Origin: an uncultured Pseudomonadales bacterium | GTDB taxonomy: Bacteria > Patescibacteriota > Microgenomatia > UBA1400 > PJMF01 | DNA length: 64,000 nucleotides | Assembly: GCA_964533345.1 (NCBI GenBank) | Contig: CAZHLX010000001.1 | Span: 1,292-65,291 of the forward strand | Direction: 5' to 3' | In this document: piece after piece, positions 1 through 64,000 of the stretch | Numbering within the stretch: the first letter of the stretch is position 1 | Layout of the letters: each line of letters opens with the position of its first letter | The notes under the pieces: generated by a model | Databases searched by the model: none | Told to the model about the DNA's origin: nothing | The model's input: only the letters and a program-made list of their open reading frames with translations | Program-made: the position numbers and the translations under genes

Positions 1-1500
1 ACTGGATGGGAGATGCCAATTTATGTGGCTAACTTTGCCATCATGGAGTACGGGACGGGGATTGTGAAAGCTTGTCCAGCTCATGATGAGCGAGACTATG
101 AGTTTGCCAAGAAATACGATTTACCAATCGTAAAGGTGATTGATTCTGGTGATCCAGATCAAGGTGAGCTTTATGTTGGTGAGGGAAAAATGGTTGATGC
201 TGGTGATTTAACTGGGATGGAATCTCAAAAAGCCAGAGAAAAAATCATCAAGCAAGCAGTTAAAAAGGGATACGGTGAGGAGATGACCACTTATAAGCTT
301 CGTGACTGGCTAATCTCCAGGCAGAGATACTGGGGAGCACCAATCCCAATTGTTTATGATCCAGAAGGAAAACCTCACCCAGTTAAAGAAGAGCATCTGC
401 CTTGGAAGTTGCCCACTGATGTAGATTTTAAACCAACCGGTGAATCACCACTCAAATCAAGCAAAGAGTTTAAAGAACGTACTGAGAGACTCTATGGTAA
501 AGGCTGGACGCCAGAATATGACACAATGGACACTTTTGTAGACTCAAGCTGGTACTATCTGCGCTATGTTTCTTCTCGAGATGAGAGTGTTTTCTCTGCT
601 AAAGAGCAACTAGAGAAATGGCTACCAGTTGATTTCTATATGATTGGTCCAGAGCACATTGTGTTACATCTGCTGTACTCAAGGTTTTTCACCAAGTTCT
701 TGCGAGATCAAGGTTATCTTAAATTTGATGAGCCATTTATGAAGATGCGACATCAGGGGATGATCTTAGGCCCAGACGGGAAGAAGATGAGCAAGAGTAA
801 AGGTAATGTGATTAATCCTGATGATGTAGTCGAGAAGTTTGGGGCTGATACGCTACGAATGTACGAGATGTTCATGGGTCCTATCGAGGCTGATAAGCCA
901 TGGGATGTTAGTGCAGTGGCTGGAAACTACCGCTTTTTAAGTAGGGTTTACAAACTAGTTCAAACATGGTCAGTAATGTCTAATGATCTGGAGATTTCTA
1001 ACAATGTAGAGCTAGAACGCAAGCTTCATCAGACTATCAAAAAGGTAAATTCTGATATTCCTAATCTCAAATTTAATACCGCCATTGCCGCAATGATGGA
1101 GTTGGTTAATGTCTGGGAAGATGTGGTTAGAGAGCAAGACAATCCAGAAGTGATTGATCGAGATGGGGTAATGTCTTTTATCAAGATTCTAGCTCCATTT
1201 GCTCCCTTTATCACTGAAGAGCTCTATGAGATGGTCGGGGGAGATGAAGCCAGTATTCACCTTGAGTCTTGGCCAGAGTGGAATGAAGATCTAGCTAGAG
1301 AAGAACAAGTCTCAATCCCAGTTCAGATAAATGGTAAGGTCAGAGGAGAAGTGATGATCTCTCACAATCAAGTTAATGACAGAGATAATGTTTTATCGCT
1401 TGCCAAAGAAGTTCCTACTGTCCAGGATAACTTGAAGGATAAAGAACTTATCAAAGAAATCTATGTTCCAGGTAAGATTGTCAGTCTAGTAGTTAAATAG
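1..1500 (+). CDS. leuS: Leucyl-tRNA synthetase, C-terminal ~495 aa (5' end lies outside the window)
   Basis: Reading frame is open to the window edge. The class-I KMSKS loop is present as KMSKSKGN. LRDWLISRQRYWG and the C-terminal anticodon-binding region are typical of bacterial LeuRS. Confidence 0.9.
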   Translation, partial: TGWEMPIYVANFAIMEYGTGIVKACPAHDERDYEFAKKYDLPIVKVIDSGDPDQGELYVGEGKMVDAGDLTGMESQKAREKIIKQAVKKGYGEEMTTYKLRDWLISRQRYWGAPIPIVYDPEGKPHPVKEEHLPWKLPTDVDFKPTGESPLKSSKEFKERTERLYGKGWTPEYDTMDTFVDSSWYYLRYVSSRDESVFSAKEQLEKWLPVDFYMIGPEHIVLHLLYSRFFTKFLRDQGYLKFDEPFMKMRHQGMILGPDGKKMSKSKGNVINPDDVVEKFGADTLRMYEMFMGPIEADKPWDVSAVAGNYRFLSRVYKLVQTWSVMSNDLEISNNVELERKLHQTIKKVNSDIPNLKFNTAIAAMMELVNVWEDVVREQDNPEVIDRDGVMSFIKILAPFAPFITEELYEMVGGDEASIHLESWPEWNEDLAREEQVSIPVQINGKVRGEVMISHNQVNDRDNVLSLAKEVPTVQDNLKDKELIKEIYVPGKIVSLVVK

Positions 1501-1545
1501 CCACTTGTTACGTTCCCAGTAAACTTAGCCTACTAGAGTAGGCTT

Positions 1546-2187
1546 ATGTTTCTTGAAGAAGATTCTACTCCTAAGAAATTTTTTGATTGGCAGTTAGTCT
1601 TATGGCTATTGTTGTCAGTATTGGGGCTGGGAGTATCTAGCTACGGGATTTTTAGTTTAATAAACTTCTCTCACTCAATTGATTTTATTGAGGAAAAGCC
1701 ATTAGAGGCATCAAATTCTGCCTTTCTGTCTCCTATTCAAGGATATCTTTATGTAGATGTAGCTGGGGCGATAAATAAGCCAGGAATTTATCAGTTAGAA
1801 ACAGGCAGTCGATTAGCAGATCTGATTAGGAAAGCAGGTGATTTCACTCACCAGGCAGATCCAGAGTATGTATCCCAAAAACTAAACCTAGCTCAAAGAT
1901 TAAAAGATGGGGATAAGATATACATTCCCTCTCAGGAAGAAATTCATTATCAACAAGATGCTACTGAGTTCTGTCAGGATCTCCAGTCTGTGCCTGATGC
2001 AGGCCAGTTGCTAGTTTCTATTAATACAGCTTCCGCTGATGAGCTAGAGACTCTTGAGGGGATAGGTGAAAAGAGGGCTGAGGAGATTATTACAAATCGT
2101 CCCTATCAGGATATTAGTGAGTTAGTTGGGAGAGGAGTCTTAACAGAAAGTTTGTTTGAAAAAGTAAAAAATAGTCTTAGTTTATAG
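1546..2187 (+). CDS. comEA: ComEA-like DNA receptor (N-terminal TM, SLBB-like region, C-terminal helix-hairpin-helix)
   Basis: YVDVAGAINKPGIYQL..GSRLADLI resembles an SLBB domain. INTASADELETLEGIGEKRAEEII is the HhH motif. It lies directly upstream of comEC-like ORFs. Confidence 0.75.
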   Translation: MFLEEDSTPKKFFDWQLVLWLLLSVLGLGVSSYGIFSLINFSHSIDFIEEKPLEASNSAFLSPIQGYLYVDVAGAINKPGIYQLETGSRLADLIRKAGDFTHQADPEYVSQKLNLAQRLKDGDKIYIPSQEEIHYQQDATEFCQDLQSVPDAGQLLVSINTASADELETLEGIGEKRAEEIITNRPYQDISELVGRGVLTESLFEKVKNSLSL

Positions 2188-2189
2188 TT

Positions 2190-3536
2190 TTGGGTATTTT
2201 TAATAGATCTGTTTATAAAAAAATAATGAGATCAAAAATATATATTTATATCCTTTTAATAATATTAATACTTGCAAATATTATGCAAGAAATATTTTTG
2301 ACACGAAATGATAGATATCGAAACTCGACTGCAGATCGAGTGTGGTATGCAAAAAATATGCAAGATTGCAGGGTTAAAACCTTAGAATGGTCATTTTTCA
2401 TACCAAACTGCGAGCAGTATAAACAAGGTGATTTTCTTGAGGTAATTGGCAGTCATGGATGGGAGATTGATAAGAGCTTTTTTCAGCTAAAAAGATTGAA
2501 GATTCAGGCTGTTAATAAGATTCATCTAAATGTTGTTTCGGTAAAGTATTGGTGGGGAAGGGCATTAGTAGTAGTCGATCATTCTAAAACCTTTCTCCTC
2601 GAGAAGGGGTTGCTTTTTCTTCCTCAACCACATTCTAGCCTGGTAGGGAGCATGGTGTTTGGAGGTTCAACTAATCTTACTCGAGAGATTGAGGACGATT
2701 TTAAGATAACCGGTCTAACTCATATAGTTTCTGCCTCTGGTTATAACGTTTCTGTGGTTGCTAGCTTGGCCTTGGCTATCTTCTCAAGAATATTTTCTAA
2801 TAAGAGATTCTCAACGATATTAGTTTTGATAGTGGTTTGGAGTTACTCCATTGCTGCAGAGTTAGTGCCCCCAGTGATAAGATCCTCAATAATGATCTCA
2901 ATTAATTTGATTGCTTCAAAGGTCTTTTTTAGGCAATACAGCCTATTATTTTCACTCTTAATGACAATGGGTTTAATGCTCCTTTTAGAGCCATTTTATG
3001 CTCAGAGTTTGTCGTTTTGGTTATCAACTCTGGCTACCTTGGGCATAATCCTGGTTTTGCCCCTTTTAGAAAGCCATCCAGGACTGTTTTCTCGGCTAAG
3101 TACTGCTGATTTAATACAAAAAAATGAACTAAAAAATAAAAGTATTCTTAAAGAATCATTATTGGTAACTTTGGCAGCTCAAAGTTTAACACTACCTCTA
3201 GTGTCAGCTGTCTTTGGGGAGGTGAGCTTATTAAGTTTTTTGACTAATACTGTTTTGTTATGGCTTACACCAGTTATCACTCTATCTGGTTTAGCCTTGA
3301 TGATTATGGGTGTAATTTTATCCTTTCTGCCTGGTTTTTGGGAAGTGATTGGGCCAATTATAAGCACCATCGTTTGGTTTCCAACAGAGGTTTTTCTCTC
3401 GAGTGTGGAGTGGTTTGGTCAGTTTGAATGGGGGTTGGTTGAGTTTAGTTTACCTTGGTGGGCAGTTTGGTGCTGGTGGGGTATGCTGGGAGTAGTTATC
3501 TTGAGGAAAAAATATGCCACGTTTTTTGTTAACTAG
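2190..3536 (+). CDS. comEC: ComEC/Rec2 membrane channel portion (competence domain). The start is TTG at 2190 or ATG at 2226.
   Basis: Polytopic membrane ORF with the ComEC competence-domain motif ITGLTHIVSASGYNVSVV. It follows comEA. Confidence 0.75.
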   Translation: MGIFNRSVYKKIMRSKIYIYILLIILILANIMQEIFLTRNDRYRNSTADRVWYAKNMQDCRVKTLEWSFFIPNCEQYKQGDFLEVIGSHGWEIDKSFFQLKRLKIQAVNKIHLNVVSVKYWWGRALVVVDHSKTFLLEKGLLFLPQPHSSLVGSMVFGGSTNLTREIEDDFKITGLTHIVSASGYNVSVVASLALAIFSRIFSNKRFSTILVLIVVWSYSIAAELVPPVIRSSIMISINLIASKVFFRQYSLLFSLLMTMGLMLLLEPFYAQSLSFWLSTLATLGIILVLPLLESHPGLFSRLSTADLIQKNELKNKSILKESLLVTLAAQSLTLPLVSAVFGEVSLLSFLTNTVLLWLTPVITLSGLALMIMGVILSFLPGFWEVIGPIISTIVWFPTEVFLSSVEWFGQFEWGLVEFSLPWWAVWCWWGMLGVVILRKKYATFFVN

Positions 3537-4488
3537 CTTAGTGGGAGTAATGGTTTTTCTAGCTCAGATCTGGAGTTCTTGGCCAGATAAATATGTCCAT
3601 CTGGTTTTTTGTGATGTTGGCCAAGGTGACGCCACACTAATTACAGCTGGTTTTACTCAGATATTGATAGATGGTGGTCGGGGAGGTGAAGTCATGAGTT
3701 GTTTGGAAGAACATCTTCCATTTTGGGATAGAAGAATTGAGTTGTTAGTCGCAACACACGCTGATGCGGATCATATTGGTGGCTTGGATGATGTTTTAGC
3801 TGAGTATGAAGTCTCACAGATCATGACTACAGAGTTTGCAAAGGATACTGATACCTTCTTGGACTTCAAAAAGGAGGTGGAGGAAGAGCTCAGACTGGGG
3901 GCTGTTTTAAAAAAGCCGATTTTGGGGCAGCAGATAAGTTTTAGTCAGGAAGCCTCTCGATCTAAATGGATCAAAAAGGGTCAGTTGCCAGAAATAACAT
4001 TTTCAGTGATATCACCTCAAGTTGAAACACTAGAACTTGCACTCCAAAATCAGCAAAATCCCGAAGATACATTATCGGATTCTAGTCAGGTATTGGGTGT
4101 GAGTTTAGATGATAGTTTTGATTACAATGACCTATCAATCGCAGCTTTATTAGAGGTTGGTGAGGTCAAAGTATTACTAATGGGTGATCTTGAGCAGAAT
4201 GGAGAGTTAGCATTAATAAATAGTAATTTGTTAGATCGAGTAGACATACTAAAAGTAGGGCACCATGGGGCAAAAACAAGCTCTAGTCTTGAGTTTATAT
4301 CTCAAGTTAGACCCGAAACTTCGCTTGTTAGTGTGGGTGGAAACAACAGCTATGGACACCCTTCTCCAGAGGTGATTGACAGATTGATGCAGTTTGATAG
4401 TAATGTTCTAAGAACAGATGAGCTGGGAACAATAGAGATAGTTAGTAATGGTGATAAATACTGGTTAGTTAAAGAACTGCCTTTTTAA
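3514..4488 (+). CDS. comEC: ComEC C-terminal metallo-beta-lactamase domain, encoded as a separate ORF that overlaps the channel ORF by 23 nt
   Basis: One TM helix, then MBL motifs: DVGQGDATLI, HADADHIGG, VGHHGAKTSS, SYGHPSPEV. Confidence 0.75.
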   Translation: MPRFLLTSLVGVMVFLAQIWSSWPDKYVHLVFCDVGQGDATLITAGFTQILIDGGRGGEVMSCLEEHLPFWDRRIELLVATHADADHIGGLDDVLAEYEVSQIMTTEFAKDTDTFLDFKKEVEEELRLGAVLKKPILGQQISFSQEASRSKWIKKGQLPEITFSVISPQVETLELALQNQQNPEDTLSDSSQVLGVSLDDSFDYNDLSIAALLEVGEVKVLLMGDLEQNGELALINSNLLDRVDILKVGHHGAKTSSSLEFISQVRPETSLVSVGGNNSYGHPSPEVIDRLMQFDSNVLRTDELGTIEIVSNGDKYWLVKELPF

Positions 4489-5024
4489 GTTCATTTTTTT
4501 ATCAATGACTATTACTTTTGATGGACAAAAATTTAGTTTCGAAACAAAACCCGAACTAAGTGTAGGGGTGTGATATAGAAACTTTGACCAGTATAAATTC
4601 AGGTGATTTTTTTTATCAAAAACAGTTGCTTGCTCATTTTTCTAGTTATAGCTTATTAAGCTTTGATTCCCCCAAGAAAAATACTAATGCCTTTTTCACT
4701 TCATAAAGAAATATTTAATTGATGAGTGTGTGTGATGAGCATAATTTTTCATATAACCAGTGAACTGTGTCAAAATGCTCATCTAATTTACCAGAGAAGA
4801 TAACCCGAATATGGTTTCTCAAAAATATGGTTTTTGAGTACAAATAATCTTGAGAAAGTAATGCTTTTGCTTAACATGAAATCTTCATCAATGAGTAAAA
4901 TCATTACTCATAATGAGCATGGGCTTTAAGCTATTCAGAATCCGATAGTTTTTAGGCAAATTTTCATCAAAAATCAAGGCTGACCTTGTTATATAATTTA
5001 GGGAGAAAGAAATTGAGATAGCTC

Positions 5025-6758
5025 ATGTCAGTCACTATACAAATAAAAAACCAGTTAGAAAAAGCTCTAAAAAAAGCAGAGCTGCCAGTGGTTGAGATTC
5101 ACCTAGAACATCCCGCAGACTTAACTCATGGAGACTATGCCACCAACGTTGCGTTAGTCATTTTTGGACAACTAGATGATGAGCAAAAAGCTGAGTTTAA
5201 CAACCCACGACAACTGGCTGAAAAATTAGTTTCTATGGTTCAACTTCCAAGTGAGCTGGTCAGTGAAGTAAGTGTGGCTGGTCCTGGCTTTATCAATTTT
5301 ACCCTTTCTGAACACTTCCTACTTGAAGAGCTTGAGCAAATACTTACAAAAAGTGAACAATTAGTATCCCAAATGAACTCGGGGAAAAAGGTGATCGTAG
5401 AGTATTCATCACCCAATATTGCTAAACCTTTTACAATCGGTCATCTGCGTTCTACTATCATCGGCAATACTGTTGCTAACCTGCTGGTAGCAACTGGTGG
5501 AGAAGTAATGCGTGATAACCACCTAGGTGACTGGGGGACTCAGTTTGGAAAACAGATCTATGCCATTAAAACATGGGGTGATGAAACAAAAATTGAGGAA
5601 TCTGAGCGACCAGTAAAAGAGTTGGTAGAGCTGTATGTTAAGTTCCATCAGGAAGCAGAACAAGACTCTTCTCTTGAGGAAAAAGGTCGGGAATGGTTTA
5701 AAAAACTAGAAGATGGAGATGAAGAGGCCAGGCGTTTATGGCAGCGATGTATTGATTGGTCATGGAAAGAGTTCTCAGTTATCTATCAGCGGTTAGGGAT
5801 TAGTTTTAGCTCTGAGTTTAATGATGGTAAAGGTCTAGGAGAGTCATTCTTTGAAGATAAAATGGCGCCAATTATTGAGAAGTTAGAGGAAGATGGTTTG
5901 ATTAAAGAGGGTAATAATGGGGCTAAGCTATTCTTTTTTGAGGAGGATAAATATCCACCGGCCATGATTCTTAAACAGGACGGGGCCACTCTCTATCACA
6001 CTCGAGACTTAGCAACTGATAAATATCGTCTAGATACTTATCAACCAGACTTAATCATCAATGAAGTAGGAGCTGAACAAGAACTTTACTTTAAGCAGCT
6101 CTTTGAGATGGAGCAGATTCTAGGCTGGTATCAGCCGGAACAAAGAGTCCATGTTAAGCATGGCATGTTTAGGTTTGAAGATAAAAAAATGTCTACCAGA
6201 AAAGGCAATGTTATTTGGCTAGAGGATGTGCTTCAAGAAGCCTATGATCGGGTTGCCCGGATTGCAGAGGAAAGACTAGATGAGAAAGGACTATGGAAGA
6301 TTGCCATTGGGGCATTGAAATGGAATGATCTCAAACGTAAGGCTGAGTTAAATGTGGTTTTTGACTGGGATGAAATTATTAGATTAGATGGCAACTCAGG
6401 TCCGTATGTGCAGTACACCTTTACTCGTTGTCAGAGCGTACTAGACAAAGCTGATTTCAGATCTTCAGGAGATTTACCAGTAGTTGAGCTAAATAAATTA
6501 GAAAACCAGATTTTAAGAACCTTAATGAGGTTCGGGGAAGTCGTCGAGAAATCAGCTCAAGAGCTAGCGCCTCACCATCTTTGTACTTATCTCTTTGAGC
6601 TCTCAGCTTTGTTTAACAGTTTCTATAATCAGCACCAGATCCTAGGTGCCAAGGATGAGGACTTAAGGGCTTTAAGATTGCACCTAACTCAGGCTGTGGC
6701 CACGGTTTTAGATCAAGGCTTAGATATTTTAGGAATTGAGACCTTAAAGAAGATGTAG
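5025..6758 (+). CDS. argS: Arginyl-tRNA synthetase
   Basis: SSPNIAKPFTIGHLRSTIIGN is the HIGH-region variant. MSTRKGN is the KMSK-region variant. The C-terminal DALR-type anticodon-binding region ends in ...LKKM. Confidence 0.9.
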   Translation: MSVTIQIKNQLEKALKKAELPVVEIHLEHPADLTHGDYATNVALVIFGQLDDEQKAEFNNPRQLAEKLVSMVQLPSELVSEVSVAGPGFINFTLSEHFLLEELEQILTKSEQLVSQMNSGKKVIVEYSSPNIAKPFTIGHLRSTIIGNTVANLLVATGGEVMRDNHLGDWGTQFGKQIYAIKTWGDETKIEESERPVKELVELYVKFHQEAEQDSSLEEKGREWFKKLEDGDEEARRLWQRCIDWSWKEFSVIYQRLGISFSSEFNDGKGLGESFFEDKMAPIIEKLEEDGLIKEGNNGAKLFFFEEDKYPPAMILKQDGATLYHTRDLATDKYRLDTYQPDLIINEVGAEQELYFKQLFEMEQILGWYQPEQRVHVKHGMFRFEDKKMSTRKGNVIWLEDVLQEAYDRVARIAEERLDEKGLWKIAIGALKWNDLKRKAELNVVFDWDEIIRLDGNSGPYVQYTFTRCQSVLDKADFRSSGDLPVVELNKLENQILRTLMRFGEVVEKSAQELAPHHLCTYLFELSALFNSFYNQHQILGAKDEDLRALRLHLTQAVATVLDQGLDILGIETLKKM

Positions 6759-7108
6759 TTTGATTTGTTGCTCATCATTTAAATATATTGTTTTACTTTT
6801 AAATACACAAAGATAAATTAAATCTAAAAACAACACTTATTCCTGTCTCATAATTACGGTGGCTTAGCCTAGTGACAAATAGGGGAAAGTGTCGTATAAT
6901 ATTTTTTTGATGTTTGTTCAAACTTTATCAAGTTTGCATTTTTCAACGGACTCATCCTCACAAGGACAGCTGCCGAATAGTGTTTTTTTCTCAAATTTGA
7001 ATTTTCCAGGACCATGTCAAGTAGCTTTTTTATCAAGTGAAGTCCGATAGTATATAAATATATGATATATTAAATGTGTCATAAGACATATTTAGAAAAG
7101 AGGTTAAA

Positions 7109-8104
7109 ATGAAAGCAGAACAACAAGCTGAAAGACCAGGTGGTCTTTCTCGACGCGATTTTCTTAAAGCTGCACTGGGTATTTTGGGTGCTATTGCTAT
7201 TCCTCCGATCGTAATTGGTTTGATAGAAAAGGGATCCTTCAAGGAAGCAATGCTAGAAATCTGGGGAGGGATAGAGAAGTCTTTTAAGAAGAGAATTGAG
7301 AATGGAGAAATACCTCCTGAGACTGCTACTGCCGAGTTTATTCCCACTGTGACAAAGACGGCTACTGAGGCAGGTATTCCTACGGAGGTAATAGTTGCAA
7401 CAATAACTGAAACTCCAGTCCCTACTTTTACTCCAACCGCTACTGAAACAGAGGTGCCGGCTAAGGAGTATCCATTAGTAACTGAGTATGCACGATTAAA
7501 TGAGTGTTTCTTCCCTCCAGAAGATTTGTTAAGTGGTGAGGTTTGGAACTGGCTGAAATTATCAGTTGCTCCAACTCTTGTCGCTGGTTTTCAGGAGAGA
7601 GTTAATGAGATGAAGTTGGATCTAGAATTATGGCCAATCAATCTTCATGGAGTTACAGTCTTAATATATAACCCCAATGAAGCTCCAAACTTTAAAGACC
7701 CAAGGACAGCTCCTTTTGAGAGAATGACTGCTCTTGGATATACCACATATGAGGGAAATCAATACGAAGTTTTGCCAGTATTTTTCCCTGTAGTAGAAGA
7801 GCAAGGTGGGAATCTAGTAGTAACAGATGTAGAACCAATGATCACTGTTATTAGATACCGTACAGATATCACTCCTGAGAATATCCCTTCTGATGATGTC
7901 TACACAGCCGATATGAATTCAACCCCAGTCTCCACAGATCCTGAGGGAGATGCCTTAGTTGAGCAGTCATGGGAGAACTTCGGTGGGCGAGATAGGCTCG
8001 AGGGATTGTTCCAAAAAGCTTTGGACAAAAATAGCTTACTCGGTGTTTGTAAACCTGGGGTATTGTTCAATACTAAACAGGCTCGAGCAAACATATTGAA
8101 GTAG
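7109..8104 (+). CDS. Secreted hypothetical protein with a twin-arginine (Tat) signal and a Thr/Pro-rich linker
   Basis: N-terminus ...GGLSRRDFLKAALGILGAIAIPP matches the S/T-R-R-x-F-L-K Tat consensus followed by an h-region. An SD-like aaagagg lies 8 nt upstream of the ATG. Confidence 0.6.
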   Translation: MKAEQQAERPGGLSRRDFLKAALGILGAIAIPPIVIGLIEKGSFKEAMLEIWGGIEKSFKKRIENGEIPPETATAEFIPTVTKTATEAGIPTEVIVATITETPVPTFTPTATETEVPAKEYPLVTEYARLNECFFPPEDLLSGEVWNWLKLSVAPTLVAGFQERVNEMKLDLELWPINLHGVTVLIYNPNEAPNFKDPRTAPFERMTALGYTTYEGNQYEVLPVFFPVVEEQGGNLVVTDVEPMITVIRYRTDITPENIPSDDVYTADMNSTPVSTDPEGDALVEQSWENFGGRDRLEGLFQKALDKNSLLGVCKPGVLFNTKQARANILK

Positions 8105-8158
8105 TTTGAGTCATTCTGCTTGATAGATTAATCAGCTTGAATATGCTTTAATTAAAGT

Positions 8159-8686
8159 GTGACCTTTAAACGAGTTCTGGCTGCCCTGTTTTCTTTCTTC
8201 CTGTTAGTTGTTTTTTTAATTTGGTTCACTGGATTAGGTCATTATTTTCTAATAGTGAATGCTATCCGTGGTTTGGGTAGTAGGTACAAAGAGAATGCTA
8301 CCCAAGAGTTCTATGCTGAGGGGAAGTCAGATAAAGTCGTTGCTGGTACGTTAGCAATGATTGTTAAGAGTAATAATTCAAAGATATACCTCTGGAGTAA
8401 CAACAAGCTAAAGAGTTTCTGGGTTGATAAACACACCACTTATTTTTATTATGATATATGTAGTGTTATGGGCAAATCTTCAGGTGAAGGTTTTGATATC
8501 GGAAGTGATAGCAAAATACTCGCTAATGATTTGGACGAATGGAACTCTTTTGTTGGGCGAGGTAGTTTTGTACAGCTGAGTCTTGATGATTCTGCAGAAA
8601 ATGAGCAAGCTCATATAAGAGAGATAAGGGCTTATAGTCATCCCTTATTTTTACCACTACCAATGGATTATATATGCGAAAACTAA
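8159..8686 (+). CDS. Hypothetical N-terminally anchored protein (GTG start)
   Basis: Single N-terminal TM (VLAALFSFFLLVVFLIWFTGL). Its end overlaps the next ORF by 13 nt. No recognisable motif. Confidence 0.4.
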   Translation: MTFKRVLAALFSFFLLVVFLIWFTGLGHYFLIVNAIRGLGSRYKENATQEFYAEGKSDKVVAGTLAMIVKSNNSKIYLWSNNKLKSFWVDKHTTYFYYDICSVMGKSSGEGFDIGSDSKILANDLDEWNSFVGRGSFVQLSLDDSAENEQAHIREIRAYSHPLFLPLPMDYICEN

Positions 8687-10152
8687 ACCAACTCTTTTTT
8701 ATCATCTTCTTCCTGGTAAGTGTCTTTGTTGGTTTGCAGATCAGTAACTCATACCCTGAAGTAAATGCCTTAGCAGATTGTGTATGTGATGACTGGAAAT
8801 GTGATAACGTTTGGTATGAGGAACCGGGTAAATCTGATTACCCAGGCTGGCATTCTATCTGCTGGTGTGAGTCTTCACAATGTGTTTCTTTAGAGTGCAA
8901 CCCCGGATCATATGTTTGTAATAGAGATGGTCAGTGTTGTCCGATCGGAACAGTTGATCCTACTCCAACTCCTGGTGGGGGCACTCCTTCTCCTGATCCC
9001 AGTGATCCTCCTGATCCAGACCCATACTGTGGAGATGGAACTTGTAATGGGGGAGAAGATTGCTTCAATTGTCCGGGGGATTGTAATGTTTGCTGTGGAG
9101 ATGGAAGTTGTAATTATGGTGAGACCTGTGAATCTTGTGTGAGTGACTGTGGTGCTTGTCCTCCTGGGCCATACTGTGGAGATGGAACTTGTGATATTGA
9201 TGAGTCATGTAATTCTTGTTTCTTAGACTGTGGTGCTTGTCCAACTTGTGGTGATGGTTCATGCAATGGTTTTGAAACCTGTGCAGACTGTGTCTCTGAC
9301 TGTGGTGCTTGCCCAGCTACTTTTGCTTGGTGGCAAGTTAGAGGAGGAACCCTTGCATCTGAGGCTAGCTATGGTTACGCCATAAGCTCAGAAGTGCCAG
9401 ACGAAACAACCTGCATTGAGCCCAACTGCTATCCCTATTTATCTGCTACAGACATGGCTAACACCCCAGATAGTGATGGAATTCCTATCATCTCTGGAGG
9501 AGAGGTGTCTGCAAATGGTCGAGTTGGAGTGCGTGGTGATGATATCTATGCCTCTGACACCACTAAGACTCGTTTGCGAGAAACCTATTCTTTCTTCTAC
9601 AGTCAATACAGCTTAGGTCTTTCACCTGAAGATGACTATGTCGGGAGTGAAGGTGATGCCTTGAAACCTGGCACAACTAAGGATGCCTATTTTCATTCTG
9701 GAGACATGACTATTCAAAGTCCCTGGAGTGTGACAACTGGAGAAAGCTTCGTGGTCTTTATTGATGGTGATTTAACGATTGAAGATCCAGGAGCTGTAGG
9801 AGAGTTGATCACAGTTGATGAAGGAGGATTCTTGGCCTTTATTGTCTCTGGTGATATCAATATTGCTGATAGCGTTGGTCATAGTACTCTTACAAACTTG
9901 ACAGGAAATTTAGAGGGAGTTTATATCGCTGACGGGAACTTAACGATAAATACCAATGGCGCTTTGGATAACAGATTTGTTGGGGAGGGAACTTTTGTTG
10001 GCTGGAATGGTGTTGATATGTTACGTGACTTTGATGAGAGTGCCAGCAATGAGCTCTATCCTACTGAGATGTTTGTCTATCGTCCTGATCTAGTAAAGAA
10101 CACTCCTGAAAAAATGAAGCGTTCTCAAATGATTTGGCAAGAAACTAACTAA
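8674..10152 (+). CDS. Secreted cysteine-rich repeat protein with a conserved ~270-aa C-terminal domain (paralog A)
   Basis: Signal/anchor helix, Pro/Asp/Thr linker, four CGDG(S/T)C..E.C..C..DCG.C repeats, then a C-terminal domain shared with ORF 10176-11252. Confidence 0.7.
   Translation: MRKLNQLFFIIFFLVSVFVGLQISNSYPEVNALADCVCDDWKCDNVWYEEPGKSDYPGWHSICWCESSQCVSLECNPGSYVCNRDGQCCPIGTVDPTPTPGGGTPSPDPSDPPDPDPYCGDGTCNGGEDCFNCPGDCNVCCGDGSCNYGETCESCVSDCGACPPGPYCGDGTCDIDESCNSCFLDCGACPTCGDGSCNGFETCADCVSDCGACPATFAWWQVRGGTLASEASYGYAISSEVPDETTCIEPNCYPYLSATDMANTPDSDGIPIISGGEVSANGRVGVRGDDIYASDTTKTRLRETYSFFYSQYSLGLSPEDDYVGSEGDALKPGTTKDAYFHSGDMTIQSPWSVTTGESFVVFIDGDLTIEDPGAVGELITVDEGGFLAFIVSGDINIADSVGHSTLTNLTGNLEGVYIADGNLTINTNGALDNRFVGEGTFVGWNGVDMLRDFDESASNELYPTEMFVYRPDLVKNTPEKMKRSQMIWQETN
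9028..9312 (+). repeat. Four tandem ~70-75-nt coding repeats (CGDGxC cysteine module)
   Basis: The units tgtggagatggaa(c/g)ttgt...gactgtggtgcttg(t/c)cc recur. They translate to CGDGTCNGGEDCFNCPGDCNVC, CGDGSCNYGETCESCVSDCGAC, CGDGTCDIDESCNSCFLDCGAC and CGDGSCNGFETCADCVSDCGAC. Confidence 0.85.
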
Positions 10153-10175
10153 GTTAAGATTTTTAAAATAAGCCT

Positions 10176-11252
10176 ATGCGATCGGTCTCAAACTTCCTAC
10201 TTGTGACTCTGTTTTTGATTAGCTTTATCAGCCTTAGTATTTTTGTTATTCCAGCCCCACTTCTGTCTCCAGAAGTAGCAAGTGATATCTCTGTGGAGTG
10301 TGATGAGGGCTATGGAAAATGCGCTGTCTTGGGAGAGGAATCACCATCTTGCGGTGATGGTTCATGTAATGGTTTTGAAAACTGTGAGACCTGTGAGCTT
10401 GACTGTGGAGTCTGTTCTGACCATGAACCATGGTGGCAAGTGTGGGGAGGTCATCTTTTTGCAGCTGCAGAGACATCAGATGCGATTAGCTCAGAGATCC
10501 CCAGCATAATGACTTGTATAGAGCCAGCATGTTTTCCTTTTGTATCTTCTGTTGATAGAGACTCAAACATTAATAGCGATGGTTTTTTGTTTACAGGTGG
10601 AGGAGACATCTCTGCTGATGGCTGGCTGACTTACCGTGATCCTAACACCTTTGCTCAAGGGACAAAGAATACCCGCTTGCGGGAAACTTATTCTTTTTTT
10701 CATAAACAATATAGCTTAGGACTCTCACCAGTAGATCAATTCTTTGATTCTTTTTATGATGCTCAGAAACCAACTGAGATCTGGGATTATTACTTCAGAG
10801 ATGGAGATTTAACAGTCCAAAGCCCATGGAGTGTTGCCAGTGGAGAGAGCTTTGTAATTATTGTTGATGGTGATCTATCGATTGAAGACCCAGGAACTGT
10901 AGGAGAATTGATCACAGTTGATGAAGGAGGCTTCCTGGCCTTTATTGTCTCTGGTGACATCAACATTGATGAGAATGTGGGGCACAGTACCTTAACCAAT
11001 ACCACTGGAAATATTGAGGGTATCTACGTAGCTGATGGGAACATTAATATTTTGAGTAATGGAGGGTTGGACAAAAAGTTTATTGGTGAGGGGACTTTTG
11101 TGGGTTGGTCTGGGGTCAACTTGAATCGAGATTTTAATGCTGGAGTAGATAATGACTCGCAACCAACAGAAACCTTTATTTATCGCCCAGATTTTATCAA
11201 AAACTTACCTGAAAAAATGCTACGATCACAAATGATTCGTCAGGAAGTTTAG
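10176..11252 (+). CDS. Secreted cysteine-repeat protein, paralog B (one CGDGxC module plus the same C-terminal domain)
   Basis: Signal helix, CGDGSCNGFENCETCELDCGVC, then WWQVWGG...LRETYSFF..QYSLGLSP...GESFVIIVDGDLSIEDPGTVGELITVDEGGFLAFIVSGDINI..., which is collinear with paralog A. Confidence 0.7.
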   Translation: MRSVSNFLLVTLFLISFISLSIFVIPAPLLSPEVASDISVECDEGYGKCAVLGEESPSCGDGSCNGFENCETCELDCGVCSDHEPWWQVWGGHLFAAAETSDAISSEIPSIMTCIEPACFPFVSSVDRDSNINSDGFLFTGGGDISADGWLTYRDPNTFAQGTKNTRLRETYSFFHKQYSLGLSPVDQFFDSFYDAQKPTEIWDYYFRDGDLTVQSPWSVASGESFVIIVDGDLSIEDPGTVGELITVDEGGFLAFIVSGDINIDENVGHSTLTNTTGNIEGIYVADGNINILSNGGLDKKFIGEGTFVGWSGVNLNRDFNAGVDNDSQPTETFIYRPDFIKNLPEKMLRSQMIRQEV

Positions 11253-11280
11253 TTCTTCTGTTACAATACAAAGCCTAGAT

Positions 11281-12588
11281 ATGCCTCAACATAATTTGGA
11301 AACTTTAGCTAATGATTTACCTATTTTAAGAATTCCCATGTCAGGGGTGGAGTCAGTTACAGTTCTAGTGTTAGCCAACACTGGCTCTAGATATGAAGTT
11401 CCTCAACAATATGGAATTGCTCACTTTTTTGAGCACATGGTCTTCAAAGGGAGTCAAAACTATCCCACAGCCCAAGCCTTAGCAGCGACTATTGATGGAG
11501 TAGGTGCAGACTTCAATGCTTTTACTAGCAAAGAGTACACCGGTTACTATGTCAAAGCCGCCTCTAGACATGTAGAGCTAGCTTTAGACGTTGTCTCTGA
11601 TATGTTATTAACTCCTAAACTAAGGCAAGAGGATATTGATCGAGAAAAAGGAGTTATCATCGAAGAGATTCATATGTATGAAGACACCCCTGCTCAGCAT
11701 GTGGGGAATCTATTTGATCGGATGGCTTTTGCTGGGAGTGGTTTGGGGCATGACATTATTGGTTCAGAACAAACGGTTTCTTCTTTGACCAGCGCTGATT
11801 TTCAGGGGTTTTTGAGGAAATGGTATGGCTTGCCCAATCTATTGTTAGTTATTGCCGGAGATGAGGAGATAGTTGGCTCAGATGAGATTCTAAAACAAGC
11901 TGAGCAAGCTTTTAGTAAGCAAGATCTGCAAACTGCAGAGCGAGGAGCTGAAAAAGTAAAGGTGATTAAAGATTTAACCGCTGATCCTTATGCTGATAAT
12001 TTCTTTCATCTAGAAAATAAGAAAACTGAACAGGCTCACTTTATCTTGGGTTGGCCAGGGTTAGATAGATTTAGCAAAGATCGTTATGCTCTCTCACTCT
12101 TGAATATCGTTTTAGGTGCCAGCATGAGCTCTCGCTTATTCACTGAAGTTAGAGAGAAGCGGGGACTGGCTTATTATGTTCGCTCAGAAGTTGATTCCTA
12201 TCATGATACTGGCTTGTTTGGGGCAGCTGTGGGAGCTGATCCAAAGAGAGTTGAAGAAGCTTTAGAGGTGACTATTCAAGAATTTACTAAATTGGCAGCT
12301 GGTGAAGAACCACTCACAGCAGGCGAGCTTTCCAGAGCTAAAGAGTATGCTGCGGGCAAAATGGCCTTGAGTTATGAGAATCCGCTGATGCTAGCACAGT
12401 ACTATGGCATGAAGCAGTTGTTGATGGGAGAGATAGAGACTATGGATGAGGTTTTGGAAAAACTAAGAGCTGTGAGTTTGGATGATATTGAGCAGGTGGT
12501 TAAAAAAATTATCCAACCAGGACAGTTGAGATTGTCTCTAATTGGTCCGTTTGCGGATGAGGCTAAATTTAAAAAATATTTAAGGTAA
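11281..12588 (+). CDS. M16 (pitrilysin/insulinase) family zinc peptidase
   Basis: Inverted zinc motif HxxEH within GIAHFFEHMVFKG. The length and two-lobed layout are typical of M16B. Confidence 0.85.
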   Translation: MPQHNLETLANDLPILRIPMSGVESVTVLVLANTGSRYEVPQQYGIAHFFEHMVFKGSQNYPTAQALAATIDGVGADFNAFTSKEYTGYYVKAASRHVELALDVVSDMLLTPKLRQEDIDREKGVIIEEIHMYEDTPAQHVGNLFDRMAFAGSGLGHDIIGSEQTVSSLTSADFQGFLRKWYGLPNLLLVIAGDEEIVGSDEILKQAEQAFSKQDLQTAERGAEKVKVIKDLTADPYADNFFHLENKKTEQAHFILGWPGLDRFSKDRYALSLLNIVLGASMSSRLFTEVREKRGLAYYVRSEVDSYHDTGLFGAAVGADPKRVEEALEVTIQEFTKLAAGEEPLTAGELSRAKEYAAGKMALSYENPLMLAQYYGMKQLLMGEIETMDEVLEKLRAVSLDDIEQVVKKIIQPGQLRLSLIGPFADEAKFKKYLR

Positions 12589-12620
12589 AATAAATTTAAT
12601 AAATAAGTGAAAGGAAATAT

Positions 12621-13097
12621 ATGAACTGGACAAGTACTGCTGTTTTAGTCAAGCCTGATGGTCTTCAACGAGGGCTAATCGGGGAAATTATCAGTCGCTT
12701 TGAGCGCAAAGGTCTCAAGCTAGCTGGGATCAAGATGGTCCACATGACTGATGAGATGTTGAGTGACTGGTATGCTGAGCACAAAGACAAGAGTTTCTTT
12801 GATGATCTTAAATCTTTCATGGGCTCAATGCCAATTGTAGCTATGGCCTGGGAAGGTGTTGATGCTGTTCCGGTGGTGCGTAAGTTAGTTGGAACTACTT
12901 TAGGTCGCGAGGCTGAAGGTGGTTCTATCCGTGGCGACTTTGGAATGAGTCAACAGTTCAACCTGATTCATGCTTCTGCTAATGATGAAGATGCTGAGCG
13001 TGAAATCAAGATTGTGTTTAGTAAGGATGAGCTTTTTGACTATGAGCACACCATGGAGCAGATCATCTATGCTGACTATGAGCGTGGGTCTAAATAG
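12621..13097 (+). CDS. ndk: Nucleoside diphosphate kinase
   Basis: TAVLVKPDGLQRGLIGEIISRFERKGLKL, GSIRGDFG, and the active-site His in NLIHAS (variant of NxxHGSD). Confidence 0.85.
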   Translation: MNWTSTAVLVKPDGLQRGLIGEIISRFERKGLKLAGIKMVHMTDEMLSDWYAEHKDKSFFDDLKSFMGSMPIVAMAWEGVDAVPVVRKLVGTTLGREAEGGSIRGDFGMSQQFNLIHASANDEDAEREIKIVFSKDELFDYEHTMEQIIYADYERGSK

Positions 13098-13121
13098 GCT
13101 TAGCTTAATTAATTATTAAAG

Positions 13122-13193
13122 TGTCCCCACCAAGACTCGAACTTGGATCTAGGGTTTAGGAAACCCTTGTTCTATCCCTTGAACTATGGGGAC
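13122..13193 (-). tRNA. tRNA-Arg (anticodon CCU), no encoded CCA
   Basis: Reverse complement GTCCCCATAGTTCAAGGGATAGAACAAGGGTTTCCTAAACCCTAGATCCAAGTTCGAGTCTTGGTGGGGACA folds as a cloverleaf. Acceptor is GTCCCCA/TGGGGAC, anticodon loop is UUCCUAA, T-loop is TTCGAGT. Confidence 0.85.
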
Positions 13194-13235
13194 GGACATC
13201 TCAACTGTGTTGTGTCAAATTAGGACCTATTTTCA

Positions 13236-14117
13236 TTAAATACTCATAAAAATGAGTCCTATTACACTAACAACTGAAGCAACAATTTTAATCTGCCAAT
13301 TTCTAAATTCTTTGAGAAAAATAAATCCAAATATAACAGTGAGCACTGTAGATAGCTGGCCAACAGAAACAACCAATGAGAGTGAGTCAGAGAGGACAAT
13401 TGCCTTGTAGTATGAGATTGCAGACACTGCCCAAATAGTACTCATAATAAAAAGTTGTTTAATGATGTTTTTATTCTTACTTACAATTTTTATTTTCTTT
13501 AGCTCAGCTGGCCTTGCCAGTATAGCGAGAACACCAGGTAGTATGAATAATATTGCTAACGTTGGTGAGAGTGGGAGGGATTGGTAAATGCCTTTATCAT
13601 TTACTAGTGCTAATCCAGAAAGGACGGCTGAAAGTAAGGCAATCATTTCTCCTTTTGAGAAATGTGTAAGCTTAGTTTCTTTATCGTAAACCACGAAGAA
13701 AACACTGACTAAGATGAGTACTGTTCCAATTAGTTGGTGTTGGCTGAAGCTTTCTCCTAGAAATAATAGGGCAGAAGCGATTGATACCAAGGGGGAAAGC
13801 GTCTCAATGATAGAGTATTTTGAAGCAGTGACGAGATTCAGAGCCTTGAAAGCTGCAAATGTAGCAGCAAACCACAGGATAGATCCAATTACTATTTTGA
13901 AAACTAAATATATATTGAGTGTTGAAAAGTAGTTGTTGTATTCATTTCCAAAACCAAGGAGTAGAGAGAAGAAGATAACGGCAACCCCTCCTGTTAGTTG
14001 AAAAAGAACACTATAGATATAATTTAAATTGTCATCAACAGCGGATATCTTTTTACGGATTATTGATGCTGAAGAGTACAAAAAGACTGAAAGTAGGGTT
14101 AAGTAAATTGAGATCAC
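13236..14117 (-). CDS. DMT-superfamily (EamA-like) transporter
   Basis: About 10 TM helices in 293 aa with a two-fold internal repeat layout typical of EamA proteins. Confidence 0.65.
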   Translation of the reverse strand: MISIYLTLLSVFLYSSASIIRKKISAVDDNLNYIYSVLFQLTGGVAVIFFSLLLGFGNEYNNYFSTLNIYLVFKIVIGSILWFAATFAAFKALNLVTASKYSIIETLSPLVSIASALLFLGESFSQHQLIGTVLILVSVFFVVYDKETKLTHFSKGEMIALLSAVLSGLALVNDKGIYQSLPLSPTLAILFILPGVLAILARPAELKKIKIVSKNKNIIKQLFIMSTIWAVSAISYYKAIVLSDSLSLVVSVGQLSTVLTVIFGFIFLKEFRNWQIKIVASVVSVIGLIFMSI

Positions 14118-14191
14118 TCGCTGATTATATCAAACAAGTTTAAGCTCTAGCCTTCAGAATTGTGTGGATTTATCTCAAGTCGAAAGTTCTG

Positions 14192-14265
14192 TCGGAGAGG
14201 CCGGACTTGAACCGGCGACCTCGCGATCCCGAACCGCGCGCGCTAGCCATCTGCGCCACTCTCCG
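14192..14265 (-). tRNA. tRNA-Pro (anticodon CGG), no encoded CCA
   Basis: Reverse complement is CGGAGAGTGGCGCAGATGGCTAGCGCGCGCGGTTCGGGATCGCGAGGTCGCCGGTTCAAGTCCGGCCTCTCCGA. Anticodon loop is UUCGGGA, T-loop is TTCAAGT. Confidence 0.85.
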
Positions 14266-14322
14266 TGGTCAATAAATTTTTACTCTATTTTTTAAAGTAG
14301 ACCATATTATATACTGGGTATT

Positions 14323-15654
14323 ATGTTAAAAAACCTGCTCCTTCAAAACTATATTACGCGTGGATTTTGGGGTGATGAGGCCTGGACAGCTGTCATCTCC
14401 CGCCTGTCTATTCCAGAAATTATTCAAGTCACTGGTCAAGATTTTCACCCACCGTTGTATTACTTGTTAGTTCACGGGTTTATGAGGATATTTGGAGAGA
14501 GTGAGTGGATTAGAGCTCTTTCAACATTCTTCTTTATTTTGACTTTAATTCCCCTGTACTTCTTTGCTAAGAAAATCACTAATAAAACTGTAGCTTGGGT
14601 GAGTACAACTCTGATTGGATTTAGCCCGATCTTATTTATCTATGCTTTCGAAGCTCGCTCCTATGCTTTTCTGACATTCATGTCAGTCATGAGCACATTG
14701 GTTTTCTGGAAGGCAGTTAATCTGGCTAAAAATAGAAAGAAGCCAACTAAAGAAACTATTCGAGCTTGGATTCTCTATGCCATTATCGGAGGTTTTGGAG
14801 TTTATACCCACTACTACATGTGGTTTATCTTAGCTTCTCATGGTGTCTTCTGGTTATTATCTGATCGTCGTCAGTTTAAGCAGGTTTTCTTGAGCTATTT
14901 ATTTATTTTCTTAGCTCAAATGCCATGGGTGCCAACTCTATTTAGTCAGGTGCAAACAGTGGCAGGTGACTACTGGATCGGGGGAATGAATAAGCGCACT
15001 CATGCTGAGTATTTCATGAGAATCACAGCTGGAGATATTGTGACTCCATGGCAAACACCATTAGCTAAAGTGATGTTTGCGGCCTTATTAATCAGTCCAG
15101 TCTTAGTGTGGTTGAAGAATAAGCGTAAGTTTCCTAAGGCTTATCTCTATCTATGGAGCTGGTTAGTGGTGCCAGTATTAATTCCAACTCTGTTGTCATT
15201 TCTGACTCCAGTGTTCTTTTATCGCTACCTAGTTTTTACTAGTGTGCCGATCATCTTAATTATTACTTGGGGATTGAGCTCAGTCAGAAAAGAGGTTCTC
15301 TATGCTTTGGGTGCCTTGTTATTGGTGTTTTATATCCGCACTGACTATCGCATCTTTGCACGTTTTCCACGTAGCATGAGAGAAGAGCTGGGTGAGGCAT
15401 TTTCTTCGGAGAATGTACCAAGTGAGGAGACTCCAATTTATACTTATTTACCTTCTTTTGCTGAAGTGTACTTCTATACTGAGCAACGTGCTCCAGTTAA
15501 AGTATCTCCACTAGGACTGGTCCAGTTTTCTGGGAAGTCTCTCTTGGACAAGCATGTGGAGAAGGGCTTAGTTGAGATTGCTGATCCAACTGAAGATCAA
15601 TCCTATTGGGAGCTTGATCAAGGTCCAACTTCGGAGTTTCATCAAGCGGAATAA
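14323..15654 (+). CDS. GT-C fold glycosyltransferase (PMT_2 / ArnT / GT39-like membrane protein)
   Basis: Polytopic membrane ORF with an acidic first-loop motif FWGDEAWTA (the DE/DD motif of GT-C enzymes) and a C-terminal soluble tail. Confidence 0.55.
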   Translation: MLKNLLLQNYITRGFWGDEAWTAVISRLSIPEIIQVTGQDFHPPLYYLLVHGFMRIFGESEWIRALSTFFFILTLIPLYFFAKKITNKTVAWVSTTLIGFSPILFIYAFEARSYAFLTFMSVMSTLVFWKAVNLAKNRKKPTKETIRAWILYAIIGGFGVYTHYYMWFILASHGVFWLLSDRRQFKQVFLSYLFIFLAQMPWVPTLFSQVQTVAGDYWIGGMNKRTHAEYFMRITAGDIVTPWQTPLAKVMFAALLISPVLVWLKNKRKFPKAYLYLWSWLVVPVLIPTLLSFLTPVFFYRYLVFTSVPIILIITWGLSSVRKEVLYALGALLLVFYIRTDYRIFARFPRSMREELGEAFSSENVPSEETPIYTYLPSFAEVYFYTEQRAPVKVSPLGLVQFSGKSLLDKHVEKGLVEIADPTEDQSYWELDQGPTSEFHQAE

Positions 15655-15662
15655 TTAATTAC

Positions 15663-17018
15663 TTAGTTAAGCTCTACTGCGTAAAGGTTTTGAGGTGAGT
15701 CAGGGCTGAAGGCAGTTAAGACCATAATCTTTTCACCTCCAGGCCATGGAAAAACAAAATCTTCTGAGAATTGTCCCGAATAGATATTCGTCTTATTTGT
15801 ACCGTCATACTCCATGATACTAATGCTGTCTCCGGCCGCGTGAATGACGTGATTTGAGTCTGGAAACCACTGAAATGAGTCAGCATAGAGAGAGACATGA
15901 TAATCACGGAAATTTTGGGCTGTTTGAGCTGACTGAGTAGCCTGTAGATTGATGAAAGCACTAGGTGAAGAATCAAGACTGATTGGATGAGAGCTGAAAA
16001 GATCAGTGCTTAGTAGCTTTTTGCTAGCTTGGTCTTCATTTGCCTCTGTTCCAATTCGGAAGTTTTTATCTTCTTCACTGTCATAGATATAAATTCCGCC
16101 AGCTTGGAGATCTCTTTCTTCTGGTTGAGTGTTGGTAGCTAAAACAGGGGGAATGATTCCTTCAGGTAGAGTTGAGTCTACTTGTGCGGTATAGAGTAGC
16201 TTCTTTCTGTCTGGAGAGAGATAGACATTCTTGGCTGAGGTTGTAGCCTGTTGAATGATTTCTTCAGGAAACTTAGCTAAGAACTGTCGCTCTCTTAGAT
16301 ATATCTCTTCTTCCCATTGACTGAGAATTTGTTTTCTTTTAATTCCCACATCAGGTAAGGTACGTAAACTTTGTTTTTTGTTTACGTCTACCAATACATA
16401 ATGACCGCTAGCAATTACCATAACCTGGGAGTTATCTGCAGACCAAATAAACTCAGCTTGATCAAGATCCCAACTCGGAACATCTTCTGCCAAATGACGA
16501 GCATTTCTTTGTAGGGGTAACAAATTTCCACCTAGCTCTAGGACATAAAGCCCATTTTTAGAGGTAGTTGAAGCATCAGCCGTATAGTAAATAACTTTCT
16601 GTCCATCTGGTGAAGGAGAAACATTTTGAGCCCCGGTAAATGTAAGAGGGGTCAAGCTAGGAGCAATGGGAAAGAGAAGTGCATTGGTCTGAGCTACCAA
16701 CTCTTTCTCAACTGCCATGGTTTTTTCCCATGGATTGTAGCCATCTTTAACAATCTTGATCTGATATGTGCCTGGCTCTAAATAAATGGTGTCGTCAGTG
16801 GCAGTAATTAGCTTATCATCGATCAAAACTTGAGCTCCAGTTGGAGCAGAGTTTGCACTCAGCAAGCCTGTTTCTTTAACAAGGCCATCTTGAGTGAAAC
16901 GATAATTGCCCTTAGCATAGCCAACTGCAATAAAAGCTCCAATCACAATGAAGATAGCTGACATGATTGTATAGATCAGCCTGAAGCTGGATTGGTTTAT
17001 TTTGAGCTTAAATTTCAT
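15663..17018 (-). CDS. Membrane-anchored PEGA-domain protein with a TolB-like beta-propeller region
   Basis: N-terminal TM. The PEGA-like segment is TGAQVLIDDKLITATDDTIYLEPGTYQIKIVKDGYNPWEKTM. It is followed by repeated SPDG.K..Y-type segments (VSPSPDGQKVIYY, LSPDRKKLLY). Confidence 0.55.
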   Translation of the reverse strand: MKFKLKINQSSFRLIYTIMSAIFIVIGAFIAVGYAKGNYRFTQDGLVKETGLLSANSAPTGAQVLIDDKLITATDDTIYLEPGTYQIKIVKDGYNPWEKTMAVEKELVAQTNALLFPIAPSLTPLTFTGAQNVSPSPDGQKVIYYTADASTTSKNGLYVLELGGNLLPLQRNARHLAEDVPSWDLDQAEFIWSADNSQVMVIASGHYVLVDVNKKQSLRTLPDVGIKRKQILSQWEEEIYLRERQFLAKFPEEIIQQATTSAKNVYLSPDRKKLLYTAQVDSTLPEGIIPPVLATNTQPEERDLQAGGIYIYDSEEDKNFRIGTEANEDQASKKLLSTDLFSSHPISLDSSPSAFINLQATQSAQTAQNFRDYHVSLYADSFQWFPDSNHVIHAAGDSISIMEYDGTNKTNIYSGQFSEDFVFPWPGGEKIMVLTAFSPDSPQNLYAVELN

Positions 17019-17071
17019 GGTCCTTATTATACCTCACTTGACCTGATGTTTGGGGTTATAATTATCTGGTA

Positions 17072-18100
17072 ATGAGTTGGAAATTTTTACCATCTATGAC
17101 CCCAGTAATTGGAGTTGATCTTGGAACAAGTCGAACCAGAATTTGGTTTCAAGGTAAGGGTGTAATGATAGATCAGCCAACCATCATTGCAACTGATACA
17201 CAGACAAAAAAAGTGATTGCGATTGGTGAGGATGCAGCTGAGATGGAAGGTCGAGTCAAATCTCAGATTAAAGTCCATTACCCACTCCAAAATGGAAAGA
17301 TCTATGATGCCAGCGCTGTTAAGGCGATGCTTCAAGTATGGTTGCAGCAAGTCTTGGGAATGAGGTACCTGTTAAGCCCAGTAGTGATGGTAAGTGTGCC
17401 TGCTAGTTGTACCCAAGCAAGCAGACAAGCAGTGATTAAAACCTTTTATCAATTGGGAGCTCGTGAGGTTTATACCATCGCTCAACCATTGGCAGCTGCA
17501 ATTGGAGCTGGAGTTCCCATTGCTGATGCATCAGGAACACTTGTTTTCCATTTAGGTGCGGGAGTAGTAGAGGCAGGTGTGATCTCTTTGGGAAGTATTG
17601 TTAATTATAAGAGCTCTGAGTTAGCTGGAAATCACTTGGATCAGGTTTTACAAAAAGAGATTTCTCAGCAATATAAATCAAAACTAGCAATTGAAACAGT
17701 TCGTCAAATTAAACAAAAGATGCCTTTGCTAGCTAAATCAAAGCAAACCATTAAGGTTGTTGGAAAAATGAGCACGGGATCTCCTCAAGAGATTGAGCTG
17801 AAAGTCGCAGATCTATTTGCAGTGACTAGCCAACTGGCAAGTGGTTATGGGAAACTAGTGGAATCACTTTTAACTGAGATCTATCCAGAACTAACAGCAG
17901 ACATCTTAGATAAAGGCATGTTATTATCTGGTGATTTTGCTCAGCTAATGGGATTGGATGCTTGGCTAGCTACTCAGTTAAAATTGCCTACTGCAGTGGT
18001 AGAGAATCCAGGATTAGCTGTTGTTGAAGGTATTAAAACTGCACTAGAAAATTTGGATGACTTTAAACAAAGCTTTGGTTATCAGGAATCTTTGAGATGA
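17072..18100 (+). CDS. mreB: MreB-like actin-fold protein (divergent)
   Basis: IGVDLGTSRTRIW (phosphate-1), IAIGEDAAEMEGR, HYPLQNGKIYD, VFHLGAGVVEAGVISLG (phosphate-2), collinear with MreB. Confidence 0.7.
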   Translation: MSWKFLPSMTPVIGVDLGTSRTRIWFQGKGVMIDQPTIIATDTQTKKVIAIGEDAAEMEGRVKSQIKVHYPLQNGKIYDASAVKAMLQVWLQQVLGMRYLLSPVVMVSVPASCTQASRQAVIKTFYQLGAREVYTIAQPLAAAIGAGVPIADASGTLVFHLGAGVVEAGVISLGSIVNYKSSELAGNHLDQVLQKEISQQYKSKLAIETVRQIKQKMPLLAKSKQTIKVVGKMSTGSPQEIELKVADLFAVTSQLASGYGKLVESLLTEIYPELTADILDKGMLLSGDFAQLMGLDAWLATQLKLPTAVVENPGLAVVEGIKTALENLDDFKQSFGYQESLR

Positions 18101-18831
18101 AATTAATTTCTTTAAATATTGAAGGTAGTAAACACCTCCATAGGAGAGTTTTGCCTTTCTTAAAAAAACAACAACCTGATGTGGTTTGTTTGCAGGAGGT
18201 TTTTGCTGTTGCTGTAGAAGAGATTGAGGAAACATTGAGGATGAAGGGTCGATTTGTACCTCTGGCTAATGTTGATAAAGTTACTAAACACACGCCAAAG
18301 CCCTTGGGGTTATGGGGAATATACGTAGGAAGTAGGCTTCCAACAGGAGATGTGGGCCATGCGTTTTATAAAGGAAATGATGGCCAAACTCCCACTTTTT
18401 TAGATAATGATGATCCTAACGCAATCAGCCGAGCGGTGATCTGGACTGAAGTTTCAGATGGAGAAGAAGATTATATGATTGTGAACACTCATTTTGTTTG
18501 GTCCCCCAAAGGTCAACCAACTGAGTATCAGCACCAACACCTAGAGAAATTATTTGAAATTACTAAGAGACTCTCTCCTCATATTTTGTGTGGTGACTTT
18601 AATGCTCCTAGAGGAGGAGAAATTTTTACTCGTTTAGCCCAAAACTATCGAGATAATATTCCTCTAGAAACAACTACGACTTTAGACAAGAGATTTCACT
18701 ATGCAGGAGAGCTGAATTATGTAGTGGATGGAATGTTTAGTCAGCCAGGGTATGAATTGAGTGAAGTTAAAGTTATTGATGGTTTAAGTGACCACATGGC
18801 GATTGTAGCCAAAGTAGAAAAGAGAGTTTAG
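18097..18831 (+). CDS. Endonuclease/exonuclease/phosphatase (EEP) family protein
   Basis: MKLISLNIEG, VVCLQEV, NTHF, CGDFNAP and SDHMAIV are the conserved EEP catalytic blocks. There is a 4-nt overlap with the mreB-like ORF. Confidence 0.7.
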   Translation: MKLISLNIEGSKHLHRRVLPFLKKQQPDVVCLQEVFAVAVEEIEETLRMKGRFVPLANVDKVTKHTPKPLGLWGIYVGSRLPTGDVGHAFYKGNDGQTPTFLDNDDPNAISRAVIWTEVSDGEEDYMIVNTHFVWSPKGQPTEYQHQHLEKLFEITKRLSPHILCGDFNAPRGGEIFTRLAQNYRDNIPLETTTTLDKRFHYAGELNYVVDGMFSQPGYELSEVKVIDGLSDHMAIVAKVEKRV

Positions 18832-18835
18832 CGCA

Positions 18836-19717
18836 ATGTGGGTTTTTTATTCATTTCTGACTGCTATTCTCCAAACCGTTAGGGACGTAGTTGGTAAGAA
18901 GGCTTCCAAAAATGTTGATGAGTACTTGATGACTTTTGGAATTCAGTTCTTTGGTTTGCTGATCATGATTCCATTTGTAATTTTCACAGGAATACCCGAT
19001 ATCAAGCCTCAGTTTTGGATAGCGGTGATTGGAGGGATGATTACTATCCCTTTAGGGAATATCCTTTATATGCGAGCGGTGAAGCTGTCACCAATTTCAT
19101 TAGTGGTACCGTTATTAGCTTTTACCCCAATTTTCACTGCTTTATTGGCAGTTTTCTCTGAAGGTAAATTTCCCAACTGGTTGGGTTGGGTGGGTATAAC
19201 TTTAGTAGTGATTGGTTTGTATAGTTTGAGACTTGATAGAGAAGTGATGAAAAAAGGTTTATTTACTCCTTTCACAAAGATCAAAGATGAGCCAGGCTCT
19301 CTGGCTATGTTAGGAACAACTGTGGTGTGGAGTATTGGAGCAAACCTTTCCAAATTACTTGTAGTGAACTCAGGATCACCTATTTTTTCCGCTTTCACTG
19401 GGGTCTTAATTGGCTCGGTAACGATGTTTCTTATTATCGCTTGGAGAGAAAAGTTTAAACTAGCTTCAACCTTTAAGAAGGTTAAAGATAACATTTTAGA
19501 CTTGAGCATGCTTGGAGGAGGAGTAACCTTATCAAACTTAGCGATGTATGCTGCCTTGGCTCAAGGCTTTACTCCCTATGTAATCTCGATCAAAAGAACA
19601 AACATGGTTTTTAGTTCCATTGCTGGGAAGTTTTTCTTTAAAGAAGAGTTATCAAAGAACAAAGTTTTTGGGATAATCTTGATGTTTGTGGGATTAATAT
19701 CAATTATTTTTTCTTAA
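18836..19717 (+). CDS. DMT-superfamily (EamA-like) transporter
   Basis: Ten predicted TM helices, 293 aa, duplicated EamA-type layout. Confidence 0.65.
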   Translation: MWVFYSFLTAILQTVRDVVGKKASKNVDEYLMTFGIQFFGLLIMIPFVIFTGIPDIKPQFWIAVIGGMITIPLGNILYMRAVKLSPISLVVPLLAFTPIFTALLAVFSEGKFPNWLGWVGITLVVIGLYSLRLDREVMKKGLFTPFTKIKDEPGSLAMLGTTVVWSIGANLSKLLVVNSGSPIFSAFTGVLIGSVTMFLIIAWREKFKLASTFKKVKDNILDLSMLGGGVTLSNLAMYAALAQGFTPYVISIKRTNMVFSSIAGKFFFKEELSKNKVFGIILMFVGLISIIFS

Positions 19718-19720
19718 ATT

Positions 19721-20737
19721 ATGAATGATATATATTATGCTGTCGCACATCGGTCTCAAGAGGAGATTGACTCCTTTAAAACGAGATATGAAGACTTTGA
19801 TGAAGGGGTAATTACTCCCATCTTCAAAAAAGATCTCAACCTAACAGTTAAGAGTATTCGTCAATCAGAGTCGTGGGGATCATCCCACGTAATCTATTAC
19901 GTCCAAACACAGGAGAGAGACAAAGAGTTAGTTTTCAGGGCTAATTTAGGAAAAAATCCATCTCCCGAGAGAGTGATGCTGGTTGAGAAGCTAGTTACCG
20001 ACCAGGTAGCTGAAACTGGAGTGCCAACCAATCGGGTTCTGCATGTCGACATTAGCCGAAAAGATTATCCTTTTGATTATCAGATTCAAGAGAAGATTCT
20101 CGGCAATGACTTGGAAGACCATTTCAGTAGTACCAAAGAGGAATATGACCAGATGAGTTATGAGCTAGGGGTAATGATTGGTCAACTGAGTGAGCTGACA
20201 TATGATAAATTTGGAAAATTTGATGAACAGGCTATAGAGAATGGAGTTCTTCAAGGCACAAAAGACACTTTCTATGATTATCTTGTGACTTGCTTGGAGA
20301 GCGACCTTGATTACTTAAGAACAGCAAACATCCTCTCTAAAGATCAAACTGATCAAGTAATAAAAATCTTTGCAGACCATCAAGAAATTGTGAATTTAGA
20401 AAAAGGATCTTTAGTTCATCATGACTTAGCCGATCACAACATCATGTTTATGGATAATAGAATCACTGCTTTGTTTGATTGGGAAGCTTGTGTAGTAGGG
20501 GATCCAGTTCTGGACCTAGCCTCCTGTCCAACTTGGAGAACACATTTTCCTCGAAAGGAAAGGTTATTAGCTGGCTTTCAATCAGTGAGAGATCTTCCGA
20601 GTAATTTTCAAGAAAAATGGGATCTATATACACTTCGGACCATGTTATGGAAGATGGTGTATGCCATTCGAATGGATATAGTGACTGATGCTAGGGTTGA
20701 GAAGTTTAAGACTGCTCTAGAACCATTTAGCCTTTAA
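19721..20737 (+). CDS. APH-fold (aminoglycoside/choline-kinase-like) phosphotransferase
   Basis: Catalytic loop LVHHDLADHNIMF (HxDxxxxN) and FDWEACVVGDPVLDLA (the DxE/DFG equivalent). Confidence 0.7.
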   Translation: MNDIYYAVAHRSQEEIDSFKTRYEDFDEGVITPIFKKDLNLTVKSIRQSESWGSSHVIYYVQTQERDKELVFRANLGKNPSPERVMLVEKLVTDQVAETGVPTNRVLHVDISRKDYPFDYQIQEKILGNDLEDHFSSTKEEYDQMSYELGVMIGQLSELTYDKFGKFDEQAIENGVLQGTKDTFYDYLVTCLESDLDYLRTANILSKDQTDQVIKIFADHQEIVNLEKGSLVHHDLADHNIMFMDNRITALFDWEACVVGDPVLDLASCPTWRTHFPRKERLLAGFQSVRDLPSNFQEKWDLYTLRTMLWKMVYAIRMDIVTDARVEKFKTALEPFSL

Positions 20738-22121
20738 GGCGTTCCACTGCTTCTTTAAATTGATTTCCACGGTCAACATAATCTTCAAAGTTGTTGAAGC
20801 TGGCAGCTCCAGGGGAAAGAAGAATCACATCCCCTTTTTCTGCATGTCTATAGGCATGATAGACAGCTTCTTGTATATCAGAGAATTCTTCAATCGAGGC
20901 ACGGAGTTCATTGCTGGGGTTGAGTAGGTTTATCTCAGCTAGCAATCTACCTCCGGTAGGAGGTAGAAGAGAAAGAGCTTTGACATTTTGATCGATTATT
21001 TCTTTAGCTAGCTCTTTATACTCTTGTTGTCTTTCATAGCCACCGGCAATAAGGATGACTGGTTCATCCTTGAAGGTGTGTAGAGCTGCAAGAGTTGCTT
21101 CAGGAACAGTCGAGATCGAGTCATTGTAGTACTTGGCTCCGTTGATTTCGGCAACAAATTCCAACCTATGAGCTAGAGACTTAAATGACTTAACCGCTTT
21201 GGTAATTTTTTCATCACTCAAATCTAGTTTTTGGCCGATGATGATGGCAGGCATGACGTTATAAAGATTGTGCTCACCCAAGAGCTTGGTATTTTTAGCA
21301 ATCTTTATTAGTTCTTTGTCTTTAAGCGAGTAATTGATTGGAGAGGCTTGGCTAAGTTTGGCTAGTTTGGGAGCGGTATCTGAGTCTTTGTTAACGATAA
21401 TGGTGTCTTTTTTTGTTTGAAAACGTGCGATTTGAGTTTTAGCCTGGAAGTATTGTTCAAAGTCATCATAGTAATCGAGATGTTCAGAGACAATATCCTG
21501 GATGACGGCAATATTTGGGCTAGATTTGAGTTCAGCGAGCTGATGACAAGATAACTCAAGAACAAAAAAGCTTTGTTTCTGATTCTTATTTTTATTCCAC
21601 TCTAACCAGATGTCGATGGCTGCTCTGCCAATATTTCCTCCAATATATGACTCAAACTTATTTTTCTCTAATAGATGATGAATTACAGACGTAGTAGTGC
21701 TTTTACCCTTGGTACCAGTAATGCCAATAGTGATGAGTTCTGACTTTTTATCAAGTGAATTCTGTTCTTTGACTAGGTCAAAGAATAGTTGAGTATTCGA
21801 GCTGACTTGGGAGCCAGCATCGATGATCTTGCGGACAATAGGATGGGAAACAGGAATGCCTGGGGTTTTGAAGAGCATGCTATTTCTCAGCTCGTCTTGA
21901 GAGATCTCTGTTAGAGAAGTAGTAAACTGAGTTTGTGAGTTCTCCTCAATGAGCTCGGTCCAGACTTTATGTAGCTCCGGGAGAGGTCTTTCATCGATAA
22001 GAATAAAGTTGTTGTTAGGAAGTCTAGAACGCAAGAAACGATAGGTGGAGAGGCCCTCTCTGCCGAGGCCAAAAATAATGATTTGATACTCAGCGAGTTG
22101 TTTTAAAACTTTTGATTGCAT
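20727..22121 (-). CDS. murD: UDP-N-acetylmuramoyl-L-alanine--glutamate ligase (MurD family). D- versus L-Glu specificity is not decidable here.
   Basis: IIIFGLGREGLS (Rossmann N-domain), the Mur ligase P-loop GITGTKGKSTT, and the C-terminal ..LLSPGAASFNNFEDYVDRGNQF. Confidence 0.85.
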   Translation of the reverse strand: MQSKVLKQLAEYQIIIFGLGREGLSTYRFLRSRLPNNNFILIDERPLPELHKVWTELIEENSQTQFTTSLTEISQDELRNSMLFKTPGIPVSHPIVRKIIDAGSQVSSNTQLFFDLVKEQNSLDKKSELITIGITGTKGKSTTTSVIHHLLEKNKFESYIGGNIGRAAIDIWLEWNKNKNQKQSFFVLELSCHQLAELKSSPNIAVIQDIVSEHLDYYDDFEQYFQAKTQIARFQTKKDTIIVNKDSDTAPKLAKLSQASPINYSLKDKELIKIAKNTKLLGEHNLYNVMPAIIIGQKLDLSDEKITKAVKSFKSLAHRLEFVAEINGAKYYNDSISTVPEATLAALHTFKDEPVILIAGGYERQQEYKELAKEIIDQNVKALSLLPPTGGRLLAEINLLNPSNELRASIEEFSDIQEAVYHAYRHAEKGDVILLSPGAASFNNFEDYVDRGNQFKEAVERLKG

Positions 22122-23613
22122 CTTGAATCATCGCCTCCAGCTTAGCGGGTAATTGATGTTGAGAGTTCCATCCTTGCAGAACCTTCTGGGATCGTTTCTC
22201 CAAATTTTGTTCATGCTTGATAACTCTATCCCACACCAGCTGTAAGAGTATGGGTAGTTTATCATGATTTTCTTTAGCTTTTTCAATAGATAGGTAAAAG
22301 GCAGCTGTGCTTTCTTCGTGAGTTCCGACGCATTCAAATGGCTTAGCCTCAGATTTTCCAAGTAATGCCATGGCCTCTTCTATCAGGTCCTCATTTTCAA
22401 AGAGATTCTGTCCAAAAATATCAAGGATCTCATCTTTGGATACAAAGGGATAAAAGCTGACAAAGGCAAATAGACACTTAGGACACTCTCCGCACCAAGA
22501 GTTAGTCTTCTGACCACGGTTACAACTTCTGAAAACAGCAGTGTATTGATCAAATTGGGGACAGTTAAGGAAAAACTGACTGATTTGAATTTCATAAAGA
22601 GGGCGAAGTAGGGAAAAATAGGCCGGTTCTGTTTGGTCAGGGACAAGAGAGTTATCCTCAAGATATTGGTTGAACTTCTGCTCAAACTCATAGGTCTTGG
22701 AGTACTGATGATTCACAGTAACTCCATGATAGACGGCATTGCCTTCATTTGAGCTGCGTTCATTAGAGATAACTACACTGCGGTGGCCAAAGATGAGCCC
22801 AGCAAAACGACTCAAAAATCCTAGATAAGCTGAAAATGGTGTGTGGCCATTCAAATAGCCTTTTTTATTGAGTTCTAAGAGAGTAGGGTCAATAACTCTT
22901 CTGGATACGATGACGCGTTTGGGGTGAGCTATTTTAGAAATCTGATCCATAGCTGGGGTGGGGTTGAGCATGAAAGCATCATGCTTGGTATGTTTCTGAT
23001 CAAAGAAACATAGGGTTAGGCTTGAATCTTTACCTCCACCGATGGGGACCAGATAATCGGACTCTATCTTTGGATAGGAGATATCCTCTGGGAGCCTCTT
23101 TTCTGGGACTTCAACTTTCCAGCTAACAAAATTTTGTTGAGTAAAGTCGATCTTATTAACATAGAAATACTCGCCCATACCATTGATGAGTAAGTCATTC
23201 CACCAGGCTATTTGTTCTGAATTTAAGTATCCAGCCTGAATAATAATCTCTGGAGAAGCAGTAGCTTTCCAGTAGCTAGGTATTTCTGCCAATCCTAGAT
23301 GAAATACCCAGGTATCCCTTAAGACTGGGTTAATAGCTTCCCACTGTTTAGCAGAGACGCTTTCTAGGGTTACTGTAGGGTGAAACTCAATTCCGGGTTC
23401 TACTTTAAAATTGAAAGTTAGTTTTAACCCAGCTTCAGTAATTTCTGCACGATAAGAATCATAGATAAACCGTGGATGTTGGTCTCTTAGTTCTGTCAAA
23501 GTCATACGTTGGCTATTATACGCAAAAGCTGGAGAAATGTGGGTGGTAGATTGCAATGGGATGGCTTTGTTCTTTAAAGATGATTTTTTGATTAAAAACA
23601 CATGTTTTATCAA
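22090..23613 (-). CDS. PP-loop ATP-pyrophosphatase-like protein, candidate MurL-type UDP-MurNAc-L-Ala-L-Glu epimerase. The start is 23613 or ATG 23505.
   Basis: PP-loop-like PIGGGKDSSLTL (SGGxDS variant). Cys cluster CNRGQKTNSWCGECPKC. The 3' end overlaps the murD start by 32 nt. The functional call is an inference from motif plus context. Confidence 0.45.
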   Translation of the reverse strand: MIKHVFLIKKSSLKNKAIPLQSTTHISPAFAYNSQRMTLTELRDQHPRFIYDSYRAEITEAGLKLTFNFKVEPGIEFHPTVTLESVSAKQWEAINPVLRDTWVFHLGLAEIPSYWKATASPEIIIQAGYLNSEQIAWWNDLLINGMGEYFYVNKIDFTQQNFVSWKVEVPEKRLPEDISYPKIESDYLVPIGGGKDSSLTLCFFDQKHTKHDAFMLNPTPAMDQISKIAHPKRVIVSRRVIDPTLLELNKKGYLNGHTPFSAYLGFLSRFAGLIFGHRSVVISNERSSNEGNAVYHGVTVNHQYSKTYEFEQKFNQYLEDNSLVPDQTEPAYFSLLRPLYEIQISQFFLNCPQFDQYTAVFRSCNRGQKTNSWCGECPKCLFAFVSFYPFVSKDEILDIFGQNLFENEDLIEEAMALLGKSEAKPFECVGTHEESTAAFYLSIEKAKENHDKLPILLQLVWDRVIKHEQNLEKRSQKVLQGWNSQHQLPAKLEAMIQDAIKSFKTTR

Positions 23614-23842
23614 GTCAAATTGTGTTCGAAAAATATAAAAAGGAGTTTATTTATTTAGTTAAAACTAGTTGTTTAATCCAAGCTTTGGGTTTTCATAGGG
23701 TGGCTGAGTTGGGTGTAAGTGTAAAATTTGAGTTTGGGTTTTAGCGCTCACCCGAAGAAATAGCGAACTAGGTGGGTTTGGACGAAATTGAAGATAATGT
23801 TATGATTTTAATAGGAATCTTTTTGGGTTTTTACTCACTCCC

Positions 23843-24634
23843 ATGAAGGCATTTTATGGGGAGCAACTAATGAAAAATACCGATAACACAAGCCTTCTTT
23901 TTGATTTAAGCATTTTTAGCAGTGAAAAGACTGCTTTGCTAAGTGAGTTGGAGAAGTGGCTTCAGCAGGCTGCTGGTTTGAAAGTTATTTATACTCCCAA
24001 TCCCGAACAAATAGTCCAAACTCGAGGTAACAGCTCTTTTCAAGCGGCTTTGAAAAAGGCTGATTTGTTACTGCCCGACGGTGTGGGATTAGTGATGGCA
24101 GCTAAGTTTTTAAGTCTTTTTGGTAAAGCAAAACCATTGTCTGAGCGTATTGCGGGAGTAGAAGTAGTGGCAGATTTATTAGAAATTGCTCTTAGGCAGC
24201 AGTTAGAAGTACTGGTGATTGGAGGAAGAGGCTATAGCCCTAGGGACTATTTTGCTTATAAAGGAGCAAAGATAAACTGGCTCCCAGGTTTTGAAGATAT
24301 TCAGCATCCTACTAGAGGAGAGAAGAGCAAGCTTAATAAGAAGATTGCCAAGCTCAAACCAGATCTGGTGTTCGTTGCCTTAGGTGCTCCTGATCAAGAG
24401 TTGTGGATTGAGGAGAATAGAGATCTCTTGAGTAAGAATAAAGTAAGACTAGCGATGGCTGTAGGAGGAAGCTTTGATTATTTACTGGGGAAAGTTCCCA
24501 GAGCTCCTTACTGGTTTAGAAAACTCGGCCTCGAGTGGCTTTTCCGTCTAATAATGGAACCATGGAGATTCAAAAGACAACTCCGGTTAGTCACATTTAT
24601 GAATCTGACTATTCGCAAGGCTTTTAAAAATTGA
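23843..24634 (+). CDS. WecB/TagA/CpsF family (GT26) glycosyltransferase
   Basis: IYTPNPEQIV, LLLPDGVGLV, VALGAPDQELW, VGGSFDYL and LGLEWLFRL are the conserved TagA-family blocks. Confidence 0.8.
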   Translation: MKAFYGEQLMKNTDNTSLLFDLSIFSSEKTALLSELEKWLQQAAGLKVIYTPNPEQIVQTRGNSSFQAALKKADLLLPDGVGLVMAAKFLSLFGKAKPLSERIAGVEVVADLLEIALRQQLEVLVIGGRGYSPRDYFAYKGAKINWLPGFEDIQHPTRGEKSKLNKKIAKLKPDLVFVALGAPDQELWIEENRDLLSKNKVRLAMAVGGSFDYLLGKVPRAPYWFRKLGLEWLFRLIMEPWRFKRQLRLVTFMNLTIRKAFKN

Positions 24635-24894
24635 TCTATTACCTTGTGTTTTGATACCTTACTTATCTTTTTGACCTAAATAATCTAGATAAAATAATGG
24701 GTAATTTTTGTACTCTTTTTACTATATCAATCTAATTCATTTTTTTAATCTGGTTAAGCCTGGAGGTTGAAAATGAAGCTGCTTAGCCTGGGGCACTCGA
24801 TTTGACCCTTGAGTGACCTTTAAAATTTTGACAACATATTATTGTACTCAACAAAGCAGAGAAGCCTGTTTTGTTTTGTTGTTGTTTAAATAAA

Positions 24895-27800
24895 ATGGAT
24901 AAAAACCTGCCGCCATCACTAGAGTCCAAGCCAAGCAAAAAAAGTTCTTTTTTGATAGCGCTTTTTGTGGTCTGCTTTTTTGTTTTTCCCTCAAGTATTT
25001 CTGCTGAGAGTAGTACATTTACCACTAGATCTGATTGGGATGGAGGGGAGAAGACAAGTCTAGAAACAGAGTCTAAGGAGGGTGACCTCAGGCTGAAATC
25101 AGATGGTTCTTGGGGTGCTAGAAATTGGAAAACTCCTGATCTAACTGTGAGTGTAGGGAGTGCTTTTGCTTCAGATGGGACTGATATCTACTTCTCTAGA
25201 GGTTATGGTGACAATTACTTTGCCAAGTATTCTCCTGCAACTGATCGTTGGACAGAGTTAACCTCGATGCCATATGGCACTTACTATGGTGCTGACATGG
25301 AGGTCTTAGGTGATTACGTCTACATGATCTTTGGTGGTTATCAAACTGCCTTTGCTCGGTACTCAATTACTAATGATTCCTGGGAAGATCTAACTGACAT
25401 GCCAGACCTTGTTTATGAGGGAGGAAGCTTAGTCACAGATGGAACTGACATTTTTGCTTTGCGTGGTCACTATAGTCAGGATTTTTATAAATATGATGTT
25501 AGTGAAGGAACTTGGAGTCCGATGGCTGGCATTACTCGCACTACCAGGCGTGGAGCTGATCTAGTCCACATAAATGGCTATATTTACAGTCCTCGTGGCT
25601 ACAACACCAGCTATTTTTATCGTTATGACATTAGTGCCAACACTTGGTCGCAGATGGCTAACACCCCAGCGAGTATGTATGACGATGTTAACTACACCAC
25701 TGATGGGACAGACATCTATGCTACTCGTGGTAATAACACTACTTCTTTTTACAAATACACAGTTTCTACCAATACTTGGTCTACTTTAGCAACAACTCCA
25801 GCCACAATTCGCTACTCAGGGGCAGTTTATCACTCTGGAGATGGATATATCTATGTTTTCAGAGGTAATGGGCAGTATGAGATGTGGAAGTATGACATTG
25901 CTAATAATGAATTTGTAGGTACGGTTAATACTCCAGCAGGATTATCGACTGGATCTGACATGGTTTATTACAATGGTTATCTTTATACCCCTAGAGGTAC
26001 AAATCAAACCACTTTCTATCGGTACAACATTTCTAATAACTCTTGGGAAACAATGGCAGCAGCCCCAGATAGGTTTAATGATGATACTAAGGGCGTAGTT
26101 GCTGGTTCTTATATTTATTTTTATAGAGGAAGTAATACAACTAGTTTTTGGCGTTATGATCCGGGAGGTAATTCTTGGTCAACAATGGCTGTTCCACCTA
26201 GCGGAGTTCGCTATGGAGGGACGTTAACCTATCCTGGCAGTGGGGATTATATCTATGGAACTAGGGGGTCTATGACTAGAACCTTTTGGCGTTATAGTAT
26301 CTCTGGGGATAGCTGGGATGATGGTGTTGTGGCAGATCTACCCACTGATGCAGAAGCTGGGTATGGAGCTCGTTTGGTTTCTGATGGCACAGATGTTTAC
26401 TATACTGCGGGGCATGGGATTAGTCGGTTATATAAATATGATATTTCTGAAGATACCTGGACAGAATTAGCCAACCCACCATTTTCTCCTTACTTAGGAA
26501 CAGATATTAGTCTTAGAGGTGGTAAGATCTATGCCTTAGCAGGTTGGTACGAGACTGATTTTTATGAATATACAATTGCAACTGATTCTTGGAGAAAATT
26601 AGAATCACTAGCTGGATACTATGCCACTGATATGGGTCCATATGCTGGGGCTTCGATTGAGTATGACCAAAGTTCTTCCTTTTATATTTCTCGAGGTAAT
26701 GGTCGGTTAGATGTTTTAAATTACACTCCAGGCAGTAATGATTATGTGGCCAATGGGACTTGGATATCTCCAGCTCAAGATCTTAGCTATGTTAGCAGTT
26801 GGACTAGTTTGACTAGCTCTTCTACTACTCCAGATGACTCATCAATATCTTTTCAAACCAGAAGCAGTAGTGACAATGTCAGTTGGACTGATTGGCAGGA
26901 TGTCAGTGGAACCACCATTGCTTCTTCGGCTCAGCGATATATTCAAGTCAAGGCAACTTTGACTGCCTCGACGGATCGTGGTGATACGCCTACTTTAGAA
27001 GCTGTTTCTATTAATTATGTTGGAGATGAAACTGATCCAGTAAACCCAGACACCTTTACTGGCTCATCTCAGGAGATAGGTGGAGAGGACTTAACCAGCG
27101 GTGCTTTCTATCGTCATACCCGACCATACTTTACTTGGACTGGTGATAGTGATGGTCAGACAAGTGTGGCTGGATACTATGTTTACTTTGGGACCAATGA
27201 GAGTGCTGATCCTGAGACAGATGGTATCTACCAGACGGATGATGATTATGAACCAAATATCAGTGCTACCGGGACTTATTATCTGATTGTGAAGACTAAG
27301 GATATTGCTGGAAATATTAGTGACTCGGTGACAGGTTTTACTTATAAGTACAATGGTATCTCTCCGGCCCAGTCTTTAACTGTCGATGAAACTAGTGAGT
27401 TTTTAGGAACAACTAGTGACACTAGCGTTAGTGGAGATCAAATTAAGCTAGAGAGTAAAGCTGGTTTTTGGTTACAAGACAGACTGAGCTTAACCCCAGG
27501 CTCAATGCAGTATGGAGCAAAGAATGTGGCTTATGTGGAATCAAGTAATAAGCTCTATGTGTTCAGGGGCAATAACTCCACTACTTTTTATGAATATGAT
27601 ATTACTACTGATACTTGGAGTACTAAGGCTGCCGCTCCAGAGACAGTACGTATGGGTGGAGGAGTGATCGAGGGTCCAGAAGGATATCTCTATGGCATGA
27701 GAGGAAACAATGACACTAGTTTCTGGCGTTATGACATTGAAGATGATGAGTGGAGTGATGAGGATGCAACTGATGCACCATTAACTATTTATTATGGAGG

Positions 27801-30800
27801 TTCATTAGTTTATGACGGCTCACAGTATATCTATGTGATGCGAGGTAATAATGATGATGCTTTTTGGAGATATGATACTCAAAGTGATGAGTGGGAGTCT
27901 TTATCTACAGTAGACTTTGGAGCTACTAATGATGCGGTTAATAACAATGCCTATATCTCTGCAGACTTAGCTATTGATCAAGAGAATCAACTTGTTTATG
28001 CAACTCAGGGCAACTATAGAGATGGATTTTCTGTCTATGATATTAATACAAATGAATGGACTGTCTTAACAGATTTGCCGGCTCTTCCTTACTTGGGTTC
28101 ATCAATTGAGTTTGATGATGTGAGTAACTCGATCTATTTCATGCCTGGTTATTACAAAGATCTTCTCTTTAAGTATGATGTCAGTGGCCAGACTTGGACT
28201 CAAGTTTCATCAGCTCCAGCCACTTTCTATTATGGAGGAAATATTCGTAAAGCAGGAGACAATTTCTATGCTCTCAGAGGTGCAAACTCAACTAGTTTTT
28301 ATAAATATGACATCGCTAAAGATAGTTGGCTTTCACCTACCAGGGGTTTGTTTGGCAATGAGTTTCGTAGTAGCAGTTTGCTAAATGTTTATTATGGAGC
28401 AGATATTGTCAAAGGTGATAGTAATAACTTCTATTTAACTAGAGGTTACTATGCCAACAACTTCGTGAGATGGAACTCCCAAACAGGAGAGTTGACCGAG
28501 TTAAGTAATACACCAGTTGGTGTTTATAACGGCTCCTCTATGGTTTATGACAGTACAAATAACAAGATCTACCTCACGGGAGGAGCCTATGTACAAAAGT
28601 TCTATGTTTATGACATCACGACTGATGTTTGGAGTGAAGAGGTAGATGATCCAATGCCGGCTAATGTAAACTATGGTGCCTCAATGGTCTATGACGGTAG
28701 TCGTTATATTTATATGAATAGAGGAGGTAACGGAAGTAACCTTTATCGCTTTGACACCCAAGGCTCAAGTGGTTCTAAGTGGGATACGATGGCTAACGCC
28801 CCGGCTGGGCTAGGGTATGGGGCAGAGCTAGCCCTCTACAATGGTTACATCTATACCATGAGAGGGCAAAATGTAGCTAATAATCCTTTGTATCGTTATG
28901 ATATCTCTCAAGACAGCTGGGTCAGTAGTTTGTCTCCTTTAAGTATCGATATCTACAATGATGGCTTCATGGCTAATGGAGGAGATGGTTACTTATATGT
29001 TGCTCGAGGTGAAAATGATACTGAGTTTTATCGTTACTCAGTTAGTGGAGACGAGTGGAGCACTTTAGATGAAGTTCCAGCTAGTGTTAATGAGGGAGGA
29101 TCTGGAGAAAGTGATGGGGATAGCAAGGTTTTTGTGATGCCTGGTTCTGGATCGAACACACATGCTGATGGATTGTACACATATGTTGCTCAAACTAATA
29201 ACTCCTCATTTGAAGAGTCTGGAAGTTATGAAACTCAATCTCATGATCTGGTAAGTGTCTATAAGTGGGTGAGTTTGGCAATCGATTATAGCTTGGATAG
29301 CAATGCATCTTTATCAATTCAAACTAGAAGTAGTAGTGACAACTCTGACTGGTCTTCTTGGACAGCAGTTTCAAATGAGAAACTGGATGGCTCAACATAT
29401 TACTATCAAATTAATTCTCCAGAAGCCAGATACTTACAAGTAAAATTAAATTTTGCTTCTGCAGATGGAGTTCGTTCAGCAGCAATGAATTCTTATACGA
29501 TTAATTACTTCCAAGATACTTCAGTTCCAACAAACCCAAGCAACGATGGTTTGTCAGCTTATAGCGATGATGGTCAGAGTGATGCGATTGTTTCTAACAC
29601 CTGGTACGCTCACTCAGCTCCATACTTTGACTGGCCAGATGCTGAGGAAACCAATGGTGCTTCTGATGGGACAAGTCAATCTGGTGTAGCAGGGTACTAT
29701 GTTTACTTTGGCACAGATGAAGAAGTTGATCCTGAGCTGGGCGGAGCTTATCAACTTACTAGTGACTACACAGCTAGTGGGCTGACTACCGATACTACTT
29801 ACTATTTACGTATTAAGACTCGAGATGATGCTGGCAATGTTTCTAGTGAAACCTGGTCACCTTTTATTTATAAGTATGATTCTCAAGGTCCCAGTAGCAT
29901 TGAGAATTTAGTCTCAGATCCAGCTGGTTATACCTCTACAAACAGTTTTGATTTCAGCTGGGATGAGGCGAGTAGTAGTGGTGCGATTGTGACAGGCTAT
30001 TGTTATAAAACTGGGGCCACAGAAGGTGACTATGCAGCTGATCAATGTATTACTGAGAACAGCATTGAAGCAGTCCCTGCCTATCAGGCTGGTGCCAATA
30101 CTTTTTATGTTCGATCAAAAGATCAAGCTAGTAACTATAGTGAATACAGTACTGTCTCTTACTTCTTTGCTGATATTGAGAATGCTCCAGCCCCACCGAT
30201 GAACTTAACAGTTACTCCAGAAGTAAGTACTGAAAACTCATTTGCTTTTGATTGGGATCCGCCAGCTGAAGGAACATTTTATGGCTCAGCTTCAAATCTC
30301 TCTTATTACTACAGCATTAATGCTTTACCTACAGAAAGTAGTACTACTACCACTAGCTTAACTGAGTTGAAAGCTGGGGCTTTTGCCACTCTACCAGGGG
30401 AAAACATGTTCTATCTCTGTACTATGGATGAAGCGGGAAATATCAATTATGGCGATTATGCTTCAGTTGCATTTACTGCCAATACCACCGCTCCAGGAAT
30501 TCCGCTTAATATTGATATTGCTGATGTGTCAGTTAAATCTACTGAGTCATGGAAATTGGCTATCTCTTGGGAAGAGCCAACTCAAGCTGGAGCAGGAGTA
30601 TCAAGTTATAAGATTTATCGATCAACTGATAATGAAAGTTTTGAATTGGCGGCGACTAGTGGAGGTATCTCTTATGTTGACGTTAATTTAGATCAAGAGA
30701 TGTACTACTACAAGGTTAAGGCTTGTGATAACACTAATAACTGTGGTGAGTTTTCTGACATAGTTAATTATCTTCCTGACGGAAAATATACTGTGGCTGC

Positions 30801-32022
30801 ACCACTTGTTTCTGAGCCAGCAGTTTCAAACATCACTACCAAGAAGGCAACTGTGATTTGGTCCACTAGTCGTACTTGTGATTCCAAACTTGCCTATGGT
30901 CCTGGCTCTGGTGATTACTTTGATGAAGAGGTATCTAACTCTGAGCATGTAACAAATCACGAGTTAACCATGTCAAATCTTTCTCCAGGTACAACTTATT
31001 ACTTTACTGCTAAGTGGACCGATGAAGATGGTAATACAGGTGAATCAGAGGAGTATTCGTTTACTACAGATCCACCTCCTTCAACAGAAGAACCAGTGGT
31101 GAAAGGAGTTGGTCTAGACTTTGCTTTCTTAGAATTTACTTCAAGAAATGCTGCTAAGGTCAGAATCTATTATGGTGAGTCATCTGCCTTTGGTGGGAGC
31201 AAAGAAATTGTTACTGGGACGGCTGAGGGCACACACACAGTTGAGATAGGTGATCTTAAAGATGGGACTAAGTACTATTACAAGATAAATACTTTTGATA
31301 TCGAAGATGAAGAGTATGAGGGTGAGATCCATTCATTTAAAACTTTGCCTAGACCAAAGATCTCTAAGATAAATGTTCAGCAAGTGAAGGGGACTGCCAA
31401 GCCAACAGTCTTTGTTTCTTGGTATTCCAATACTGAGATCTCTTCGATTGTGACTTACTATCCCACCCATGATGCTCATCGAGCTTTAGATGATGTCAAT
31501 GTAGCCCTTAAGTCTGGTCAGCATCGAGCTATTCTATCTAATTTAGAGCCAGAGACTACTTATAGCATTTTGATTAAGGGAAATGATGTGGCCGGCAATG
31601 AAGCATTGGGAGAAGTAATTCAGATTACTACTTCTGCTGATACTAGGCCGCCTCAAATTACAAATCTCAAGGTTGAAGGAGAGATAATTGGGACTGGTGA
31701 AGAAGCTACTGCTCAGTTAGTTGTCTCTTATAACACTGATGAGCTAACGACTTCTCAGATTGAGTATGGTGAAGGAAGTGGGACTACTTACTCACAAAAA
31801 ACTCAGGAAGATGGAAGCCTATCTACTCATCACTTAGTAGTTATCTCTGAGTTGACTCCTTCAAAGATCTACCACTTACGTGCTCTATCTAAAGATAGTG
31901 CTGGTAACTTAGCTCAATCTGTTGATAAAGTAGTTATAACCCCTAAAGCTACAGAGAGTGCTCTAGATTTGGTAATTACCAATATGTCTTCAGTCTTTGG
32001 TTTCTTAAGGAGAATTGAGTGA
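24895..32022 (+). CDS. Giant (2,375 aa) secreted/surface protein: two arrays of ~12 Kelch-like blades, two beta-sandwich plus FN3-like modules, and ~7 C-terminal FN3-like modules
   Basis: Signal-like SFLIALFVVCFFVFPSSISAES. The blade motif Y..RG....F(Y/W)(R/K)Y(D/S)xxxxxW recurs. FN3-type segments include YKIYRSTDNESF..YYYKVKA and TYYFTAKWTDEDGN. ATG 24895 is preferred over the TTG at 24871 used by the ORF track. Confidence 0.8.
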   Translation: MDKNLPPSLESKPSKKSSFLIALFVVCFFVFPSSISAESSTFTTRSDWDGGEKTSLETESKEGDLRLKSDGSWGARNWKTPDLTVSVGSAFASDGTDIYFSRGYGDNYFAKYSPATDRWTELTSMPYGTYYGADMEVLGDYVYMIFGGYQTAFARYSITNDSWEDLTDMPDLVYEGGSLVTDGTDIFALRGHYSQDFYKYDVSEGTWSPMAGITRTTRRGADLVHINGYIYSPRGYNTSYFYRYDISANTWSQMANTPASMYDDVNYTTDGTDIYATRGNNTTSFYKYTVSTNTWSTLATTPATIRYSGAVYHSGDGYIYVFRGNGQYEMWKYDIANNEFVGTVNTPAGLSTGSDMVYYNGYLYTPRGTNQTTFYRYNISNNSWETMAAAPDRFNDDTKGVVAGSYIYFYRGSNTTSFWRYDPGGNSWSTMAVPPSGVRYGGTLTYPGSGDYIYGTRGSMTRTFWRYSISGDSWDDGVVADLPTDAEAGYGARLVSDGTDVYYTAGHGISRLYKYDISEDTWTELANPPFSPYLGTDISLRGGKIYALAGWYETDFYEYTIATDSWRKLESLAGYYATDMGPYAGASIEYDQSSSFYISRGNGRLDVLNYTPGSNDYVANGTWISPAQDLSYVSSWTSLTSSSTTPDDSSISFQTRSSSDNVSWTDWQDVSGTTIASSAQRYIQVKATLTASTDRGDTPTLEAVSINYVGDETDPVNPDTFTGSSQEIGGEDLTSGAFYRHTRPYFTWTGDSDGQTSVAGYYVYFGTNESADPETDGIYQTDDDYEPNISATGTYYLIVKTKDIAGNISDSVTGFTYKYNGISPAQSLTVDETSEFLGTTSDTSVSGDQIKLESKAGFWLQDRLSLTPGSMQYGAKNVAYVESSNKLYVFRGNNSTTFYEYDITTDTWSTKAAAPETVRMGGGVIEGPEGYLYGMRGNNDTSFWRYDIEDDEWSDEDATDAPLTIYYGGSLVYDGSQYIYVMRGNNDDAFWRYDTQSDEWESLSTVDFGATNDAVNNNAYISADLAIDQENQLVYATQGNYRDGFSVYDINTNEWTVLTDLPALPYLGSSIEFDDVSNSIYFMPGYYKDLLFKYDVSGQTWTQVSSAPATFYYGGNIRKAGDNFYALRGANSTSFYKYDIAKDSWLSPTRGLFGNEFRSSSLLNVYYGADIVKGDSNNFYLTRGYYANNFVRWNSQTGELTELSNTPVGVYNGSSMVYDSTNNKIYLTGGAYVQKFYVYDITTDVWSEEVDDPMPANVNYGASMVYDGSRYIYMNRGGNGSNLYRFDTQGSSGSKWDTMANAPAGLGYGAELALYNGYIYTMRGQNVANNPLYRYDISQDSWVSSLSPLSIDIYNDGFMANGGDGYLYVARGENDTEFYRYSVSGDEWSTLDEVPASVNEGGSGESDGDSKVFVMPGSGSNTHADGLYTYVAQTNNSSFEESGSYETQSHDLVSVYKWVSLAIDYSLDSNASLSIQTRSSSDNSDWSSWTAVSNEKLDGSTYYYQINSPEARYLQVKLNFASADGVRSAAMNSYTINYFQDTSVPTNPSNDGLSAYSDDGQSDAIVSNTWYAHSAPYFDWPDAEETNGASDGTSQSGVAGYYVYFGTDEEVDPELGGAYQLTSDYTASGLTTDTTYYLRIKTRDDAGNVSSETWSPFIYKYDSQGPSSIENLVSDPAGYTSTNSFDFSWDEASSSGAIVTGYCYKTGATEGDYAADQCITENSIEAVPAYQAGANTFYVRSKDQASNYSEYSTVSYFFADIENAPAPPMNLTVTPEVSTENSFAFDWDPPAEGTFYGSASNLSYYYSINALPTESSTTTTSLTELKAGAFATLPGENMFYLCTMDEAGNINYGDYASVAFTANTTAPGIPLNIDIADVSVKSTESWKLAISWEEPTQAGAGVSSYKIYRSTDNESFELAATSGGISYVDVNLDQEMYYYKVKACDNTNNCGEFSDIVNYLPDGKYTVAAPLVSEPAVSNITTKKATVIWSTSRTCDSKLAYGPGSGDYFDEEVSNSEHVTNHELTMSNLSPGTTYYFTAKWTDEDGNTGESEEYSFTTDPPPSTEEPVVKGVGLDFAFLEFTSRNAAKVRIYYGESSAFGGSKEIVTGTAEGTHTVEIGDLKDGTKYYYKINTFDIEDEEYEGEIHSFKTLPRPKISKINVQQVKGTAKPTVFVSWYSNTEISSIVTYYPTHDAHRALDDVNVALKSGQHRAILSNLEPETTYSILIKGNDVAGNEALGEVIQITTSADTRPPQITNLKVEGEIIGTGEEATAQLVVSYNTDELTTSQIEYGEGSGTTYSQKTQEDGSLSTHHLVVISELTPSKIYHLRALSKDSAGNLAQSVDKVVITPKATESALDLVITNMSSVFGFLRRIE

Positions 32023-32420
32023 TGATTAAGTTAAAGTTAAAACTAACCAAGAGACAAGTCATAGTTCAAAGCATTGCCTTAGTGATTGGTCTGATCTGTT
32101 CATTAGTGATCTTTAATTATCAGCAGAATCAGGCTTTAAAGTTTGATGTGACTTGGAACAGTCCTCAGGAGGCAATGATATTTTGGAAGACACCAACTCC
32201 AACCATAGGGTATGTTAAGTATGGGCAGAAGAAATTGTTTTTGGACCAAACTCAAGATCAATTAAGTGGAGAACCAGGTGATATCCACCTAGTCATTCTA
32301 AGTGGTCTTCCGGTTGGGGAAGAAACCTTTATCTCGATCAGAAACAAAGAAGATAGTTTTCTTCGATGGCCAGCAAAAATGAGTATTAATTATGAACAGG
32401 AAGTAGATGAGCAAATCTAA
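32022..32420 (+). CDS. Small single-TM protein with one FN3-like module
   Basis: Its ATG overlaps the giant ORF stop (TGATG, 32020-32024). TM is VIVQSIALVIGLICSLVIF. VTWNSPQEAMIFWKTPTPTIGYVKYG...GDIHLVILSGLPVGEETFISI resembles the C-terminal modules of the giant ORF. Confidence 0.6.
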   Translation: MIKLKLKLTKRQVIVQSIALVIGLICSLVIFNYQQNQALKFDVTWNSPQEAMIFWKTPTPTIGYVKYGQKKLFLDQTQDQLSGEPGDIHLVILSGLPVGEETFISIRNKEDSFLRWPAKMSINYEQEVDEQI

Positions 32421-35400
32421 TAAAAGTACTTCTAGCGTTGTGACTGATATCAAGGATGTACATAAAACATTCTTAGTTGGTGAGCAAGAGATTGAAATTC
32501 TTAAAGGAATAAACTTCCAGGTCTATAAGGGAGACTTTTTAGTTCTATTTGGTCCATCAGGATGTGGGAAAAGCACAGTTCTAAATACCATCTTAGGTCT
32601 TGAACCACCCACAAAAGGAAATGTGAGTTTCCTTGGTAAAGACTTATACAAATATAATGAAGATGAGCGGGCTGTGATCAGAAAAAAAGAGATCGGTATG
32701 GTTTATCAGCAATCAAACTGGATAAAGGCTTTGAATGTGATTGAGAATATTTGTTTTCCTTTGACTCTATCTGGAGTTTCTACTACAGAAGCAGAGAAAA
32801 GAGCCATGGAATTATTAAAAATGGTTGATATGGAACATGCTGCTCTCCAAATTCCAACAGAGTTGTCTTCAGGGCAGCAACAGCGCATTTCACTAACTCG
32901 GGCTCTAATTACAGATCCGGCAGTGATTATTGCTGATGAGCCGACTGGAAACTTAGACTCAAAAGCTGGCACTGAGATTATGAATCTCTTTAAAGAGTTT
33001 AATGATAAGAGTACAACCGTTATCATGGTTACTCATGACTTAGAGTACTTGAGTTATGCTACCCGTTCAGTCTCTATGTTGGATGGTCAGGTGACAGATG
33101 TTTACAAGGCTGGTGACAAAGCATTGAAAAACTTAAGTGTCTCAAAAAAAGTTCATAATGAAATTAAACCTTCAGATAAAAAAGACAAGAAAGAAGAGCC
33201 ATCTAAGGAGTTAGATTCTCAAGAGGGAGGGATAAAGCTCAAGAGAATCAAGAAGACTAAAAAGAAAAAAATGAAAAATAAACTAAATAACCTCTGGCAG
33301 ATAATTAAGGGCTATAAGTTTTCTATTAATGACTTAAAAAAACTTAAAGACAACACCTTGTTCTTCAGTACTTTCTTATTCTTATTGCTAATTACCTTGA
33401 GTATAGAGATTCTTTCCCCTTTGGGAAGGATTAAGTTTATTCAAGAAAAGTTCAAGTCACCTCTTAAAAAATTAGAATCATTTTATGAGAAAGCTGTGGG
33501 GTTCTTTGATACGGCTGAACCAGATACCATTAGCTCGTCAGCTTTGATTACTTTGGCTTTACGTCATTTAAAGGCTAAAAGAACTCGTACCATAATTACG
33601 ATTGGTGGAATGGCCATCGGAATCGGCGCGATTGTGCTACTTCTTTCTTTGGGATATGGATTTCAACGATTAGTTGTTTCAAGGGTAGCTCGTCTTGATG
33701 AGATGAAACAAGCTGATGTGGCTATTGGCCAAGCCTCTTCATTGTCTTTAAATGAATCTGCTTTGAACAGCTTCAAAGAGATTGAGTATGTAGAGCATGT
33801 CTTGCCTTTGGTATCTTTGGTTTCTAAAGTTAGCTTTAACAACTCTGTTTCTGATGTGGTGGCCTATGGGGTGACAAGTGAGTTTTTGAATCAATCAGCG
33901 ATAAATACAATTCACGGAAAGATGTTTGAGAGTAGTGATGACTTAAGTTTGGTAGATCATGATCAACAAGGGATGGTAGCAGGCTACTCTATTGAAGTGA
34001 GAACTGATGCTAAGTTGAAAAAAGAAGTTTATGAAATAAATTACTCTCTAGAACCACTTGTATGGAAGCCAGTCTATCAAGAGCCAAGCCAAGATTCAGA
34101 TATCATTGGCTACACCAAACGTACTGTGGGCGACCAGGAAGCAGTTGAGGTTTGGGGTGATTCTTATCCAGAGGCAGATCCGTCTTTGGCTGGGATTGAT
34201 GCCTATGGAAATCAATATGACCGTTGGGTCAAAAACTCATTCCCAATCTGGGAAAAAGAAAGCTGTGTTGAAGAAGATCCTGATTGTTTTGGAAATGAGT
34301 ATCTTTTATCAAAAGTAGGGACGAACCAACTAGTTACTGATGGATACTTGACTGAAGACAGATTAATTATTGAGAGATTCAGTATTCTTGATAATGGATT
34401 GTCAGAGCCAAGTGAAGGGGCTTTTATTGAGCAAGTTCAGTTTCACTTAGGAGAGAAGTGGGTGCAGACCTATCTTCATCCTAAAAACAGTGAGGTCTTG
34501 TTGGGGCTATTTACCCAATCTGAGAATGGGGGCGATTTAGTTGAGGGTGATTTAGTCTGGGGAGAATCCTATGCAGATGATGAAGGCAGAGGCAACATGG
34601 GACAGAATGAAAATAACCAGTGGTTAGGTTACTGGATTAGGGCGGAGTTGCCACTATGGCGTAAGGTTGACTGCCAAGATTGTGATAACTACTATTTGGT
34701 AGAGAGAGACGAGGCAGAAGAGCAGATTACACGTAGTGTTTATTTCCCAGCTAATTTAGTTGAAGTAGAGAATTTACCAGAATTTAATCAAGGTCAAGTT
34801 CTAGGAGAGGCAACCGGCAGTGCTGAGGTTAATCTAGATGAAATCTTAAAGATGATTGATTCTGAATCAAGTGGATCAGCAGAAGCGAGTGCAACTTCTG
34901 AGCTATTTGCTGAGCTAGGTTGGGTGGAGATTGCCTCTGCGGCTGGGGTAGTTGAGAAAGATCCCACTTCTATTGATCAAGTCCCTTTGACTGATGATGC
35001 CCAGAAGTTAGCGGTAGTTAATCAAGCCATGTTGAGATTGCTGGGGATTGAAGAAGGAAAAGCTGTTGGTGAATCTATTCTTGCTACTTTAGTTTTTGAC
35101 AACTCACTTTTTAGTCAGGAAGAGTATCAGGCAGAGTCAGTAGAAGAAGAGTTTAAGATTATTGGGGTAGTTCCAGGGAATGATACACCCGCTTTTTACT
35201 TCCCCTTTAGTGATCTCAAGGGGACTGGGATTGAGAACTTCACTCAGATGAAAGTAGTTGCTGTAGATAAGGATGATCTTAAAGAAGTTAGGGTTGCTAT
35301 CGAGTCTATGGGGTTCAAGACCTCATCCGTTGTGGATACTGTGGGTAAGATTAATGGATTATTTAACAATATCCGGTTAGTTCTTTTCTTCTTAGGTCTG

Positions 35401-35787
35401 ATCGCGTTAGGGGTAGCAGCTTTGGGAATGTTTAATACTCTGACAGTTTCACTATTGGAAAAAACTAGAGAGGTGGGGTTAATGAAGGCGATGGGAATGA
35501 AATCTGATGAGGTCAAGCGCTTATTCTTAGCAGAGTCTATTGTGATTGGTCTCTCAGGTGGCCTGGCTGGCCTGGCACTGGGTTTTGTTTTAGGAAAACT
35601 AATTAGTGCCAGTCTGTCTACGGTAGCTGTTGCCAAGGGAGTGGGAGTTATTGATGTTGTCTTTATTCCTCCTCACTTAGCAATCTCGATCATAGTTTTG
35701 TCACTAGTAGTGGGGGTATTCACTGGTATCTTCCCGGCAAGGAGAACTACCAAGATTTCAGCATTAAATGCACTTCGTTATGAGTAA
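32407..35787 (+). CDS. Fused ABC ATPase plus MacB/FtsX-type permease (type VII ABC) with a ~560-aa extracytoplasmic domain
   Basis: Walker A GPSGCGKST, Q-loop, signature LSSGQQQRISLTRAL, Walker B IIADEPTGNLD, H-loop VTHD. A Lys-rich linker follows. The MacB-type TM1 context is ALRHLKAKRTRTIITIGGMAIGIGAIV. The C-terminal FtsX three-TM bundle ends ...ALNALRYE. Its start overlaps the preceding ORF by 14 nt. Confidence 0.85.
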   Translation: MSKSNKSTSSVVTDIKDVHKTFLVGEQEIEILKGINFQVYKGDFLVLFGPSGCGKSTVLNTILGLEPPTKGNVSFLGKDLYKYNEDERAVIRKKEIGMVYQQSNWIKALNVIENICFPLTLSGVSTTEAEKRAMELLKMVDMEHAALQIPTELSSGQQQRISLTRALITDPAVIIADEPTGNLDSKAGTEIMNLFKEFNDKSTTVIMVTHDLEYLSYATRSVSMLDGQVTDVYKAGDKALKNLSVSKKVHNEIKPSDKKDKKEEPSKELDSQEGGIKLKRIKKTKKKKMKNKLNNLWQIIKGYKFSINDLKKLKDNTLFFSTFLFLLLITLSIEILSPLGRIKFIQEKFKSPLKKLESFYEKAVGFFDTAEPDTISSSALITLALRHLKAKRTRTIITIGGMAIGIGAIVLLLSLGYGFQRLVVSRVARLDEMKQADVAIGQASSLSLNESALNSFKEIEYVEHVLPLVSLVSKVSFNNSVSDVVAYGVTSEFLNQSAINTIHGKMFESSDDLSLVDHDQQGMVAGYSIEVRTDAKLKKEVYEINYSLEPLVWKPVYQEPSQDSDIIGYTKRTVGDQEAVEVWGDSYPEADPSLAGIDAYGNQYDRWVKNSFPIWEKESCVEEDPDCFGNEYLLSKVGTNQLVTDGYLTEDRLIIERFSILDNGLSEPSEGAFIEQVQFHLGEKWVQTYLHPKNSEVLLGLFTQSENGGDLVEGDLVWGESYADDEGRGNMGQNENNQWLGYWIRAELPLWRKVDCQDCDNYYLVERDEAEEQITRSVYFPANLVEVENLPEFNQGQVLGEATGSAEVNLDEILKMIDSESSGSAEASATSELFAELGWVEIASAAGVVEKDPTSIDQVPLTDDAQKLAVVNQAMLRLLGIEEGKAVGESILATLVFDNSLFSQEEYQAESVEEEFKIIGVVPGNDTPAFYFPFSDLKGTGIENFTQMKVVAVDKDDLKEVRVAIESMGFKTSSVVDTVGKINGLFNNIRLVLFFLGLIALGVAALGMFNTLTVSLLEKTREVGLMKAMGMKSDEVKRLFLAESIVIGLSGGLAGLALGFVLGKLISASLSTVAVAKGVGVIDVVFIPPHLAISIIVLSLVVGVFTGIFPARRTTKISALNALRYE

Positions 35788-35805
35788 AAGTCAGAGATAG
35801 CTAGG

Positions 35806-36114
35806 CTACTCTGTAGGTTGATCATCAGGACTCATGCCTAATAACCACATCACAGCTTCTTTTTTATAGCGACGATCGCCACGAGAGTTGATGCGAATAG
35901 CAGGAAGTTTACCACGCTTGCCCCAGCGTTTAATAGTCAGTGGTGAGACTCTGAGTAGATCTGCTACCTCGCGGACTGTTAGGAGGTCAGGGAGGTTGTT
36001 GATATCTAAATCAGCTGCATCAGTAGCACGACCAGTTTTCTTTTGATCACTTTTGGACATGGCTTCATCTAAGTTGTCGTTGTTGACTGTTTGGTCAGTC
36101 ATATTTTCCTCCAT
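35806..36114 (-). CDS. Excisionase/MerR-type helix-turn-helix DNA-binding protein
   Basis: LLTVREVADLLRVSPLTIKRWGKRGKLPAIRINSRGDRRYKKEAV is the HTH_17/excisionase-family signature. The N-terminal half is acidic and low-complexity. Confidence 0.7.
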   Translation of the reverse strand: MEENMTDQTVNNDNLDEAMSKSDQKKTGRATDAADLDINNLPDLLTVREVADLLRVSPLTIKRWGKRGKLPAIRINSRGDRRYKKEAVMWLLGMSPDDQPTE

Positions 36115-36387
36115 ATAAATAGAACTTAATACTGACCTGGTGAGAGAAGAAGAGGTTTTGAGAGGTTTGGAAGCCTTACCTCAGGGCAGGTTCACAATAC
36201 ATCAAAATCGCACTTACTTACTATCAAAAGTAGCAGACAAAGACAAACTGGGTCAAGGAGTAATTTCACCTGGTAAAAAACCCAAAGCTCAATCGCTTTG
36301 TTTTTCACTACATAAGACCTATATTATGAAAACAAAGATCCTGTAATGTTTTTAATGTGGAAAAAGTTGGCAAAATAGCCTGGTACT

Positions 36388-36416
36388 AAAAACCCCGCTT
36401 AGTTGCGGGGTTTTTT
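36388..36416 (-). terminator. Rho-independent terminator after rplL (symmetric, usable in both directions)
   Basis: aaaaCCCCGCttagttGCGGGGtttttt: a 6-bp GC stem (36393-36398 / 36405-36410) flanked by A and T runs. Confidence 0.7.
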
Positions 36417-36444
36417 CGTTACCTAATTAAAGGTGAGTGTAGTT

Positions 36445-36825
36445 TTATTTAAGTTCAACTACACAGCCAGCCTCTTCTAAAGCCTTTTTGGCTTCAGCAG
36501 CGGCATCTTTACCAGCGCTCTCGAGCACGGTTTGAGGAGTGGACTCCACAAATTTCTTGGCGTCACTAAGACCCAAGTCAGGCTTGAGGGCACGGACGGC
36601 TTTAATAGCGCCGATCTTGTTTGAACCTGCATCCTTGAGGATGACGTCAAACTCAGATTGCTCTTCAGCTGGAGCAGCAGCATCACCACCAGCGGCGGGA
36701 GCGGCGGCCATAACTGGAGCAGCAGCGCTGACACCGAATTCATCTTCCAAAGCTTTAACTAGCTCTGAAACTTCTGTTAATGAAAGTTTTTTAACTTCAT
36801 CAACGATTTTTTGGACATCTGCCAT
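36445..36825 (-). CDS. rplL: Ribosomal protein L7/L12
   Basis: [32 protein letters not shown], an Ala/Pro hinge, and the C-terminal [21 protein letters not shown]. The start is taken at the MADVQ Met rather than the upstream Met of the ORF track. Confidence 0.9.
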
Positions 36826-36850
36826 ATGTACCTCCTTGTTACTTACTAAT

Positions 36851-37360
36851 TTAGTTGGCTTCTTTTTCACTAATAGCTTTTAAGACGTAAACCAAGTTCT
36901 TTTGTGAGGCGCTAAGGACATTAACTAGGCCATAAGCGGGTCCTTGGATACGTGAGATTAAAGTAGCAATCAACTCATCCTTAGATGGTAATTTGCTTAG
37001 TTCTAGGATCTCCTCAGTGCTGAGCACTTTATCGTCCATTCCACCTTGTCTAATCTCTAATTTATTTTCTTCTTCATGGAAATTAACCACTTGTTTAAAT
37101 CCTGCAATCTCATCCTCGTATGAAAAAATAATAGCGTTCATCCCATTGAGGGAATCAGCAAACTCTTGGTTGTCTAAAGCTAGACTTACTAGAGTATTTT
37201 TGGCGACGATAAATTCAGCACCAGCTTTTTTGAGCTCACCACGAAGTTTAACTTGGTCAGAGACTGAAGTTCCCTCGTAATTAACGATCGCAAAAGCTTT
37301 AGCCTTGCTTAATTTATCCTTAAGCATGGTTAGCTGATCTTGATTGTGTTGATTTGGCAT
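36851..37360 (-). CDS. rplJ: Ribosomal protein L10
   Basis: Typical L10 N-terminus (...[37 protein letters not shown]) and a position directly upstream of rplL. Confidence 0.9.
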
Positions 37361-37476
37361 AAGAATTCCTTTTATTAATCCTTGGCCAAAGAGAGTGTGA
37401 GAAAAAACACAGACGAAGTTATCTGATCTCCTCGGTGTGTCTTATTGGTTTGCACACTGTCTTTGGAATAGATCGG
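37361..37476 (-). promoter_or_regulatory. Candidate L10-leader-type structured 5' UTR of rplJ-rplL
   Basis: A 14-nt long-range inverted repeat (13/14 complementary), ccaaagagagtgtg (37386-37399) and cacactgtctttgg (37453-37466), encloses ~53 nt. An extended -10-like TGcTATACT is on the minus strand at ~37478-37486. Confidence 0.35.
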
Positions 37477-37490
37477 TAGTATAGCATATA

Positions 37491-38366
37491 ATGCCGTTTA
37501 TGTCTTATGTGGTCATTGCCTTATTATCTCTAGTAGCTTTTTCTATTTACAATGTTTTGCAGAAAGTGGCAATCAAGTACTTAGTTAGCGATAATTTCAT
37601 ATTTAGTTTTTATTACTATCTATTTGTAATTCTATTACTAGTCCCGATGATCTTCTTGGGGAAGATAGTTTGGCCGACTCCTGCTCAGATACCAATGATT
37701 GCGGCTGCTGGTTTGATCAGAACAGTCATGTTTGTGACCTATCTTTGGACTCTAAAGAAGCTTGACGTGACTGTGATTACTTCGATGTTTAACTTGAGAG
37801 TCATCTTAGTGGGTTTAGCTGAGATGTTGGTGTTAGGAACAGTTTTTTCTTGGGGGAAATATGCTTGGATGTTGGTGCTATTTGTGGGAGGAATCTTTTT
37901 GAGTATGGATGAGAAATTCAACTGGCGCTCGTTTTTTAGTCCGGTGATGGCAGTCTTTGGTTTAGTTTTAGTCATGTCTACTTCTCAATACATGGCGATT
38001 AGCAAAGGATTAGCAATTACTGATCTGTGGACTTTTACTTTCTGGAACTTTGTCTTTTCTCTAGTTGGCTTGATCCCAATCTTGATTTATCAACGAAAAA
38101 ACATCAAATTACCTCTGAAAACGACTGGGATTTTGGCGGTGATCACCACCACTTTTTTGACAGGAGTTATTTTAGAAAGTCAGGCAGTTTCAATGAATCC
38201 TACTGGAACGACTGCTGTACTGTCTCTACCAGGATCAATGCTATTGGCAATGGTGGTAGCTAAGATTAAGCCAGATTTGATTGAGAATCATACCTGGAAA
38301 GTCTATGCAGTTCGTCTTGCTAGTGTGGCGGTGATGACTCTGGCTGTGTGGCAGATAGTACGCTAA
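37491..38366 (+). CDS. DMT-superfamily (EamA-like) transporter
   Basis: 291 aa, ~10 TM helices, duplicated five-TM layout. Confidence 0.6.
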
Positions 38367-38376
38367 GATTAAGAAG

Positions 38377-38922
38377 ATGAGTAATGATATTCATTCTATA
38401 GAAATTGCTGGTGTTAAGCGAGATTTACCTCTTTTTGCTGTCAATGAAAATTTGAAAATTGCCCTATTCAACATTCTAGGGGATACTGAGGTAGTAGTTG
38501 CAGCTGCCAAGGCTTTGGTTGAGAAACTTCCAAAAGAGATTGAGGTATTAGTTACTCCTGAAGTGAAGAGTGTGCCACTGGCATTTGAGATGTCGCGGAT
38601 CAGTGGTTTGCCCTATGTGGTGACTAGAAAAATCAGGAAGCCTTACATGGAGGATGCTCTAGGAGCAGAGGTGGTCACTATTACTACTGGTAAGCCTCAG
38701 ACTCTGTGGCTAGATGGGAAAGATAAGGAGCTAATTAAGAATGCAAAGGTGGCTCTAGTTGATGATGTAGCCAGCACCGGAAGTACCTTCCAGGGTTTGC
38801 GTAAGTTGATGAAGAAAGCTAGAGCAGAAGTTGCTGCTGAAGTAGTGGTTTTTACTGAAGGTGATGAGGATCAATGGCAAGGGGTGATTTCTCTTGGTCA
38901 TTTGCCTCTTTTTAAGGATTAA
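38377..38922 (+). CDS. Type I phosphoribosyltransferase (adenine/purine PRT-like)
   Basis: PRPP-binding motif [15 protein letters not shown]. Size (181 aa) and position next to mtnN fit purine/adenine salvage. Confidence 0.7.
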
Positions 38923-38923
38923 T

Positions 38924-39619
38924 ATGTCTGAATTAATTGCCATTATTGGTGCTATGGATGAAGAGATTGAGGTTTTCAAATCTCAGTTAGAAGGGATCAA
39001 AGAAGAATCTTGGCATGAGTTTGTTTTTTACCAGGGAAAGTTGTGGGGTAGAGAGGTGGTCTTAGTTAAATGTGGGATCGGAAAAGTCTTTGCAGCGATG
39101 GTGACTCAGCACTTGCTTGATACTTATGAACCAAAACAAGTTATTTTCACTGGGGTGGCTGGAGGGTTAAATCTAGATTACAGAATTGGTGACGTGGTGG
39201 TAGCCAAAGATACAATCCAACATGATCTGGATGCCAGGGTGATGAACTATGAGCGTGGGCAGGTACCTGGATCAAGTTATAAAGAGTTTGTGTGTGATGA
39301 GGGGTTGGTCTCAAAAGCTATGGAAGTAAAGCTAGAAAATGCGCAAGTTTACTTGGGAAGAATTTTGAGTGGGGATCAATTTATCAGTGAGAGCCATCGG
39401 CCTGAGTATAGTTACCTTACTAAAGAGTTGAATGGGGACGCAGTTGAGATGGAGGGAGCTGCAGTAGGGCAAGTGTGTACAGTGAATGGGGTTCCATTTG
39501 TGATTATCAGAACTATTTCTGATCAAGCTAATGGTGAGGCACCAGTAGCTTACGAGCAGTTTATGCCGCAAGTAGCTGCAAATTCTGAGGTCATAGTTAG
39601 GCAATTAGTCGAGGTGTGA
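38924..39619 (+). CDS. mtnN: 5'-methylthioadenosine/S-adenosylhomocysteine nucleosidase
   Basis: IAIIGAMDEEI, CGIGKVFAAM, FTGVAGGL, VEMEGAAVGQVC, IRTISDQA. The start is set at ATG 38924, one base after the PRT stop. Confidence 0.8.
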   Translation: MSELIAIIGAMDEEIEVFKSQLEGIKEESWHEFVFYQGKLWGREVVLVKCGIGKVFAAMVTQHLLDTYEPKQVIFTGVAGGLNLDYRIGDVVVAKDTIQHDLDARVMNYERGQVPGSSYKEFVCDEGLVSKAMEVKLENAQVYLGRILSGDQFISESHRPEYSYLTKELNGDAVEMEGAAVGQVCTVNGVPFVIIRTISDQANGEAPVAYEQFMPQVAANSEVIVRQLVEV

Positions 39620-39714
39620 TATACTTCTTTTCTCAGAATGAAAAAATATTTTATTTGCACTACTACCACTACAAGCCCCTAAGGGTGAGGTGGTCGTGGT
39701 CAAAAAGGCTATAA

Positions 39715-39739
39715 CCCCCGCCCTGACGGGGGATTTTTT
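39715..39739 (+). terminator. Rho-independent terminator/attenuator hairpin 30 nt upstream of thrS
   Basis: CCCCCGccctgaCGGGGGatttttta: a 6-bp G/C stem (39715-39720 / 39727-39732) followed by a T-run. Confidence 0.6.
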
Positions 39740-39769
39740 ATGTTAAATTAAAACTATAAGGAAAAAATT

Positions 39770-41563
39770 ATGTCACAAAAAAACAACAAACAAGCACAGC
39801 TCAAAGCAGAAAAGTCCGATCTATGGAAGTTAAGGCATACAGCTGAACACGTTTTACACCAAGCAGTTAAAGAACTCTATCCTGAAGTTCACTTAGCAAT
39901 GGGACCAGCCACTGAGGATGGTTTTTACTTTGATTTTGATGGTAATGGAGTTAAGGTTTCTGAAGAGGATTTTCCTCAAATTGAAGCCAAGATGAAGGAG
40001 ATCATTGAGTTAGATCTACCTCTCATAGAAAAAGAAGTTTCTGTGGAAGAAGCTAGAAAACTATTCGAAGGCAATCCTTATAAACAGGAATGGCTTGATG
40101 AAATTGAAGAAAAAGGGGAGTTGGTTACTGTCTATTGGACAGGTGAAGAAGGCTCAGAAAGAGCCATGGCTGATCTATGTGCTGGGCCTCATGTGGCTTC
40201 AACAGGTGGGGTTAAAGCATTCAAGCTACTATCTGTAGCTGGTGCATATTGGCATGGTGATGAAAAGAACAAGATGTTGACTCGTATCTATGGAGTAGCT
40301 TTTTCTTCTCAAGAAGAACTGGACAAATACTTGGAGCTATTAGCTGAAGCAAAGAAGCGAGACCATAAGATTCTTGGTCCTAGAATGGATCTTTTTACTT
40401 TCTCAGAGTTAGTCGGACCAGGTTTGCCTTTATGGACACCCAAGGGTGCACTGATGCGTCATGTCCTAGATGATTTTGTTTGGGAATTACGTCATGAGCG
40501 TGGCTATGAACGGGTAGAAATTCCTCATATTACTAAGAAGGCTCTCTATGAAACCAGTGGTCATTGGGATAAGTTTGCGGATGAGTTATTCCGGATTCAA
40601 ACTCGTGAAGGTCATGAGTTTGCGATGAAGCCGATGAACTGTCCTCATCACACTCAAATCTATGCTCGTAAACCTCATAGTTATAAGGAATTACCACAGC
40701 GTTATGCCAACACGACGATGGTCTATCGTGATGAGCAGACTGGAGAACTATCCGGTCTATCTAGAGTTAGATCAATTACTCAAGATGATGCTCATGTTTT
40801 CTGTCGTAAGACACAAGCTGCTGAAGAGATGGGTAAGATTTGGGACATTATCAATGAGTTTTATAGTGCTGTTGGATTCAAGCTTTGGGTAAGACTATCT
40901 CTTTCTGATCCAGATAATATGGATAAGTATCTAGGAAAGAGAGAAGATTGGGAGTATGCCGAGGAAGAGCTTCGTAAGTTAGCTCAGTCCCGTGGTCAAG
41001 ATATCCAAGAAGTTGCTGGTGAAGCTGCTTTTTATGGTCCCAAGCTGGACTTTATGGCTGAAGACTCTTTAGGAAGAGAGTGGCAGGTGGCTACGATTCA
41101 ACTTGATATGAATATGCCAGATAGTTTTGACCTGACTTGTATCAATGAAGCTGGGGAAAAAGAAAGAATTGTGATGTTGCATGCAGCCATCATGGGTTCA
41201 ATTGAGCGTTATGTCTCAATTTTGATTGAGCATTTTGGTGGTAAGTTTCCAGTTTGGTTAGCTCCAGTGCAGGTGAAATTACTTCCAATTTCTGAAAAGC
41301 ATCATCAATATGCTCAGGAGTTGGTAGAAAAGATGGTCGATGCTGGGATTAGAGTCGAGTTAGATGACCGAAGTGAAACTCTTGGTGCTAAGATTCGCGA
41401 TGCTCAGTTGGAGCAGGTGCCTTATATGGCTGTGGTGGGCGACAAAGAAGTAGAGGCTAGTTCAGTTGCGGTTAGATCAAGAGAAGGTGGTAAACAAGAA
41501 GTTGTCACCACAGAGCAGTTCATTGAAAAACTAATTGCTGAAATAAAAGAGAAAACTTATTAA
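39770..41563 (+). CDS. thrS: Threonyl-tRNA synthetase lacking the N-terminal TGS domain
   Basis: The editing-domain HxxxH (RHTAEHVLHQAV) sits at residues 23-27. Class-II motifs are FAMKPMNCPHH, YRDEQTGELSGLSRVRSITQDDAHVF and GSIERYVSILIEH. A C-terminal anticodon-binding domain is present. Confidence 0.9.
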   Translation: MSQKNNKQAQLKAEKSDLWKLRHTAEHVLHQAVKELYPEVHLAMGPATEDGFYFDFDGNGVKVSEEDFPQIEAKMKEIIELDLPLIEKEVSVEEARKLFEGNPYKQEWLDEIEEKGELVTVYWTGEEGSERAMADLCAGPHVASTGGVKAFKLLSVAGAYWHGDEKNKMLTRIYGVAFSSQEELDKYLELLAEAKKRDHKILGPRMDLFTFSELVGPGLPLWTPKGALMRHVLDDFVWELRHERGYERVEIPHITKKALYETSGHWDKFADELFRIQTREGHEFAMKPMNCPHHTQIYARKPHSYKELPQRYANTTMVYRDEQTGELSGLSRVRSITQDDAHVFCRKTQAAEEMGKIWDIINEFYSAVGFKLWVRLSLSDPDNMDKYLGKREDWEYAEEELRKLAQSRGQDIQEVAGEAAFYGPKLDFMAEDSLGREWQVATIQLDMNMPDSFDLTCINEAGEKERIVMLHAAIMGSIERYVSILIEHFGGKFPVWLAPVQVKLLPISEKHHQYAQELVEKMVDAGIRVELDDRSETLGAKIRDAQLEQVPYMAVVGDKEVEASSVAVRSREGGKQEVVTTEQFIEKLIAEIKEKTY

Positions 41564-41569
41564 GTAGAT

Positions 41570-42280
41570 TTATTTCTCAATCTCTACTTTAACCCCAGGG
41601 CTCATAGTAGCATTGAGAGATAGTTTGTTTACTTTGCCCTTAATGGTAGTGAGTAAGGTTTGGAGATTAGAGACTAGCTCTTTGGTATCCATCTCAGTGT
41701 TACCGATCACAATGTGCATCAAAGGGGCTTTGCGCTCACTCTTGATGGTCATGCTACCTGATTCAAGTTCTTTTTTCTTTGATTTGGGATCCGCGATTAA
41801 AGTGCCTTGTTTTGGATTTGGCATTAAGCCTTTAGGTCCTAAAACCTTGGCTAATTTAGCTAGCTTAGGCATTAAATCTGGAGTAGCAAGTAAGATATCA
41901 AAATCGATTTTACCTGCCTCAACATCTTTAAGAACTTTGTCATCAGCAATGGCGACAGTTATGCTTTTTCCAGTAGAGTGAGGGAACTGGAGGTTGAATC
42001 TCTCTCCCATGAACTTCTCATCTAAGACTACATCGGCCACAATAGTGCCAGCAAATCTGGAGTAAGATAGTTTTTTGACTAACTCAATTGCAGAGAAGGC
42101 GTCGTAAAGACGAGTTTTATCAACTTGAGAGCGAACAGCTTGATATTTCTTACTGCGCAACTTTTTCTTTGGGGTTGGCTTAGCTTTTTTTTCTGTTTGA
42201 GCATCTCCATCGGTAGGTGTTTCAACCACCTTGACCTCGGTTTCGCTCATAGTCATATCGACGTTCTTTTTTTGTCCCAT
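41570..42280 (-). CDS. rplA: Ribosomal protein L1 with a ~40-aa Lys-rich N-terminal extension
   Basis: KKYQAVRSQVDKTRLYD..AIELVKK, GTIVADVVL and GKIDFD are collinear with L1. It follows rplK. Confidence 0.9.
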   Translation of the reverse strand: MGQKKNVDMTMSETEVKVVETPTDGDAQTEKKAKPTPKKKLRSKKYQAVRSQVDKTRLYDAFSAIELVKKLSYSRFAGTIVADVVLDEKFMGERFNLQFPHSTGKSITVAIADDKVLKDVEAGKIDFDILLATPDLMPKLAKLAKVLGPKGLMPNPKQGTLIADPKSKKKELESGSMTIKSERKAPLMHIVIGNTEMDTKELVSNLQTLLTTIKGKVNKLSLNATMSPGVKVEIEK

Positions 42281-42303
42281 GTTGTTCCTTATTATGAAGT
42301 TTG

Positions 42304-42732
42304 TTATACGATCTCAACACCCATGCTTTTAGCAGAACCTTCTACGATTCTCATCGCAGCTTCTAGATCCTCGGTGTTTAAATCTGGTAATTTCTTTTCA
42401 GCAATTTCCTTAACTTGATCTTGAGTTATTTTGCCAGCTGTCTCGATACCTGGTTTTTGAGAGCCAGTTTTGAGTTTGATAGCTTGCTTGATCATGGCTG
42501 AGACAGGAGGAAGCTTGAGCTCGAAGGTAAAGCTGCCATCTTGATAGACAGTTAGCTCAGCTGGAATAATTTGACCACGCTTGTCTTGGGTGCGGTCATT
42601 ATATTGTTTGATGAAGTCCATCATGTTGATACCAGCTTGACCTAAGATAGGACCGACGGGAGGAGCTGGAGTAGCACTTCCTGCTGGTAAATTTAACTTG
42701 AGAACTTTTTTAACTTTTTTCTTTTTTGCCAT
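42304..42732 (-). CDS. rplK: Ribosomal protein L11
   Basis: KLNLPAGSATPAPPVGPILGQAGINMMDFIKQYN is the L11 N-terminal signature. Confidence 0.9.
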   Translation of the reverse strand: MAKKKKVKKVLKLNLPAGSATPAPPVGPILGQAGINMMDFIKQYNDRTQDKRGQIIPAELTVYQDGSFTFELKLPPVSAMIKQAIKLKTGSQKPGIETAGKITQDQVKEIAEKKLPDLNTEDLEAAMRIVEGSAKSMGVEIV

Positions 42733-42749
42733 AAGAGCCTTGGATTATA

Positions 42750-43403
42750 TCAGACTTTTTGTACTTGTAAGAAGTCAAGTTCGACTGGTGTCTCTCGGCC
42801 GAAAATGCTGACCAGGACCTCAACCTTACCTTTAGCTTCATCAATAGATTGGACAGTGCCCAGAAATTCATTGAATGGACCATCAGTGATTTTAACGGCT
42901 TCACCTTCAACAAATTCTGCTTTGTAAGAAGGAGCGCCTTGACTAATATACTTCTGAATAGTTTCTACTTCGTGTTTAGGAAGAGGAGTGGGTTTGTTGC
43001 CGATACCGACAAAACCAGTTACGCCTTGAGTAGTACGGACAGCTAACCAAGCGTTATCACTTAACTCCATGAAGACCAACATGTATCCGGGAAAGATCTT
43101 TTCACGAACAGTCTTGCGTTGACCTCTTTTTATTTGAATTTTTTCTTGGGTAGGAATCAAAACTTTAAGGATTTGATGATTAAGGTTGAGGGTGTCTGCT
43201 CTTTGTTTAAGAGTTTCAGCTACTTTTCCCTCATGTCCAGAATAAGTATGGACCACATACCAACGAGCTTTCTTATTTTCTACGTCGGAGATAGTGATGA
43301 TATTGGGGTTATCGACTTGAACTTCCTGAGTTTCAGGTGCTTCTGGTTGAGTTTCCTCAGTTTTATCCACGTTTTCTGGTTGTGTTTGGTTGTTATCTGT
43401 CAT
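42750..43403 (-). CDS. nusG: Transcription termination/antitermination factor NusG with a ~45-aa acidic N-terminal extension
   Basis: ARWYVVHTYSGHEGKV (NGN domain), FPGYMLVFM, and the C-terminal KOW GEAVKITDGPFNEFLGTVQSID. Confidence 0.9.
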   Translation of the reverse strand: MTDNNQTQPENVDKTEETQPEAPETQEVQVDNPNIITISDVENKKARWYVVHTYSGHEGKVAETLKQRADTLNLNHQILKVLIPTQEKIQIKRGQRKTVREKIFPGYMLVFMELSDNAWLAVRTTQGVTGFVGIGNKPTPLPKHEVETIQKYISQGAPSYKAEFVEGEAVKITDGPFNEFLGTVQSIDEAKGKVEVLVSIFGRETPVELDFLQVQKV

Positions 43404-43410
43404 AAGTTTT

Positions 43411-43593
43411 TTATTTAATTAACACCTCAGTCAGTTTTTGGAACATAAAATCCAGGCCTCCAAGATAAACCGCGAGTAAAGTGCTAACAGCAATTACTAA
43501 GATAGTTTTATTAACGGTTTGCTTCCGGGAAGGCCAGCTGACTTTTTTTAGTTCGCGGACGACCTCTTGAAAGTATCCTACTGGGCTGACCAT
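43411..43593 (-). CDS. secE: Preprotein translocase subunit SecE
   Basis: 60 aa. EVVRELKKVSWPSRKQTVNKT is followed by one TM helix. It lies immediately upstream of nusG. Confidence 0.75.
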   Translation of the reverse strand: MVSPVGYFQEVVRELKKVSWPSRKQTVNKTILVIAVSTLLAVYLGGLDFMFQKLTEVLIK

Positions 43594-43660
43594 AAGTAAC
43601 GTATTGTAACAGAACTCCTACTAGAAGGAAACACCTCGTTAAAAGAAGGACTTTCTAAGC

Positions 43661-45271
43661 TTATGACTTAGGTGTAGTGACTCCCTTTTCTTTGACGCGT
43701 TCCATCATCGTTGATTGGGGTGGGGTGCTAGGCTTAGTGCTAGTCATGGGAGGTGTTGGTACCCCTGGTTTAGCCATAGTAGTCGGCGGAGTTGGTTCTT
43801 TTTTAAGTTCTTCTAACTTTGCTTGTAACTCACGCTCGTATTTATCAGCTTCTTGATTAATGCTTTGTTGAACCGGAGTGGTTTTTGTTGGCTTATTTTT
43901 ATCACTCAATAACTTTGGAATAACCACCAATAAGAGTAGTAAGCCACCAGCTGCAAGGGCAATAATGGGCAGCAAGTTGATTGGTACTCCAGCTTGATTC
44001 ATTGAGTTTACAATTGCATCTAAGGCAGTTTCTTCCTCATCGTACATCATTGAATCAGCAGATGGAGAAGGGCTAGGCTTATCAATGATTGCTGCTGGAA
44101 CAGTTGAATCTGAGGCCTCATCCTCTTGGCTATCAATATCTCCACCTTTGGGGGCAGTCTCGTCTTTTTCATAGAGTTTAGAGACAGTGCGGGTAGTAGC
44201 TGCAGCGCAAGTAGTACTACTGACGTTGGTAGCTAGGCGACAAGCTCCATAGTAACAGCGGAGATTCGCAGCACAGTCAGCATTAACGCTACAGGCGGTA
44301 TTGCAATCTGCATCGACTCCAGCTTGGATAGTAGAGCTAGGGACTCGACAGTATTCATCATCGGGGTTATCAGCTCGTCGACATTTATTCTCTAAGCATG
44401 AGTACTTATCGTCACACTCATTAGAGTCAGCACAGTAGTGGTTACAGCCAAAATCTAGACCTTGATCAGTCTGTTCCTGACAAGTGGTACTGCTGACGTT
44501 GGTAACCAGACGGCACTGACCGTTATAACAGCGATGGTTGGTTTCACACTCAGCATTACTGCTACAAGAATCATTACAACCTTGAACTACGACTCCGCCT
44601 GTTCCTGGATCATCAGTTGGGTCTGGGCTAGGGCTTGGGTCTGGACTAGCCTCAGGAGTTGGGTCTGGGCTGGGATCAGTATTACTATTGTCATTAACAG
44701 TGTAGTTAATCGCAGCTACGTGAGTTAGTGTATCTTGTGGAGGAACAGTGGCATGGACAATGGATTTTGATTTTTCTCTATCAAAGTTAATCTCAATGTT
44801 GCCTGCACTAGCAGCCTTCATCATTAACTGAAGAACTGTAGTAGGTGAGTTGGCAGAGAATGTTTGTCCGATTTGACTGGGGGTAGCAATCACAGATACT
44901 AAATAACCATCGCTGGTTTGTTCAATATTAGAATAAATATTCTGTAGCCCAGAGCTAGCAGGGACTGAGAGAGTGGGAACTTCGCTCAGGGTATTAGTAA
45001 CGATGTTAAAAACCAACTGAATTCCATCAGTTTGGATTCCTTGAGTATCAGCTTTTATATCAACAGTTGTATCTCCGATCTCTACTGAGGATCCTGAGGT
45101 GGGGGAGCTAGAAACGGTTACTTGGCCGTTATCAACTGAAGCGTCCGATCTTACATCTTGAGATTTTTCCTGAAGTGGTTTTTGTAAAAGGATCAAGCCA
45201 ACGGTTCCTGATATAAGGAGTAGGATAGAGATGATGGTGGCGATGATTGAGGTAGGGCTTTTCTTATTCAT
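43661..45271 (-). CDS. Membrane-anchored surface protein: cohesin-like N-terminal module, PT/PS linker, three Cys-rich modules, C-terminal TM and a Pro/Lys-rich tail
   Basis: The start is set at MNKKSP (45271), after the upstream stop. The candidate cohesin is GQVTVSSSPTSGSSVEIGDTTVDIKADTQGIQTDGIQLVFNI...GNIEINFD. The Cys modules look like CNDSCSSNAECETNHRCYNGQCRL. The TM is LLPIIALAAGGLLLLLVVIP. Confidence 0.55.
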   Translation of the reverse strand: MNKKSPTSIIATIISILLLISGTVGLILLQKPLQEKSQDVRSDASVDNGQVTVSSSPTSGSSVEIGDTTVDIKADTQGIQTDGIQLVFNIVTNTLSEVPTLSVPASSGLQNIYSNIEQTSDGYLVSVIATPSQIGQTFSANSPTTVLQLMMKAASAGNIEINFDREKSKSIVHATVPPQDTLTHVAAINYTVNDNSNTDPSPDPTPEASPDPSPSPDPTDDPGTGGVVVQGCNDSCSSNAECETNHRCYNGQCRLVTNVSSTTCQEQTDQGLDFGCNHYCADSNECDDKYSCLENKCRRADNPDDEYCRVPSSTIQAGVDADCNTACSVNADCAANLRCYYGACRLATNVSSTTCAAATTRTVSKLYEKDETAPKGGDIDSQEDEASDSTVPAAIIDKPSPSPSADSMMYDEEETALDAIVNSMNQAGVPINLLPIIALAAGGLLLLLVVIPKLLSDKNKPTKTTPVQQSINQEADKYERELQAKLEELKKEPTPPTTMAKPGVPTPPMTSTKPSTPPQSTMMERVKEKGVTTPKS

Positions 45272-45284
45272 ATATAACTCCATA

Positions 45285-46820
45285 TTACAGCGAAATATTT
45301 CCGATGAGCAAACTGTAATCACTCAGGTCTACTATGCCGTCACAGTTTAGGTCTGAGACGATAAAATTATTAGTTTTCATAAATTCTGAGACGAGGAGGC
45401 TGTAATCGCTGATGTCGACTGCAGCATCATCATTGATATCAGCAAATACTCCAGATTGGGCAGTGGTAGAGAAGCGGGCTACCCAACCCTCATTTGGTTT
45501 ATTAGGATATATCAGCCTAACAGTATAGTTATATCCTGGTTTATAGTAGGCTTCTCCTCCAGAAGATCCTTCTGGATAGATCTTCATCTTTATTTTTCTA
45601 AGTTGGTCAAGCTCTGGTAAGTTGAATTGTCTGATCTTGACTCTAATTGGGACAGCAGGTCCATTTTCTCCATTGGGCTGGGGGCATGATCTGGATACCA
45701 CTAGGTTGGCATTCTCAGTTGGCATTTCATTGTGATCAGTTTGTTTAGTAAAGGAGATTGCTGAGTTGGTGTCATCAATACCTTTAATCCATGGCACTTG
45801 GAGGAAGAAATCAGCTGCTTTTCTACCCAGTCTGTAGCCAGTTTGTTCGTAATTTTCCCAAAGAGGTTCACTATCTTTATCAATTCGTTTGACAAAGGGG
45901 AAGATGTATTTACGATACTCATCATTGACTGCGATGTTAACTTGACCTTCCTTATGATCAAAGGTATGAGCCGCTACATAGTATGGGCCGGTGGAAGTTG
46001 GGTTAAAACTGAGTCTGGTTCCAGCGGATTTAATCTTCTTCTGGTCTGGACCATAGAGAACAACAGAACCGATATAGCTACCCTTAGTATTAATCTCTGT
46101 TTCCATAAAAAGAATCTCTAGCTCTCTACCCATAACTGAGGGATGGATCATGTAGAACTGTCCATATCCATCTTCAATTGGTAGTACTCTGGGGCTATTG
46201 TTGTTGTAATCTTCATTCAAGCTCAAGATCGAAGGGTTATCCTGCAGAAGAGCGTAGTTAACATTTAGTTGGAACCAAGTGATGCGTGGATCTTGAGGTA
46301 GGGTGTCACCAGATAGAGATATCGGGTCTGTAGAAGTTTGGCAATCAGCTACTGTTTCACCTGGGTTAACACAAAGACCTGAGGCTCCGACAATCATGGG
46401 GCAAGTATCACCCACACACTCTGGTTCTTCATAACGACAGACTAATCCCGGCATACATCTTGAGTATGGAGTTGAGGGAGGAAGACTACTATTACAAGAT
46501 TGGCAGCGTTCAGAGAGTGGGACTGGCCAAGGGCTAGGCGAAACATTTGGTGATGGAGAAACCCAAGGAGATGGAATTGGTGATATAGGTGGAGTAATCG
46601 GTGGTGATGGGACTGGTGAAGGACTTACTGGAGGTGTAATTGGGGCTGCTTTAGGAAAAATATTAGTTTGAGTTTTAATGACTAATAGGCTTAAAGGTAG
46701 GATCAGAACTAAAAAAGATAGAACTCCTAGGGCAATTCTTTGTTGCTTGGTCAGATAATTCCATGCTTTTTGGAATTGGTTGAGTTCTTTTTCAGTGGTA
46801 GGAGCAGTATTTTCAGTCAC
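45285..46820 (-). CDS. Secreted protein with a Pro-rich linker, Cys-rich module, unknown ~330-aa domain and a C-terminal dockerin-like duplicated Ca-binding repeat
   Basis: The C-terminus ADINDDAAVDISDYSLLVSEFMK...SDLNCDGIVDLSDYSLLIGNI matches the duplicated dockerin type-I pattern (D.N.DG.VD..DY.LL). There is an N-terminal TM/signal and a PxSP-rich linker. Confidence 0.6.
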   Translation of the reverse strand: MTENTAPTTEKELNQFQKAWNYLTKQQRIALGVLSFLVLILPLSLLVIKTQTNIFPKAAPITPPVSPSPVPSPPITPPISPIPSPWVSPSPNVSPSPWPVPLSERCQSCNSSLPPSTPYSRCMPGLVCRYEEPECVGDTCPMIVGASGLCVNPGETVADCQTSTDPISLSGDTLPQDPRITWFQLNVNYALLQDNPSILSLNEDYNNNSPRVLPIEDGYGQFYMIHPSVMGRELEILFMETEINTKGSYIGSVVLYGPDQKKIKSAGTRLSFNPTSTGPYYVAAHTFDHKEGQVNIAVNDEYRKYIFPFVKRIDKDSEPLWENYEQTGYRLGRKAADFFLQVPWIKGIDDTNSAISFTKQTDHNEMPTENANLVVSRSCPQPNGENGPAVPIRVKIRQFNLPELDQLRKIKMKIYPEGSSGGEAYYKPGYNYTVRLIYPNKPNEGWVARFSTTAQSGVFADINDDAAVDISDYSLLVSEFMKTNNFIVSDLNCDGIVDLSDYSLLIGNISL

Positions 46821-46846
46821 CTCAAATAGCGTATAGTAAAAAGGAG

Positions 46847-48043
46847 ATGAGTGTCAATCATATTTTCGCTAAAAAAAGCCTGGTTGTTAAACAAATTATT
46901 AAAGTTGTGTTTGTTTTGGGTTTTGTAGGGTTGGTTCTTTCAGTTGGTAGCCTGGAAGCGGGCTATGAAGTAGTTAAGACAGTTTGGTTAAAGTGGTGGA
47001 TGAAGATCCTGGTGGTGGGTTTATGGTGGTTAGCTCTGACTGATCCTCAACAATTAAACATTAAATTTTTTAGTAAAAAAATAAATATTTTATTAGGGTT
47101 ACTATTAATAGTCGTTTTATTGTCATCAGCTTTGGGAGTTAATTGGCAGCAGAGCCTGTGGGGGAACTACTATCGTGGTGATGGGTTGATTACTTGGGCT
47201 CATCTATTAGTGTCTGGTTTATTAGTGAGTTGGTTATTCATCCAAAAAGAATTGAGGAGGTTGTTGCCCCTGGCAGTCGGATTGGCCACATTACTATTAA
47301 TAGGAGGGTTGTTCTTTCAGTTGCCGGTAGATTGGTTGGCAATTGGTTTTGGGAACAGCAATATTGATGCGGGGCTATTAGTGGTAGGTGTTCCTCTTAT
47401 TATGTTTTGGTTGAGAAAGTTTCATTGGAGCCTAAGAGGGATGTTGTTTTTAGCTACCTTGGCTGTTGTTATTCATCTTCAAGCCTGGGGTGGAGTCATT
47501 GGTTTGGGTTTATTTCTGGTCATGAGTTGGTGGTTAAGAGAGAAAAGTCGTCGTCAGTGGGTAGTTGTTTTTCCTCTAGTGGCACTGATTGTGGGAGTAA
47601 TTGGAGTTCTCATATGGAAGCCAATGGATAATAGTAACTTTACCGAATCTAGGTCAAGGTTAATTCATAAGTTGGTTAGAGCAGTGGGTCAGAGGCCTTT
47701 ATTTGGTTGGGGGTGGGCGAATGTGGATGTAGCTTTTGAAAGTATTGATTGGCCTGTATCAGTGGATAATGACATTTATGTAGACAAAGCTCACTCAGAA
47801 TTGCTGGAAATAGCTGTTGTAAGCGGAATTGTGGGATTAACAATTTATTTATTGTTTTTAGGATTGATTTATTTTGAAGTCATTAACTCTAAAAGATTAG
47901 ATGAGAAGTGGGGGAGGACTTTGTTTTTGGTTTGTTTGTTATATTTCTTTCACAGTCAAACCAATGTGGTCTCTATAGTTGAAAGTTTGTTGTTTTGGAT
48001 GAGCTTAGGATTACTCCTGAGATTTGGAGAACTCAAAGGTTGA
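46847..48043 (+). CDS. O-antigen ligase-like (Wzy_C family) polytopic membrane protein
   Basis: About 10 TM helices. A large late loop is followed by DKAHSELLEIAVVSGIVGLTIYL, which resembles the Wzy_C (WaaL/PglL/PilO) signature H-[SN]-x2-L-x5-G-x2-G. Confidence 0.55.
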   Translation: MSVNHIFAKKSLVVKQIIKVVFVLGFVGLVLSVGSLEAGYEVVKTVWLKWWMKILVVGLWWLALTDPQQLNIKFFSKKINILLGLLLIVVLLSSALGVNWQQSLWGNYYRGDGLITWAHLLVSGLLVSWLFIQKELRRLLPLAVGLATLLLIGGLFFQLPVDWLAIGFGNSNIDAGLLVVGVPLIMFWLRKFHWSLRGMLFLATLAVVIHLQAWGGVIGLGLFLVMSWWLREKSRRQWVVVFPLVALIVGVIGVLIWKPMDNSNFTESRSRLIHKLVRAVGQRPLFGWGWANVDVAFESIDWPVSVDNDIYVDKAHSELLEIAVVSGIVGLTIYLLFLGLIYFEVINSKRLDEKWGRTLFLVCLLYFFHSQTNVVSIVESLLFWMSLGLLLRFGELKG

Positions 48044-48700
48044 TAAAACTTCTTCAAAAGTGAATTTGTCTGAATAGAGTCCTGGGTTCTTACCTATAAC
48101 TAAGATGTAGTTGGGGTTTGGTAGTTGGTAATAATAACGTTCAATCCCATCCCATGAGTAATGACTGAGTTTAATTAGTTCTTTGTCGGCGATAGTAACT
48201 TTTTCTTCTATGCCATCGTCGATAAAAACATCCTCAAAGTTTTCATAATTCTCCTCCATATATAAGATGTAATCTTTTTCTTGGAGATGAAGAGCCTCTT
48301 TTTCATTCTCAAGATAAGTTTCAAAGGGAAGGTCGGTTTTAATCAAGTAGATTGCCATTCCTGCGAAAGGTTGGTCAAGAATATCGTAGTTGATGGTATC
48401 AGTATCGACTATAATTTTTTCAAAATAGATCTCTTCGCTGGCAGCTCCACCCATTGTGCAGCAGGTGTCACTCAATGAGGCGGGGTAACTAAATGAAAAT
48501 CCTACCTCATCGTCTCTGTAAGTTATCCAGTCGTCATCTTGATTCTCTTCAGTTTCTGCTTGTTGATCTTCTTCAATGGTAGCTAATTTTTCTTTCTCAA
48601 TGTTTTTTGAGGTTAGTACTCTTGCTACACCAAAAAGCAACATGAAGACTAAACCAAGGATAACCAGTTTAAATTGAGGGGGGATTTTAATATTTTTCAT
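48011..48700 (-). CDS. Hypothetical N-terminally anchored acidic protein
   Basis: Single TM (FKLVILGLVFMLLFGVARVL), then an acidic soluble domain. The 3' end overlaps the convergent Wzy_C-like ORF by 33 nt. Confidence 0.45.
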   Translation of the reverse strand: MKNIKIPPQFKLVILGLVFMLLFGVARVLTSKNIEKEKLATIEEDQQAETEENQDDDWITYRDDEVGFSFSYPASLSDTCCTMGGAASEEIYFEKIIVDTDTINYDILDQPFAGMAIYLIKTDLPFETYLENEKEALHLQEKDYILYMEENYENFEDVFIDDGIEEKVTIADKELIKLSHYSWDGIERYYYQLPNPNYILVIGKNPGLYSDKFTFEEVLSTFEFSKSQE

Positions 48701-48818
48701 TGACGGTCAGTATAGCATCCTTTAGGTCTGTTTCTGGCTGGTTTGATTGACAATTTATGCTGATCATCGTACCATCCTTGTTATCTGCCCCATCAAGTAC
48801 AACAAGGAGCCAGATTAT

Positions 48819-49709
48819 ATGACCAATAATAAAAAGGTTCGTAAGGCCATTATTACTGATGCTGGTTTTGCCAGTCGTTATTTGCCCATTACTAAGACTA
48901 TGCCCAAGGCGATGCTTCCTTTAGGGAATCGTCCCATCATGCAGTTTATGGTAGAGGAATGTGCTGAGGCTGGAATTGAAGAGATTATTATAGTTGCTAC
49001 CCCAGAAGGGAAGCCTATCTATGAGGATTATTTCAATAACAACGTTAATCGAATTCGTAAGCAGCTAGCTGCTCAAGGTAAAGAAGATCGTTATGAGCCA
49101 GTACAGCATGTGTTGGATTTCCCCAAGATTGTGGTAATTATTCAAGACCCAAGCTTGCCTTATGGCAATGGGTCTCCAGTCGCTTCAGCTCAGAAGTATG
49201 TCGAGGAGGAAGAGGCTTTCTTGGTGCTTTATAGTGATGATGTGGTCTTTGGTGATCAAGGTGATGCTAAGACTTTAGTGGATCGTTATGAGAATAACCC
49301 TGAAGCTGATGCCATCATCATGGCTCAAGAGATCGATCCTGGGGTAGTGGATAAGTACGGCATTATTTCTTTTAAAGATGGTAGTCAGGATGAGCTAGAT
49401 AATATTATCGAAAAACCAGAGGTTGGTGAGGCTCCTTCAAACCTGGCTTCTTATGGTCGTTACCTGCTTAAACCATCAATATTTGATTATTTGATTCCCA
49501 CTAACACTGGCAAAGACAATGAGCTTTGGACAGTTGATGCTATTACGCATGTGGCTAATGAAAAGAAGGTTTTAGTGGAGAAAACTAAAGGTGAGTGGCT
49601 AACTACGGGTGATCCAGAAAATTATTTCCGTGCTCATCTTGGGTTTGTGATGAAATATGAGTCATATGGCGATAAAATCGAAAACTGGGTAGAGAAGTTT
49701 AAGAAATAA
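48819..49709 (+). CDS. UTP--glucose-1-phosphate uridylyltransferase-like nucleotidyltransferase (divergent NTP-binding loop)
   Basis: KAIITDAGFASRYLPITKTMPKAMLPLGNRPIMQFMVEE is collinear with the GalU N-terminus (consensus AAGLGTRFLPATK..PKEMLP). The start is set at MTNNKK. Confidence 0.65.
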   Translation: MTNNKKVRKAIITDAGFASRYLPITKTMPKAMLPLGNRPIMQFMVEECAEAGIEEIIIVATPEGKPIYEDYFNNNVNRIRKQLAAQGKEDRYEPVQHVLDFPKIVVIIQDPSLPYGNGSPVASAQKYVEEEEAFLVLYSDDVVFGDQGDAKTLVDRYENNPEADAIIMAQEIDPGVVDKYGIISFKDGSQDELDNIIEKPEVGEAPSNLASYGRYLLKPSIFDYLIPTNTGKDNELWTVDAITHVANEKKVLVEKTKGEWLTTGDPENYFRAHLGFVMKYESYGDKIENWVEKFKK

Positions 49710-50021
49710 GATCCCTTTATTTAAGTATTTGAGTACTATTTTTCCTCGAGTTGGGGCTTGCGCTGGTTTTAATTGTGTGAGTATAGTGAGATTGAACTTT
49801 AACAGTCTCGTGTGAGGGGAGCAATGATTTTCCTCAACAGCTCTTATCAGGGTTATGAATGTATGAGTGCTTCGTGGAGTATTTATCTTTCTACCCACCT
49901 GGATTTTCCGGGGGAATGAGCTGCCCCTCACGCCGGGCGGTTAAAGACTTAATCGAGCTTACTATTCATTTCTTTTCCTTGATATAATGTTGATGTACAA
50001 TAGGCCTTCTGTTTTAAAATC

Positions 50022-50093
50022 GCCTTCTTAGCTCAGTGGTAGAGCGCTTTCTTGGTAAGAAAGAGGTCCCGAGTTCAATCCTCGGAGAAGGCT
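50022..50093 (+). tRNA. tRNA-Thr (anticodon GGU)
   Basis: GCCTTCTTAGCTCAGTGGTAGAGCGCTTTCTTGGTAAGAAAGAGGTCCCGAGTTCAATCCTCGGAGAAGGCT. Anticodon loop is UUGGUAA. Confidence 0.9.
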
Positions 50094-50110
50094 CAGTACT
50101 TTATATTTTA

Positions 50111-50196
50111 GCCAGGGTACCGAAGTGGCCAAACGGGGCAGTCTGTAAAACTGCTGGCTTACGCCTTCATAGGTTCGAATCCTATCCCTGGCACCA
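50111..50196 (+). tRNA. tRNA-Tyr (anticodon GUA), class II long variable arm, CCA encoded
   Basis: GCCAGGGTACCGAAGTGGCCAAACGGGGCAGTCTGTAAAACTGCTGGCTTACGCCTTCATAGGTTCGAATCCTATCCCTGGCACCA. Anticodon loop is CUGUAAA. Confidence 0.9.
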
Positions 50197-50208
50197 GGCT
50201 CAAATCGC

Positions 50209-50282
50209 GCCTTCTTAGCTCAGCTGGCTAGAGCGACGGTTTTGTAAACCGTAGGTCCGGGGTTCGAGTCCCCGAGAAGGCT
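50209..50282 (+). tRNA. tRNA-Thr (anticodon UGU)
   Basis: GCCTTCTTAGCTCAGCTGGCTAGAGCGACGGTTTTGTAAACCGTAGGTCCGGGGTTCGAGTCCCCGAGAAGGCT. Anticodon loop is UUUGUAA. The acceptor stem is the same as in the GGU isoacceptor. Confidence 0.9.
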
Positions 50283-50283
50283 C

Positions 50284-50859
50284 ATGGTAATTCTAGCTTC
50301 ACAATCACCACAGCGTCGTAACTTGATGAAATCTCTTGAGATTGATTTTGAGGTAGTACCGGCTGATATTGATGAGCAGGCGATTATAGAAGCTGATTCT
50401 CACAAGAGAGCTTGGCTGGTGGCTGAGGCTAAGGCTAGGGAGGTTCAAAAAGCTCATCCCCAGGACATTATCATTGCAGCTGATACTTATGTGGTTCTAG
50501 ATGGGGAAGTGCTGGAGAAGCCTGTTGATCTTGATGAGGCTAAAGAAATGTTGCGCAAACAATCGGGGAGAGTAGCCGTTGAGTTGACTGGTTTTTGTTA
50601 CTTGGATCCCAAAAATGAAATAGAGTTCACCACTACTGCTGTTGCAGAGATAGAGTTTCGTCAACTTTCAGAGGCAGAGATAGAGCACTATGTTACTACT
50701 CAGCCGGTCTTGACTTGGTCAGCAGCTTTTTGCCCAGCCTATGACTCTGGAGCAACTTTGATTAAAAGTATCAATGGCTCATTTACTGGCTTTACTCATG
50801 GTTTGCCGCTAGAGGAGTTAATTCCCTTGCTGCAGCAATCCGAGGTGATAAAAATTTGA
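50284..50859 (+). CDS. maf: Maf-family nucleoside triphosphate pyrophosphatase
   Basis: ILASQSPQRRNLMKSL, IIIAADTYVVLDGEVLEKP, AVELTGF. Confidence 0.8.
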   Translation: MVILASQSPQRRNLMKSLEIDFEVVPADIDEQAIIEADSHKRAWLVAEAKAREVQKAHPQDIIIAADTYVVLDGEVLEKPVDLDEAKEMLRKQSGRVAVELTGFCYLDPKNEIEFTTTAVAEIEFRQLSEAEIEHYVTTQPVLTWSAAFCPAYDSGATLIKSINGSFTGFTHGLPLEELIPLLQQSEVIKI

Positions 50860-50898
50860 TTTTGCGAGTAAGAATAACTTGATGTATACTACGCACCT

Positions 50899-51102
50899 AT
50901 GGCAAAAAAGAAAAAAGGCCCCAGACAACCAGTTGGACTCAAATGTAGTGTTTGTAGTTCATTTAACTATGTGACTGAGTTCAGTAAAGTTAATGAACAG
51001 CTTAAAGAACAAACTAAAAACGAGAAGACTTTCCCAATTAACAAATATTGTAATGTGTGTCGTAAGCACACTTCTCACAAAACTGTAAAGAAACTTAAGT
51101 AA
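50899..51102 (+). CDS. rpmG: Ribosomal protein L33 (zinc-ribbon type)
   Basis: 67 aa. The pattern LKCSVCSSFNY...KYCNVCRKHTSHK matches the L33 CxxC...CxxC pattern and the C-terminal ..H.E.K context. Confidence 0.75.
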   Translation: MAKKKKGPRQPVGLKCSVCSSFNYVTEFSKVNEQLKEQTKNEKTFPINKYCNVCRKHTSHKTVKKLK

Positions 51103-51105
51103 AGT

Positions 51106-52425
51106 TTATTTAGCTACTTTTTTATAAGCAGCGATGATCTTTTTGGCGCCCTCTGTAAAGAGTTTGTCCATTGTTACAGCGTTGTGCATTGCGTGTTCTA
51201 CCCAAGATTTTGATTTACCTTGAGCTTGAGTCAATGCTTCTAGTTGGGGCACGATATGATCAACCTCTGCTGGGCGAGCAATCTCTAGTTGCTCAAATAT
51301 TTCACGGATGTTGTGTTCCCATTCGCCCCATTCGTTGAGGGTAAGTAGGAAGCTGCCACTGGATGCAGCATCATAGGCCATGTCTCCAGAGGGTTTGCTA
51401 ATAAATCCATCTGCCCAGGGGAAGCCATATTTAATCAGGATCTCGTTCGCATCAACAATCTGAGGGTGATAGATTACTCTTAGTTTTGCATCTTTATCGG
51501 TGACTTCTGCTGCATAGACATGGGCTTCTGCTGCCATTTCTAGGACCATTTCGTAGATGTCTTTGTGGGTTCCAGCGTAGACTAATAACTCATAGGGATG
51601 GGGGCGTTTGCGTAGTTCTGGAAGGAGTTGGGTTAAGAGTTTCTTAATTTCTTTTTTATTAGTCCCTAGGCCTCCGGTAGTGATAGCTATTTTTAGGGGG
51701 CCGTTGCGCCATGGTTTTTTCCTATTTTTACCAGCAATCACTCGTGGATCGACTGGGGGGCCGGTGACAATGACTCGGTTGGGATCGACTTTTTTACCTA
51801 GTATTTTTCCTTTTTCTAATACTTCTGTCTTGGTGTTGTCATCAAAGACAAGAAGATAGAAGTTATCTTTGTCGGCATTGTTGAGGTATTCATCTCTAAC
51901 ATGGGGGTCAGTAATCATCTGCACGATGGTGCGGCCTTGTTCAGCTAGGATGTTTCCTGAGGCGATGTGGAAGGAAAGGATGGGTTTTTTGACGTCTCCG
52001 GTTAGATGTATGAGTGGGGGGGTGATGCTGCCTAGAATGGGTAGCTTGCTTCGGCCAAATTTATCTACAAAATCTTTAAGTCTTTTTAGCAGGGGTTGTC
52101 TGGCTAGGACCTTACCAATATCTTCGGTCAGTTCAATGCTGCCCCAGTTTTTATGTGAAACGTAGTTGGTGGGGTCGACGACCCAAGCTTTCTTTGGGTT
52201 AACGGTTTTGCCCCAAGCTTGAGCGGCGATACCAGCGGCCATTGAGTAATGGGCTCTGGAGAAGACTATGTCGGTAATGGTTTCGTCTTCGGGATAGCCA
52301 AACATACCTTTGACGTCTTCACGATATGAAGCGGAGACGGTGACGATGGGGACATCGGTTTTTTCTAGGTTGGCCTTATCTTGAGTAAGGGCCTTTTCTA
52401 GGATTGGGTCGAGTAATTGGGACAT
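51106..52425 (-). CDS. GT-B glycosyltransferase, MGDG-synthase/UgtP (GT28)-like
   Basis: VIVTGPPVDPR, KIAITTGGLGTNK and FISKPSGDMAYDAASSG are collinear with the UgtP/MGDG synthase blocks (ITGIPI.., ..GA.G, ITKPGGITLTEA). Assignment is from motif resemblance only. Confidence 0.45.
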   Translation of the reverse strand: MSQLLDPILEKALTQDKANLEKTDVPIVTVSASYREDVKGMFGYPEDETITDIVFSRAHYSMAAGIAAQAWGKTVNPKKAWVVDPTNYVSHKNWGSIELTEDIGKVLARQPLLKRLKDFVDKFGRSKLPILGSITPPLIHLTGDVKKPILSFHIASGNILAEQGRTIVQMITDPHVRDEYLNNADKDNFYLLVFDDNTKTEVLEKGKILGKKVDPNRVIVTGPPVDPRVIAGKNRKKPWRNGPLKIAITTGGLGTNKKEIKKLLTQLLPELRKRPHPYELLVYAGTHKDIYEMVLEMAAEAHVYAAEVTDKDAKLRVIYHPQIVDANEILIKYGFPWADGFISKPSGDMAYDAASSGSFLLTLNEWGEWEHNIREIFEQLEIARPAEVDHIVPQLEALTQAQGKSKSWVEHAMHNAVTMDKLFTEGAKKIIAAYKKVAK

Positions 52426-52497
52426 AAGTATTAATACTAGTAGAGAAAGATTGGAAGATAAAGTAGTAATGGCGATGTTATAATTAGGTTTCTACCA

Positions 52498-52569
52498 AGG
52501 CTCATGATGTAATTGGTAGCATGAGGGTCTCCAAAACCCTTCGTCTAGGTTCAAGTCCTAGTGGGCCTG
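52498..52569 (+). tRNA. tRNA-Trp (anticodon CCA)
   Basis: AGGCTCATGATGTAATTGGTAGCATGAGGGTCTCCAAAACCCTTCGTCTAGGTTCAAGTCCTAGTGGGCCTG. Anticodon loop is CUCCAAA. Confidence 0.85.
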
Positions 52570-52580
52570 CAGCAGAAATA

Positions 52581-52604
52581 AAAGACCTTTAAATAGGTCT
52601 TTTT
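52581..52604. terminator. Bidirectional hairpin terminator between tRNA-Trp (+) and the convergent membrane ORF (-)
   Basis: aaAGACCTttaaatAGGTCTtttt, with A-run and T-run flanks. Confidence 0.5.
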
Positions 52605-52611
52605 CAATAAC

Positions 52612-53304
52612 TTATCTTTTTTTCTTCACTAATCTAATCCCATAGGCGAATTCATAGAGAGCTGAAGCACCTATCCCCACGGTGAAGAACCAAACAAATT
52701 CTTCAATAGGAATGCCCATAAACATAATCCCTGAGAGATTATCAAGATACCATTGGCTGCTGATCCAATCGGGATCAATAGCTAATCCTATTAAATAAGC
52801 AGGTAGAGAAATAAGAGTCAGAATTACTCCTGTGATAAGCATTGAAGATACTAGATCATGTCTTTTAATTGTGATGAAAACAAACATGACTAAAGCAGCA
52901 ATGATGTTGGTAATAAATGAGGCGATGCTGAATATAAAGAAGAGTCCAAATAAGCAGAAGACGGCAATGATGAATGAGATCAAGAAATAAGCTGTTTTTA
53001 TCTGGAGTTTTTTCAGTTTTCTGAGCTTTTTCACAAAGATCACATCGTAGATAACTGCGGATATTCCCACTACAGAGAATCCAAAGATTACATCTTCTAA
53101 ATGAATGAATGAGGTGTGGATAAATTGAGGGTTCCACCAGTCAACTAGATGCATCTCCTGAGCTATCGGTCCAAGTATTACTCCAAATATGCTCAAAATC
53201 CATTGCTCTTTACGATCATTTTTATTAAACAAGAATAAAATAAACCAAATTAACAAAAAGTAAAGGCTGCCGATGAAGTATGGTAGAAGATAATTATCAC
53301 TCAC
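52612..53304 (-). CDS. Polytopic membrane protein, possibly lycopene-cyclase-domain-like
   Basis: About 7 TM helices. The GIPIEEFVWFF motif resembles the PxEE motif of the CrtYc/d lycopene cyclase domain. This support is weak. Confidence 0.3.
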   Translation of the reverse strand: MSDNYLLPYFIGSLYFLLIWFILFLFNKNDRKEQWILSIFGVILGPIAQEMHLVDWWNPQFIHTSFIHLEDVIFGFSVVGISAVIYDVIFVKKLRKLKKLQIKTAYFLISFIIAVFCLFGLFFIFSIASFITNIIAALVMFVFITIKRHDLVSSMLITGVILTLISLPAYLIGLAIDPDWISSQWYLDNLSGIMFMGIPIEEFVWFFTVGIGASALYEFAYGIRLVKKKR

Positions 53305-53391
53305 ACTCTAATGATAGCTAAGTTTAATTTTTAAGTCATGATTTAAAATAGGTTTCAATACAATCCATCACTATTTAAATATCCCATAACT

Positions 53392-53420
53392 TTGACTTAA
53401 ATGATGCTTTTTGAGATAAT
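53392..53420 (+). promoter_or_regulatory. Sigma-70-like promoter upstream of tatA
   Basis: TTGACT (53392-53397), 17 nt, GATAAT (53415-53420). Confidence 0.45.
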
Positions 53421-53532
53421 AAGAGTCTCTTAATCAATTGATTTCTTGGCACAAACGCTAAGTAGGAGGTTGGTTAAGAGTTAACATATACATCAATAAG
53501 AGACGATAAATGATTTGAAAGGAGAGATAGTT

Positions 53533-53688
53533 ATGCTTAGACTTGGAACTACCGAACTCGTCATCATCTTAGTGATAGTGATCTTACTTTTTGGCGTTGG
53601 TCGAATTGGCAAGATTGCTAAAGAGCTGGGAGCTGGAATACGAAGCTTTCGTGATGCAGTCAAAGATGATGAAAAAGAAGATGAATAA
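53533..53688 (+). CDS. tatA: Twin-arginine translocase subunit TatA/E (51 aa, below the ORF-track size cutoff)
   Basis: Hand translation gives MLRLGTTELVIILVIVILLFGVGRIGKIAKELGAGIRSFRDAVKDDEKEDE. This shows the TatA pattern: a TM helix, the F-G hinge, an amphipathic helix and an acidic tail. The SD aaaggagag lies 6 nt upstream. Confidence 0.8.
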   Translation: MLRLGTTELVIILVIVILLFGVGRIGKIAKELGAGIRSFRDAVKDDEKEDE

Positions 53689-53703
53689 GGTGTATAGCCT
53701 GCA

Positions 53704-53728
53704 AGCCCTGGGGAGACCCAGGGCTTTT
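53704..53728 (+). terminator. Rho-independent terminator after tatA
   Basis: AGCCCTGGGgagaCCCAGGGCTttt: a 9-bp stem with a GAGA tetraloop. Confidence 0.6.
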
Positions 53729-53787
53729 GCTATGTAAGTTATAAAATTTTTAAGATAAGTATTGTTAACTCATGATATATTTTATGT

Positions 53788-54336
53788 ATGTCCAAAGAAG
53801 GTGACCTCTCCCCAGAACAAATAGCAGCAGCGAAGGATATCATCTCAGCTGAGCTGACAATGTTGCCTTATGATGCTTTACTTGCACTGTTTCAGCAGAG
53901 TTCAGATTTTATTATCGATGGAGAAGATCCTCTGACAGAAGTTGATTTTATAAATCAGATTATGATTTTCGGAGAGCAACAAGTAGGTGAAGTTGATGAT
54001 GAGACAAAGCTGATGATGGGTGTGCTAAGTATGGAGGCAATGTTTGATAACTTAGAATCATTTGGCGACAATCCTGTTCAATTATTAGCCAATTTTATTA
54101 TTGAGAATAAGGTTGGGTTGAGCGAGTTAAAGATTGAAGATAAGCAAGATTTTATTACTGAGAAACTAGCTGAAGGGTGGAAATTCGGGGTGATCACTCA
54201 TTGGTTGATTCATGTGAGGATTCTCAGGACTGCTTTAGATGCACAAAGCTTATCAACTATTCTAAGTGAGTCTGGGTTTGAGTTAGAGATATTTTATCTG
54301 AGAGAAAACAGTGAGATGTTGTTGCTACTTAAGTAA
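53788..54336 (+). CDS. Hypothetical acidic protein (182 aa)
   Basis: Intact ORF bounded by terminator-like hairpins. No recognisable motif. Confidence 0.45.
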   Translation: MSKEGDLSPEQIAAAKDIISAELTMLPYDALLALFQQSSDFIIDGEDPLTEVDFINQIMIFGEQQVGEVDDETKLMMGVLSMEAMFDNLESFGDNPVQLLANFIIENKVGLSELKIEDKQDFITEKLAEGWKFGVITHWLIHVRILRTALDAQSLSTILSESGFELEIFYLRENSEMLLLLK

Positions 54337-54363
54337 GTATTCAAATTTTTGTTGATAAAAAAT

Positions 54364-54389
54364 CCCTCGCCACTTTTACATGACGAGGG
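54364..54389. terminator. Hairpin between convergent ORFs (bidirectional terminator candidate)
   Basis: aaaaaatCCCTCGccacttttacatgaCGAGGGctagtttt. Confidence 0.5.
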
Positions 54390-54401
54390 CTAGTTTTCTC
54401 T

Positions 54402-54692
54402 TTAAAGGTCTTCTAGACCGTTTCTAGAGATATATTTATCAGCTAAGCATCGTCCATCAAATTGAAGAGGACCACTACCTTCTGATAAAAGACATATCAG
54501 CTTTGGGGGCTGATTATATTGGCGCATGTAATATTCAAGAGCTTGGTATCCATCTGGTAGGTTGGCTCCTTCTTTTACTTGAATGAAGACACCTTCCTTA
54601 TCAAAAGGGCTACTCCTTTTTTGAAGATCTCTTTCACTAGTAACAATTACAGCACCTGGACCTAAAACTTTGATCTTTCTCATTTTTTCCAC
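54402..54692 (-). CDS. Hypothetical protein (96 aa)
   Basis: ORF with its own near-consensus promoter and a ~95-nt leader. An SD-like aggtgg lies 7 nt upstream of the ATG. No family recognised. Confidence 0.5.
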   Translation of the reverse strand: MEKMRKIKVLGPGAVIVTSERDLQKRSSPFDKEGVFIQVKEGANLPDGYQALEYYMRQYNQPPKLICLLSEGSGPLQFDGRCLADKYISRNGLEDL

Positions 54693-54774
54693 CTGTTAGT
54701 GAACGTGTTTACTTGCTGGTCCTTAGGGCTCTCGTCAACCCTGGCAAGTATTGATCAGTGACGAGAAGTATCTA

Positions 54775-54802
54775 ATTATAGGGGTGTCTTGACTAAAGTC
54801 AA
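54775..54802 (-). promoter_or_regulatory. Sigma-70-like promoter for ORF 54402-54692
   Basis: On the minus strand: TTGACT (54802-54797), 16 nt, TATAAT (54780-54775). The -35 lies inside the palindrome tcttgactaaagtcaaga. Confidence 0.5.
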
Positions 54803-54822
54803 GATATTTATATCCTATAATA

Positions 54823-54851
54823 TTGACTATTTTGTTATACTTTGTTATAAT
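54823..54851 (+). promoter_or_regulatory. Consensus sigma-70 promoter for ORF 54920-55168
   Basis: TTGACT (54823-54828), exactly 17 nt, TATAAT (54846-54851), preceded by TGt (extended -10). Confidence 0.55.
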
Positions 54852-54919
54852 TAATGCAATTGTTTCTCGAGACAGAGGATTGCCCTCTGTCGCAATATTC
54901 ACATTTGAAGGAGTCTGTT

Positions 54920-55168
54920 ATGCGTAGGATCGGAAGATGGTTTGGTCGTTTGTTTCGAAGGGGTTGGGAATGGATTGAAAGAATTGTGGAGAATTTTGGG
55001 GAACATAAATTCTGGATTGGCGTTGTGATTGGGGCTTTAGTTTTCCCAATCATCCGCGGCATTATTCGTTTGATTTTTGCCGTGCCGGGGTGGTTTCTCA
55101 CCCTGTGCCCATTCAGCATTATTTTGGTCACAGCGGTTGCTGTGGTCGCCTGGCGCTCTCGGCGCTAG
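54920..55168 (+). CDS. Small Arg-rich membrane protein (82 aa)
   Basis: The start is set at ATG 54920, behind the SD gaaggag. The sequence MRRIGRWFGRLFRRGWEW... is followed by two hydrophobic helices. Confidence 0.45.
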   Translation: MRRIGRWFGRLFRRGWEWIERIVENFGEHKFWIGVVIGALVFPIIRGIIRLIFAVPGWFLTLCPFSIILVTAVAVVAWRSRR

Positions 55169-55263
55169 GCAACAGGGAGTGGGTGCGCCTTGTATAAATA
55201 ATAGACACCCGCTTTTTTGTTATTGTTATAATTTATGTAATAAAAATATTAAGGAGAATTAAT

Positions 55264-55494
55264 ATGGCTGAATTTGATACACCAGTAGAAGTACCAAAAC
55301 GTCGTCCTACAGATGCAGAGATTGAAGAGGCGATTAAGGATCATGCGGAGGTAGAATTTGGTTCTAGGCCTGAGAGTGTGAGAAAAGATTTATGGATTGA
55401 AAGTCCAATTGCCACTGAAGAGAAGAGTGTCGTTTCTTATGCAATAGATGAGGATACTACTGGTAGCTTCGAGATGGATTGGTTTGATAACTAG
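55264..55494 (+). CDS. Hypothetical acidic protein (76 aa)
   Basis: A strong SD aaggag lies 7 nt upstream. An extended -10 TGtTATAAT sits at 55224-55232. Confidence 0.45.
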   Translation: MAEFDTPVEVPKRRPTDAEIEEAIKDHAEVEFGSRPESVRKDLWIESPIATEEKSVVSYAIDEDTTGSFEMDWFDN

Positions 55495-56081
55495 AAGAGG
55501 CCTTCTTTAGTTATCTCTGTTATGTCTTTTCGTTGATTAGGTTTTTCTTGTTTGTGCATTCGTTGATGGATATCTTCTAGTGTCCCTGGATGTCCTAAGG
55601 CGATCATTGCAATGATCTTGTGGGTCTTGGGAATATTTAGTTTTTTTGTGGCTTGTTGTTTATTAAAGCCTCCTATTCCATGGGTGATTAATCCTTGATA
55701 AGTAGCTTCTAGGGCTAGGTTCTGCCAGGCCGCACCAGTATCAAACTCTGCAGTGTTTGATTTTTGTCCATCTTTTTCTATTTGCGCTACTATTGCCACT
55801 AATACTCCTGCGTTTTTTGCCCACATTTGGTTGAATTCATTTAATAATCTAAAGTAAGTTGTCCAATGCTTACTTTCACGGTGTGCATAGAGGAATGTCC
55901 ATGGTTGAAGATTGCTTGATGATGGGGCCCAGCGTGCAGCCTCAAAGAGGCTCATGAGTTGATCTTGTTTAATGCTTTCCCCATTCATGGCTCGAGGTGA
56001 CCAGCGGCTGTAGAGGAGAGGGTGGATGGGGTATTTGGGGTGGCGGTTTTGTTTAACAATAGTTGGGATGGTAAATGTCAT
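55491..56081 (-). CDS. Nitroreductase-family flavoprotein
   Basis: RWAPSSSNLQPW and the overall 196-aa layout are typical of the NAD(P)H nitroreductase fold. Confidence 0.8.
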   Translation of the reverse strand: MTFTIPTIVKQNRHPKYPIHPLLYSRWSPRAMNGESIKQDQLMSLFEAARWAPSSSNLQPWTFLYAHRESKHWTTYFRLLNEFNQMWAKNAGVLVAIVAQIEKDGQKSNTAEFDTGAAWQNLALEATYQGLITHGIGGFNKQQATKKLNIPKTHKIIAMIALGHPGTLEDIHQRMHKQEKPNQRKDITEITKEGLF

Positions 56082-56131
56082 AGTATTTAGATACTACTAC
56101 ATTGTGTAGTTGTTGAGTAGAGGTGGGGAGA

Positions 56132-56165
56132 AAAAAAAGTCCCTCTGTATTGCCCCACAGAGGGT
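56132..56165 (-). terminator. Rho-independent terminator after the 59-aa ORF
   Basis: Minus strand: CCCTCTGTggggcaatACAGAGGGacTTTTTTTT (stem at 56142-56149 / 56158-56165, T-run at 56132-56139). Confidence 0.6.
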
Positions 56166-56193
56166 GAAGGGGTTTGTGATGTAAATGATCTTT

Positions 56194-56373
56194 TAGATTC
56201 CGTCTTCAACACCTTGCTCGATGTTGGTAACGATATCATCGCCTTCTTGGGAACCAAAGTCTTCCTTCTTTATTATGTTCCCAGTTTGGACCGGAAAGCC
56301 AAAGAACTCTGCTACGCTGACTTCTTCTGTTGTTTCCAGTTGGACGTTCTCATCACCGTTCACATATGCCATA
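56194..56373 (-). CDS. Small acidic protein (59 aa, below the ORF-track cutoff)
   Basis: Hand translation gives MAYVNGDENVQLETTEEVSVAEFFGFPVQTGNIIKKEDFGSQEGDDIVTNIEQGVEDGI. The SD gaaaggag lies 7 nt upstream. It has its own promoter, a ~200-nt leader and a terminator. Confidence 0.5.
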
Positions 56374-56575
56374 AAAAGCTCCTTTCTCTAAAAAGAGAAT
56401 CCATTCAACCCTGGCAAATTGAGATACACCCACGCGTTCAACTTAATCGCAATGATCAAGCAATCAAGCGAGTATCTCTGAGATTGAATTTACAATGATT
56501 GGTTGTGGGGTTAGCAATCACCATATTAGTAGTGACTCCTAGCCCCACAACTTCTGTGAAAGAGCGAGGGATATA

Positions 56576-56604
56576 TTATATATTGTCCTATAACATTTAA
56601 CAAG
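56576..56604 (-). promoter_or_regulatory. Sigma-70-like promoter for the leader plus 59-aa ORF
   Basis: On the minus strand: TTGTTA (56604-56599), 17 nt, TATAAT (56581-56576). Confidence 0.45.
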
Positions 56605-56622
56605 TTTGGATCTATTTGAAGC

Positions 56623-56814
56623 TTAAATGTGATCTTGTCTATATTTAGCAGTGTCTAGTTCTTGTAGGGCCAAGTTTGCATAGAGGTTAGTGGTAAATTC
56701 AAGTTCAGTTCCATGATCTTTTATCAAGTTAATTAACTCCATAGTTCTAATTAATGTTCGTTCTCTTTTTGTATCAAGCTTAAGGGTATTCGAACCTTCT
56801 TCAATATGTGCCAT
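56623..56814 (-). CDS. Hypothetical protein (63 aa)
   Basis: An ORF only. No clear SD and no family motif. Confidence 0.3.
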   Translation of the reverse strand: MAHIEEGSNTLKLDTKRERTLIRTMELINLIKDHGTELEFTTNLYANLALQELDTAKYRQDHI

Positions 56815-56905
56815 GAGTAATTTTTTCTAGTTGGGGTAGTACTAAAAAATAAATTATATAGTTTGATATATATATGAACAAGGGGAGAGGGAGGGGATTA
56901 AAAAT

Positions 56906-57433
56906 TTATGTTCTATGAATCGGAATCTTGATGGTAAAAGTAGTTCCTTTTGAGACCTTACTTTCAACAGATATTTTTCCTTTAAAATCATCCTCAATAA
57001 TGCTTTTAACAATTGATAATCCTAGTCCTATTCCTACCTGGGGATTCTTAGTTGTGTACATTGGTTCAAAAATCTTTTTCTTGATTTTGTTAGATATCCC
57101 TATTCCAAAATCTTTAATAGATAACATTAGGTTCTTACTTGTCTTTTCAAGACTGATAATTATTTCTTTATTTTCATTTTTTTGTGGAAAGTTGTAAGAG
57201 TCAATTGAGTTAGAAATTAAATTTATTATTACTTGTAGTAATTTGTTTTTGGATCCAAAGATTGTAAATCTATGTAGTTTTTTTATTTTAATTTTTATTC
57301 CTCTTTTTTTTGCTTTTGGACTCATTATCTGTATGGCAGACTTTATTTGTTTTCCTGGATAAAATGTACTAACACAATCTTGTTTGCTGATATGTTGTTG
57401 AGCAGAGTTTATAAATTCACCGATATACTTCAT
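56906..57433 (-). CDS. Histidine kinase C-terminal fragment (HATPase_c catalytic domain)
   Basis: N-box LLQVIINLISNSIDS, G1 IKDFGIGI, G2 GIGLGLSIVKSII, TTFTIKIP. It is out of frame (+1) with the upstream fragment. Confidence 0.75.
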   Translation of the reverse strand: MKYIGEFINSAQQHISKQDCVSTFYPGKQIKSAIQIMSPKAKKRGIKIKIKKLHRFTIFGSKNKLLQVIINLISNSIDSYNFPQKNENKEIIISLEKTSKNLMLSIKDFGIGISNKIKKKIFEPMYTTKNPQVGIGLGLSIVKSIIEDDFKGKISVESKVSKGTTFTIKIPIHRT

Positions 57434-57437
57434 ATTT

Positions 57438-58238
57438 CTAAAAAATTAAATCAATCTTTTTTAATTCTGACTTAGGCAAATATTCACTTGCATATAATTC
57501 TTCTAAGTTTATTGAAGCACTAGTTAGTGGGTTTTTTATATCATGAAAAACTTCAGCTGCAGATTTTCCAATCTCAGCAAGTTGTTGCCAATGCAACATC
57601 TTTTCTGCTTGGGCTAGTTTAATTTGTTTTGTCTTAATTAATAATTCTTGCTTGAGTTTTTTTTCAGAGTTTTTTATTTTCTCTAAAGAGCCTTTAATTT
57701 CTATGTTATATAGCCAATTTACCAGTTGTATTACTATTAATGTTGAGGATGCAATGATTGCATTAAATACATCATTGTCTGAATTGGGTCTTTCTATAAA
57801 ATCTATATGCTTTTGATTTTGTAGGTATGTTACAGATATTAAGAACAAGCTCGTAATAAGAGTCGTTATAAATGAAGCTTTGCTATTTATTAGAATCCCT
57901 GAAAGAGTAATTACTAAAATAAAAATAATGACTGACTGATAAAAGAGAGCTCCCCATATTAAAGACGCATACGCTGCAGGCAACCATAATAATATCAAGA
58001 AAAACAATATCGCTATTTGTTTGTTGTTTTCATAAATATTCTTAAGGTTAAATATGCCTATCCAAATAACTAATAAGATTAATGGGGAAGAACCCTCAAA
58101 AACTTGTTTCTGATGAATACTTATGAACAAGTAGTTAAATAGATTAAAAAGAAAAGATACTCCTACTAAGAACAACCCTCCTCTTAAGAGAGTATTAAAA
58201 ATATAATTTTTGTTCATTATGTTTTTTGTAGTATCCAT
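57438..58238 (-). CDS. Histidine kinase N-terminal fragment (multi-TM sensor plus HisKA H-box)
   Basis: About 6 TM helices, a coiled linker, and the H-box SAAEVFHDIKNPLTS. It ends at a TAG immediately after a T6 run. Confidence 0.75.
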   Translation of the reverse strand: MDTTKNIMNKNYIFNTLLRGGLFLVGVSFLFNLFNYLFISIHQKQVFEGSSPLILLVIWIGIFNLKNIYENNKQIAILFFLILLWLPAAYASLIWGALFYQSVIIFILVITLSGILINSKASFITTLITSLFLISVTYLQNQKHIDFIERPNSDNDVFNAIIASSTLIVIQLVNWLYNIEIKGSLEKIKNSEKKLKQELLIKTKQIKLAQAEKMLHWQQLAEIGKSAAEVFHDIKNPLTSASINLEELYASEYLPKSELKKIDLIF

Positions 58239-58239
58239 T

Positions 58240-58890
58240 TCATACTTTGTATCCCAGTCCGTGGACAGTTTTTATTATGTCTTTTTTATTTAATTTTTTT
58301 CTTATATTAAATATATGAACAGCAATAATATTGCTTTCAAAGAACCTTTCTCCTTCCCAAAGGTGTTCGAAGAGTTCTAGTCTGGATATGGGTTTACCAT
58401 GATTATGAATAAGATATCTTAATAACATATATTCTTTTTTAGATAAACCTATTTTCTTTCCATGGAAAGATACTTCTTTAGTATTTAAATCTATAGATAG
58501 GCCATTGATATCAAGAGTGTTTTTTTTGACTTTTTTATTTCTTCTTATTAGAGATCTTACTCTGGCAGTTAGCTCTCTAATGCTAAATGGTTTTATTAAA
58601 TAATCATCAGCCCCATTGTTTAATAAGCTCACAATGCTTTCTGTTGAGCTTTCTCCTGTTAAGACTAAAATTGGGGTTTGAACCTCTTCTTTTCTTAATT
58701 TTTTACAAATATCTTCCCCTCCCATATCAGGAAGATTTAGATCCAATATGATTAGATCATAATTGCTTATTAATGCTTTTTTCACTCCATTTATCCCATT
58801 TGTCGAAGTATCAACTGCATATGTTAATGATAAGAAGTTCTTTAAAGCATCTATAGTTTGGTAATCATCTTCAATAATTAAAATTTTCAT
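58240..58890 (-). CDS. OmpR/PhoB-family response regulator
   Basis: MKILIIEDD..., DLIILDLNLPDMGG, ILVLTG, DDYLIKPF, and a winged-helix C-terminus (..LSKKEYMLLRYLI..., VHGLGYKV). Confidence 0.85.
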   Translation of the reverse strand: MKILIIEDDYQTIDALKNFLSLTYAVDTSTNGINGVKKALISNYDLIILDLNLPDMGGEDICKKLRKEEVQTPILVLTGESSTESIVSLLNNGADDYLIKPFSIRELTARVRSLIRRNKKVKKNTLDINGLSIDLNTKEVSFHGKKIGLSKKEYMLLRYLIHNHGKPISRLELFEHLWEGERFFESNIIAVHIFNIRKKLNKKDIIKTVHGLGYKV

Positions 58891-58973
58891 AAAAATCATA
58901 TAAGTATATCAGTAACTTATTAATAAAAAATTAATTCAAAAATGGTTTCTTAGTTTCCGCTATACTATCCTTA

Positions 58974-60359
58974 ATGCCCAAAAAATCTTCCTCAAATCTT
59001 CCCACCCCACCCAATATGTTTAGCACTCTTGGTCCTTCATTCATCCTTCTAGGATTAGCTTTGGGAAGTGGAGAATTAATAATGTGGCCTTATCTAGCCG
59101 CAAATTATGGTTTAGGCATTTTATGGGGTGGTCTATTAGGAATCACCTTCCAGTTTGTCCTTAACACTGAAACCATGCGCTATACATTAGCCTGGGGAGA
59201 AAGTGTCTTTGTTGGTTTTCGCAAGCTTAGTGTCTTGATTCCACTGTGGTACATCATCTCAACTTTTATTCCTTGGTCATTACCAGGATTTTCCTCAGCT
59301 TCCTCTCAAATTTTATCTAACTATCTTCATTTTCCCAATTCAGAAGTAGTTATTGCTGTGGGGCTATTGTTGTTGACTGGGATTATTTTGTCTGCGGGTA
59401 AGTTTTTATACAACACCATGGAATTCCTACAGCGAGGGGTAATCATGATTGGCTTGCCTTTTACTATCATCTTGGCAGCAATTCTAACCAATCGCACTGA
59501 TTGGATTGAAGCAGCTTGGGGATTAATAGGTAGAGGAGATGGTTGGTTATTCTTTCCGCAAGGGATTGCAATTGCCAGTTTTCTAGGTGCCTTTGCTTAT
59601 TCAGGAGCTGGAGGAAACTTGAATTTAGCTCAGTCCTATTACATCAAGGAAAAAGGTTGGGGGATGGGTAAGTTTGCTAGTAAAATCAGCTCCCTTTTCT
59701 CCAAAGATGCTAAAGCTACTAAGATTGAAGGCAGAATCTTTAAAGATACTCCAGCTAACCGTCGTAAGTGGCAGGGATGGTGGAAACTAATTAATTTTGA
59801 GCATGCAATTGTTTTCTATCTGCTTGGATTTGTGACAATTGTAGTTATGGCTGTTCTAGCCAAGACTTTAGTTTTTGGACAGGGAGTAAATAGCGGCCTA
59901 GATTTTCTCTATGCAGAAGCAGCAGCTATTTCGACACGGACTATGCCCCTTGTTGGTACTTTCTTCTTGCTAGTTGCATCACTGATGTTATTTTCTACCC
60001 AAATGGGAGTTTTGGAGTCTTCTTCACGGATTATCTCGGAAAACATCCTACTTTTATTTTACAAAAAGGGCAAGAGATTTAACTTGAGCATTGGGTTTTA
60101 TTTAGCTCTTTGGGCACAAATATTACTCGGCATCTTCATCTATCTTTCGGGTTTTCGAGAACCCCGTTTCTTATTAACTTTGGGTGCAGTTTTGAATGCC
60201 GCTGCGATGATGGTCTCCTTCCCATTATTGTTCTGGCTGAATAAAAAGAAACTCCCCAAAGCATATCAGCCCGGATTAGTGCGCAAGCTAATTATGTTAG
60301 CTGCATTTATTTTTTTTGTGGGATTTGTAGTTATCACATTACAAGATTTTAGGATTTAG
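58974..60359 (+). CDS. Polytopic transporter, NRAMP-superfamily-like
   Basis: About 11-12 TM helices. The N-terminal LGPSFILLGLALGSGELIMWPYLAANYGLGILW is collinear with NRAMP TM1-2, but the canonical DPGN motif is absent. Confidence 0.4.
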   Translation: MPKKSSSNLPTPPNMFSTLGPSFILLGLALGSGELIMWPYLAANYGLGILWGGLLGITFQFVLNTETMRYTLAWGESVFVGFRKLSVLIPLWYIISTFIPWSLPGFSSASSQILSNYLHFPNSEVVIAVGLLLLTGIILSAGKFLYNTMEFLQRGVIMIGLPFTIILAAILTNRTDWIEAAWGLIGRGDGWLFFPQGIAIASFLGAFAYSGAGGNLNLAQSYYIKEKGWGMGKFASKISSLFSKDAKATKIEGRIFKDTPANRRKWQGWWKLINFEHAIVFYLLGFVTIVVMAVLAKTLVFGQGVNSGLDFLYAEAAAISTRTMPLVGTFFLLVASLMLFSTQMGVLESSSRIISENILLLFYKKGKRFNLSIGFYLALWAQILLGIFIYLSGFREPRFLLTLGAVLNAAAMMVSFPLLFWLNKKKLPKAYQPGLVRKLIMLAAFIFFVGFVVITLQDFRI

Positions 60360-60382
60360 AGAAACTCTGTCATAATGAGTCC

Positions 60383-61897
60383 ATGCGCAAACACTTAAGC
60401 TTAGAGTGGATAGGTATTTTTTTTCTAAGTTTGCTAGTTTTTCTTTTTGGTCTTAATAAGATCAACTTAATTACCGCTGATATTGGTCGACATCTAATTA
60501 ACGGCAAACTTTTTATTGATCAACAGACCCTGGTATCGAGCAATCACTATTCATACACCATGCAGGATGAGTTAGTTACTAACCATCATTGGCTTTCAGG
60601 AGTGATCTTTTACTGGGTCTGGCAATTGGCTGGTTTTAATGGGCTATCAATATTTTATGCACTATTATTAGCAATCTCTTTTGTGTTTTTTATATTAATT
60701 GGGAGACGTCACTCCAGCTGGTGGCCATTGGCTCTTAGCTCTGTAATCATCATTCCATTGATAGGTTTACGAGCAGAAGTTAGGCCTGAGATATTTAGCG
60801 TCTTGTTTTTAGGCCTAGAAACATGGTTATTACTAACAATAACGGCAGAAAGACAACTTCGTAGCAGATGGTGGTTCGTTTTTGGCTTGATCCAAATTCT
60901 GTGGGTAAACTTGCACTTATTTTTCTTCTTGAGTTGGGGATTAGTAGGAGCGATGCTCTTGCAACAGCTAATTCAAAGAAATAATCAAGCTAGTAAGTTC
61001 ATGGGCATCTTATTATTGGTGGTAATAGTAACCAGTTTTATTAGCCCTTTCACTTATAGAGGAGTGATTGAACCCTTCTTTATCCTCCAAGATTTTGGAT
61101 ATCGGTTGGCAGAAAATCAAAGCTTAGTTTTTATGATCCAACGCTTTGGAACTTTGCGTTACTGGCATGGCTTATCGATAGCTAGCTTGGGCCTAGTCGG
61201 TGGAGGATACTGGCTGTGGAAATATAGGGCTAAAAGATTTTTTGAGGGAATACTACTCATCTCTTTTGCATTTTTTGGATTAGTGATGAATAGATTTATC
61301 TCAATGTTAGGTTTAGTTGCTATTGGATTTATTCCTTGGATTTTAACTGAGCTAGTTAAAAAGAAAGAAGTGTTGGAAAAAAGCTTGTTTTCATTTCTAT
61401 CCGTTTTCTTATTGTTAATCTTTATAAGCGTCAAGAATTATCTCTCACCAGTTGAGGCTAACTTCGGAACAGGGTTAAGAGAGGGAATGGAGGACTCAGC
61501 ATTATTCTTTAAACAACATGATTTGAGAGGGCCGATCTTTAATAACTACGATATTGGTGGTTATTTAATTTTTGAATTCTTTCCTACACAAAGAGTTTTT
61601 GTAGATAACCGCCCTGAAGCTTACTCACCCCAGTTCTTTGATCAATATATCGCTGCCCAAGAAGATGAGATAGCCTGGAATGAGCTTGATGCTCAGCATA
61701 ATTTTCAAACGATCTTTTTCTATCGTCATGATTTTACTCCTTGGGCACAGCCATTTCTGATTGAGAGACTTGAAGATGAATCATGGGTGCCAGTTTATGT
61801 TGATGACTATGTGCTAATCTTAGTGAAAGAAAATCAATCTAACCAAGAGATTATAGATCAATTTGAGTTACCACTAGAGATATTTTCAATTAGCTAA
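60383..61897 (+). CDS. Large polytopic membrane protein with a C-terminal soluble domain (GT-C-like architecture)
   Basis: About 11 TM helices, then a ~140-aa soluble C-terminus. No diagnostic motif was recognised. Confidence 0.35.
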   Translation: MRKHLSLEWIGIFFLSLLVFLFGLNKINLITADIGRHLINGKLFIDQQTLVSSNHYSYTMQDELVTNHHWLSGVIFYWVWQLAGFNGLSIFYALLLAISFVFFILIGRRHSSWWPLALSSVIIIPLIGLRAEVRPEIFSVLFLGLETWLLLTITAERQLRSRWWFVFGLIQILWVNLHLFFFLSWGLVGAMLLQQLIQRNNQASKFMGILLLVVIVTSFISPFTYRGVIEPFFILQDFGYRLAENQSLVFMIQRFGTLRYWHGLSIASLGLVGGGYWLWKYRAKRFFEGILLISFAFFGLVMNRFISMLGLVAIGFIPWILTELVKKKEVLEKSLFSFLSVFLLLIFISVKNYLSPVEANFGTGLREGMEDSALFFKQHDLRGPIFNNYDIGGYLIFEFFPTQRVFVDNRPEAYSPQFFDQYIAAQEDEIAWNELDAQHNFQTIFFYRHDFTPWAQPFLIERLEDESWVPVYVDDYVLILVKENQSNQEIIDQFELPLEIFSIS

Positions 61898-62481
61898 AAA
61901 CTTGAGCCATGGCCAGCGTAGTGCTGCCTTGATCCTGGGAGATCTCTAATTTTCTGTAGAGACTTATGCATCTTACGAGGACTAGAGTAGCTGAGATCAG
62001 TACGACCGATTATTCCATCTCGAAAAAGAGTGTCACCAGTAAACATGACCTGATCATTGTATAGACAGATGCTTCCTGGAGTATGCCCAGGGGTATGAAG
62101 CACAGTCAGGGTCTCATCACCAAACTTAACTTCATCACCTTCATCAACAAACTTGTCTGGCTTTGGAGCAGGATCAACCCCCATTCTCAACCAATGTTGA
62201 GCTCTTTTTTGAAGACTCTTGACCAAGAATTCATCTGCTTGGTGAACTATGATCGGGGCTTCAGTGAAGTTGAGTTTTGTTTCAAGTAATCCCAAGATAT
62301 GGTCGAAGTGACCATGGGTTAGGACAATTGCAACAGGCTTTAAATCTAGCTCTAAAATTTTTTCGCTAATAAAACTGCCCTCATCTGCAGGGTCAATAAT
62401 TATCGCTTCTTTGGTTTTTTCACACCAAGCTAGATAACAATTTGTATTTAACTGACCAAGTTTAAAAGTTTCAATTTGCAT
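61894..62481 (-). CDS. MBL-fold metallo-hydrolase (glyoxalase II-like)
   Basis: LTHGHFDHILG, HTPGHTPGS, and GDTLF..G.GRTD. Confidence 0.8.
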   Translation of the reverse strand: MQIETFKLGQLNTNCYLAWCEKTKEAIIIDPADEGSFISEKILELDLKPVAIVLTHGHFDHILGLLETKLNFTEAPIIVHQADEFLVKSLQKRAQHWLRMGVDPAPKPDKFVDEGDEVKFGDETLTVLHTPGHTPGSICLYNDQVMFTGDTLFRDGIIGRTDLSYSSPRKMHKSLQKIRDLPGSRQHYAGHGSSF

Positions 62482-62491
62482 GAGAAATTAC

Positions 62492-63109
62492 TTAGATCAA
62501 CATTCTTACCACGATATCAATCACTGGAGATATCAGCTGAGAGGCAGGTGAAGATCCACCCCAGGGCATAATCATGAAGAGTAGGATCCAAGTGCCATAA
62601 CGATGCATGGCTTCTTCGTAATCATAAGCAGTCTCTCTTGGTAAAAGAGCAGTCATGATCTTGCTCCCATCTAAAGGATGGACAGGAATAAGATTAAAGA
62701 CAGCCAACATCACATTGATAATTAGCAGTTGAATTAGAGAAAACTGCACCCACTCCCAGGGTAAAATATTAAAATTAATAATTAAAGATAAGACTAAGGC
62801 CATGATTAAATTTGAAACAGGACCAGCTAGAGCTATCAAAGCACTGTCCCGAATAGGATCTTTGAGGTTATATGGATCAAACTGGACTGGCTTACCCCAA
62901 CCAAACCTAGTTAGAAGAATGGCGATAGTTCCCATTGGATCTAGATGAGCTCGTGGATCAAGGGTTAATCTGTCTTGAGCTCTTGGGGTAGGATCACCCA
63001 AGTGATCTGCAGCCCAAGCATGAGCAAACTCATGAATCACAATCGAGATCAAGAGACCAGGAAAAAGAATTAGAAATATAATGGGGCTAGAAAATAAAAT
63101 ACTGAGCAT
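62492..63109 (-). CDS. M50 (site-2 protease) family membrane metalloprotease
   Basis: HEFAHAWAA (HExxH) in TM context, plus NLIPVHPLDGSKI (the NxxPxxxLDG motif). Confidence 0.8.
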   Translation of the reverse strand: MLSILFSSPIIFLILFPGLLISIVIHEFAHAWAADHLGDPTPRAQDRLTLDPRAHLDPMGTIAILLTRFGWGKPVQFDPYNLKDPIRDSALIALAGPVSNLIMALVLSLIINFNILPWEWVQFSLIQLLIINVMLAVFNLIPVHPLDGSKIMTALLPRETAYDYEEAMHRYGTWILLFMIMPWGGSSPASQLISPVIDIVVRMLI

Positions 63110-63143
63110 GAATGTACATTATATGATAAAATACTGAATCTAT

Positions 63144-63365
63144 ATGGCAAGCTTTGATTTTAAATATCCATCTAAGGCACATGTCGGGAAAAATGTTTCC
63201 CATGCCAAGAACCGTAGTTCTCGAATTTTCAGGAGAAATCTCCATACTGTAACTGTTATGGTTGAAGGCAAGAAAAAGAGGATGCGAGTTCCAACCAAAG
63301 TTCTGCGAATGATGAAAAAATCTGGGGTAACCACTCACTGGAAAAAACCAGAGTCTAAAGATTAA
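63144..63365 (+). CDS. rpmB: Ribosomal protein L28
   Basis: VGKNVSHAKNRSSRIFRRNLHTVTVMVEGKKKRMRVPTKVLR matches the L28 pattern G.N.SHA.N...R.F..NL. Confidence 0.75.
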   Translation: MASFDFKYPSKAHVGKNVSHAKNRSSRIFRRNLHTVTVMVEGKKKRMRVPTKVLRMMKKSGVTTHWKKPESKD

Positions 63366-64000
63366 TTCTCAACTACGTTCTTAACTTCATGCCATGGCTT
63401 TTCAGTCATGCCTTCTATTTTGACAATTTCTAAAGTTAGATAACCCCTCTCATTGAGGCTGGTTTTAATGATCTGCATGCGACGCTGACCCTTGGGAGTT
63501 GGAACTTGAGTCCATAGTAGTGGCCAAGGTGAGTAAGCACGACTAGCTCGTTCTAGCTTCATTGCTAAGTTCTGATCTGTGGTCATAGCTTGGAAAAATT
63601 CTTCCCATTTCACAAATGCATCCTGTTTATTAATCTTTTTTGCAAGTGGAGTAGGTGAAGTTGCTGGTTGGGGAATAGGGATTAGCTTATTTTGGGCTAG
63701 TTTAATCATAACTTCTGCTAGCTGTTGAGTGACCAAGTTAAAACTATATTGATAGTACTCAACCTGGGTCCAGCTAGGATCAACGATGAACTCTTGTTGC
63801 CAAGCGACCGGTCCCTGATCAAACTCACTAGTCATCTGAATGATGCTCACCGCTGAGGTCTCATCGCCATTAAGTAGCACAAACTGTCCAGGTGAACTGC
63901 CACGCCATTTAGGTAAAGCAGATGGATGAATATTAAGAGGCATGATTTGAGGCAATTCTAGTAACCACTTTGGAATCCAGTAGCCAAAATCAACTACAAG
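63362..64000 (-). CDS. fmt: Methionyl-tRNA formyltransferase, C-terminal ~210 aa (5' end outside the window)
   Basis: The frame is open to the window edge. NIHPSALPKWRGSSPGQFVLLNGDETSAVSIIQM..FDQGPV is the formyltransferase catalytic block. A C-terminal Fmt beta-barrel region follows. Confidence 0.8.
   Translation of the reverse strand, partial: LVVDFGYWIPKWLLELPQIMPLNIHPSALPKWRGSSPGQFVLLNGDETSAVSIIQMTSEFDQGPVAWQQEFIVDPSWTQVEYYQYSFNLVTQQLAEVMIKLAQNKLIPIPQPATSPTPLAKKINKQDAFVKWEEFFQAMTTDQNLAMKLERASRAYSPWPLLWTQVPTPKGQRRMQIIKTSLNERGYLTLEIVKIEGMTEKPWHEVKNVVEN

Follow-up and report, generated by a model that had tools for sequence, protein, structure and literature searches.

In a window of 64,000 nucleotides (the whole stretch of contig CAZHLX010000001.1 that was analysed) from an ultrasmall bacterium of the Patescibacteria (CPR), two overlapping genes on the minus strand very probably supply the D-Glu of peptidoglycan by way of MurD2 and MurL, as the first-pass annotation had proposed; those of its suggested checks that were run all spoke for it. 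The reading rests on homology and fold, on conserved motifs and specificity residues, on the linkage or fusion of the two genes, on the complementary occurrence of MurL and MurI, and on the finding that the later steps of the pathway are all encoded. The pair is an added member of the known MurD2/MurL system.

QueC enzymes are known to adenylate a carboxylate. We suggest that the MurD2-type MurD (464 aa) would ligate L-Glu, and not D-Glu, onto UDP-MurNAc-L-Ala and that MurL (∼471 aa) would use ATP at a QueC-like PP-loop to adenylate the α-carboxylate of the terminal L-Glu with release of PPi. The activation as adenylate would make the α-proton of the terminal Glu more acidic, and the product of MurL would be handed on to MurE, MurF, MraY, and MurG, whose genes lie at other places of the genome. 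The murL–murD pair would thereby take the place of glutamate racemase, for which the genome yielded no gene (see below). According to published biochemistry, MurL converts ATP to AMP and works unidirectionally from L to D (PMC8788868, PMC5808125), and the predicted PP-loop fold is consistent with an AMP + PPi chemistry. For the MurL of the window the epimerase activity is inferred.

Organization of the locus

The features referred to in the text are the following (positions of the window):

20727–22121, minus strand: murD, 464 aa, TIGR01087 score 328.8 bits (cutoff 212)
21030–21032, minus strand: codon of MurD Arg364, corresponding to Lys348 of E. coli MurD and Arg358 of X. oryzae MurD2
21483–21485, minus strand: codon of MurD Glu213, corresponding to Asp182 of E. 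coli MurD and Glu197 of X. oryzae MurD2
22090–22138, minus strand: coupling junction with GGAGG (22134–22138), murD ATG (22119–22121), and murL TGA (22090–22092)
22090–23505, minus strand: probable real murL coding sequence, 471 aa, ATG at 23505–23503
22090–23613, minus strand: murL-homologue open reading frame in its first-pass extent, 507 aa, TTG start
22324–22344, minus strand: KPFECVG motif with Cys392
22474–22524, minus strand: cysteine cluster C328-x9-C338-x2-C341-x2-C344, putative QueC-type zinc site
23023–23043, minus strand: IGGGKDS, the PP-loop motif (SGGxDS variant), aligned with SGGQDS of E. coli QueC

The 507-aa frame of the first-pass annotation is present in the list of open reading frames but is probably over-extended. 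As the homologues begin at about residue 37–43 of this frame, near Met37, and the close relatives have a length of 465–475 aa, the start codon is likely the ATG at 23505–23503, which would give a protein of 471 aa; the public gene call for the protein (P0121) has 503 aa. A TATAAT at 23515–23520, upstream of Met37, is not taken as promoter evidence, because a promoter and terminator scan of 20400–23900 performed no better than on shuffled sequence.

The stop codon of murL lies 32 nt inside murD, and a GGAGG Shine–Dalgarno sequence is found within the coding end of murL, 12 nt before the start codon of murD. Overlap and Shine–Dalgarno sequence together would fit a translational coupling of both genes, in line with the co-translation suggested earlier. 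In related loci, too, murL>murD frames are found that overlap or directly abut.

Family assignment and fold of MurL

The assignment to the MurL family, previously advanced without an alignment, is backed by a match to the NCBIfam MurL model NF041275 over the full length (E 2.6e-71, 240.4 bits; protein residues 48–497 on model positions 11–444 of 447; E 4.9e-72 when the search was rerun at genome level). At 240 bits the score falls short of the 700-bit equivalog cutoff, but this is a limit on automatic naming and not on homology, as the model takes its name from the Xanthomonadales and is tuned to them. This cutoff was reached by no Patescibacteria genome (301 or 401 sampled), the best score being 456 bits. 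The homologues from the Candidate Phyla Radiation (CPR) share only 30–35% identity with each other; given this and the distance between 240 and 700 bits, the MurL function is extrapolated to a remote homologue.

The best 120 homologues of each of two queries were all from the CPR or metagenomic. In a precomputed Pfam column PF26298 and PF26299 are assigned to the window protein and to all 120 relatives listed; our local Pfam scan, with a copy lacking these two families, returned only sub-threshold matches to DUF6395 and QueC (E 0.052). Relatives with 68–70% identity carry the JGI label “MurL epimerase” and one relative (P0089) is labelled QueC. Pfam and IMG already recognise MurL-type proteins, and the NCBI label is hypothetical. 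A PDB sequence search gave nothing real, only nanobody noise at E 0.06, so that sequence comparison reveals no structure of a MurL protein.

The AlphaFold (AF2) model of MurL (pLDDT 96.5, pTM 0.94) has a QueC-like PP-loop core. The best Foldseek matches are all PP-loop enzymes, namely QatC, QueC, and Cap9 (probability 1.00), followed by TtuA, ArgG, MnmA, GuaA, and NadE; the TM score with QueC, normalised to the target, is 0.64–0.65. With hhalign the protein aligns to E. coli QueC over 194 columns (E 4.5e-5), GGGKDS pairing with SGGQDS. Fold matches and alignment both confirm the PP-loop type that had been read from the letters, and both motifs quoted in that reading were found: PIGGGKDSSLTL, and CNRGQKTNSWCGECPKC at 22474–22524. 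IGGGKDS is placed between strand 149–154 and helix 159–170 of the model (471-aa numbering); it has Gly instead of the first Ser of SGGxDS, and its G157, G158, and D160 do not vary among 89 sequences.

All four cysteines of the cluster are likewise invariant in these 89 sequences, and all four align to the cluster of E. coli QueC (TC...GCGHCAAC), whose cysteines are the zinc ligands of QueC. By this likeness the MurL cluster would bind zinc; it may also be a [4Fe-4S] site like that of TtuA. KPFECVG, with K388, P389, C392, and G394 invariant in the 89 sequences, has no counterpart in QueC. We suggest Cys392 as a candidate for the catalysis of the epimerisation, acting as base or via a transient thioester.

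Could the protein be a QueC/QatC/Cap9-like enzyme of queuosine-type metabolism or anti-phage defence that lies next to murD by chance? The top Foldseek matches, with QatC belonging to the QatABCD defence system, the weak Pfam match to QueC, and the QueC label of P0089 point in this direction. The likeness to QueC, the nearest fold, is, however, restricted to the core (∼195–230 of 471 residues, 14–21% identity), whereas the MurL model matches end to end. The whole protein thus matches MurL, which speaks against another PP-loop family, a possibility that the first-pass annotation had raised itself. Moreover, murL neighbours murD or is joined to it in one gene in 84 of 92 loci, which come from several phyla, and no QatA/B/D or CBASS genes are found nearby. 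We regard an incidental adjacency as highly improbable.

MurD probably belongs to the MurD2 type

The genome has a single murD (one tblastn match). For the comparison of specificity residues the E. coli MurD numbering of our alignment was validated on 13 literature residues; for the validated MurL/MurD2 proteins of X. oryzae, Micromonospora, and Salinispora, which are not part of the alignments and the tree, only the published residue identities were used. The MurD of the window carries Glu213 and Arg364 at the two positions whose double mutation (E197D/R358K) switches X. oryzae MurD2 to D-Glu (PMC8788868). No other column of the MurD alignment discriminates as well as position 348: Arg is present in 77 of 78 MurL-linked MurDs versus Lys in 20 of 20 MurDs from MurI-positive genomes. 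Arg348 alone is nevertheless insufficient as a marker, since Streptococcus MurD has Arg there and yet uses D-Glu (PMC8788868; 3lk7 alignment), and 8 of the 20 MurI-linked MurDs likewise have Glu at position 182. At the position of E. coli K319 the window MurD has Ile. Positions 414 and 416 are occupied by Ala440 and Phe442 (P433 and F435 in X. oryzae); they define MurD2 only weakly, because P433A and F435L left the specificity of the X. oryzae enzyme unchanged (PMC8788868), and among the MurL-linked MurDs position 414 is A in 38, P in 18, and S in 18.

In the MurD tree a split with 99% support separates E. coli MurD and the 20 MurDs from MurI genomes from 76 MurL-linked MurDs, among them the MurD of the window. 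The MurL-linked label requires 2 changes on this tree versus 19.3 when shuffled. Residues and clade suggest that the MurD of the window is specific for L-Glu.

D-Glu supply and distribution of MurL and MurI

The genome (∼0.9 Mb) is 86.8% complete with 5.6% contamination. Within this assembly, profile searches for murI (TIGR00067), Asp/Glu racemase (PF01177), and class-IV aminotransferase/Dat (PF01063) found none, in agreement with the earlier expectation that glutamate racemase could be missing; among 14 genomes used as positive controls TIGR00067 matched in 11, PF01177 in 14, and PF01063 in 13. The rest of the peptidoglycan precursor pathway is encoded in the genome, with ftsI, murE, murC, mraY, ftsW, murG, ddl, and murF all present.

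Forty-one of 301 sampled Patescibacteria genomes have MurL, 38 of them being at least 90% complete, and none of the 41 has a real MurI, as compared with about 95–115 of the 260 MurL-negative genomes (Fisher p 7e-8 to 8e-10). The MurL-positive genomes from other lineages also lack a MurI over the cutoff (0 of 10). Weak matches to the MurI model in five MurL-positive genomes (29–47 bits, model positions ∼42–192) were not counted as MurI, because matches of the same kind occur in MurI-positive genomes as a second, separate match; they probably represent another Asp/Glu-racemase-like paralogue. About 145 of the 301 genomes have neither MurL nor a strong MurI; therefore some other supply of D-Glu must exist in the phylum.

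The 84 loci mentioned above comprise 71 with adjacent murL>murD, 6 with a fusion, 5 with both genes on the same strand at a larger distance, one with adjacent D>L order, and one with a convergent arrangement. In MurI-positive relatives it is murI that occupies the slot beside murD. Genome G711 serves as a natural control, as it has both MurL and MurI together with two murD genes: the MurL-linked MurD has the full MurD2 signature (E/L/R/P/F) and the other one is canonical (D/K/K/A/M). Genome G134 counts against our reading: it is MurL-positive, lacks MurI, and its sole type of MurD is the canonical one with D/K.

Since the genome is incomplete and has some contamination, murI may be located in its missing part. 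The murL–murD pair might then be redundant, and G711 shows that both routes can coexist. Such a coexisting route would, however, require a canonical MurD, and the only murD of the genome is of the MurD2 type. In addition, MurI is absent from all the MurL-positive genomes of the phylum, most of them nearly complete, including a relative of the same family (G083) which is 100% complete and has MurL and no MurI. A murI gene in the unsequenced ∼13% is for these reasons very improbable.

Patescibacteria are typically episymbionts with reduced biosynthesis. Thus D-Glu scavenged from the host or the environment could feed MurD, and the MurL-like protein could be a QueC-type carboxylate adenylator that modifies the muropeptide otherwise, for example by amidation or a different substitution at a Glu carboxylate. 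The many genomes with neither enzyme, the QueC chemistry, which ends in an amide and a nitrile, and the MurL score below the equivalog cutoff would all agree with this. But scavenging leaves unexplained the strict exclusion of MurL and MurI, the switch from K to R at the specificity position exactly in the MurL-linked MurDs, and the pattern of the two murD paralogs in G711, and for an amidation a glutaminase or amidotransferase partner is missing at the locus. We therefore judge this explanation to be quite unlikely and prefer the MurD2/MurL route.

Implications

The published range of the route is “relatively few genera”, namely Xanthomonas, Stenotrophomonas, and a few others, and because its range was thought to be so limited, the pathway has been advocated as a target for narrow-spectrum antibiotics (PMC8788868). 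Our scan detected it in at least 585 genomes at species level, common gut Bacillota and Bacteroidota among them, which touches this rationale; in the phylum of the “Proteobacteria” MAG G712 there was one MurL match in 401 genomes and none at equivalog level. The system is far wider spread than stated in the literature searched. A search for reports on MurL together with CPR/Patescibacteria, PP-loop, or QueC found nothing, which is weak evidence, few subscription journals being covered.

In a wider reading, about one in seven Patescibacteria would obtain their D-Glu through MurD2/MurL, as would many Lachnospiraceae, Oscillospiraceae, Bacteroidales, Dependentiae (TM6), and Bdellovibrionota, sometimes with a single MurL–MurD2 fusion, and MurL would be a QueC-derived PP-loop adenylator with a tetracysteine metal site and inversion by the invariant cysteine of KPFECVG. 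That all of this is both correct and undescribed we put forward tentatively, at slightly less than an even chance. If true, it would provide the first structural and mechanistic frame for MurL, described as having no known domains and with a mechanism called unresolved in reviews of 2018 and 2021 (PMC5808125, PMC8788868). The QueC-like fold, the putative metal site, and the invariant cysteine lead to testable hypotheses on this mechanism, and the natural fusions are ready constructs for studies of substrate channelling. A CPR bacterium devoid of murI could still build normal peptidoglycan via MurD2/MurL, and a metabolic reconstruction would err in scoring genomes of this kind as D-Glu auxotrophs or as deficient in cell wall.

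Comparison with known systems

MurL and MurD2 of Xanthomonas oryzae were reportedly described by Feng and colleagues in 2017. In this organism the pair consists of XOO_1319 (MurL) and XOO_1320 (MurD2) (PMC8788868, PMC5808125). Both systems are two-gene cassettes of a protein of unknown domain and a MurD-like ligase; they share a MurL that is homologous over the length of the profile, a MurD with Glu and Arg at the positions setting specificity and with Phe at the L416 position, and a genome without murI or Dat. On the other hand, the MurL of the window is very divergent (240 bits versus the 700-bit cutoff), its MurD has Ala for Pro433, and its host is a Patescibacteria genome of ∼0.9 Mb from a lineage outside the published distribution. 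The genes of the window overlap by 32 nt, and some relatives have them fused to one polypeptide.

With QueC (7-cyano-7-deazaguanine synthase; PDB 2pg3, 3bl5) MurL shares the SGGxDS-type PP-loop nucleotide-binding core, presumably carboxylate adenylation, and the four-cysteine cluster with equal spacing at aligned positions. QueC has, however, only ∼220–230 aa, whereas MurL has in addition an N-terminal domain of ∼145 aa, a C-terminal helical domain of ∼120 aa, and the invariant motifs KPFECVG, NGHxP, and NHQxSK. The substrates differ, and so would the outcome: epimerisation and hydrolysis are proposed for MurL in contrast to the formation of an amide and a nitrile by QueC. QatC (PDB 9y01/9y02) and Cap9 (PDB 9nto) are PP-loop enzymes that likewise derive from QueC and carry extra domains. 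Over the whole length the best Foldseek match to MurL is QatC (E 1e-5, TM 0.40–0.44), with only the core superposing as judged from the full-length rmsd of 11 Å. Unlike MurL, both act in a defence context with protein or nucleobase conjugation chemistry, and the murL locus has no defence partners.

Compared with the canonical pair of MurD and MurI, the genomic arrangement is similar, as in Patescibacteria murI is often found beside murD in the slot which is held here by murL. MurI, however, racemises free Glu without ATP and goes along with a canonical MurD with Lys348. Here the genome assembly has no MurI and the MurD has Arg at this position, and we propose that ATP is spent on an epimerisation at the level of the peptide.

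The murL–murD gene pair

Both genes lie on the minus strand, and the annotated features of the locus are as follows.

Features at the murL–murD locus
22090..23613, minus strand: MurL-homologue ORF as first drawn, 507 aa, TTG start
22090-22092, minus strand: murL stop codon TGA, 32 nt inside murD
22134-22138, minus strand: GGAGG, 12 nt before the murD ATG
20727..22121, minus strand: murD, 464 aa
19721-20737, plus strand: APH-family phosphotransferase gene (PF01636, E 1.9e-19)

The ORF listing bears out the first-pass annotation, which had described a 507-aa ORF ending 32 nt within murD, and both motifs quoted there could be located in the ORF sequence. The ORF itself stands, whereas its length is probably too great: as homologues start at about residue 37–43 and close relatives have 465–475 aa, the 507-aa form is judged overlong, and the true murL coding sequence is probably one of 471 aa starting from the ATG at 23505 (residue numbers below refer to this form). 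A promoter scan at the locus gave nothing beyond chance level. At its 3′ end, murD overlaps the 3′ end of the convergent phosphotransferase gene by 11 nt (20727-20737).

Family and fold of the MurL homologue

The NCBIfam model of MurL, NF041275, spans the protein end to end (model 11–444 of 447, E 2.6e-71), which supports the proposed membership in the MurL family, though the score of 240 bits is far under the 700-bit cutoff of this Xanthomonadales equivalog. A precomputed table assigns PF26298 and PF26299 to the protein of the window and to each relative; the local Pfam copy yielded no significant match for the protein and a PDB sequence search no relative. Relatives at 68–70% identity are named UDP-N-acetyl-alpha-D-muramoyl-L-alanyl-L-glutamate epimerase by JGI and hypothetical by NCBI. 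Some homologues from Peregrinibacteria (P0028, P0039, P0060, P0084 and P0113) are called "endonuclease domain-containing protein" by NCBI. P0113 (612 aa) truly bears additional PF04480/PF18741 domains, so the label may have been carried over from a fusion of this kind to MurL proteins without such domains.

An AF2 model built from an 89-sequence alignment (pLDDT 96.5, pTM 0.94) was compared with the PDB by Foldseek, and the top matches are all PP-loop enzymes: QatC, QueC (TM 0.64–0.65, normalised on the target), Cap9, TtuA, argininosuccinate synthetase, MnmA and GMP synthetase. By hhalign the same alignment matches E. coli QueC over 194 columns (QueC 3–230 of 231, E 4.5e-5), with GGGKDS of MurL pairing with SGGQDS of QueC and C328, C338, C341 and C344 with its four cluster cysteines. 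Thus the earlier PP-loop assignment was right, and QueC is the nearest fold. QueC adenylates a carboxylate, which agrees with the chemistry published for MurL. MurL, said to lack "known conserved domains", converts ATP to AMP and works unidirectionally from L to D, and adenylation of the alpha-carboxyl has been proposed (PMC8788868, PMC5808125). Beyond the QueC core, NGHxP, E249/S251, NHQxSK and KPFECVG with Cys392 are invariant in the 89 sequences; Cys392 might serve as base or thioester nucleophile for the inversion.

Type of the MurD protein

The window MurD, encoded by the single murD copy of the genome, passes TIGR01087 (329 bits). It was compared with E. coli MurD, 77 other MurL-linked MurDs and 20 MurDs of phylum members that possess MurI, the E. 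coli structure numbering having been checked on 13 literature residues.

Residues of E. coli MurD, X. oryzae MurD2 and the window MurD (E. coli numbering)
182: Asp; Glu197; Glu213
319: Lys; not stated; Ile336
348: Lys; Arg358; Arg364
414: Ala; Pro433; Ala440
416: Leu; Phe435; Phe442

According to a review (PMC8788868), MurD2 carrying both E197D and R358K is switched to D-Glu, and E. coli MurD K319T becomes able to accept L-Glu. Column 348 separates the groups best of all alignment columns, with Arg in 77 of 78 MurL-linked MurDs versus Lys in all 20 MurDs from MurI genomes. Neither residue is a strict marker, as Arg348 also occurs in the D-Glu-using MurD of Streptococcus (PMC8788868) and Glu182 in 8/20 of the MurI-linked proteins. 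In the ML tree a 99% branch divides E. coli MurD and all MurI-genome MurDs from 76 MurL-linked ones, and the MurL-linked label requires 2 changes versus 19.3 when shuffled. The window MurD groups on the MurL-linked side of this split.

A natural control is found in G711, a 2.5-Mb MAG labelled Actinomycetota (loci L135, L138; also L027), which has both D-Glu routes, that is MurL, MurI and two murD genes. Its MurL-linked MurD reads E/L/R/P/F at the five positions and is of the MurD2 type, the other one D/K/K/A/M, which is canonical. An exception is genome G134 (L010/L136, C3:26558-29190), where MurL is present and the only MurD, convergent to murL, is of the canonical type (Asp182/Lys348); MurI was not found in this genome, although four congeners (genus g55) have it.

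Supply of D-glutamate

The first-pass annotation had suggested that the organism may lack glutamate racemase (MurI), and in the 905-kb assembly (80 contigs, 86.8% complete) this is what the searches indicate. The models of MurI (TIGR00067) and class-IV aminotransferase (PF01063) have no match, and the Asp/Glu racemase model (PF01177) just one of 11.5 bits; the same searches are positive in 11, 13 and 14 of 14 control genomes, respectively. As contig C16 carries ftsI, murE, murC, mraY, ftsW and murG, and contig C9 carries ddl and murF, the organism produces the pentapeptide precursor, for which D-Glu is required. The dcw-like cluster ftsI-murE-murC-...-mraY-ftsW-murG (C16:2477-11917, outside the window; ∼2.5 kb lie between murC and mraY) has no murD at the usual mraY/ftsW place, and the sole murD is the window copy paired with murL.

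Among 301 genomes of the phylum, MurL occurs in 41 and MurI in 95 above cutoff (∼115 at E <= 1e-30), and both together in none (Fisher p 7e-8 and 8e-10). MurI above cutoff is likewise absent from all ten MurL-positive genomes reached via named loci, which include Pseudobutyrivibrio xylanivorans DSM 14809, a Marinifilum, Ruminococcus flavefaciens, a Bdellovibrionota MAG and a complete TM6 genome. In several MurI-positive Patescibacteria (seven genomes) murI is directly beside murD, the slot that murL fills elsewhere, so murL looks like an in-situ non-orthologous displacement of murI with a change of MurD type.

In about 145 of the 301 genomes MurL is missing and so is any strong match to MurI; such organisms might have no peptidoglycan, obtain D-Glu by scavenging or rely on a different enzyme. 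A paralogue of 230–260 aa, seen in five genomes and as second match in five further ones, occurs in MurL-positive and MurI-positive genomes alike. Its matches to the MurI model are weak and partial (29–47 bits, model ∼42–192), and we rejected it as MurI; it is probably another Asp/Glu-racemase-like enzyme.

Gene order and fusions

Gene order was compared at 92 MurL loci, of which 12 belong to the phylum sample and 80 to named genomes. At 71 of them murL precedes murD, adjacent or overlapping. Both are on the same strand with a larger gap at five loci, adjacent in the order murD–murL at one and convergent at one; eight fetched stretches, some of which stop at a contig end, contain no murD. The remaining six have one fused ORF of 812–906 aa with MurL N-terminal.

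MurL–MurD fusion ORFs (locus and coordinates)
L005:1435-4017
L011:253-2688
L052:2956-5616
L067:2992-5712
L074:2962-5628
L079:2917-5688

Fusions were found in Patescibacteria, the complete TM6/Dependentiae genome, a Lachnospirales MAG and a Bacteroidota MAG. To judge by ORF length (812–939 aa), ∼9 of the 41 phylum MurL genes seem to be fusions. Six MAG records that bear the names Vitreimonas, Enterobacteriaceae or Pseudomonadales are apparently Patescibacteria under a wrong label: the 1.5-Mb "Vitreimonas" genome is placed in the window's phylum, and the MurD tree puts the remaining ones among sequences of CPR.

Comparison with the known pathway

Taken together, the MurL profile, the fold, the MurD residues and the lack of murI support the interpretation offered with the original, now confirmed, observation, and we consider it highly probable that the two genes form a functional MurD2/MurL pair which takes the place of glutamate racemase. 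This reading is limited by the evolutionary distance from the characterised enzymes, trees without validated anchors, the incompleteness of the genome and the exception G134.

A 2021 review confines MurL to a "few genera" (PMC8788868), and low-similarity orthologues have been mentioned in a fungus, cyanobacteria and an amoeba (PMC8788868/PMC5808125). The distribution is much broader than in this review, and broader than in the other literature searched: relatives occur in at least 585 species-level genomes, and prevalence in the phylum is 14% (41/301 and 55/401 genomes). Among the 585 are numerous Lachnospiraceae, Oscillospiraceae and Bacteroidales of gut and rumen, as well as P. xylanivorans DSM 14809, an isolate. 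In the literature searched no paper ties MurL to CPR, QueC or PP-loop enzymes; the single CPR paper on D-Glu supply found there treats the MurI of Saccharimonas aalborgensis. Since Pfam, IMG and UniRef annotation already includes these MurL proteins, the window locus is not a new system but the same one as the MurD2/MurL pathway of X. oryzae, of which it represents a divergent example.

Follow-up and report, generated by a model that had tools for sequence, protein, structure and literature searches.

FtsEX, a type VII ABC system with an FtsX-fold permease, relays cytoplasmic ATP hydrolysis to a dedicated extracytoplasmic protein partner and does not use it for transport (PMC11466899). YtrEF of Bacillus subtilis, a Gram-positive type VII system, takes part in cell-wall homeostasis, and protein-protein contact has been suggested as its mode (PMC8060467). 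LolCDE, another member of the type, handles a Sec-exported protein via a short terminal membrane-associated element. In type 1 secretion (LapA-LapBCE), a very large repetitive surface protein is found beside a specific ABC system that recognizes its C-terminus; this Sec-independent pathway has an ABC component of another fold and relies in addition on a membrane-fusion protein and an outer-membrane channel.

The window, by which we mean the whole stretch of 64,000 nucleotides analysed here, carries a cassette in which a type VII transporter adjoins the gene of a giant surface protein. No published description of a system with this composition was found, as the original prediction had supposed. 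The cassette probably belongs to a type VII (MacB/FtsX-fold) ABC machine, specific to Patescibacteria and widespread among them, that is dedicated to one large Sec-exported stalk protein.

Each of the known systems resembles this cassette in part. FtsEX chains are among the structural matches of the permease, and FtsE and LolD are the best and second-best NCBIfam matches of the ATPase. However, the FtsE score of 204.8 falls short of the equivalog cut-off of 264.85, and that of FtsX reaches 29 against 255. The ectodomain spans 546 aa and includes a novel twin beta insert, compared with ~100-150 aa in FtsX, and an FN3-stalk protein of 1,000-2,400 aa that ends in a short tail takes the place of a coiled-coil hydrolase activator, the FtsEX partners being EnvC, PcsB, CwlO and RipC. 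MacB (MacAB-TolC) and the Gram-positive MacAB-like Spr0693-0695 have in common with this permease the MacB_PCD and FtsX domains, a Porter-like subdomain and the long stalk formed by TM1/TM2. The N-terminal ATPase fusion of MacB recurs in the window assembly and in some distant relatives but is not ancestral here, the MacB model of NCBIfam scores 65 where 966 is required, and no MacA/HlyD-type adaptor or TolC is encoded near the cassette. A further difference from MacAB-TolC is that the organism's lineage has been described as monoderm (PMC11809585).

LolC and LolE rank among the top structural and profile matches, but all scores lie under the Lol cut-offs of NCBIfam, LolA and LolB are absent, and the permease is a single gene (a predicted homodimer) in place of a LolC/LolE pair. 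The client also differs, since it lacks a lipobox and carries its conserved element, a proteinaceous one, at the C-terminus. Among solved structures, YtrF is closest to the permease in sequence (best hit of a PDB profile search, E=3e-36), yet the match is limited to the TM2-4 region (profile positions 654-846), YtrF has 436 aa with a small ectodomain, and the ytr operon has no known giant partner gene. The likeness to type 1 secreted giant adhesins is one of concept, a giant surface protein beside a specific ABC system, whereas the client here bears an N-terminal Sec signal, the ABC component has the FtsX fold, and MFP and OMF are absent.

Organization of the cassette

The features of the cassette, all on the forward (+) strand, are as follows.

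24671..24698, +: sigma-70-like promoter candidate TTGACC-16-AATAAT (consensus match only; weak)
24895..32022, +: giant surface protein gene, 2,375 aa (ORF, Pfam, full-length orthologues)
24895..25002, +: Sec-type signal peptide, aa 1-36, ...FPSSISA|ESS (hydrophobic segment; cleavage site predicted from sequence)
25096..26706, +: Kelch block 1, 12 blades, aa 68-604 (Pfam Kelch models and self-derived blade HMM)
27073..27348, +: FN3-like module between the Kelch blocks, aa 727-818 (self-built FN3 profile)
27442..29154, +: Kelch block 2, 12 blades, aa 850-1420 (self-derived blade HMM)
29572..31947, +: C-terminal stalk of 8 FN3-like/Pur_ac_phosph_N-like modules, aa 1560-2351 (Pfam and HMM)
31948..32019, +: conserved C-terminal tail, aa 2352-2375, ATESALDLVITNMSSVFGFLRRIE (alignment of stalk proteins)
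32022..32420, +: mini-protein gene, 132 aa (TM helix and one FN3-like module)
32407..33270, +: ABC ATPase (NBD) of the LolD/FtsE/MacB kind (Pfam, NCBIfam, intact motifs)
33265..33271, +: A7 run that takes in the A of the permease ATG; joins ATPase and permease in frame in the window assembly
33271..35787, +: MacB/FtsX-type permease, 838 aa (Pfam, AF2, Foldseek, PDB profile search)
33991..34770, +: ectodomain insert of two ~125-aa all-beta modules (AF2 pLDDT 91.6)

The giant ORF starts at ATG 24895 (the longest possible start is TTG 24871), the mini-protein ORF at ATG 32022 with an alternative GTG at 32019, and the ABC ORF, as assembled, covers 32407-35787 and encodes 1,126 aa. The predicted overlaps were both found: the giant and mini-protein ORFs share one nucleotide in TGATG, an overlap also present in the relative L002, and the mini-protein and ABC ORFs share 14 nt. 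Shine-Dalgarno-like AAGGAG and AGGAAG precede the mini-protein and ABC starts, and the ATPase start at ATG 32407 is backed by an N-terminus, MSK(S/T)SNK, common to L004. The promoter candidate sits in a 260-nt gap 5' of the giant gene, a region without enrichment of promoter-like sites. In the window and in L002, a WecG/TagA-type glycosyltransferase gene and Mur genes precede the cassette.

The giant protein and the mini-protein

The giant protein has the architecture that had been claimed for it, with a signal peptide, about 24 Kelch blades and about nine FN3 modules. Pfam matches comprise Kelch_1/Kelch_6 and related models, fn3 and Pur_ac_phosph_N, while self-built HMMs resolve exactly 24 Kelch-like blades (12 + 12) and nine FN3-like modules, seven strong and two weak. 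The module between the Kelch blocks has a sub-threshold Pfam match to Big_13 (aa 741-814, 24.8 bits against a cut-off of 27), and the beta module preceding it (aa ~610-725) has no Pfam match. No hydrolase domain was found with Pfam. The sole hydrophobic segment is aa 13-39, and no TM segment, lipobox or sortase signal follows the N-terminal signal peptide. The tail, …ITPKATxNALxLVxxNLxxxFGFL, hardly varies across 74 non-redundant stalk proteins; its amphipathicity is moderate (muH up to 0.48) and its hydrophobicity too low for a TM helix, and it may serve as a docking or recognition element.

Full-length orthologues of 2,357-2,408 aa occupy the same position in L002, L004-L006 and L010-L032 and are 61-76% identical, compared with 43-57% for ThrRS in the same genome pairs. 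Such conservation is unusual for a host-recognition adhesin and is at least as compatible with a structural envelope component, so that the label 'adhesin' given in the original prediction loses ground.

The mini-protein consists of an N-terminal TM helix (aa 11-35) followed by one FN3-like module, whose flavour is that of the giant protein, as proposed: it matches the FN3 profile built from the giant at E=6e-5, and Pur_ac_phosph_N weakly in Pfam (E=0.006, below the curated cut-off). Its gene occurs in 23 of 24 type-A (Kelch-headed) loci and in none of the type-B loci. Its predicted role as a partner thus applies to type A, and the mini-protein is best seen as a putative accessory subunit confined to this subtype, not as a universal one.

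The ABC transporter

The predicted LolD/MacB-type ATPase retains all its catalytic motifs. Within the third ORF, ABC_tran lies at aa 32-180 (Pfam), with an intact Walker A (aa 49-56), Q-loop (99-102), signature (153-157), Walker B plus Glu (173-179) and H-loop (208-211). The permease part, likewise identified correctly, matches MacB_PCD (aa 395-529) and FtsX (aa 995-1118) in Pfam. Counted within the permease, extra N-terminal helices, one of them hydrophobic, precede an elbow helix and TM1 (aa 89-139), and TM2-4 follow at aa 687-837. With an AF2 model of pLDDT 76.9, Foldseek matched MacB, LolCDE, YtrEF and Spr0694-0695 at E 1e-13 to 1e-11, the best match being MacB 5gko (E=1.4e-13); 5xu1 matches as well, and BceAB is also among the Foldseek/PDB profile matches.

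The ectodomain insert stands where MacB has its Sabre subdomain and contains invariant Trp/Gly/Asp residues and two Cys pairs. It has no Pfam match at E<=1 and nothing below E=0.17 in PDB or BFVD by Foldseek; the weak matches of best probability are SH3b wall-binding domains. Its second module (aa ~345-475) is absent from type-B permeases. The ectodomain family is small and specific, with only 96 of 1.84 billion cluster representatives matching at E<=1e-30. Neither the ectodomain nor the mini-protein matches a characterised exporter family in NCBIfam, Pfam or Foldseek, the NCBIfam scores lying far under the FtsEX, LolCDE and MacB cut-offs.

Distribution among Patescibacteria

The linkage survey took one genome per GTDB species. 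Permease relatives are encoded in 571 stretches, of which the best 80 loci were analysed; 74 of these, with at least ~1.3 kb of upstream DNA, are informative. A stalk HMM finds a stalk protein encoded in 73 of the 74, which bears out the expected co-occurrence of the giant and ABC genes and supports a machine dedicated to the giant rather than to import or generic efflux. The stalk gene is on the same strand as the permease gene in 72 loci and within -50 to +76 nt in 67. The exception, L081, has no stalk gene in 1.3 kb upstream, and L054, L067, L074, L082 and L087 show gaps of 0.2-3 kb or a divergent arrangement. The same four genes, with their order and overlaps, are found between similar flanks in L002 and L005 and between unrelated flanks in L004 and L006.

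Upstream of distant transporters, otherwise different proteins share the stalk at ~40% identity, down to the last residue, while their heads vary (Kelch, LamG, DUF2341, C-type-lectin-like). The transporter-linked part of the giant is the C-terminal FN3 stalk (~800 aa) with the 24-aa tail, and not the Kelch head. The mini-protein gene and ectodomain module 2 vary together, being found only with the ~2,370-aa Kelch giant. The window cassette is classed as the Kelch-headed 'type A' member of a Patescibacteria-wide module.

A diversity-generating retroelement (DGR) adjoins the cassette in 13 type-B loci (12 distinct ones), with the reverse transcriptase (RT) 1-6 kb upstream of the stalk gene. The target is a C-type-lectin/FGE-sulfatase-like variable region, with bAvd and RT adjacent. 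The variable repeat (VR) falls within the head-coding part of the stalk gene, and mismatches with the template repeat (TR) lie at template adenines (17/20 in L009, 4/4 in L007), a pattern that would mark the head as a ligand-binding surface. The type-B stalk proteins resemble the DGR-diversified surface and ligand-binding proteins of CPR bacteria (candidate phyla radiation, Patescibacteria), for whose DGR targets a survey offers little functional information and mentions no ABC partner (PMC5758913). The window differs from these in that its Kelch head is strongly conserved and it contains no RT or template repeat.

Alternative explanations

The original prediction described a trio whose last member fuses ATPase and permease. 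Three ORFs are indeed present as assembled, and the window reads through in frame, but only by one extra A. Logan contig SRR8146440_4657, an independent assembly that equals window 24818-39827 save one base, has A6 in place of A7 at 33265-33271; in this version translation of the ATPase (277-288 aa) stops at a TGA sharing bases with the permease ATG (ATGA). Each of the 19 type-A relatives inspected has a stop codon at this junction; conservation does not extend to the poly-A run. Taken together, the A6 reading and these stop codons indicate that the ancestral unit has four genes. True fusions make up one of 80 GTDB loci, and a public gene index has no entry for the fused 1,126-aa product. Homopolymer length errors are a frequent assembly artefact. 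A newly evolved single-polypeptide ATPase-permease, or a slippery A-run yielding split and fused forms, is thus distinctly improbable, even though the two states are one homopolymer A apart and natural fusions occur in distant relatives (L007-L009 and many ~950-aa database proteins). The cassette is better described as a four-gene one (giant, mini-protein, ATPase and permease), with translational coupling suggested by its overlaps.

As to function, the ABC machine might handle the giant transiently, extracting its tail from the outer leaflet and releasing the protein to the wall, an S-layer or the medium, much as Lol or MacB-STII do; the tail would act as the signal that is recognized, and the machine would be neither a permanent anchor nor a motor. 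The tail is placed like a sorting or secretion signal, the signal peptide looks cleavable and no anchor follows it, LolCDE chains are among the best structural matches of the permease, and extractors and expellers are known within the type VII family (PMC11466899). This account is nonetheless unlikely: the 1:1 pairing of transporter and large protein, to which type A adds a membrane-anchored FN3 mini-protein, suggests a lasting assembly, no acceptor (LolA, MFP) is encoded nearby, and a very small cell would not retain a freed protein whose 8-FN3 stalk comes without any wall-binding domain. It is very improbable that the transporter instead moves or flips a glycan, a lipid-linked precursor or a peptide, or confers BceAB/MacB-like antimicrobial resistance, being co-transcribed because its product modifies, anchors or protects the surface protein without direct contact. 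The kinship with YtrF, which belongs to a cell-wall homeostasis system of unknown substrate, the cell-wall genes upstream in the window and L002, and the weak SH3b matches of the insert would suit such a role. That gene context is, however, lost in L004 and L006, whereas the stalk gene is kept, and neither the concentration of conservation in the partner's extreme C-terminal tail nor the co-variation of ectodomain architecture with partner type and mini-protein gene would be explained.

Proposed model

In the model of a dedicated machine, the giant would be exported by Sec and its signal peptide cleaved, leaving a protein without TM segment, lipobox or sortase signal, so that the transporter would hold or handle it by the last FN3 module and the tail. 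The docking site for both would be either the permease ectodomain or the cleft separating the two TM bundles; in type A, the membrane-anchored mini-protein would contribute a further FN3 module at the stalk base. As the ATPase dimer binds and hydrolyses ATP, it would drive a MacB-type movement of the TM1/TM2 stalk helices and ectodomain, which would act on the stalk base of the giant. By analogy with FtsEX-EnvC/PcsB, the most likely outcome would be a stable anchor with ATP-controlled conformation or engagement. A close alternative, modelled on LolCDE, would be a one-off extraction or hand-over, in which the tail is freed from the membrane and the protein is threaded or placed in the wall.

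The head, with its four 6-blade-equivalent Kelch sets, would form the ligand-binding end, ~25-30 nm out on the FN3 stalk. Judged from the sequences compared, this head is interchangeable, and in some relatives it is a retroelement that diversifies it. As the pairing of a giant with this ABC transporter recurs in ~70 other species of Patescibacteria, the module looks like an undescribed envelope machine.

Gene organization of the cassette

Inspection of the ORFs and their junctions in the window recovered, at the predicted positions and with the predicted overlaps, a chain of three ORFs:

24895-32022, + strand: giant ORF, 2,375 aa counted from the ATG, encoding the Kelch/FN3 surface protein (giant)
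32022-32420, + strand: mini ORF, 132 aa, encoding the FN3 mini-protein (mini)
32407-35787, + strand: ABC ORF, 1,126 aa, encoding the ATPase and the permease

The TGA of the giant gene (32020-32022) and the ATG of the mini gene have one A in common (TGATG), with AAGGAG located 8 nt 5′ of this ATG, and the mini and ABC ORFs overlap by 14 nt, with AGGAAG ahead of the ATG at 32407. The HMMs for the stalk (the C-terminal FN3-like modules of the giant, aa 1560-2351), the mini-protein, the ATPase (nbd) and the permease (perm) score E=0, 2e-60, 4e-148 and E=0, respectively, in the window. All parts of the arrangement named in the original prediction were found, with the exception of the ATPase-permease fusion.

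Several other genes flank the cassette. A small MerR/HTH_17 (excisionase-like) gene at 35806-36114 (- strand) converges on the 3′ end of the permease gene; it is in the same place in L001 and L002 (the L numbers denote related loci or contigs carrying permease relatives) and is absent there in more distant relatives. Upstream, 20727-23613 (- strand) contains a gene for a MurD-like ligase and a 507-aa ORF without a Pfam match, and a WecG/TagA-family glycosyltransferase gene (23843-24634, + strand) directly precedes the cassette. The L002 ORF upstream of WecG, which corresponds in position to the 507-aa ORF, is recorded as MurL_N/MurL_epimerase_C. This cell-wall context (MurD, MurL-like and WecG) was considered as a part of the system and rejected, being kept in the nearest relative only.

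Conservation of the cassette in Patescibacteria

The nearest permease relatives, which are 46-63% identical, carry the same cassette, composed of a giant of ~2,370 aa, a mini-protein of ~130 aa, an ATPase and a permease, and the cassette stays intact even amid entirely different flanking genes (L004, L006). Transporters at a greater distance (35-44% identical) lack the mini gene and directly follow, often with an ATGA overlap, the gene of a 1,100-1,530-aa protein. This protein is ~40% identical to the giant over the latter's last ~800-1,000 residues, up to the C-terminus, and has an unrelated head. A homology search with the stalk returned heads with Kelch, LamG, Laminin_G, DUF2341, Big_13 and other modules, the source names of these homologues being Patescibacteria lineages throughout.

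The neighbourhood was then surveyed with a permease alignment against one genome per GTDB species, which gave 571 confirmed relatives; the best 80 loci were kept, and all their ORFs were searched with the stalk, mini, ATPase and permease HMMs. A stalk protein accompanies the transporter in 73 of the 74 informative loci among these best 80 of 571 relatives, that is, those with at least ~1.3 kb of upstream DNA. The stalk gene is on the same strand in 72 loci, and in 67 it lies -50 to +76 nt from the next cassette gene. Departures from this pattern are L081, with no stalk in 1.3 kb, L074, where the stalk gene is divergent, and L054, L067, L082 and L087, with gaps of 0.2-3 kb. Named records include Woesebacteria, Pacebacteria, Dojkabacteria/WS6, Shapirobacteria, Collierbacteria, Roizmanbacteria, Beckwithbacteria, Daviesbacteria, WWE3, Moranbacteria, Nomurabacteria and Saccharibacteria. 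The cassette is, as judged from these sequence comparisons, conserved across much of Patescibacteria, and the expected co-occurrence of the surface protein and the transporter in related genomes is borne out.

Some loci show variations of the arrangement. In L005, an unassigned ORF of 696 aa (12549-14639) overlaps the end of the permease gene; L052 (818-9024) has two to three tandem stalk genes ahead of one transporter, and L074 (648-9099) has two divergent stalk genes. The Shapirobacteria contig JBAYIT010000002.1 (L038 and L066) contains two complete cassettes ~20 kb apart.

Cassette subtypes and retroelements

Two subtypes are distinguished. In type A (the window and L010-L033), giants of 2,357-2,408 aa with Kelch heads are associated with permeases of 802-872 aa, and a mini gene is present in 23 of 24 loci. 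Type B has no mini gene; its partner proteins, whose heads vary, are 930-2,100 aa long, and its permease has about 650-720 aa and is without aa ~345-475 of the window permease, one of two repeated ectodomain beta modules. The mini-protein and the extra ectodomain module therefore occur together, both being confined to type A.

In 13 type-B loci, of which 12 are distinct, the stalk gene is preceded at 1-6 kb by a diversity-generating retroelement (DGR) reverse transcriptase (RT) gene, usually with bAvd, and template (TR) and variable (VR) repeats were found in the type-B relatives L007 and L009:

L024, L035, L037, L038, L041-L043, L048, L051, L053, L061, L065, L082: RT genes
L009, TR 3263-3387 and VR 6500-6624: 125-nt template, with the VR within the stretch of the stalk gene that encodes the head
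L007, 2097-2185 and 6487-6575: repeats

Template adenines account for 17 of the 20 mismatches between TR and VR in L009 and for 4 of 4 in L007. These adenine-specific differences in the head-coding part suggest that type-B heads are ligand-binding surfaces under programmed diversification, carried by a stalk, tail and transporter that form a constant chassis. No RT homologue was found in the 64-kb window; L007 and L009 show the features of a DGR target and the window giant does not.

The ATPase-permease junction

The original prediction described the ATPase and the permease as a single fused protein, a reading that hangs on one base and was not upheld. The A-run whose last A opens the permease ATG (window 33265-33271) has the length A7 here and A6 in an independent assembly (L001, 8448-8453; Logan contig SRR8146440_4657, 15,009 bp), and this is the one base by which that contig differs from window 24818-39827; with A6, the ATPase ends at a TGA overlapping the permease ATG (ATGA). 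A stop codon likewise ends the ATPase in 19 of 19 type-A relatives, in which the poly-A run is not conserved, and only 1 of the 80 species-representative loci carries a truly fused ATPase-permease. Gene-index records give a 277-aa ATPase and an 838-aa permease, no record of the fused 1,126-aa product was found in the public gene index, and a look-up of the fused product together with the giant for further assemblies returned only the same Logan contig. The ancestral and typical form of the cassette thus has four genes, and the A7 of the window is either a homopolymer error or a private mutation. A conserved slippery site at the poly-A junction was also considered and rejected, as the A-run is missing in relatives. 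Natural fusions are found in more distant relatives (L007-L009 and many proteins of ~950 aa), and a fused protein would therefore probably work.

In several relatives, the giant, ATPase or permease gene is in two ORFs, through frameshifts or assembly errors (L025 1389-8501; L030 1537-8640; L023 8903-9789; L031 1732-4178; L085 9935-12072). Breaks of this kind are frequent in genes as long, repetitive or A-rich as these, and caution is advised with the ‘fused’ gene model of this assembly.

The giant protein and the mini-protein

Pfam searches back the domain calls made from the sequence (Kelch, fn3, Pur_ac_phosph_N, ABC_tran, MacB_PCD and FtsX), the mini-protein being sub-threshold (Pur_ac_phosph_N, E=0.006). 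Pfam matches in the giant comprise several Kelch models, fn3 and Pur_ac_phosph_N. Profiles built from the protein itself delimit 24 Kelch-like blades in two sets of 12 (aa 68-604 and aa 850-1420) and nine FN3-like modules, seven strong and two weak, in agreement with the approximate counts first proposed. It is thus laid out as a signal peptide, two repeats of 12 Kelch blades followed by an unassigned beta module and an FN3, seven more FN3-like modules and a 24-aa tail (aa 2352-2375). The N-terminal signal peptide (aa 13-39) is its sole hydrophobic segment. The mini-protein is, as proposed, a single-TM protein (helix at aa 11-35) with an FN3-like module resembling those of the giant, whose FN3 profile matches it at E=6e-5.

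The conservation of the giant was compared, over the same genome pairs, with that of threonyl-tRNA synthetase (ThrRS) and ribosomal protein L10, using window 24895-32022, 39770-41563 and 36851-37360, respectively. Giant orthologues are 61-76% identical, against 43-57% for ThrRS and 50-81% for L10, and the Kelch blocks of type-A giants are themselves 54-79% identical between orthologues. Being more conserved than ThrRS and about as conserved as L10, the type-A giant looks like a fixed, core envelope component that would bind something invariant, and the label of ‘adhesin’ originally attached to it needs revision.

The ATPase and the permease

The ATPase matches ABC_tran (Pfam, E=3.2e-33), with Walker A/B, Q-loop, signature and H-loop intact, and its best NCBIfam matches are FtsE, LolD, DarD, YbbA and DevA. 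The permease matches FtsX (E=5.9e-17) and MacB_PCD (E=4.8e-16). Its AF2 model (pLDDT 76.9) contains an elbow helix, a long TM1 (aa 104-139), a 546-aa ectodomain and, at the C-terminus, TM2-4 (aa 687-837). TM1 and TM2-4 make up an FtsX-type four-helix bundle, and a Porter/MacB_PCD-type core of the ectodomain is formed by alpha/beta elements at aa 147-208 and 569-685. Foldseek gives a probability of 1.00 to MacB, LolC/E, YtrF, FtsX, HrtB and BceB, grouping the permease with MacB, LolCDE, YtrEF, Spr0694-0695, HrtBA, BceAB and FtsEX, and the isolated periplasmic domains of MacB and LolE match as well (5udf, 3ftj, 5lj8). The best PDB profile match is Bacillus subtilis YtrF (E=3.1e-36), at profile positions 654-846 (TM2-4) only. 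The assignment of the third partner as a LolD/MacB-type ATPase with an FtsX/MacB permease is thus sustained by Pfam, NCBIfam and Foldseek.

The ectodomain insert (permease aa 241-500) is modelled with high confidence (pLDDT 91.6); Pfam yields nothing for it at E<=1, and Foldseek finds no structure below E=0.17 in the PDB and BFVD. SH3b/endolysin wall-binding domains are the only recurrent theme of its low-probability fold matches, and this predicted likeness to SH3b-type wall-binding domains is a lead, not a result. With 338 matches at E<=1e-3 and 96 at E<=1e-30 among 1.84 billion cluster representatives, the ectodomain family is small. An extra hydrophobic helix with Lys/Arg-rich flanks on both sides is present at permease aa 27-54 (window 33349-33432), ahead of the elbow helix and TM1; since a plain TM helix at this place would turn the MacB topology round, the extra helix may be re-entrant or run in the plane of the membrane.

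The stalk and its C-terminal tail

The C-termini of 74 non-redundant stalk proteins are strikingly constant over the last 35-40 residues, with the consensus ...SKVYHLRAxSKDxAGNxGxSxDxVxITPKATxNALxLVxxNLxxxFGFLGG. The basic end RRIE of the window tail is not conserved, most relatives ending with GG and a few residues. The tail is moderately amphipathic, with a hydrophobicity below that of a TM helix, and a role as TM anchor was rejected on hydropathy. A sortase- or exosortase-type sorting signal was likewise rejected: the ITPKAT motif is conserved, but there is no TM-grade segment and no LPXTG.

At the other end of the protein, type-B stalk signal peptides have a conserved n-region motif, (F)EPRFHFSRFQFNL or K(W/R)QFN, directly ahead of the hydrophobic core (for example L009 5407-5560, L038, L042, L043, L053 and L070), and a conserved ...IFA| cleavage-like site. 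The motif is reminiscent of specialised signal-peptide classes, such as YSIRK, and is not found in the window giant.

Comparison with known systems

In type VII ABC systems, movement driven by ATP is relayed to the outside of the membrane, where enzymes are activated, lipoproteins extracted or substrates expelled (PMC11466899). The transporter belongs to this superfamily, yet is no named member of it, its NCBIfam scores being far under the curated cut-offs for FtsE/FtsX, LolC/D/E and MacB. The MacB score (PRK10535) of the window permease is 65 bits against a cut-off of 966, the N-terminal NBD fusion of MacB is not conserved here, and the MacA/HlyD adaptor and outer-membrane channel of MacAB-TolC are not among the neighbours in the window or in related cassettes.

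Closest in logic, alongside LolCDE, is FtsEX with EnvC or PcsB, through its dedicated extracytoplasmic protein partner. However, the scores are 204.8 against 264.85 for FtsE and 27-29 against 225-255 for FtsX, and while FtsEX has a small ectodomain binding a coiled-coil hydrolase regulator, the ectodomain here is of 546 aa, and the giant has, in Pfam, Kelch and FN3 only, with neither a coiled-coil nor a LytM, CHAP or NlpC domain. LolCDE also resembles the cassette in logic, in that a Sec-exported protein would be handled via a short terminal element. It differs in its scores (69 against 362 for lolCE, 204.3 against 307.75 for LolD), in its hand-over, the cassette having no LolA-like gene, and in its client, which is a lipoprotein; the giant has neither a Pfam anchor domain nor a second hydrophobic segment, and no lipobox was seen on reading its signal peptide. 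Type 1 secretion (RTX/LapA-like) handles substrates without an N-terminal signal peptide, whereas the giant has a Sec signal, the ABC protein here is of the FtsX fold and no MFP or OMF was found.

No description of the stalk/ABC pairing was found in the searchable literature, outside of which most subscription journals lie, nor in the CPR Pam pilus preprint, the P. danicum giant-protein paper or the DGR survey, which agrees, within that scope, with the initial remark that no described system of this composition was known. The cassette is a type VII ABC system with what is regarded as a new partner class and a new ectodomain.

A possible mechanism

The ABC machine is probably a dedicated system for a stalk-protein client, the dedicated machine of the original prediction, whose functional linkage is supported and whose three-gene composition and adhesin label need revision. 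As the giant has no anchor of its own and the tail next to the last FN3 module is most conserved, the tail and stalk base would dock on the permease, at the ectodomain or within the cleft that separates the TM bundles, and in type A the FN3 of the mini-protein would add to the stalk base. ATP cycles would then act on this base, and the outcome favoured, slightly above a release step, is a lasting anchor or actuator. Transient extraction or release of the stalk protein is a close second. Transport of an unrelated substrate by the ABC system is improbable.

A bolder version of the dedicated system, offered tentatively and rather doubtful at present, is an unrecognised ATP-powered surface organelle of Patescibacteria. 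A MacB-fold ABC dimer would be at once the membrane socket and the motor of an FN3 stalk, 25-30 nm long, bearing an exchangeable, sometimes DGR-hypervariable ligand-binding head, and ATP cycles would extend, retract, engage or release this head, for example in host-cell capture and release, type A, with a conservation like that of ribosomal proteins, being the core envelope version. If true, this would add a new functional class to the type VII ABC mechanotransducers, and contact between episymbiont and host would depend on it to a large part.

Significance

Patescibacteria (CPR) account for much of the diversity of bacteria, and their life is mostly spent attached to other cells. To our knowledge, almost nothing is known of how they build and operate their surface. 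The compact module of three to four genes described here can be recognised from sequence by the tail motif ...ITPKATxNALxLVxxNLxxxFGFL and the specific permease ectodomain, in classes ranging from Microgenomates and Dojkabacteria to WWE3 and Moranbacteria, and it joins a cytoplasmic ATPase with very large surface proteins, whose heads are retroelement-hypermutated in some lineages. It offers a concrete handle on CPR host recognition and attachment, and it places many hitherto unexplained CPR DGR targets in a functional context. Should the coupling be direct, type VII ABC mechanotransducers would cover more than hydrolase activation, lipoprotein extraction and efflux.

Follow-up and report, generated by a model that had tools for sequence, protein, structure and literature searches.

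Cohesin-dockerin pairs are not confined to cellulosomes: non-cellulosomal pairs are covered by Peer et al. (2009, FEMS Microbiol Lett 291:1, as cited in PMC10066038), and a passage of the citing paper, which deals with Omnitrophota, refers to the same work in reading partnerless dockerin modules as possible adhesins. Within Patescibacteria, the dockerin-domain protein SEML1_0315 is essential in Southlakia epibionticum (Saccharibacteria), which is given as the one genetically tractable member of the group; the authors propose that this protein functions in host adhesion or glycan targeting and name no cohesin partner for it (PMC10633639). Searches of the literature outside subscription journals turned up no cohesin partner described from Patescibacteria. 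The locus described here appears to encode both halves of a pair: gene A for a dockerin-bearing surface protein and gene B for a membrane-anchored protein with a single module of predicted cohesin fold. The combined evidence makes it probable that A and B work together as a cohesin-dockerin pair of the non-cellulosomal kind, located on the surface of a Patescibacteria (CPR) cell.

Much of bacterial diversity falls within Patescibacteria, which live for the most part attached to other cells; to our knowledge, little has been established about the way in which their surface proteins are mounted. The A-B locus offers a concrete candidate for a dockerin partner, namely a family of membrane-anchored, cohesin-fold proteins encoded beside dockerin genes with varying cargo. 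If A and B do bind each other, cohesin-dockerin assembly would extend to a housekeeping role in the envelope of ultrasmall bacteria, the dockerin tag would become a handle for identifying host-attachment proteins, and a compact, orthogonal cohesin-dockerin pair would be at hand for protein engineering.

Organization of the locus

Both ORFs lie on the minus strand, precisely where the original prediction placed them (Table 1). The gap between them is 13 nt (the stop codon of A occupies 45285-45287 and the ATG of B 45271-45269), essentially the 14 nt that had been predicted, and it contains a ribosome-binding site. Proteins identical to A (P0096) and to B (P0001) are present in public data, the latter along with 94 homologues; the start of B was set by the family alignment, and the homologues of A share its start position. 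The genes secE, nusG, rplK and rplA follow B on the same strand, and no terminator-like site was found between A and nusG; this arrangement makes co-transcription of the A-B pair with secE-nusG-rplK-rplA probable. That the pair derives from a mobile element or a phage was considered and rejected because the two genes are located within the conserved secE-nusG-rplKA context.

Table 1. Features of the A-B locus in the window (the whole 64-kb stretch of DNA that was analyzed)
Feature	Coordinates	Strand	Evidence
Gene A, 511-aa dockerin-bearing surface protein	45285-46820	-	ORF; GTG start; stop 45285-45287
A residues 29-48, hydrophobic helix	46677-46736	-	Sequence; helix in model; conserved in A family
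A residues 58-103, Pro/Ser-rich linker	46512-46649	-	Sequence; pLDDT <50
A residues 104-160, 8-Cys module	46341-46511	-	Family alignment
A residues 165-452, cargo, two predicted beta-sandwich domains of binding-module type	45465-46328	-	AF2 model and Foldseek
A residues 459-511, dockerin module	45288-45446	-	Pfam Dockerin_1; PDB sequence match; family conservation
A residues 461-472, dockerin Ca-loop 1, DINDDAAVDISD	45405-45440	-	Sequence
A residues 490-501, dockerin Ca-loop 2, DLNCDGIVDLSD	45318-45353	-	Sequence
GGAG ribosome-binding site within the A-B gap, 6 nt upstream of the B start codon	45278-45281	-	Sequence
Gene B, 536-aa membrane-anchored single-cohesin protein (predicted)	43661-45271	-	ORF; stop 43661-43663
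B residues 8-29, N-terminal hydrophobic helix	45185-45250	-	Sequence; model helix 6-35
B residues 37-45, SQDVRSDAS, conserved motif after helix	45137-45163	-	Consensus SQDxRxQAS
B residues 48-196, cohesin-fold module	44684-45130	-	Predicted structure and Foldseek
B residues 197-231, Pro/Ser/Asp-rich linker	44579-44683	-	Sequence; low pLDDT
B residues 232-355, three 33-residue 6-Cys modules (232-264, 276-308, 323-355)	44207-44578	-	Cys columns
B residues 431-456, C-terminal transmembrane helix	43904-43981	-	Sequence; model helix 431-456
B residues 457-536, predicted cytoplasmic tail	43664-43903	-	Alignment consensus; model
secE, 67 nt downstream of B	43411-43593	-	Pfam SecE, E 2.4e-19
nusG	42750-43403	-	Pfam NusG and KOW
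rplK	42304-42732	-	After nusG; synteny
rplA	41570-42280	-	After rplK; synteny

Domain architecture of A

Protein A starts with a Lys/Arg-containing segment that precedes the hydrophobic helix of residues 29-48; as far as can be judged from sequence, this helix could be a signal anchor or, alternatively, a long signal peptide. PS/PT linkers had been predicted for both proteins, and Pro/Ser-rich linkers are found in both (residues 58-103 of A and 197-231 of B). The 8-Cys module of A is missing or doubled in some homologues. Its proposed relationship to the Cys-rich modules of B is not supported: BLASTP gives E = 1.6, and an HMM of the Cys modules of B matches neither A nor any of its homologues.

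The cargo region has no match in Pfam. AF2 models it with pLDDT 80-94 at residues ~210-300 and lower values elsewhere, and Foldseek matches it to PPC/collagen-binding domains (5sv5, TMt 0.74), CUB domains, neuropilin and SIDT ectodomains, as well as to non-catalytic domains of GH2 enzymes. In the model, the cargo looks like two beta-sandwich binding domains rather than an enzyme. A catalytic cargo was rejected, given that the GH2 matches span the non-catalytic beta-sandwich only, with an rmsd of ~16 A over multi-domain alignments. In neither protein did Pfam searches detect a glycoside hydrolase, catalytic or CBM domain, in agreement with the non-cellulosomal reading offered originally. Within the A family, the dockerin is the most conserved part (74% identity, versus 42-49% for the cargo).

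The dockerin module of A

Type I dockerins (PF00404) consist of two tandem segments of ~22 residues, each comprising a Ca-binding loop and then a helix. The C-terminus of A contains two 12-residue Ca-loops, each with D/N at positions 1, 3, 5, 9 and 12. Across the A family, positions 3, 5, 9 and 12 of loop 1 and positions 1, 5, 9 and 12 of loop 2 are invariant, and position 3 of loop 2 is at least 90% conserved. When every ORF of 60 aa or more in the six frames of the window was scanned with a regular expression for the dockerin Ca-loop, these two sites were the only matches, which bears out the duplicated Ca-binding repeat of the original prediction and argues that it is not a chance pattern; the dockerin count in the window is one.

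With respect to profile searches, the predicted dockerin stands at the level of the family but not for A alone. The score of A against Pfam Dockerin_1 is 18.7 bits (E 0.002), short by 4 bits of the gathering cut-off of 22.9 bits, whereas all 15 of 15 homologues of A match Dockerin_1 at E<=0.01 (best E 1.7e-7) and the dockerin genes adjoining the homologues of B, at 23.2-41.0 bits, exceed the cut-off. Among PDB sequences, A is matched best by a dockerin of Ruminococcus flavefaciens (5lxv_B, E 3.5e-4); the AF2 monomer model of the module has low confidence (pLDDT 45-58). By sequence comparison, then, the C-terminus of A is identified as a dockerin at the family level.

Predicted cohesin fold and other modules of B

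A ~150-aa module of B had been likened to a cohesin, and this claim stands for the fold but not for the sequence. In an AF2 monomer prediction from a 95-sequence alignment, residues ~48-196 form an all-beta sandwich with pLDDT 95-98, and the five models of B agree (mean pLDDT 76.4-77.9). Foldseek comparison of B with the PDB yields 55 matches at E<=1e-3; cohesins occupy all of ranks 1-25 and account for 46 of the 50 matches listed (E 1.8e-6 to 4.8e-4, probability 1.00). The TM-scores by target are moderate, 0.56-0.73 among the best matches, with rmsd of 3.6-5 A, and non-cohesin folds, namely the CLIPPER adhesin domain and BslA, also appear among the matches. The top match, 5lxv_A, shares its crystal structure as the partner of 5lxv_B, the dockerin that heads the PDB sequence matches of A. 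As modeled, B shows the cohesin fold, a beta-sandwich/jelly-roll of ~140-150 residues.

At the sequence level, B does not qualify as a cohesin. Pfam Cohesin (PF00963) gives no match to B at E<=10 and none at E<=1 for 10 distant relatives; there is no NCBIfam cohesin assignment for B, and precomputed Pfam domains are found on 0 of 95 B homologues. Neither phmmer with B nor the B family profile found a cohesin among PDB sequences. In hhalign, run with a single CipA cohesin and with a 6-sequence CipA alignment, the B family matches CipA cohesins with 0.3-0.8% probability, the CipA profile being shallow; the CipA query used is 96% identical to the real sequence and found 10 close relatives. The B-type module defines a family of 404 clusters at 50% identity, a cohesin family by predicted fold that is hidden from Pfam and annotated everywhere as hypothetical. 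Convergence of fold, or a cohesin-like fold with another ligand, is possible for the modeled structure.

The motif that follows the N-terminal helix of B is more conserved than the cohesin module: R41 and A44 are invariant in an alignment of 49 sequences, and their conservation is 90% or more in that of 95 sequences. In related loci, SQDxRxQAS is confined almost entirely to cohesin- or dockerin-bearing ORFs. Under the site rules expected for signal peptidase I, ordinary cleavage between the A and the final S of this motif looks unlikely because the site lies ~15 residues beyond the hydrophobic core and no small residue is conserved at position -3. The Cys columns of the 6-Cys modules are invariant or nearly so in both alignments, and these modules are modeled with pLDDT mostly 84-97, dropping to ~63 where a spacer separates module 1 from module 2. 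Since identity reaches 70-71% in modules 1 and 3 versus 40% in the cohesin, the main function of B may reside in its Cys modules; together with the dockerin of A, they are the most conserved parts of the pair. The C-terminal transmembrane helix and the Pro/Lys-rich tail, both anticipated in the original prediction, are apparent in the sequence and in the model; the tail includes a modeled helix (473-490), and the motif SSMxERVKxKGIxPP is conserved at its C-terminus. Searches of Pfam and NCBIfam gave no match of B to SLH repeats or a Gram-positive anchor, and none of its domains matches a known Sec-associated or wall-biogenesis family in Pfam, NCBIfam or PDB sequences.

Conservation of the gene pair

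Related loci were gathered with a 15-sequence alignment, and 21 distinct loci were counted. In 16 of these, down to ~31% identity of B, the B-type gene is immediately preceded by the end of a dockerin ORF, so that the adjacency of the two genes is conserved; in the other five, no dockerin gene adjoins. Directly after B, secE-nusG is found in 19 of the 21 loci. The cargo domain of A itself is present in only 6 of the 16 loci with a dockerin neighbor, and in relatives other dockerin-tagged cargo, such as beta-helix and CARDB domains, is encoded beside the B-type anchor. Because the adjacency persists while the cargo changes, the dockerin itself appears to be what is conserved beside B. HMMs constructed in this work, which were also applied to an alignment of 122 members, identify one cohesin per B protein and also reveal adaptors that combine a cohesin with a dockerin (loci L012 and L018 and 5 further proteins), some of which carry thrombospondin-type repeats. 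This comparative genomic evidence is the strongest support for the pairing of A with B, which it suggests from gene order and domain content.

A predicted surface display system and the alternatives

In the topology and processing that we infer for the two proteins, B would be the anchor, held in the membrane by its C-terminal transmembrane helix and perhaps also by the N-terminal helix, if uncleaved. Outside the cell, it would display one cohesin-fold module on a Pro/Ser linker and a stalk of three disulfide-rich modules. Protein A would be exported with its two binding-type beta-sandwich domains, and its C-terminal Ca-dependent dockerin would plug directly into the cohesin of B, so that A would be retained and displayed. 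Co-transcription with secE-nusG-rplK-rplA would make the pair a constitutive part of the envelope, and the pairing of the same anchor with varied cargo and adaptors in relatives suggests a modular display system. The presumed adhesive role of this system would be, most plausibly, attachment to host cells or glycans. Given that the pairing recurs beside secE-nusG in many relatives, this is probably the means by which the cells attach exchangeable binding proteins to their exterior. Among the points that count against the display model is that A, if its helix of residues 29-48 is uncleaved, needs no B for retention.

A broader proposal is quite possible but can be put forward only tentatively. 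A whole lineage of Patescibacteria might possess a dedicated display system, encoded before secE-nusG-rplKA and built on a cryptic cohesin family that domain databases miss, with a transmembrane anchor bearing one cohesin and three conserved disulfide modules, swappable dockerin-tagged cargo, adaptors and an N-terminal sorting or processing signal of its own (the helix plus SQDxRxQAS) common to the cohesin and dockerin proteins. Such a system might be the main way in which these host-dependent cells mount and swap host-attachment proteins, and might hint at a missing partner for the dockerin proteins of other Patescibacteria, the essential one included.

Alternatively, A and B could be neighbors but not partners: the beta-sandwich of B would bind a non-dockerin ligand, such as the host surface or the cell's own wall, the dockerin of A would be an orphan or bind elsewhere, and the adjacency would reflect co-regulation of surface proteins. 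Dockerins with no identified cohesin partner are indeed reported outside cellulosomes in a passage of PMC10066038; B lacks sequence homology to cohesins, its structural matches include CLIPPER and BslA, and five loci have no dockerin neighbor. This explanation appears unlikely, however, considering that the adjacency is maintained at 16 loci while the cargo changes, that some proteins join a B-type module to a dockerin in the manner of scaffoldin adaptors, that no part of A is better conserved than its dockerin, and that the structural matches of B are overwhelmingly true cohesins.

It also seems quite improbable that B is chiefly an envelope or secretion factor tied to the Sec machinery, acting in export or wall organization, with dockerin capture being secondary. 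The position before secE-nusG at 19 loci, which could be taken as a sign of such a link, may reflect only strong constitutive expression, and no domain of B matches a Sec-associated or wall-biogenesis family. The greater conservation of the Cys modules and the post-helix motif compared to the cohesin, the conserved cytoplasmic motif and the five loci devoid of a dockerin neighbor are all compatible with a Sec-related function, but the cohesin fold and the dockerin neighbors would be left unexplained. Finally, an artefact, in which unreliable AlphaFold output for a generic beta-rich segment coincides with a chance EF-hand-like dockerin pattern, can practically be dismissed: although the dockerin of A is under the Pfam cut-off and the cohesin assignment comes from a predicted structure, the high pLDDT was obtained from a 95-sequence alignment with five models in agreement, the module family is large, and the dockerin pattern is duplicated, has invariant Ca-ligand positions and is found in every homologue.

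Comparison with known systems

The predicted A-B pair resembles the non-cellulosomal pairs in combining a single cohesin and a single dockerin on non-cellulase proteins. Structures solved for such systems include the Clostridium perfringens cohesin-like modules 2jh2 and 2vo8, with the dockerin-like 2jnk/2ozn, and the Archaeoglobus fulgidus cohesin 2xdh; 2jh2 and 2xdh rank 3 and 20 among the structural matches of B, and 2jnk is among the sequence matches of A. Unlike in those pairs, the cohesin of B is unrecognizable by sequence and belongs to a membrane protein that also has Cys-rich modules as well as a tail in the cytoplasm, and the two genes are fixed upstream of secE-nusG across a CPR lineage. 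SEML1_0315 is similar to A at the domain level, as a dockerin-bearing envelope protein of a Patescibacterium, although its host belongs to another class of Patescibacteria.

Like type I dockerins with internal symmetry (C. thermocellum Xyn10B, 1ohz/2ccl; C. cellulolyticum, 2vn5), A has two Ca-loops, each then followed by a helix, and [IL]SDYSLL occupies positions 10-16 of either repeat. This symmetry seems to be of the kind that underlies the dual binding mode, but the recognition residues are not the Ser-Thr or Ala-Leu pairs of clostridial dockerins. The hallmarks of cellulosomes, dockerins on CAZymes and a multi-cohesin scaffoldin with a CBM, are absent from A and B.

Classical anchoring scaffoldins are attached through SLH repeats or sortase LPXTG. 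As in the anchoring scaffoldins of C. thermocellum (SdbA, OlpA/OlpB/OlpC) and R. flavefaciens (ScaE, ScaC), a cell-bound cohesin would capture dockerin-tagged proteins; scaffoldin cohesins are among the structural matches of B (ScaC 5lxv_A at the top, OlpC 4dh2, OlpA 3ul4), and the cohesin-plus-dockerin adaptors in its relatives are likewise scaffoldin-like. The differences are that B is anchored by a transmembrane helix in place of SLH or LPXTG, that the pair has a single cohesin and no CBM or glycoside hydrolase cargo, and that the host is an ultrasmall bacterium of the episymbiont type. By analogy, B would work like an anchoring scaffoldin while belonging to neither the SLH- nor the sortase-anchored families.

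Domain organization of the two proteins

In the C-terminal module of protein A, the dockerin-bearing surface protein, the two 12-residue loops read DINDDAAVDISD and DLNCDGIVDLSD, and YSLL comes after each of them; the loop pattern occurs at no other site in the six-frame ORFs of the 64-kb window. The originally predicted type I dockerin is recovered across the family and falls short in the individual protein: Pfam Dockerin_1 was detected in all 15 of 15 A homologs at E ≤ 0.01 (best E-value 1.7e-7), whereas the window protein alone scores 18.7 bits (E 0.002), below the cut-off of 22.9 bits. Among PDB sequences, A is matched best by a dockerin of R. flavefaciens (5lxv_B, E 3.5e-4) and next by other dockerins. 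Nowhere is the A family better conserved than in this module (identity to the window protein 74% vs. 42-49% in the central domains), which also holds the majority of the invariant alignment columns, including the Ca-ligand positions. Although individually sub-threshold, it can be accepted as a dockerin. Symmetric, dual-mode binding is known for type I dockerins, and in A the two repeats carry almost the same [IL]SDYSLL segment, which suggests that the A dockerin might bind in the same manner. For the central beta-rich region of A, the putative cargo, the model is of moderate confidence (mean pLDDT 66.9; 80-94 for residues ~210-300). Because its structural matches are non-catalytic beta-sandwich domains only, namely PPC/collagen-binding domains (5sv5, TM-score by target 0.74), CUB, neuropilin, SIDT ectodomains and the sandwich domains of GH2 enzymes, the cargo looks like a binding module rather than an enzyme.

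The layout of protein B, the membrane-anchored putative partner, follows from an AF2 model (95 sequences, mean pLDDT 77.9) and family alignments. At E ≤ 1e-3, Foldseek found 55 PDB matches to this model. The first 25 are cohesins without exception, and cohesins of types I, II, III or non-cellulosomal account for 46 of the 50 matches listed. The top match is R. flavefaciens ScaC (5lxv_A, E 1.8e-6), which is the crystal partner of 5lxv_B, the dockerin best matching A; other matching cohesins are those of C. acetobutylicum (6kgd_A, TM-score by target 0.73), C. perfringens (2jh2), C. thermocellum (1ohz_A) and A. fulgidus (2xdh). None of the sequence comparisons run tied the module to cohesins, so the assignment is at the fold level only: judging by the predicted structure, the B module has a cohesin fold, in line with the resemblance to a cohesin proposed from its composition and length.

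Apart from the cohesin, B contains three Cys modules with the consensus CNxxCxxNxxCxxNxRCYxGxCRLxTNxxSxxC, for which Pfam gave a single sub-threshold hint (DUF7107, E 0.067). Conservation within B peaks in modules 1 and 3, with 70-71% identity across the family vs. 40% for the cohesin, and the Cys modules may be more than a spacer. The two motifs conserved across the family in the predicted cytoplasmic tail suggest an intracellular partner. At the N-terminus, a signature consisting of a hydrophobic helix and, 5-10 residues further on, [ST]QD[LIV]RxxA[SA] is almost confined to ORFs with a dockerin or a cohesin of the B type. B is its only bearer in the 64-kb window, A having KTQTNIFPKAA instead; in related loci, it is present at L002 6182-7819, L012 8535-9959, L013 9914-10891, L014 4243-4770, L018 5486-11020, L019 2643-8779 and L020 6686-8878. 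No NCBIfam model matches this signature; it may serve the cohesin-dockerin system as a sorting or processing signal specific to the lineage.

Features of the A-B locus and its surroundings in the window
Feature	Window position (strand)	Residues	Remarks
Gene A	45285-46820 (minus)	511 aa	
A basic segment			N-terminal
A hydrophobic helix		29-48	followed by Pro/Ser linker
A 8-Cys module			
A beta structure		~290 residues	
A two-loop module		461-509	C-terminal; residues given are those of the Dockerin_1 match
Gene B	43661-45271 (minus)	536 aa	
B helix		6-35	AF2 model
B motif SQDxRxQAS	45137-45163	37-45	conserved; after helix
B all-beta module		~48-196	pLDDT 95-98; followed by Pro/Ser linker
B Cys modules	44207-44578	three of 33 residues, 6 Cys each	pLDDT mostly 84-97; followed by low-complexity stretch
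B transmembrane helix		431-456	
B tail helix YExxLQxKIxxLK	43825-43878	473-490	
B C-terminal motif SSMxERVKxKGIxPP	43664-43717	519-536	
secE	43411-43593 (minus)		downstream of A-B
Wzy_C gene	46847-48043 (+)		divergent from A
Promoter-like match	46862-46890 (A strand)		within Wzy_C coding start
Kelch-repeat ORF	24871-32022 (+)	2383 aa	
ABC ATPase-MacB-FtsX fusion	32407-35787 (+)	1126 aa	single polypeptide

Conservation of the locus

Genes A and B are separated by 13 nt that include, as read from the sequence, GGAG 6 bases 5' of the B ATG. Downstream of secE, nusG, rplK and rplA follow on the same strand, and since no terminator-like site was found between A and nusG, co-transcription of A-B with secE-nusG-rplK-rplA is plausible. 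Upstream of A, a multi-pass membrane protein of the Wzy_C type (O-antigen ligase-like) is encoded on the opposite strand, its start codon only ~26 nt from that of A (46820-46847), with an NTP-transferase further on. Elsewhere in the window, a dockerin-less ORF that combines numerous Kelch repeats with fibronectin type III domains and a bacterial Ig-like domain probably encodes a giant surface protein; another ORF fuses an ABC ATPase, a MacB-type periplasmic core domain and an FtsX permease.

The 90%-identity collection contains 95 B homologs, none with a Pfam domain, and the B-module profile recovers 404 clusters at 50% identity, with the module always at about residues 50-210. Among 217 family members with architectures called using dedicated HMMs, 172 combine the cohesin with one detected Cys-module domain, 14 with two and one with three; 25 have the cohesin only, and five a cohesin and a dockerin. 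Cohesin-plus-dockerin proteins of relatives, with the dockerin at the C-terminus, include L012 8535-9959, L018 7100-8128, P0163, P0164, P0190, P0197 and P0218; in P0163 and P0164, thrombospondin type 3 Ca-binding repeats lie between the two domains. The closest relatives are labelled Candidatus Pacebacteria, Paceibacterota or Patescibacteria group in the source records and are placed by NCBI taxonomy in Minisyncoccota (CPR). Several contigs that bear the typically patescibacterial B-secE-nusG-rplK locus (L016, DASPLQ010000012.1; L020, JBILGT010000001.1; L006, L013, L014, L019 and L021) are nonetheless titled Vitreimonas sp., Limisphaerales or Pseudomonadales, probably owing to binning or labelling errors.

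In 16 of 21 distinct loci, the window included, the ORF just upstream of B ends in a dockerin; of ten neighbors scanned, those in five loci exceed the Pfam cut-off (23.2-41.0 bits). Only six of the dockerin neighbors contain the central domain of A, and among the alternative cargo beside B-type genes are a right-handed beta-helix (L004) and CARDB (L020). Next to the cohesin gene, the dockerin is kept and the cargo changes. Conservation of the dockerin while the cargo varies is the pattern expected for binding partners and a small scaffoldin network, and it is unlikely that the dockerin of A and the B module are neighbors without being partners. The secE-nusG pair follows B in 19 of the 21 loci; a chiefly Sec- or envelope-related role of B, with which this placement would agree, is nevertheless improbable given the recurrent dockerin. 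That both assignments are prediction artefacts is hardly credible in view of the dockerin matches throughout the A family and the pLDDT of 95-98 of the B module.

Proposed mechanism

Under the cohesin-dockerin reading, B would be a membrane-anchored anchoring protein with a single cohesin, whereas A and its counterparts in relatives would be exported and then held, in a Ca-dependent manner, by the C-terminal dockerin on the B cohesin. If B is cut at the SQDxRxQAS motif, the cohesin would sit at the far end of a stalk anchored through its C-terminus; if the N-terminal helix remains uncut, B would be tethered at both ends. The position before secE-nusG-rplKA suggests constitutive expression. The system would probably serve to display adhesive or glycan-binding modules in support of a host-attached lifestyle, which fits the published proposal for the role of an essential dockerin protein of Southlakia (PMC10633639).

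Comparison with known systems

Systems of this kind are already known because non-cellulosomal cohesin-dockerin pairs have been described from each of the three domains of life (Peer et al. 2009; structures 2jh2 and 2xdh). No description of the present system was found in the papers searched, whose coverage is incomplete, so that this is absence of evidence only. Several features appear to be new: a cohesin family that escapes sequence models; anchoring through a transmembrane helix in a protein that also has a cytoplasmic tail and Cys-rich modules; the fixed site before secE-nusG across a CPR lineage; and an N-terminal motif common to both partner classes, the cohesins and the dockerins. The proteins of relatives that combine a cohesin with a C-terminal dockerin, in turn, resemble cellulosomal adaptor scaffoldins.
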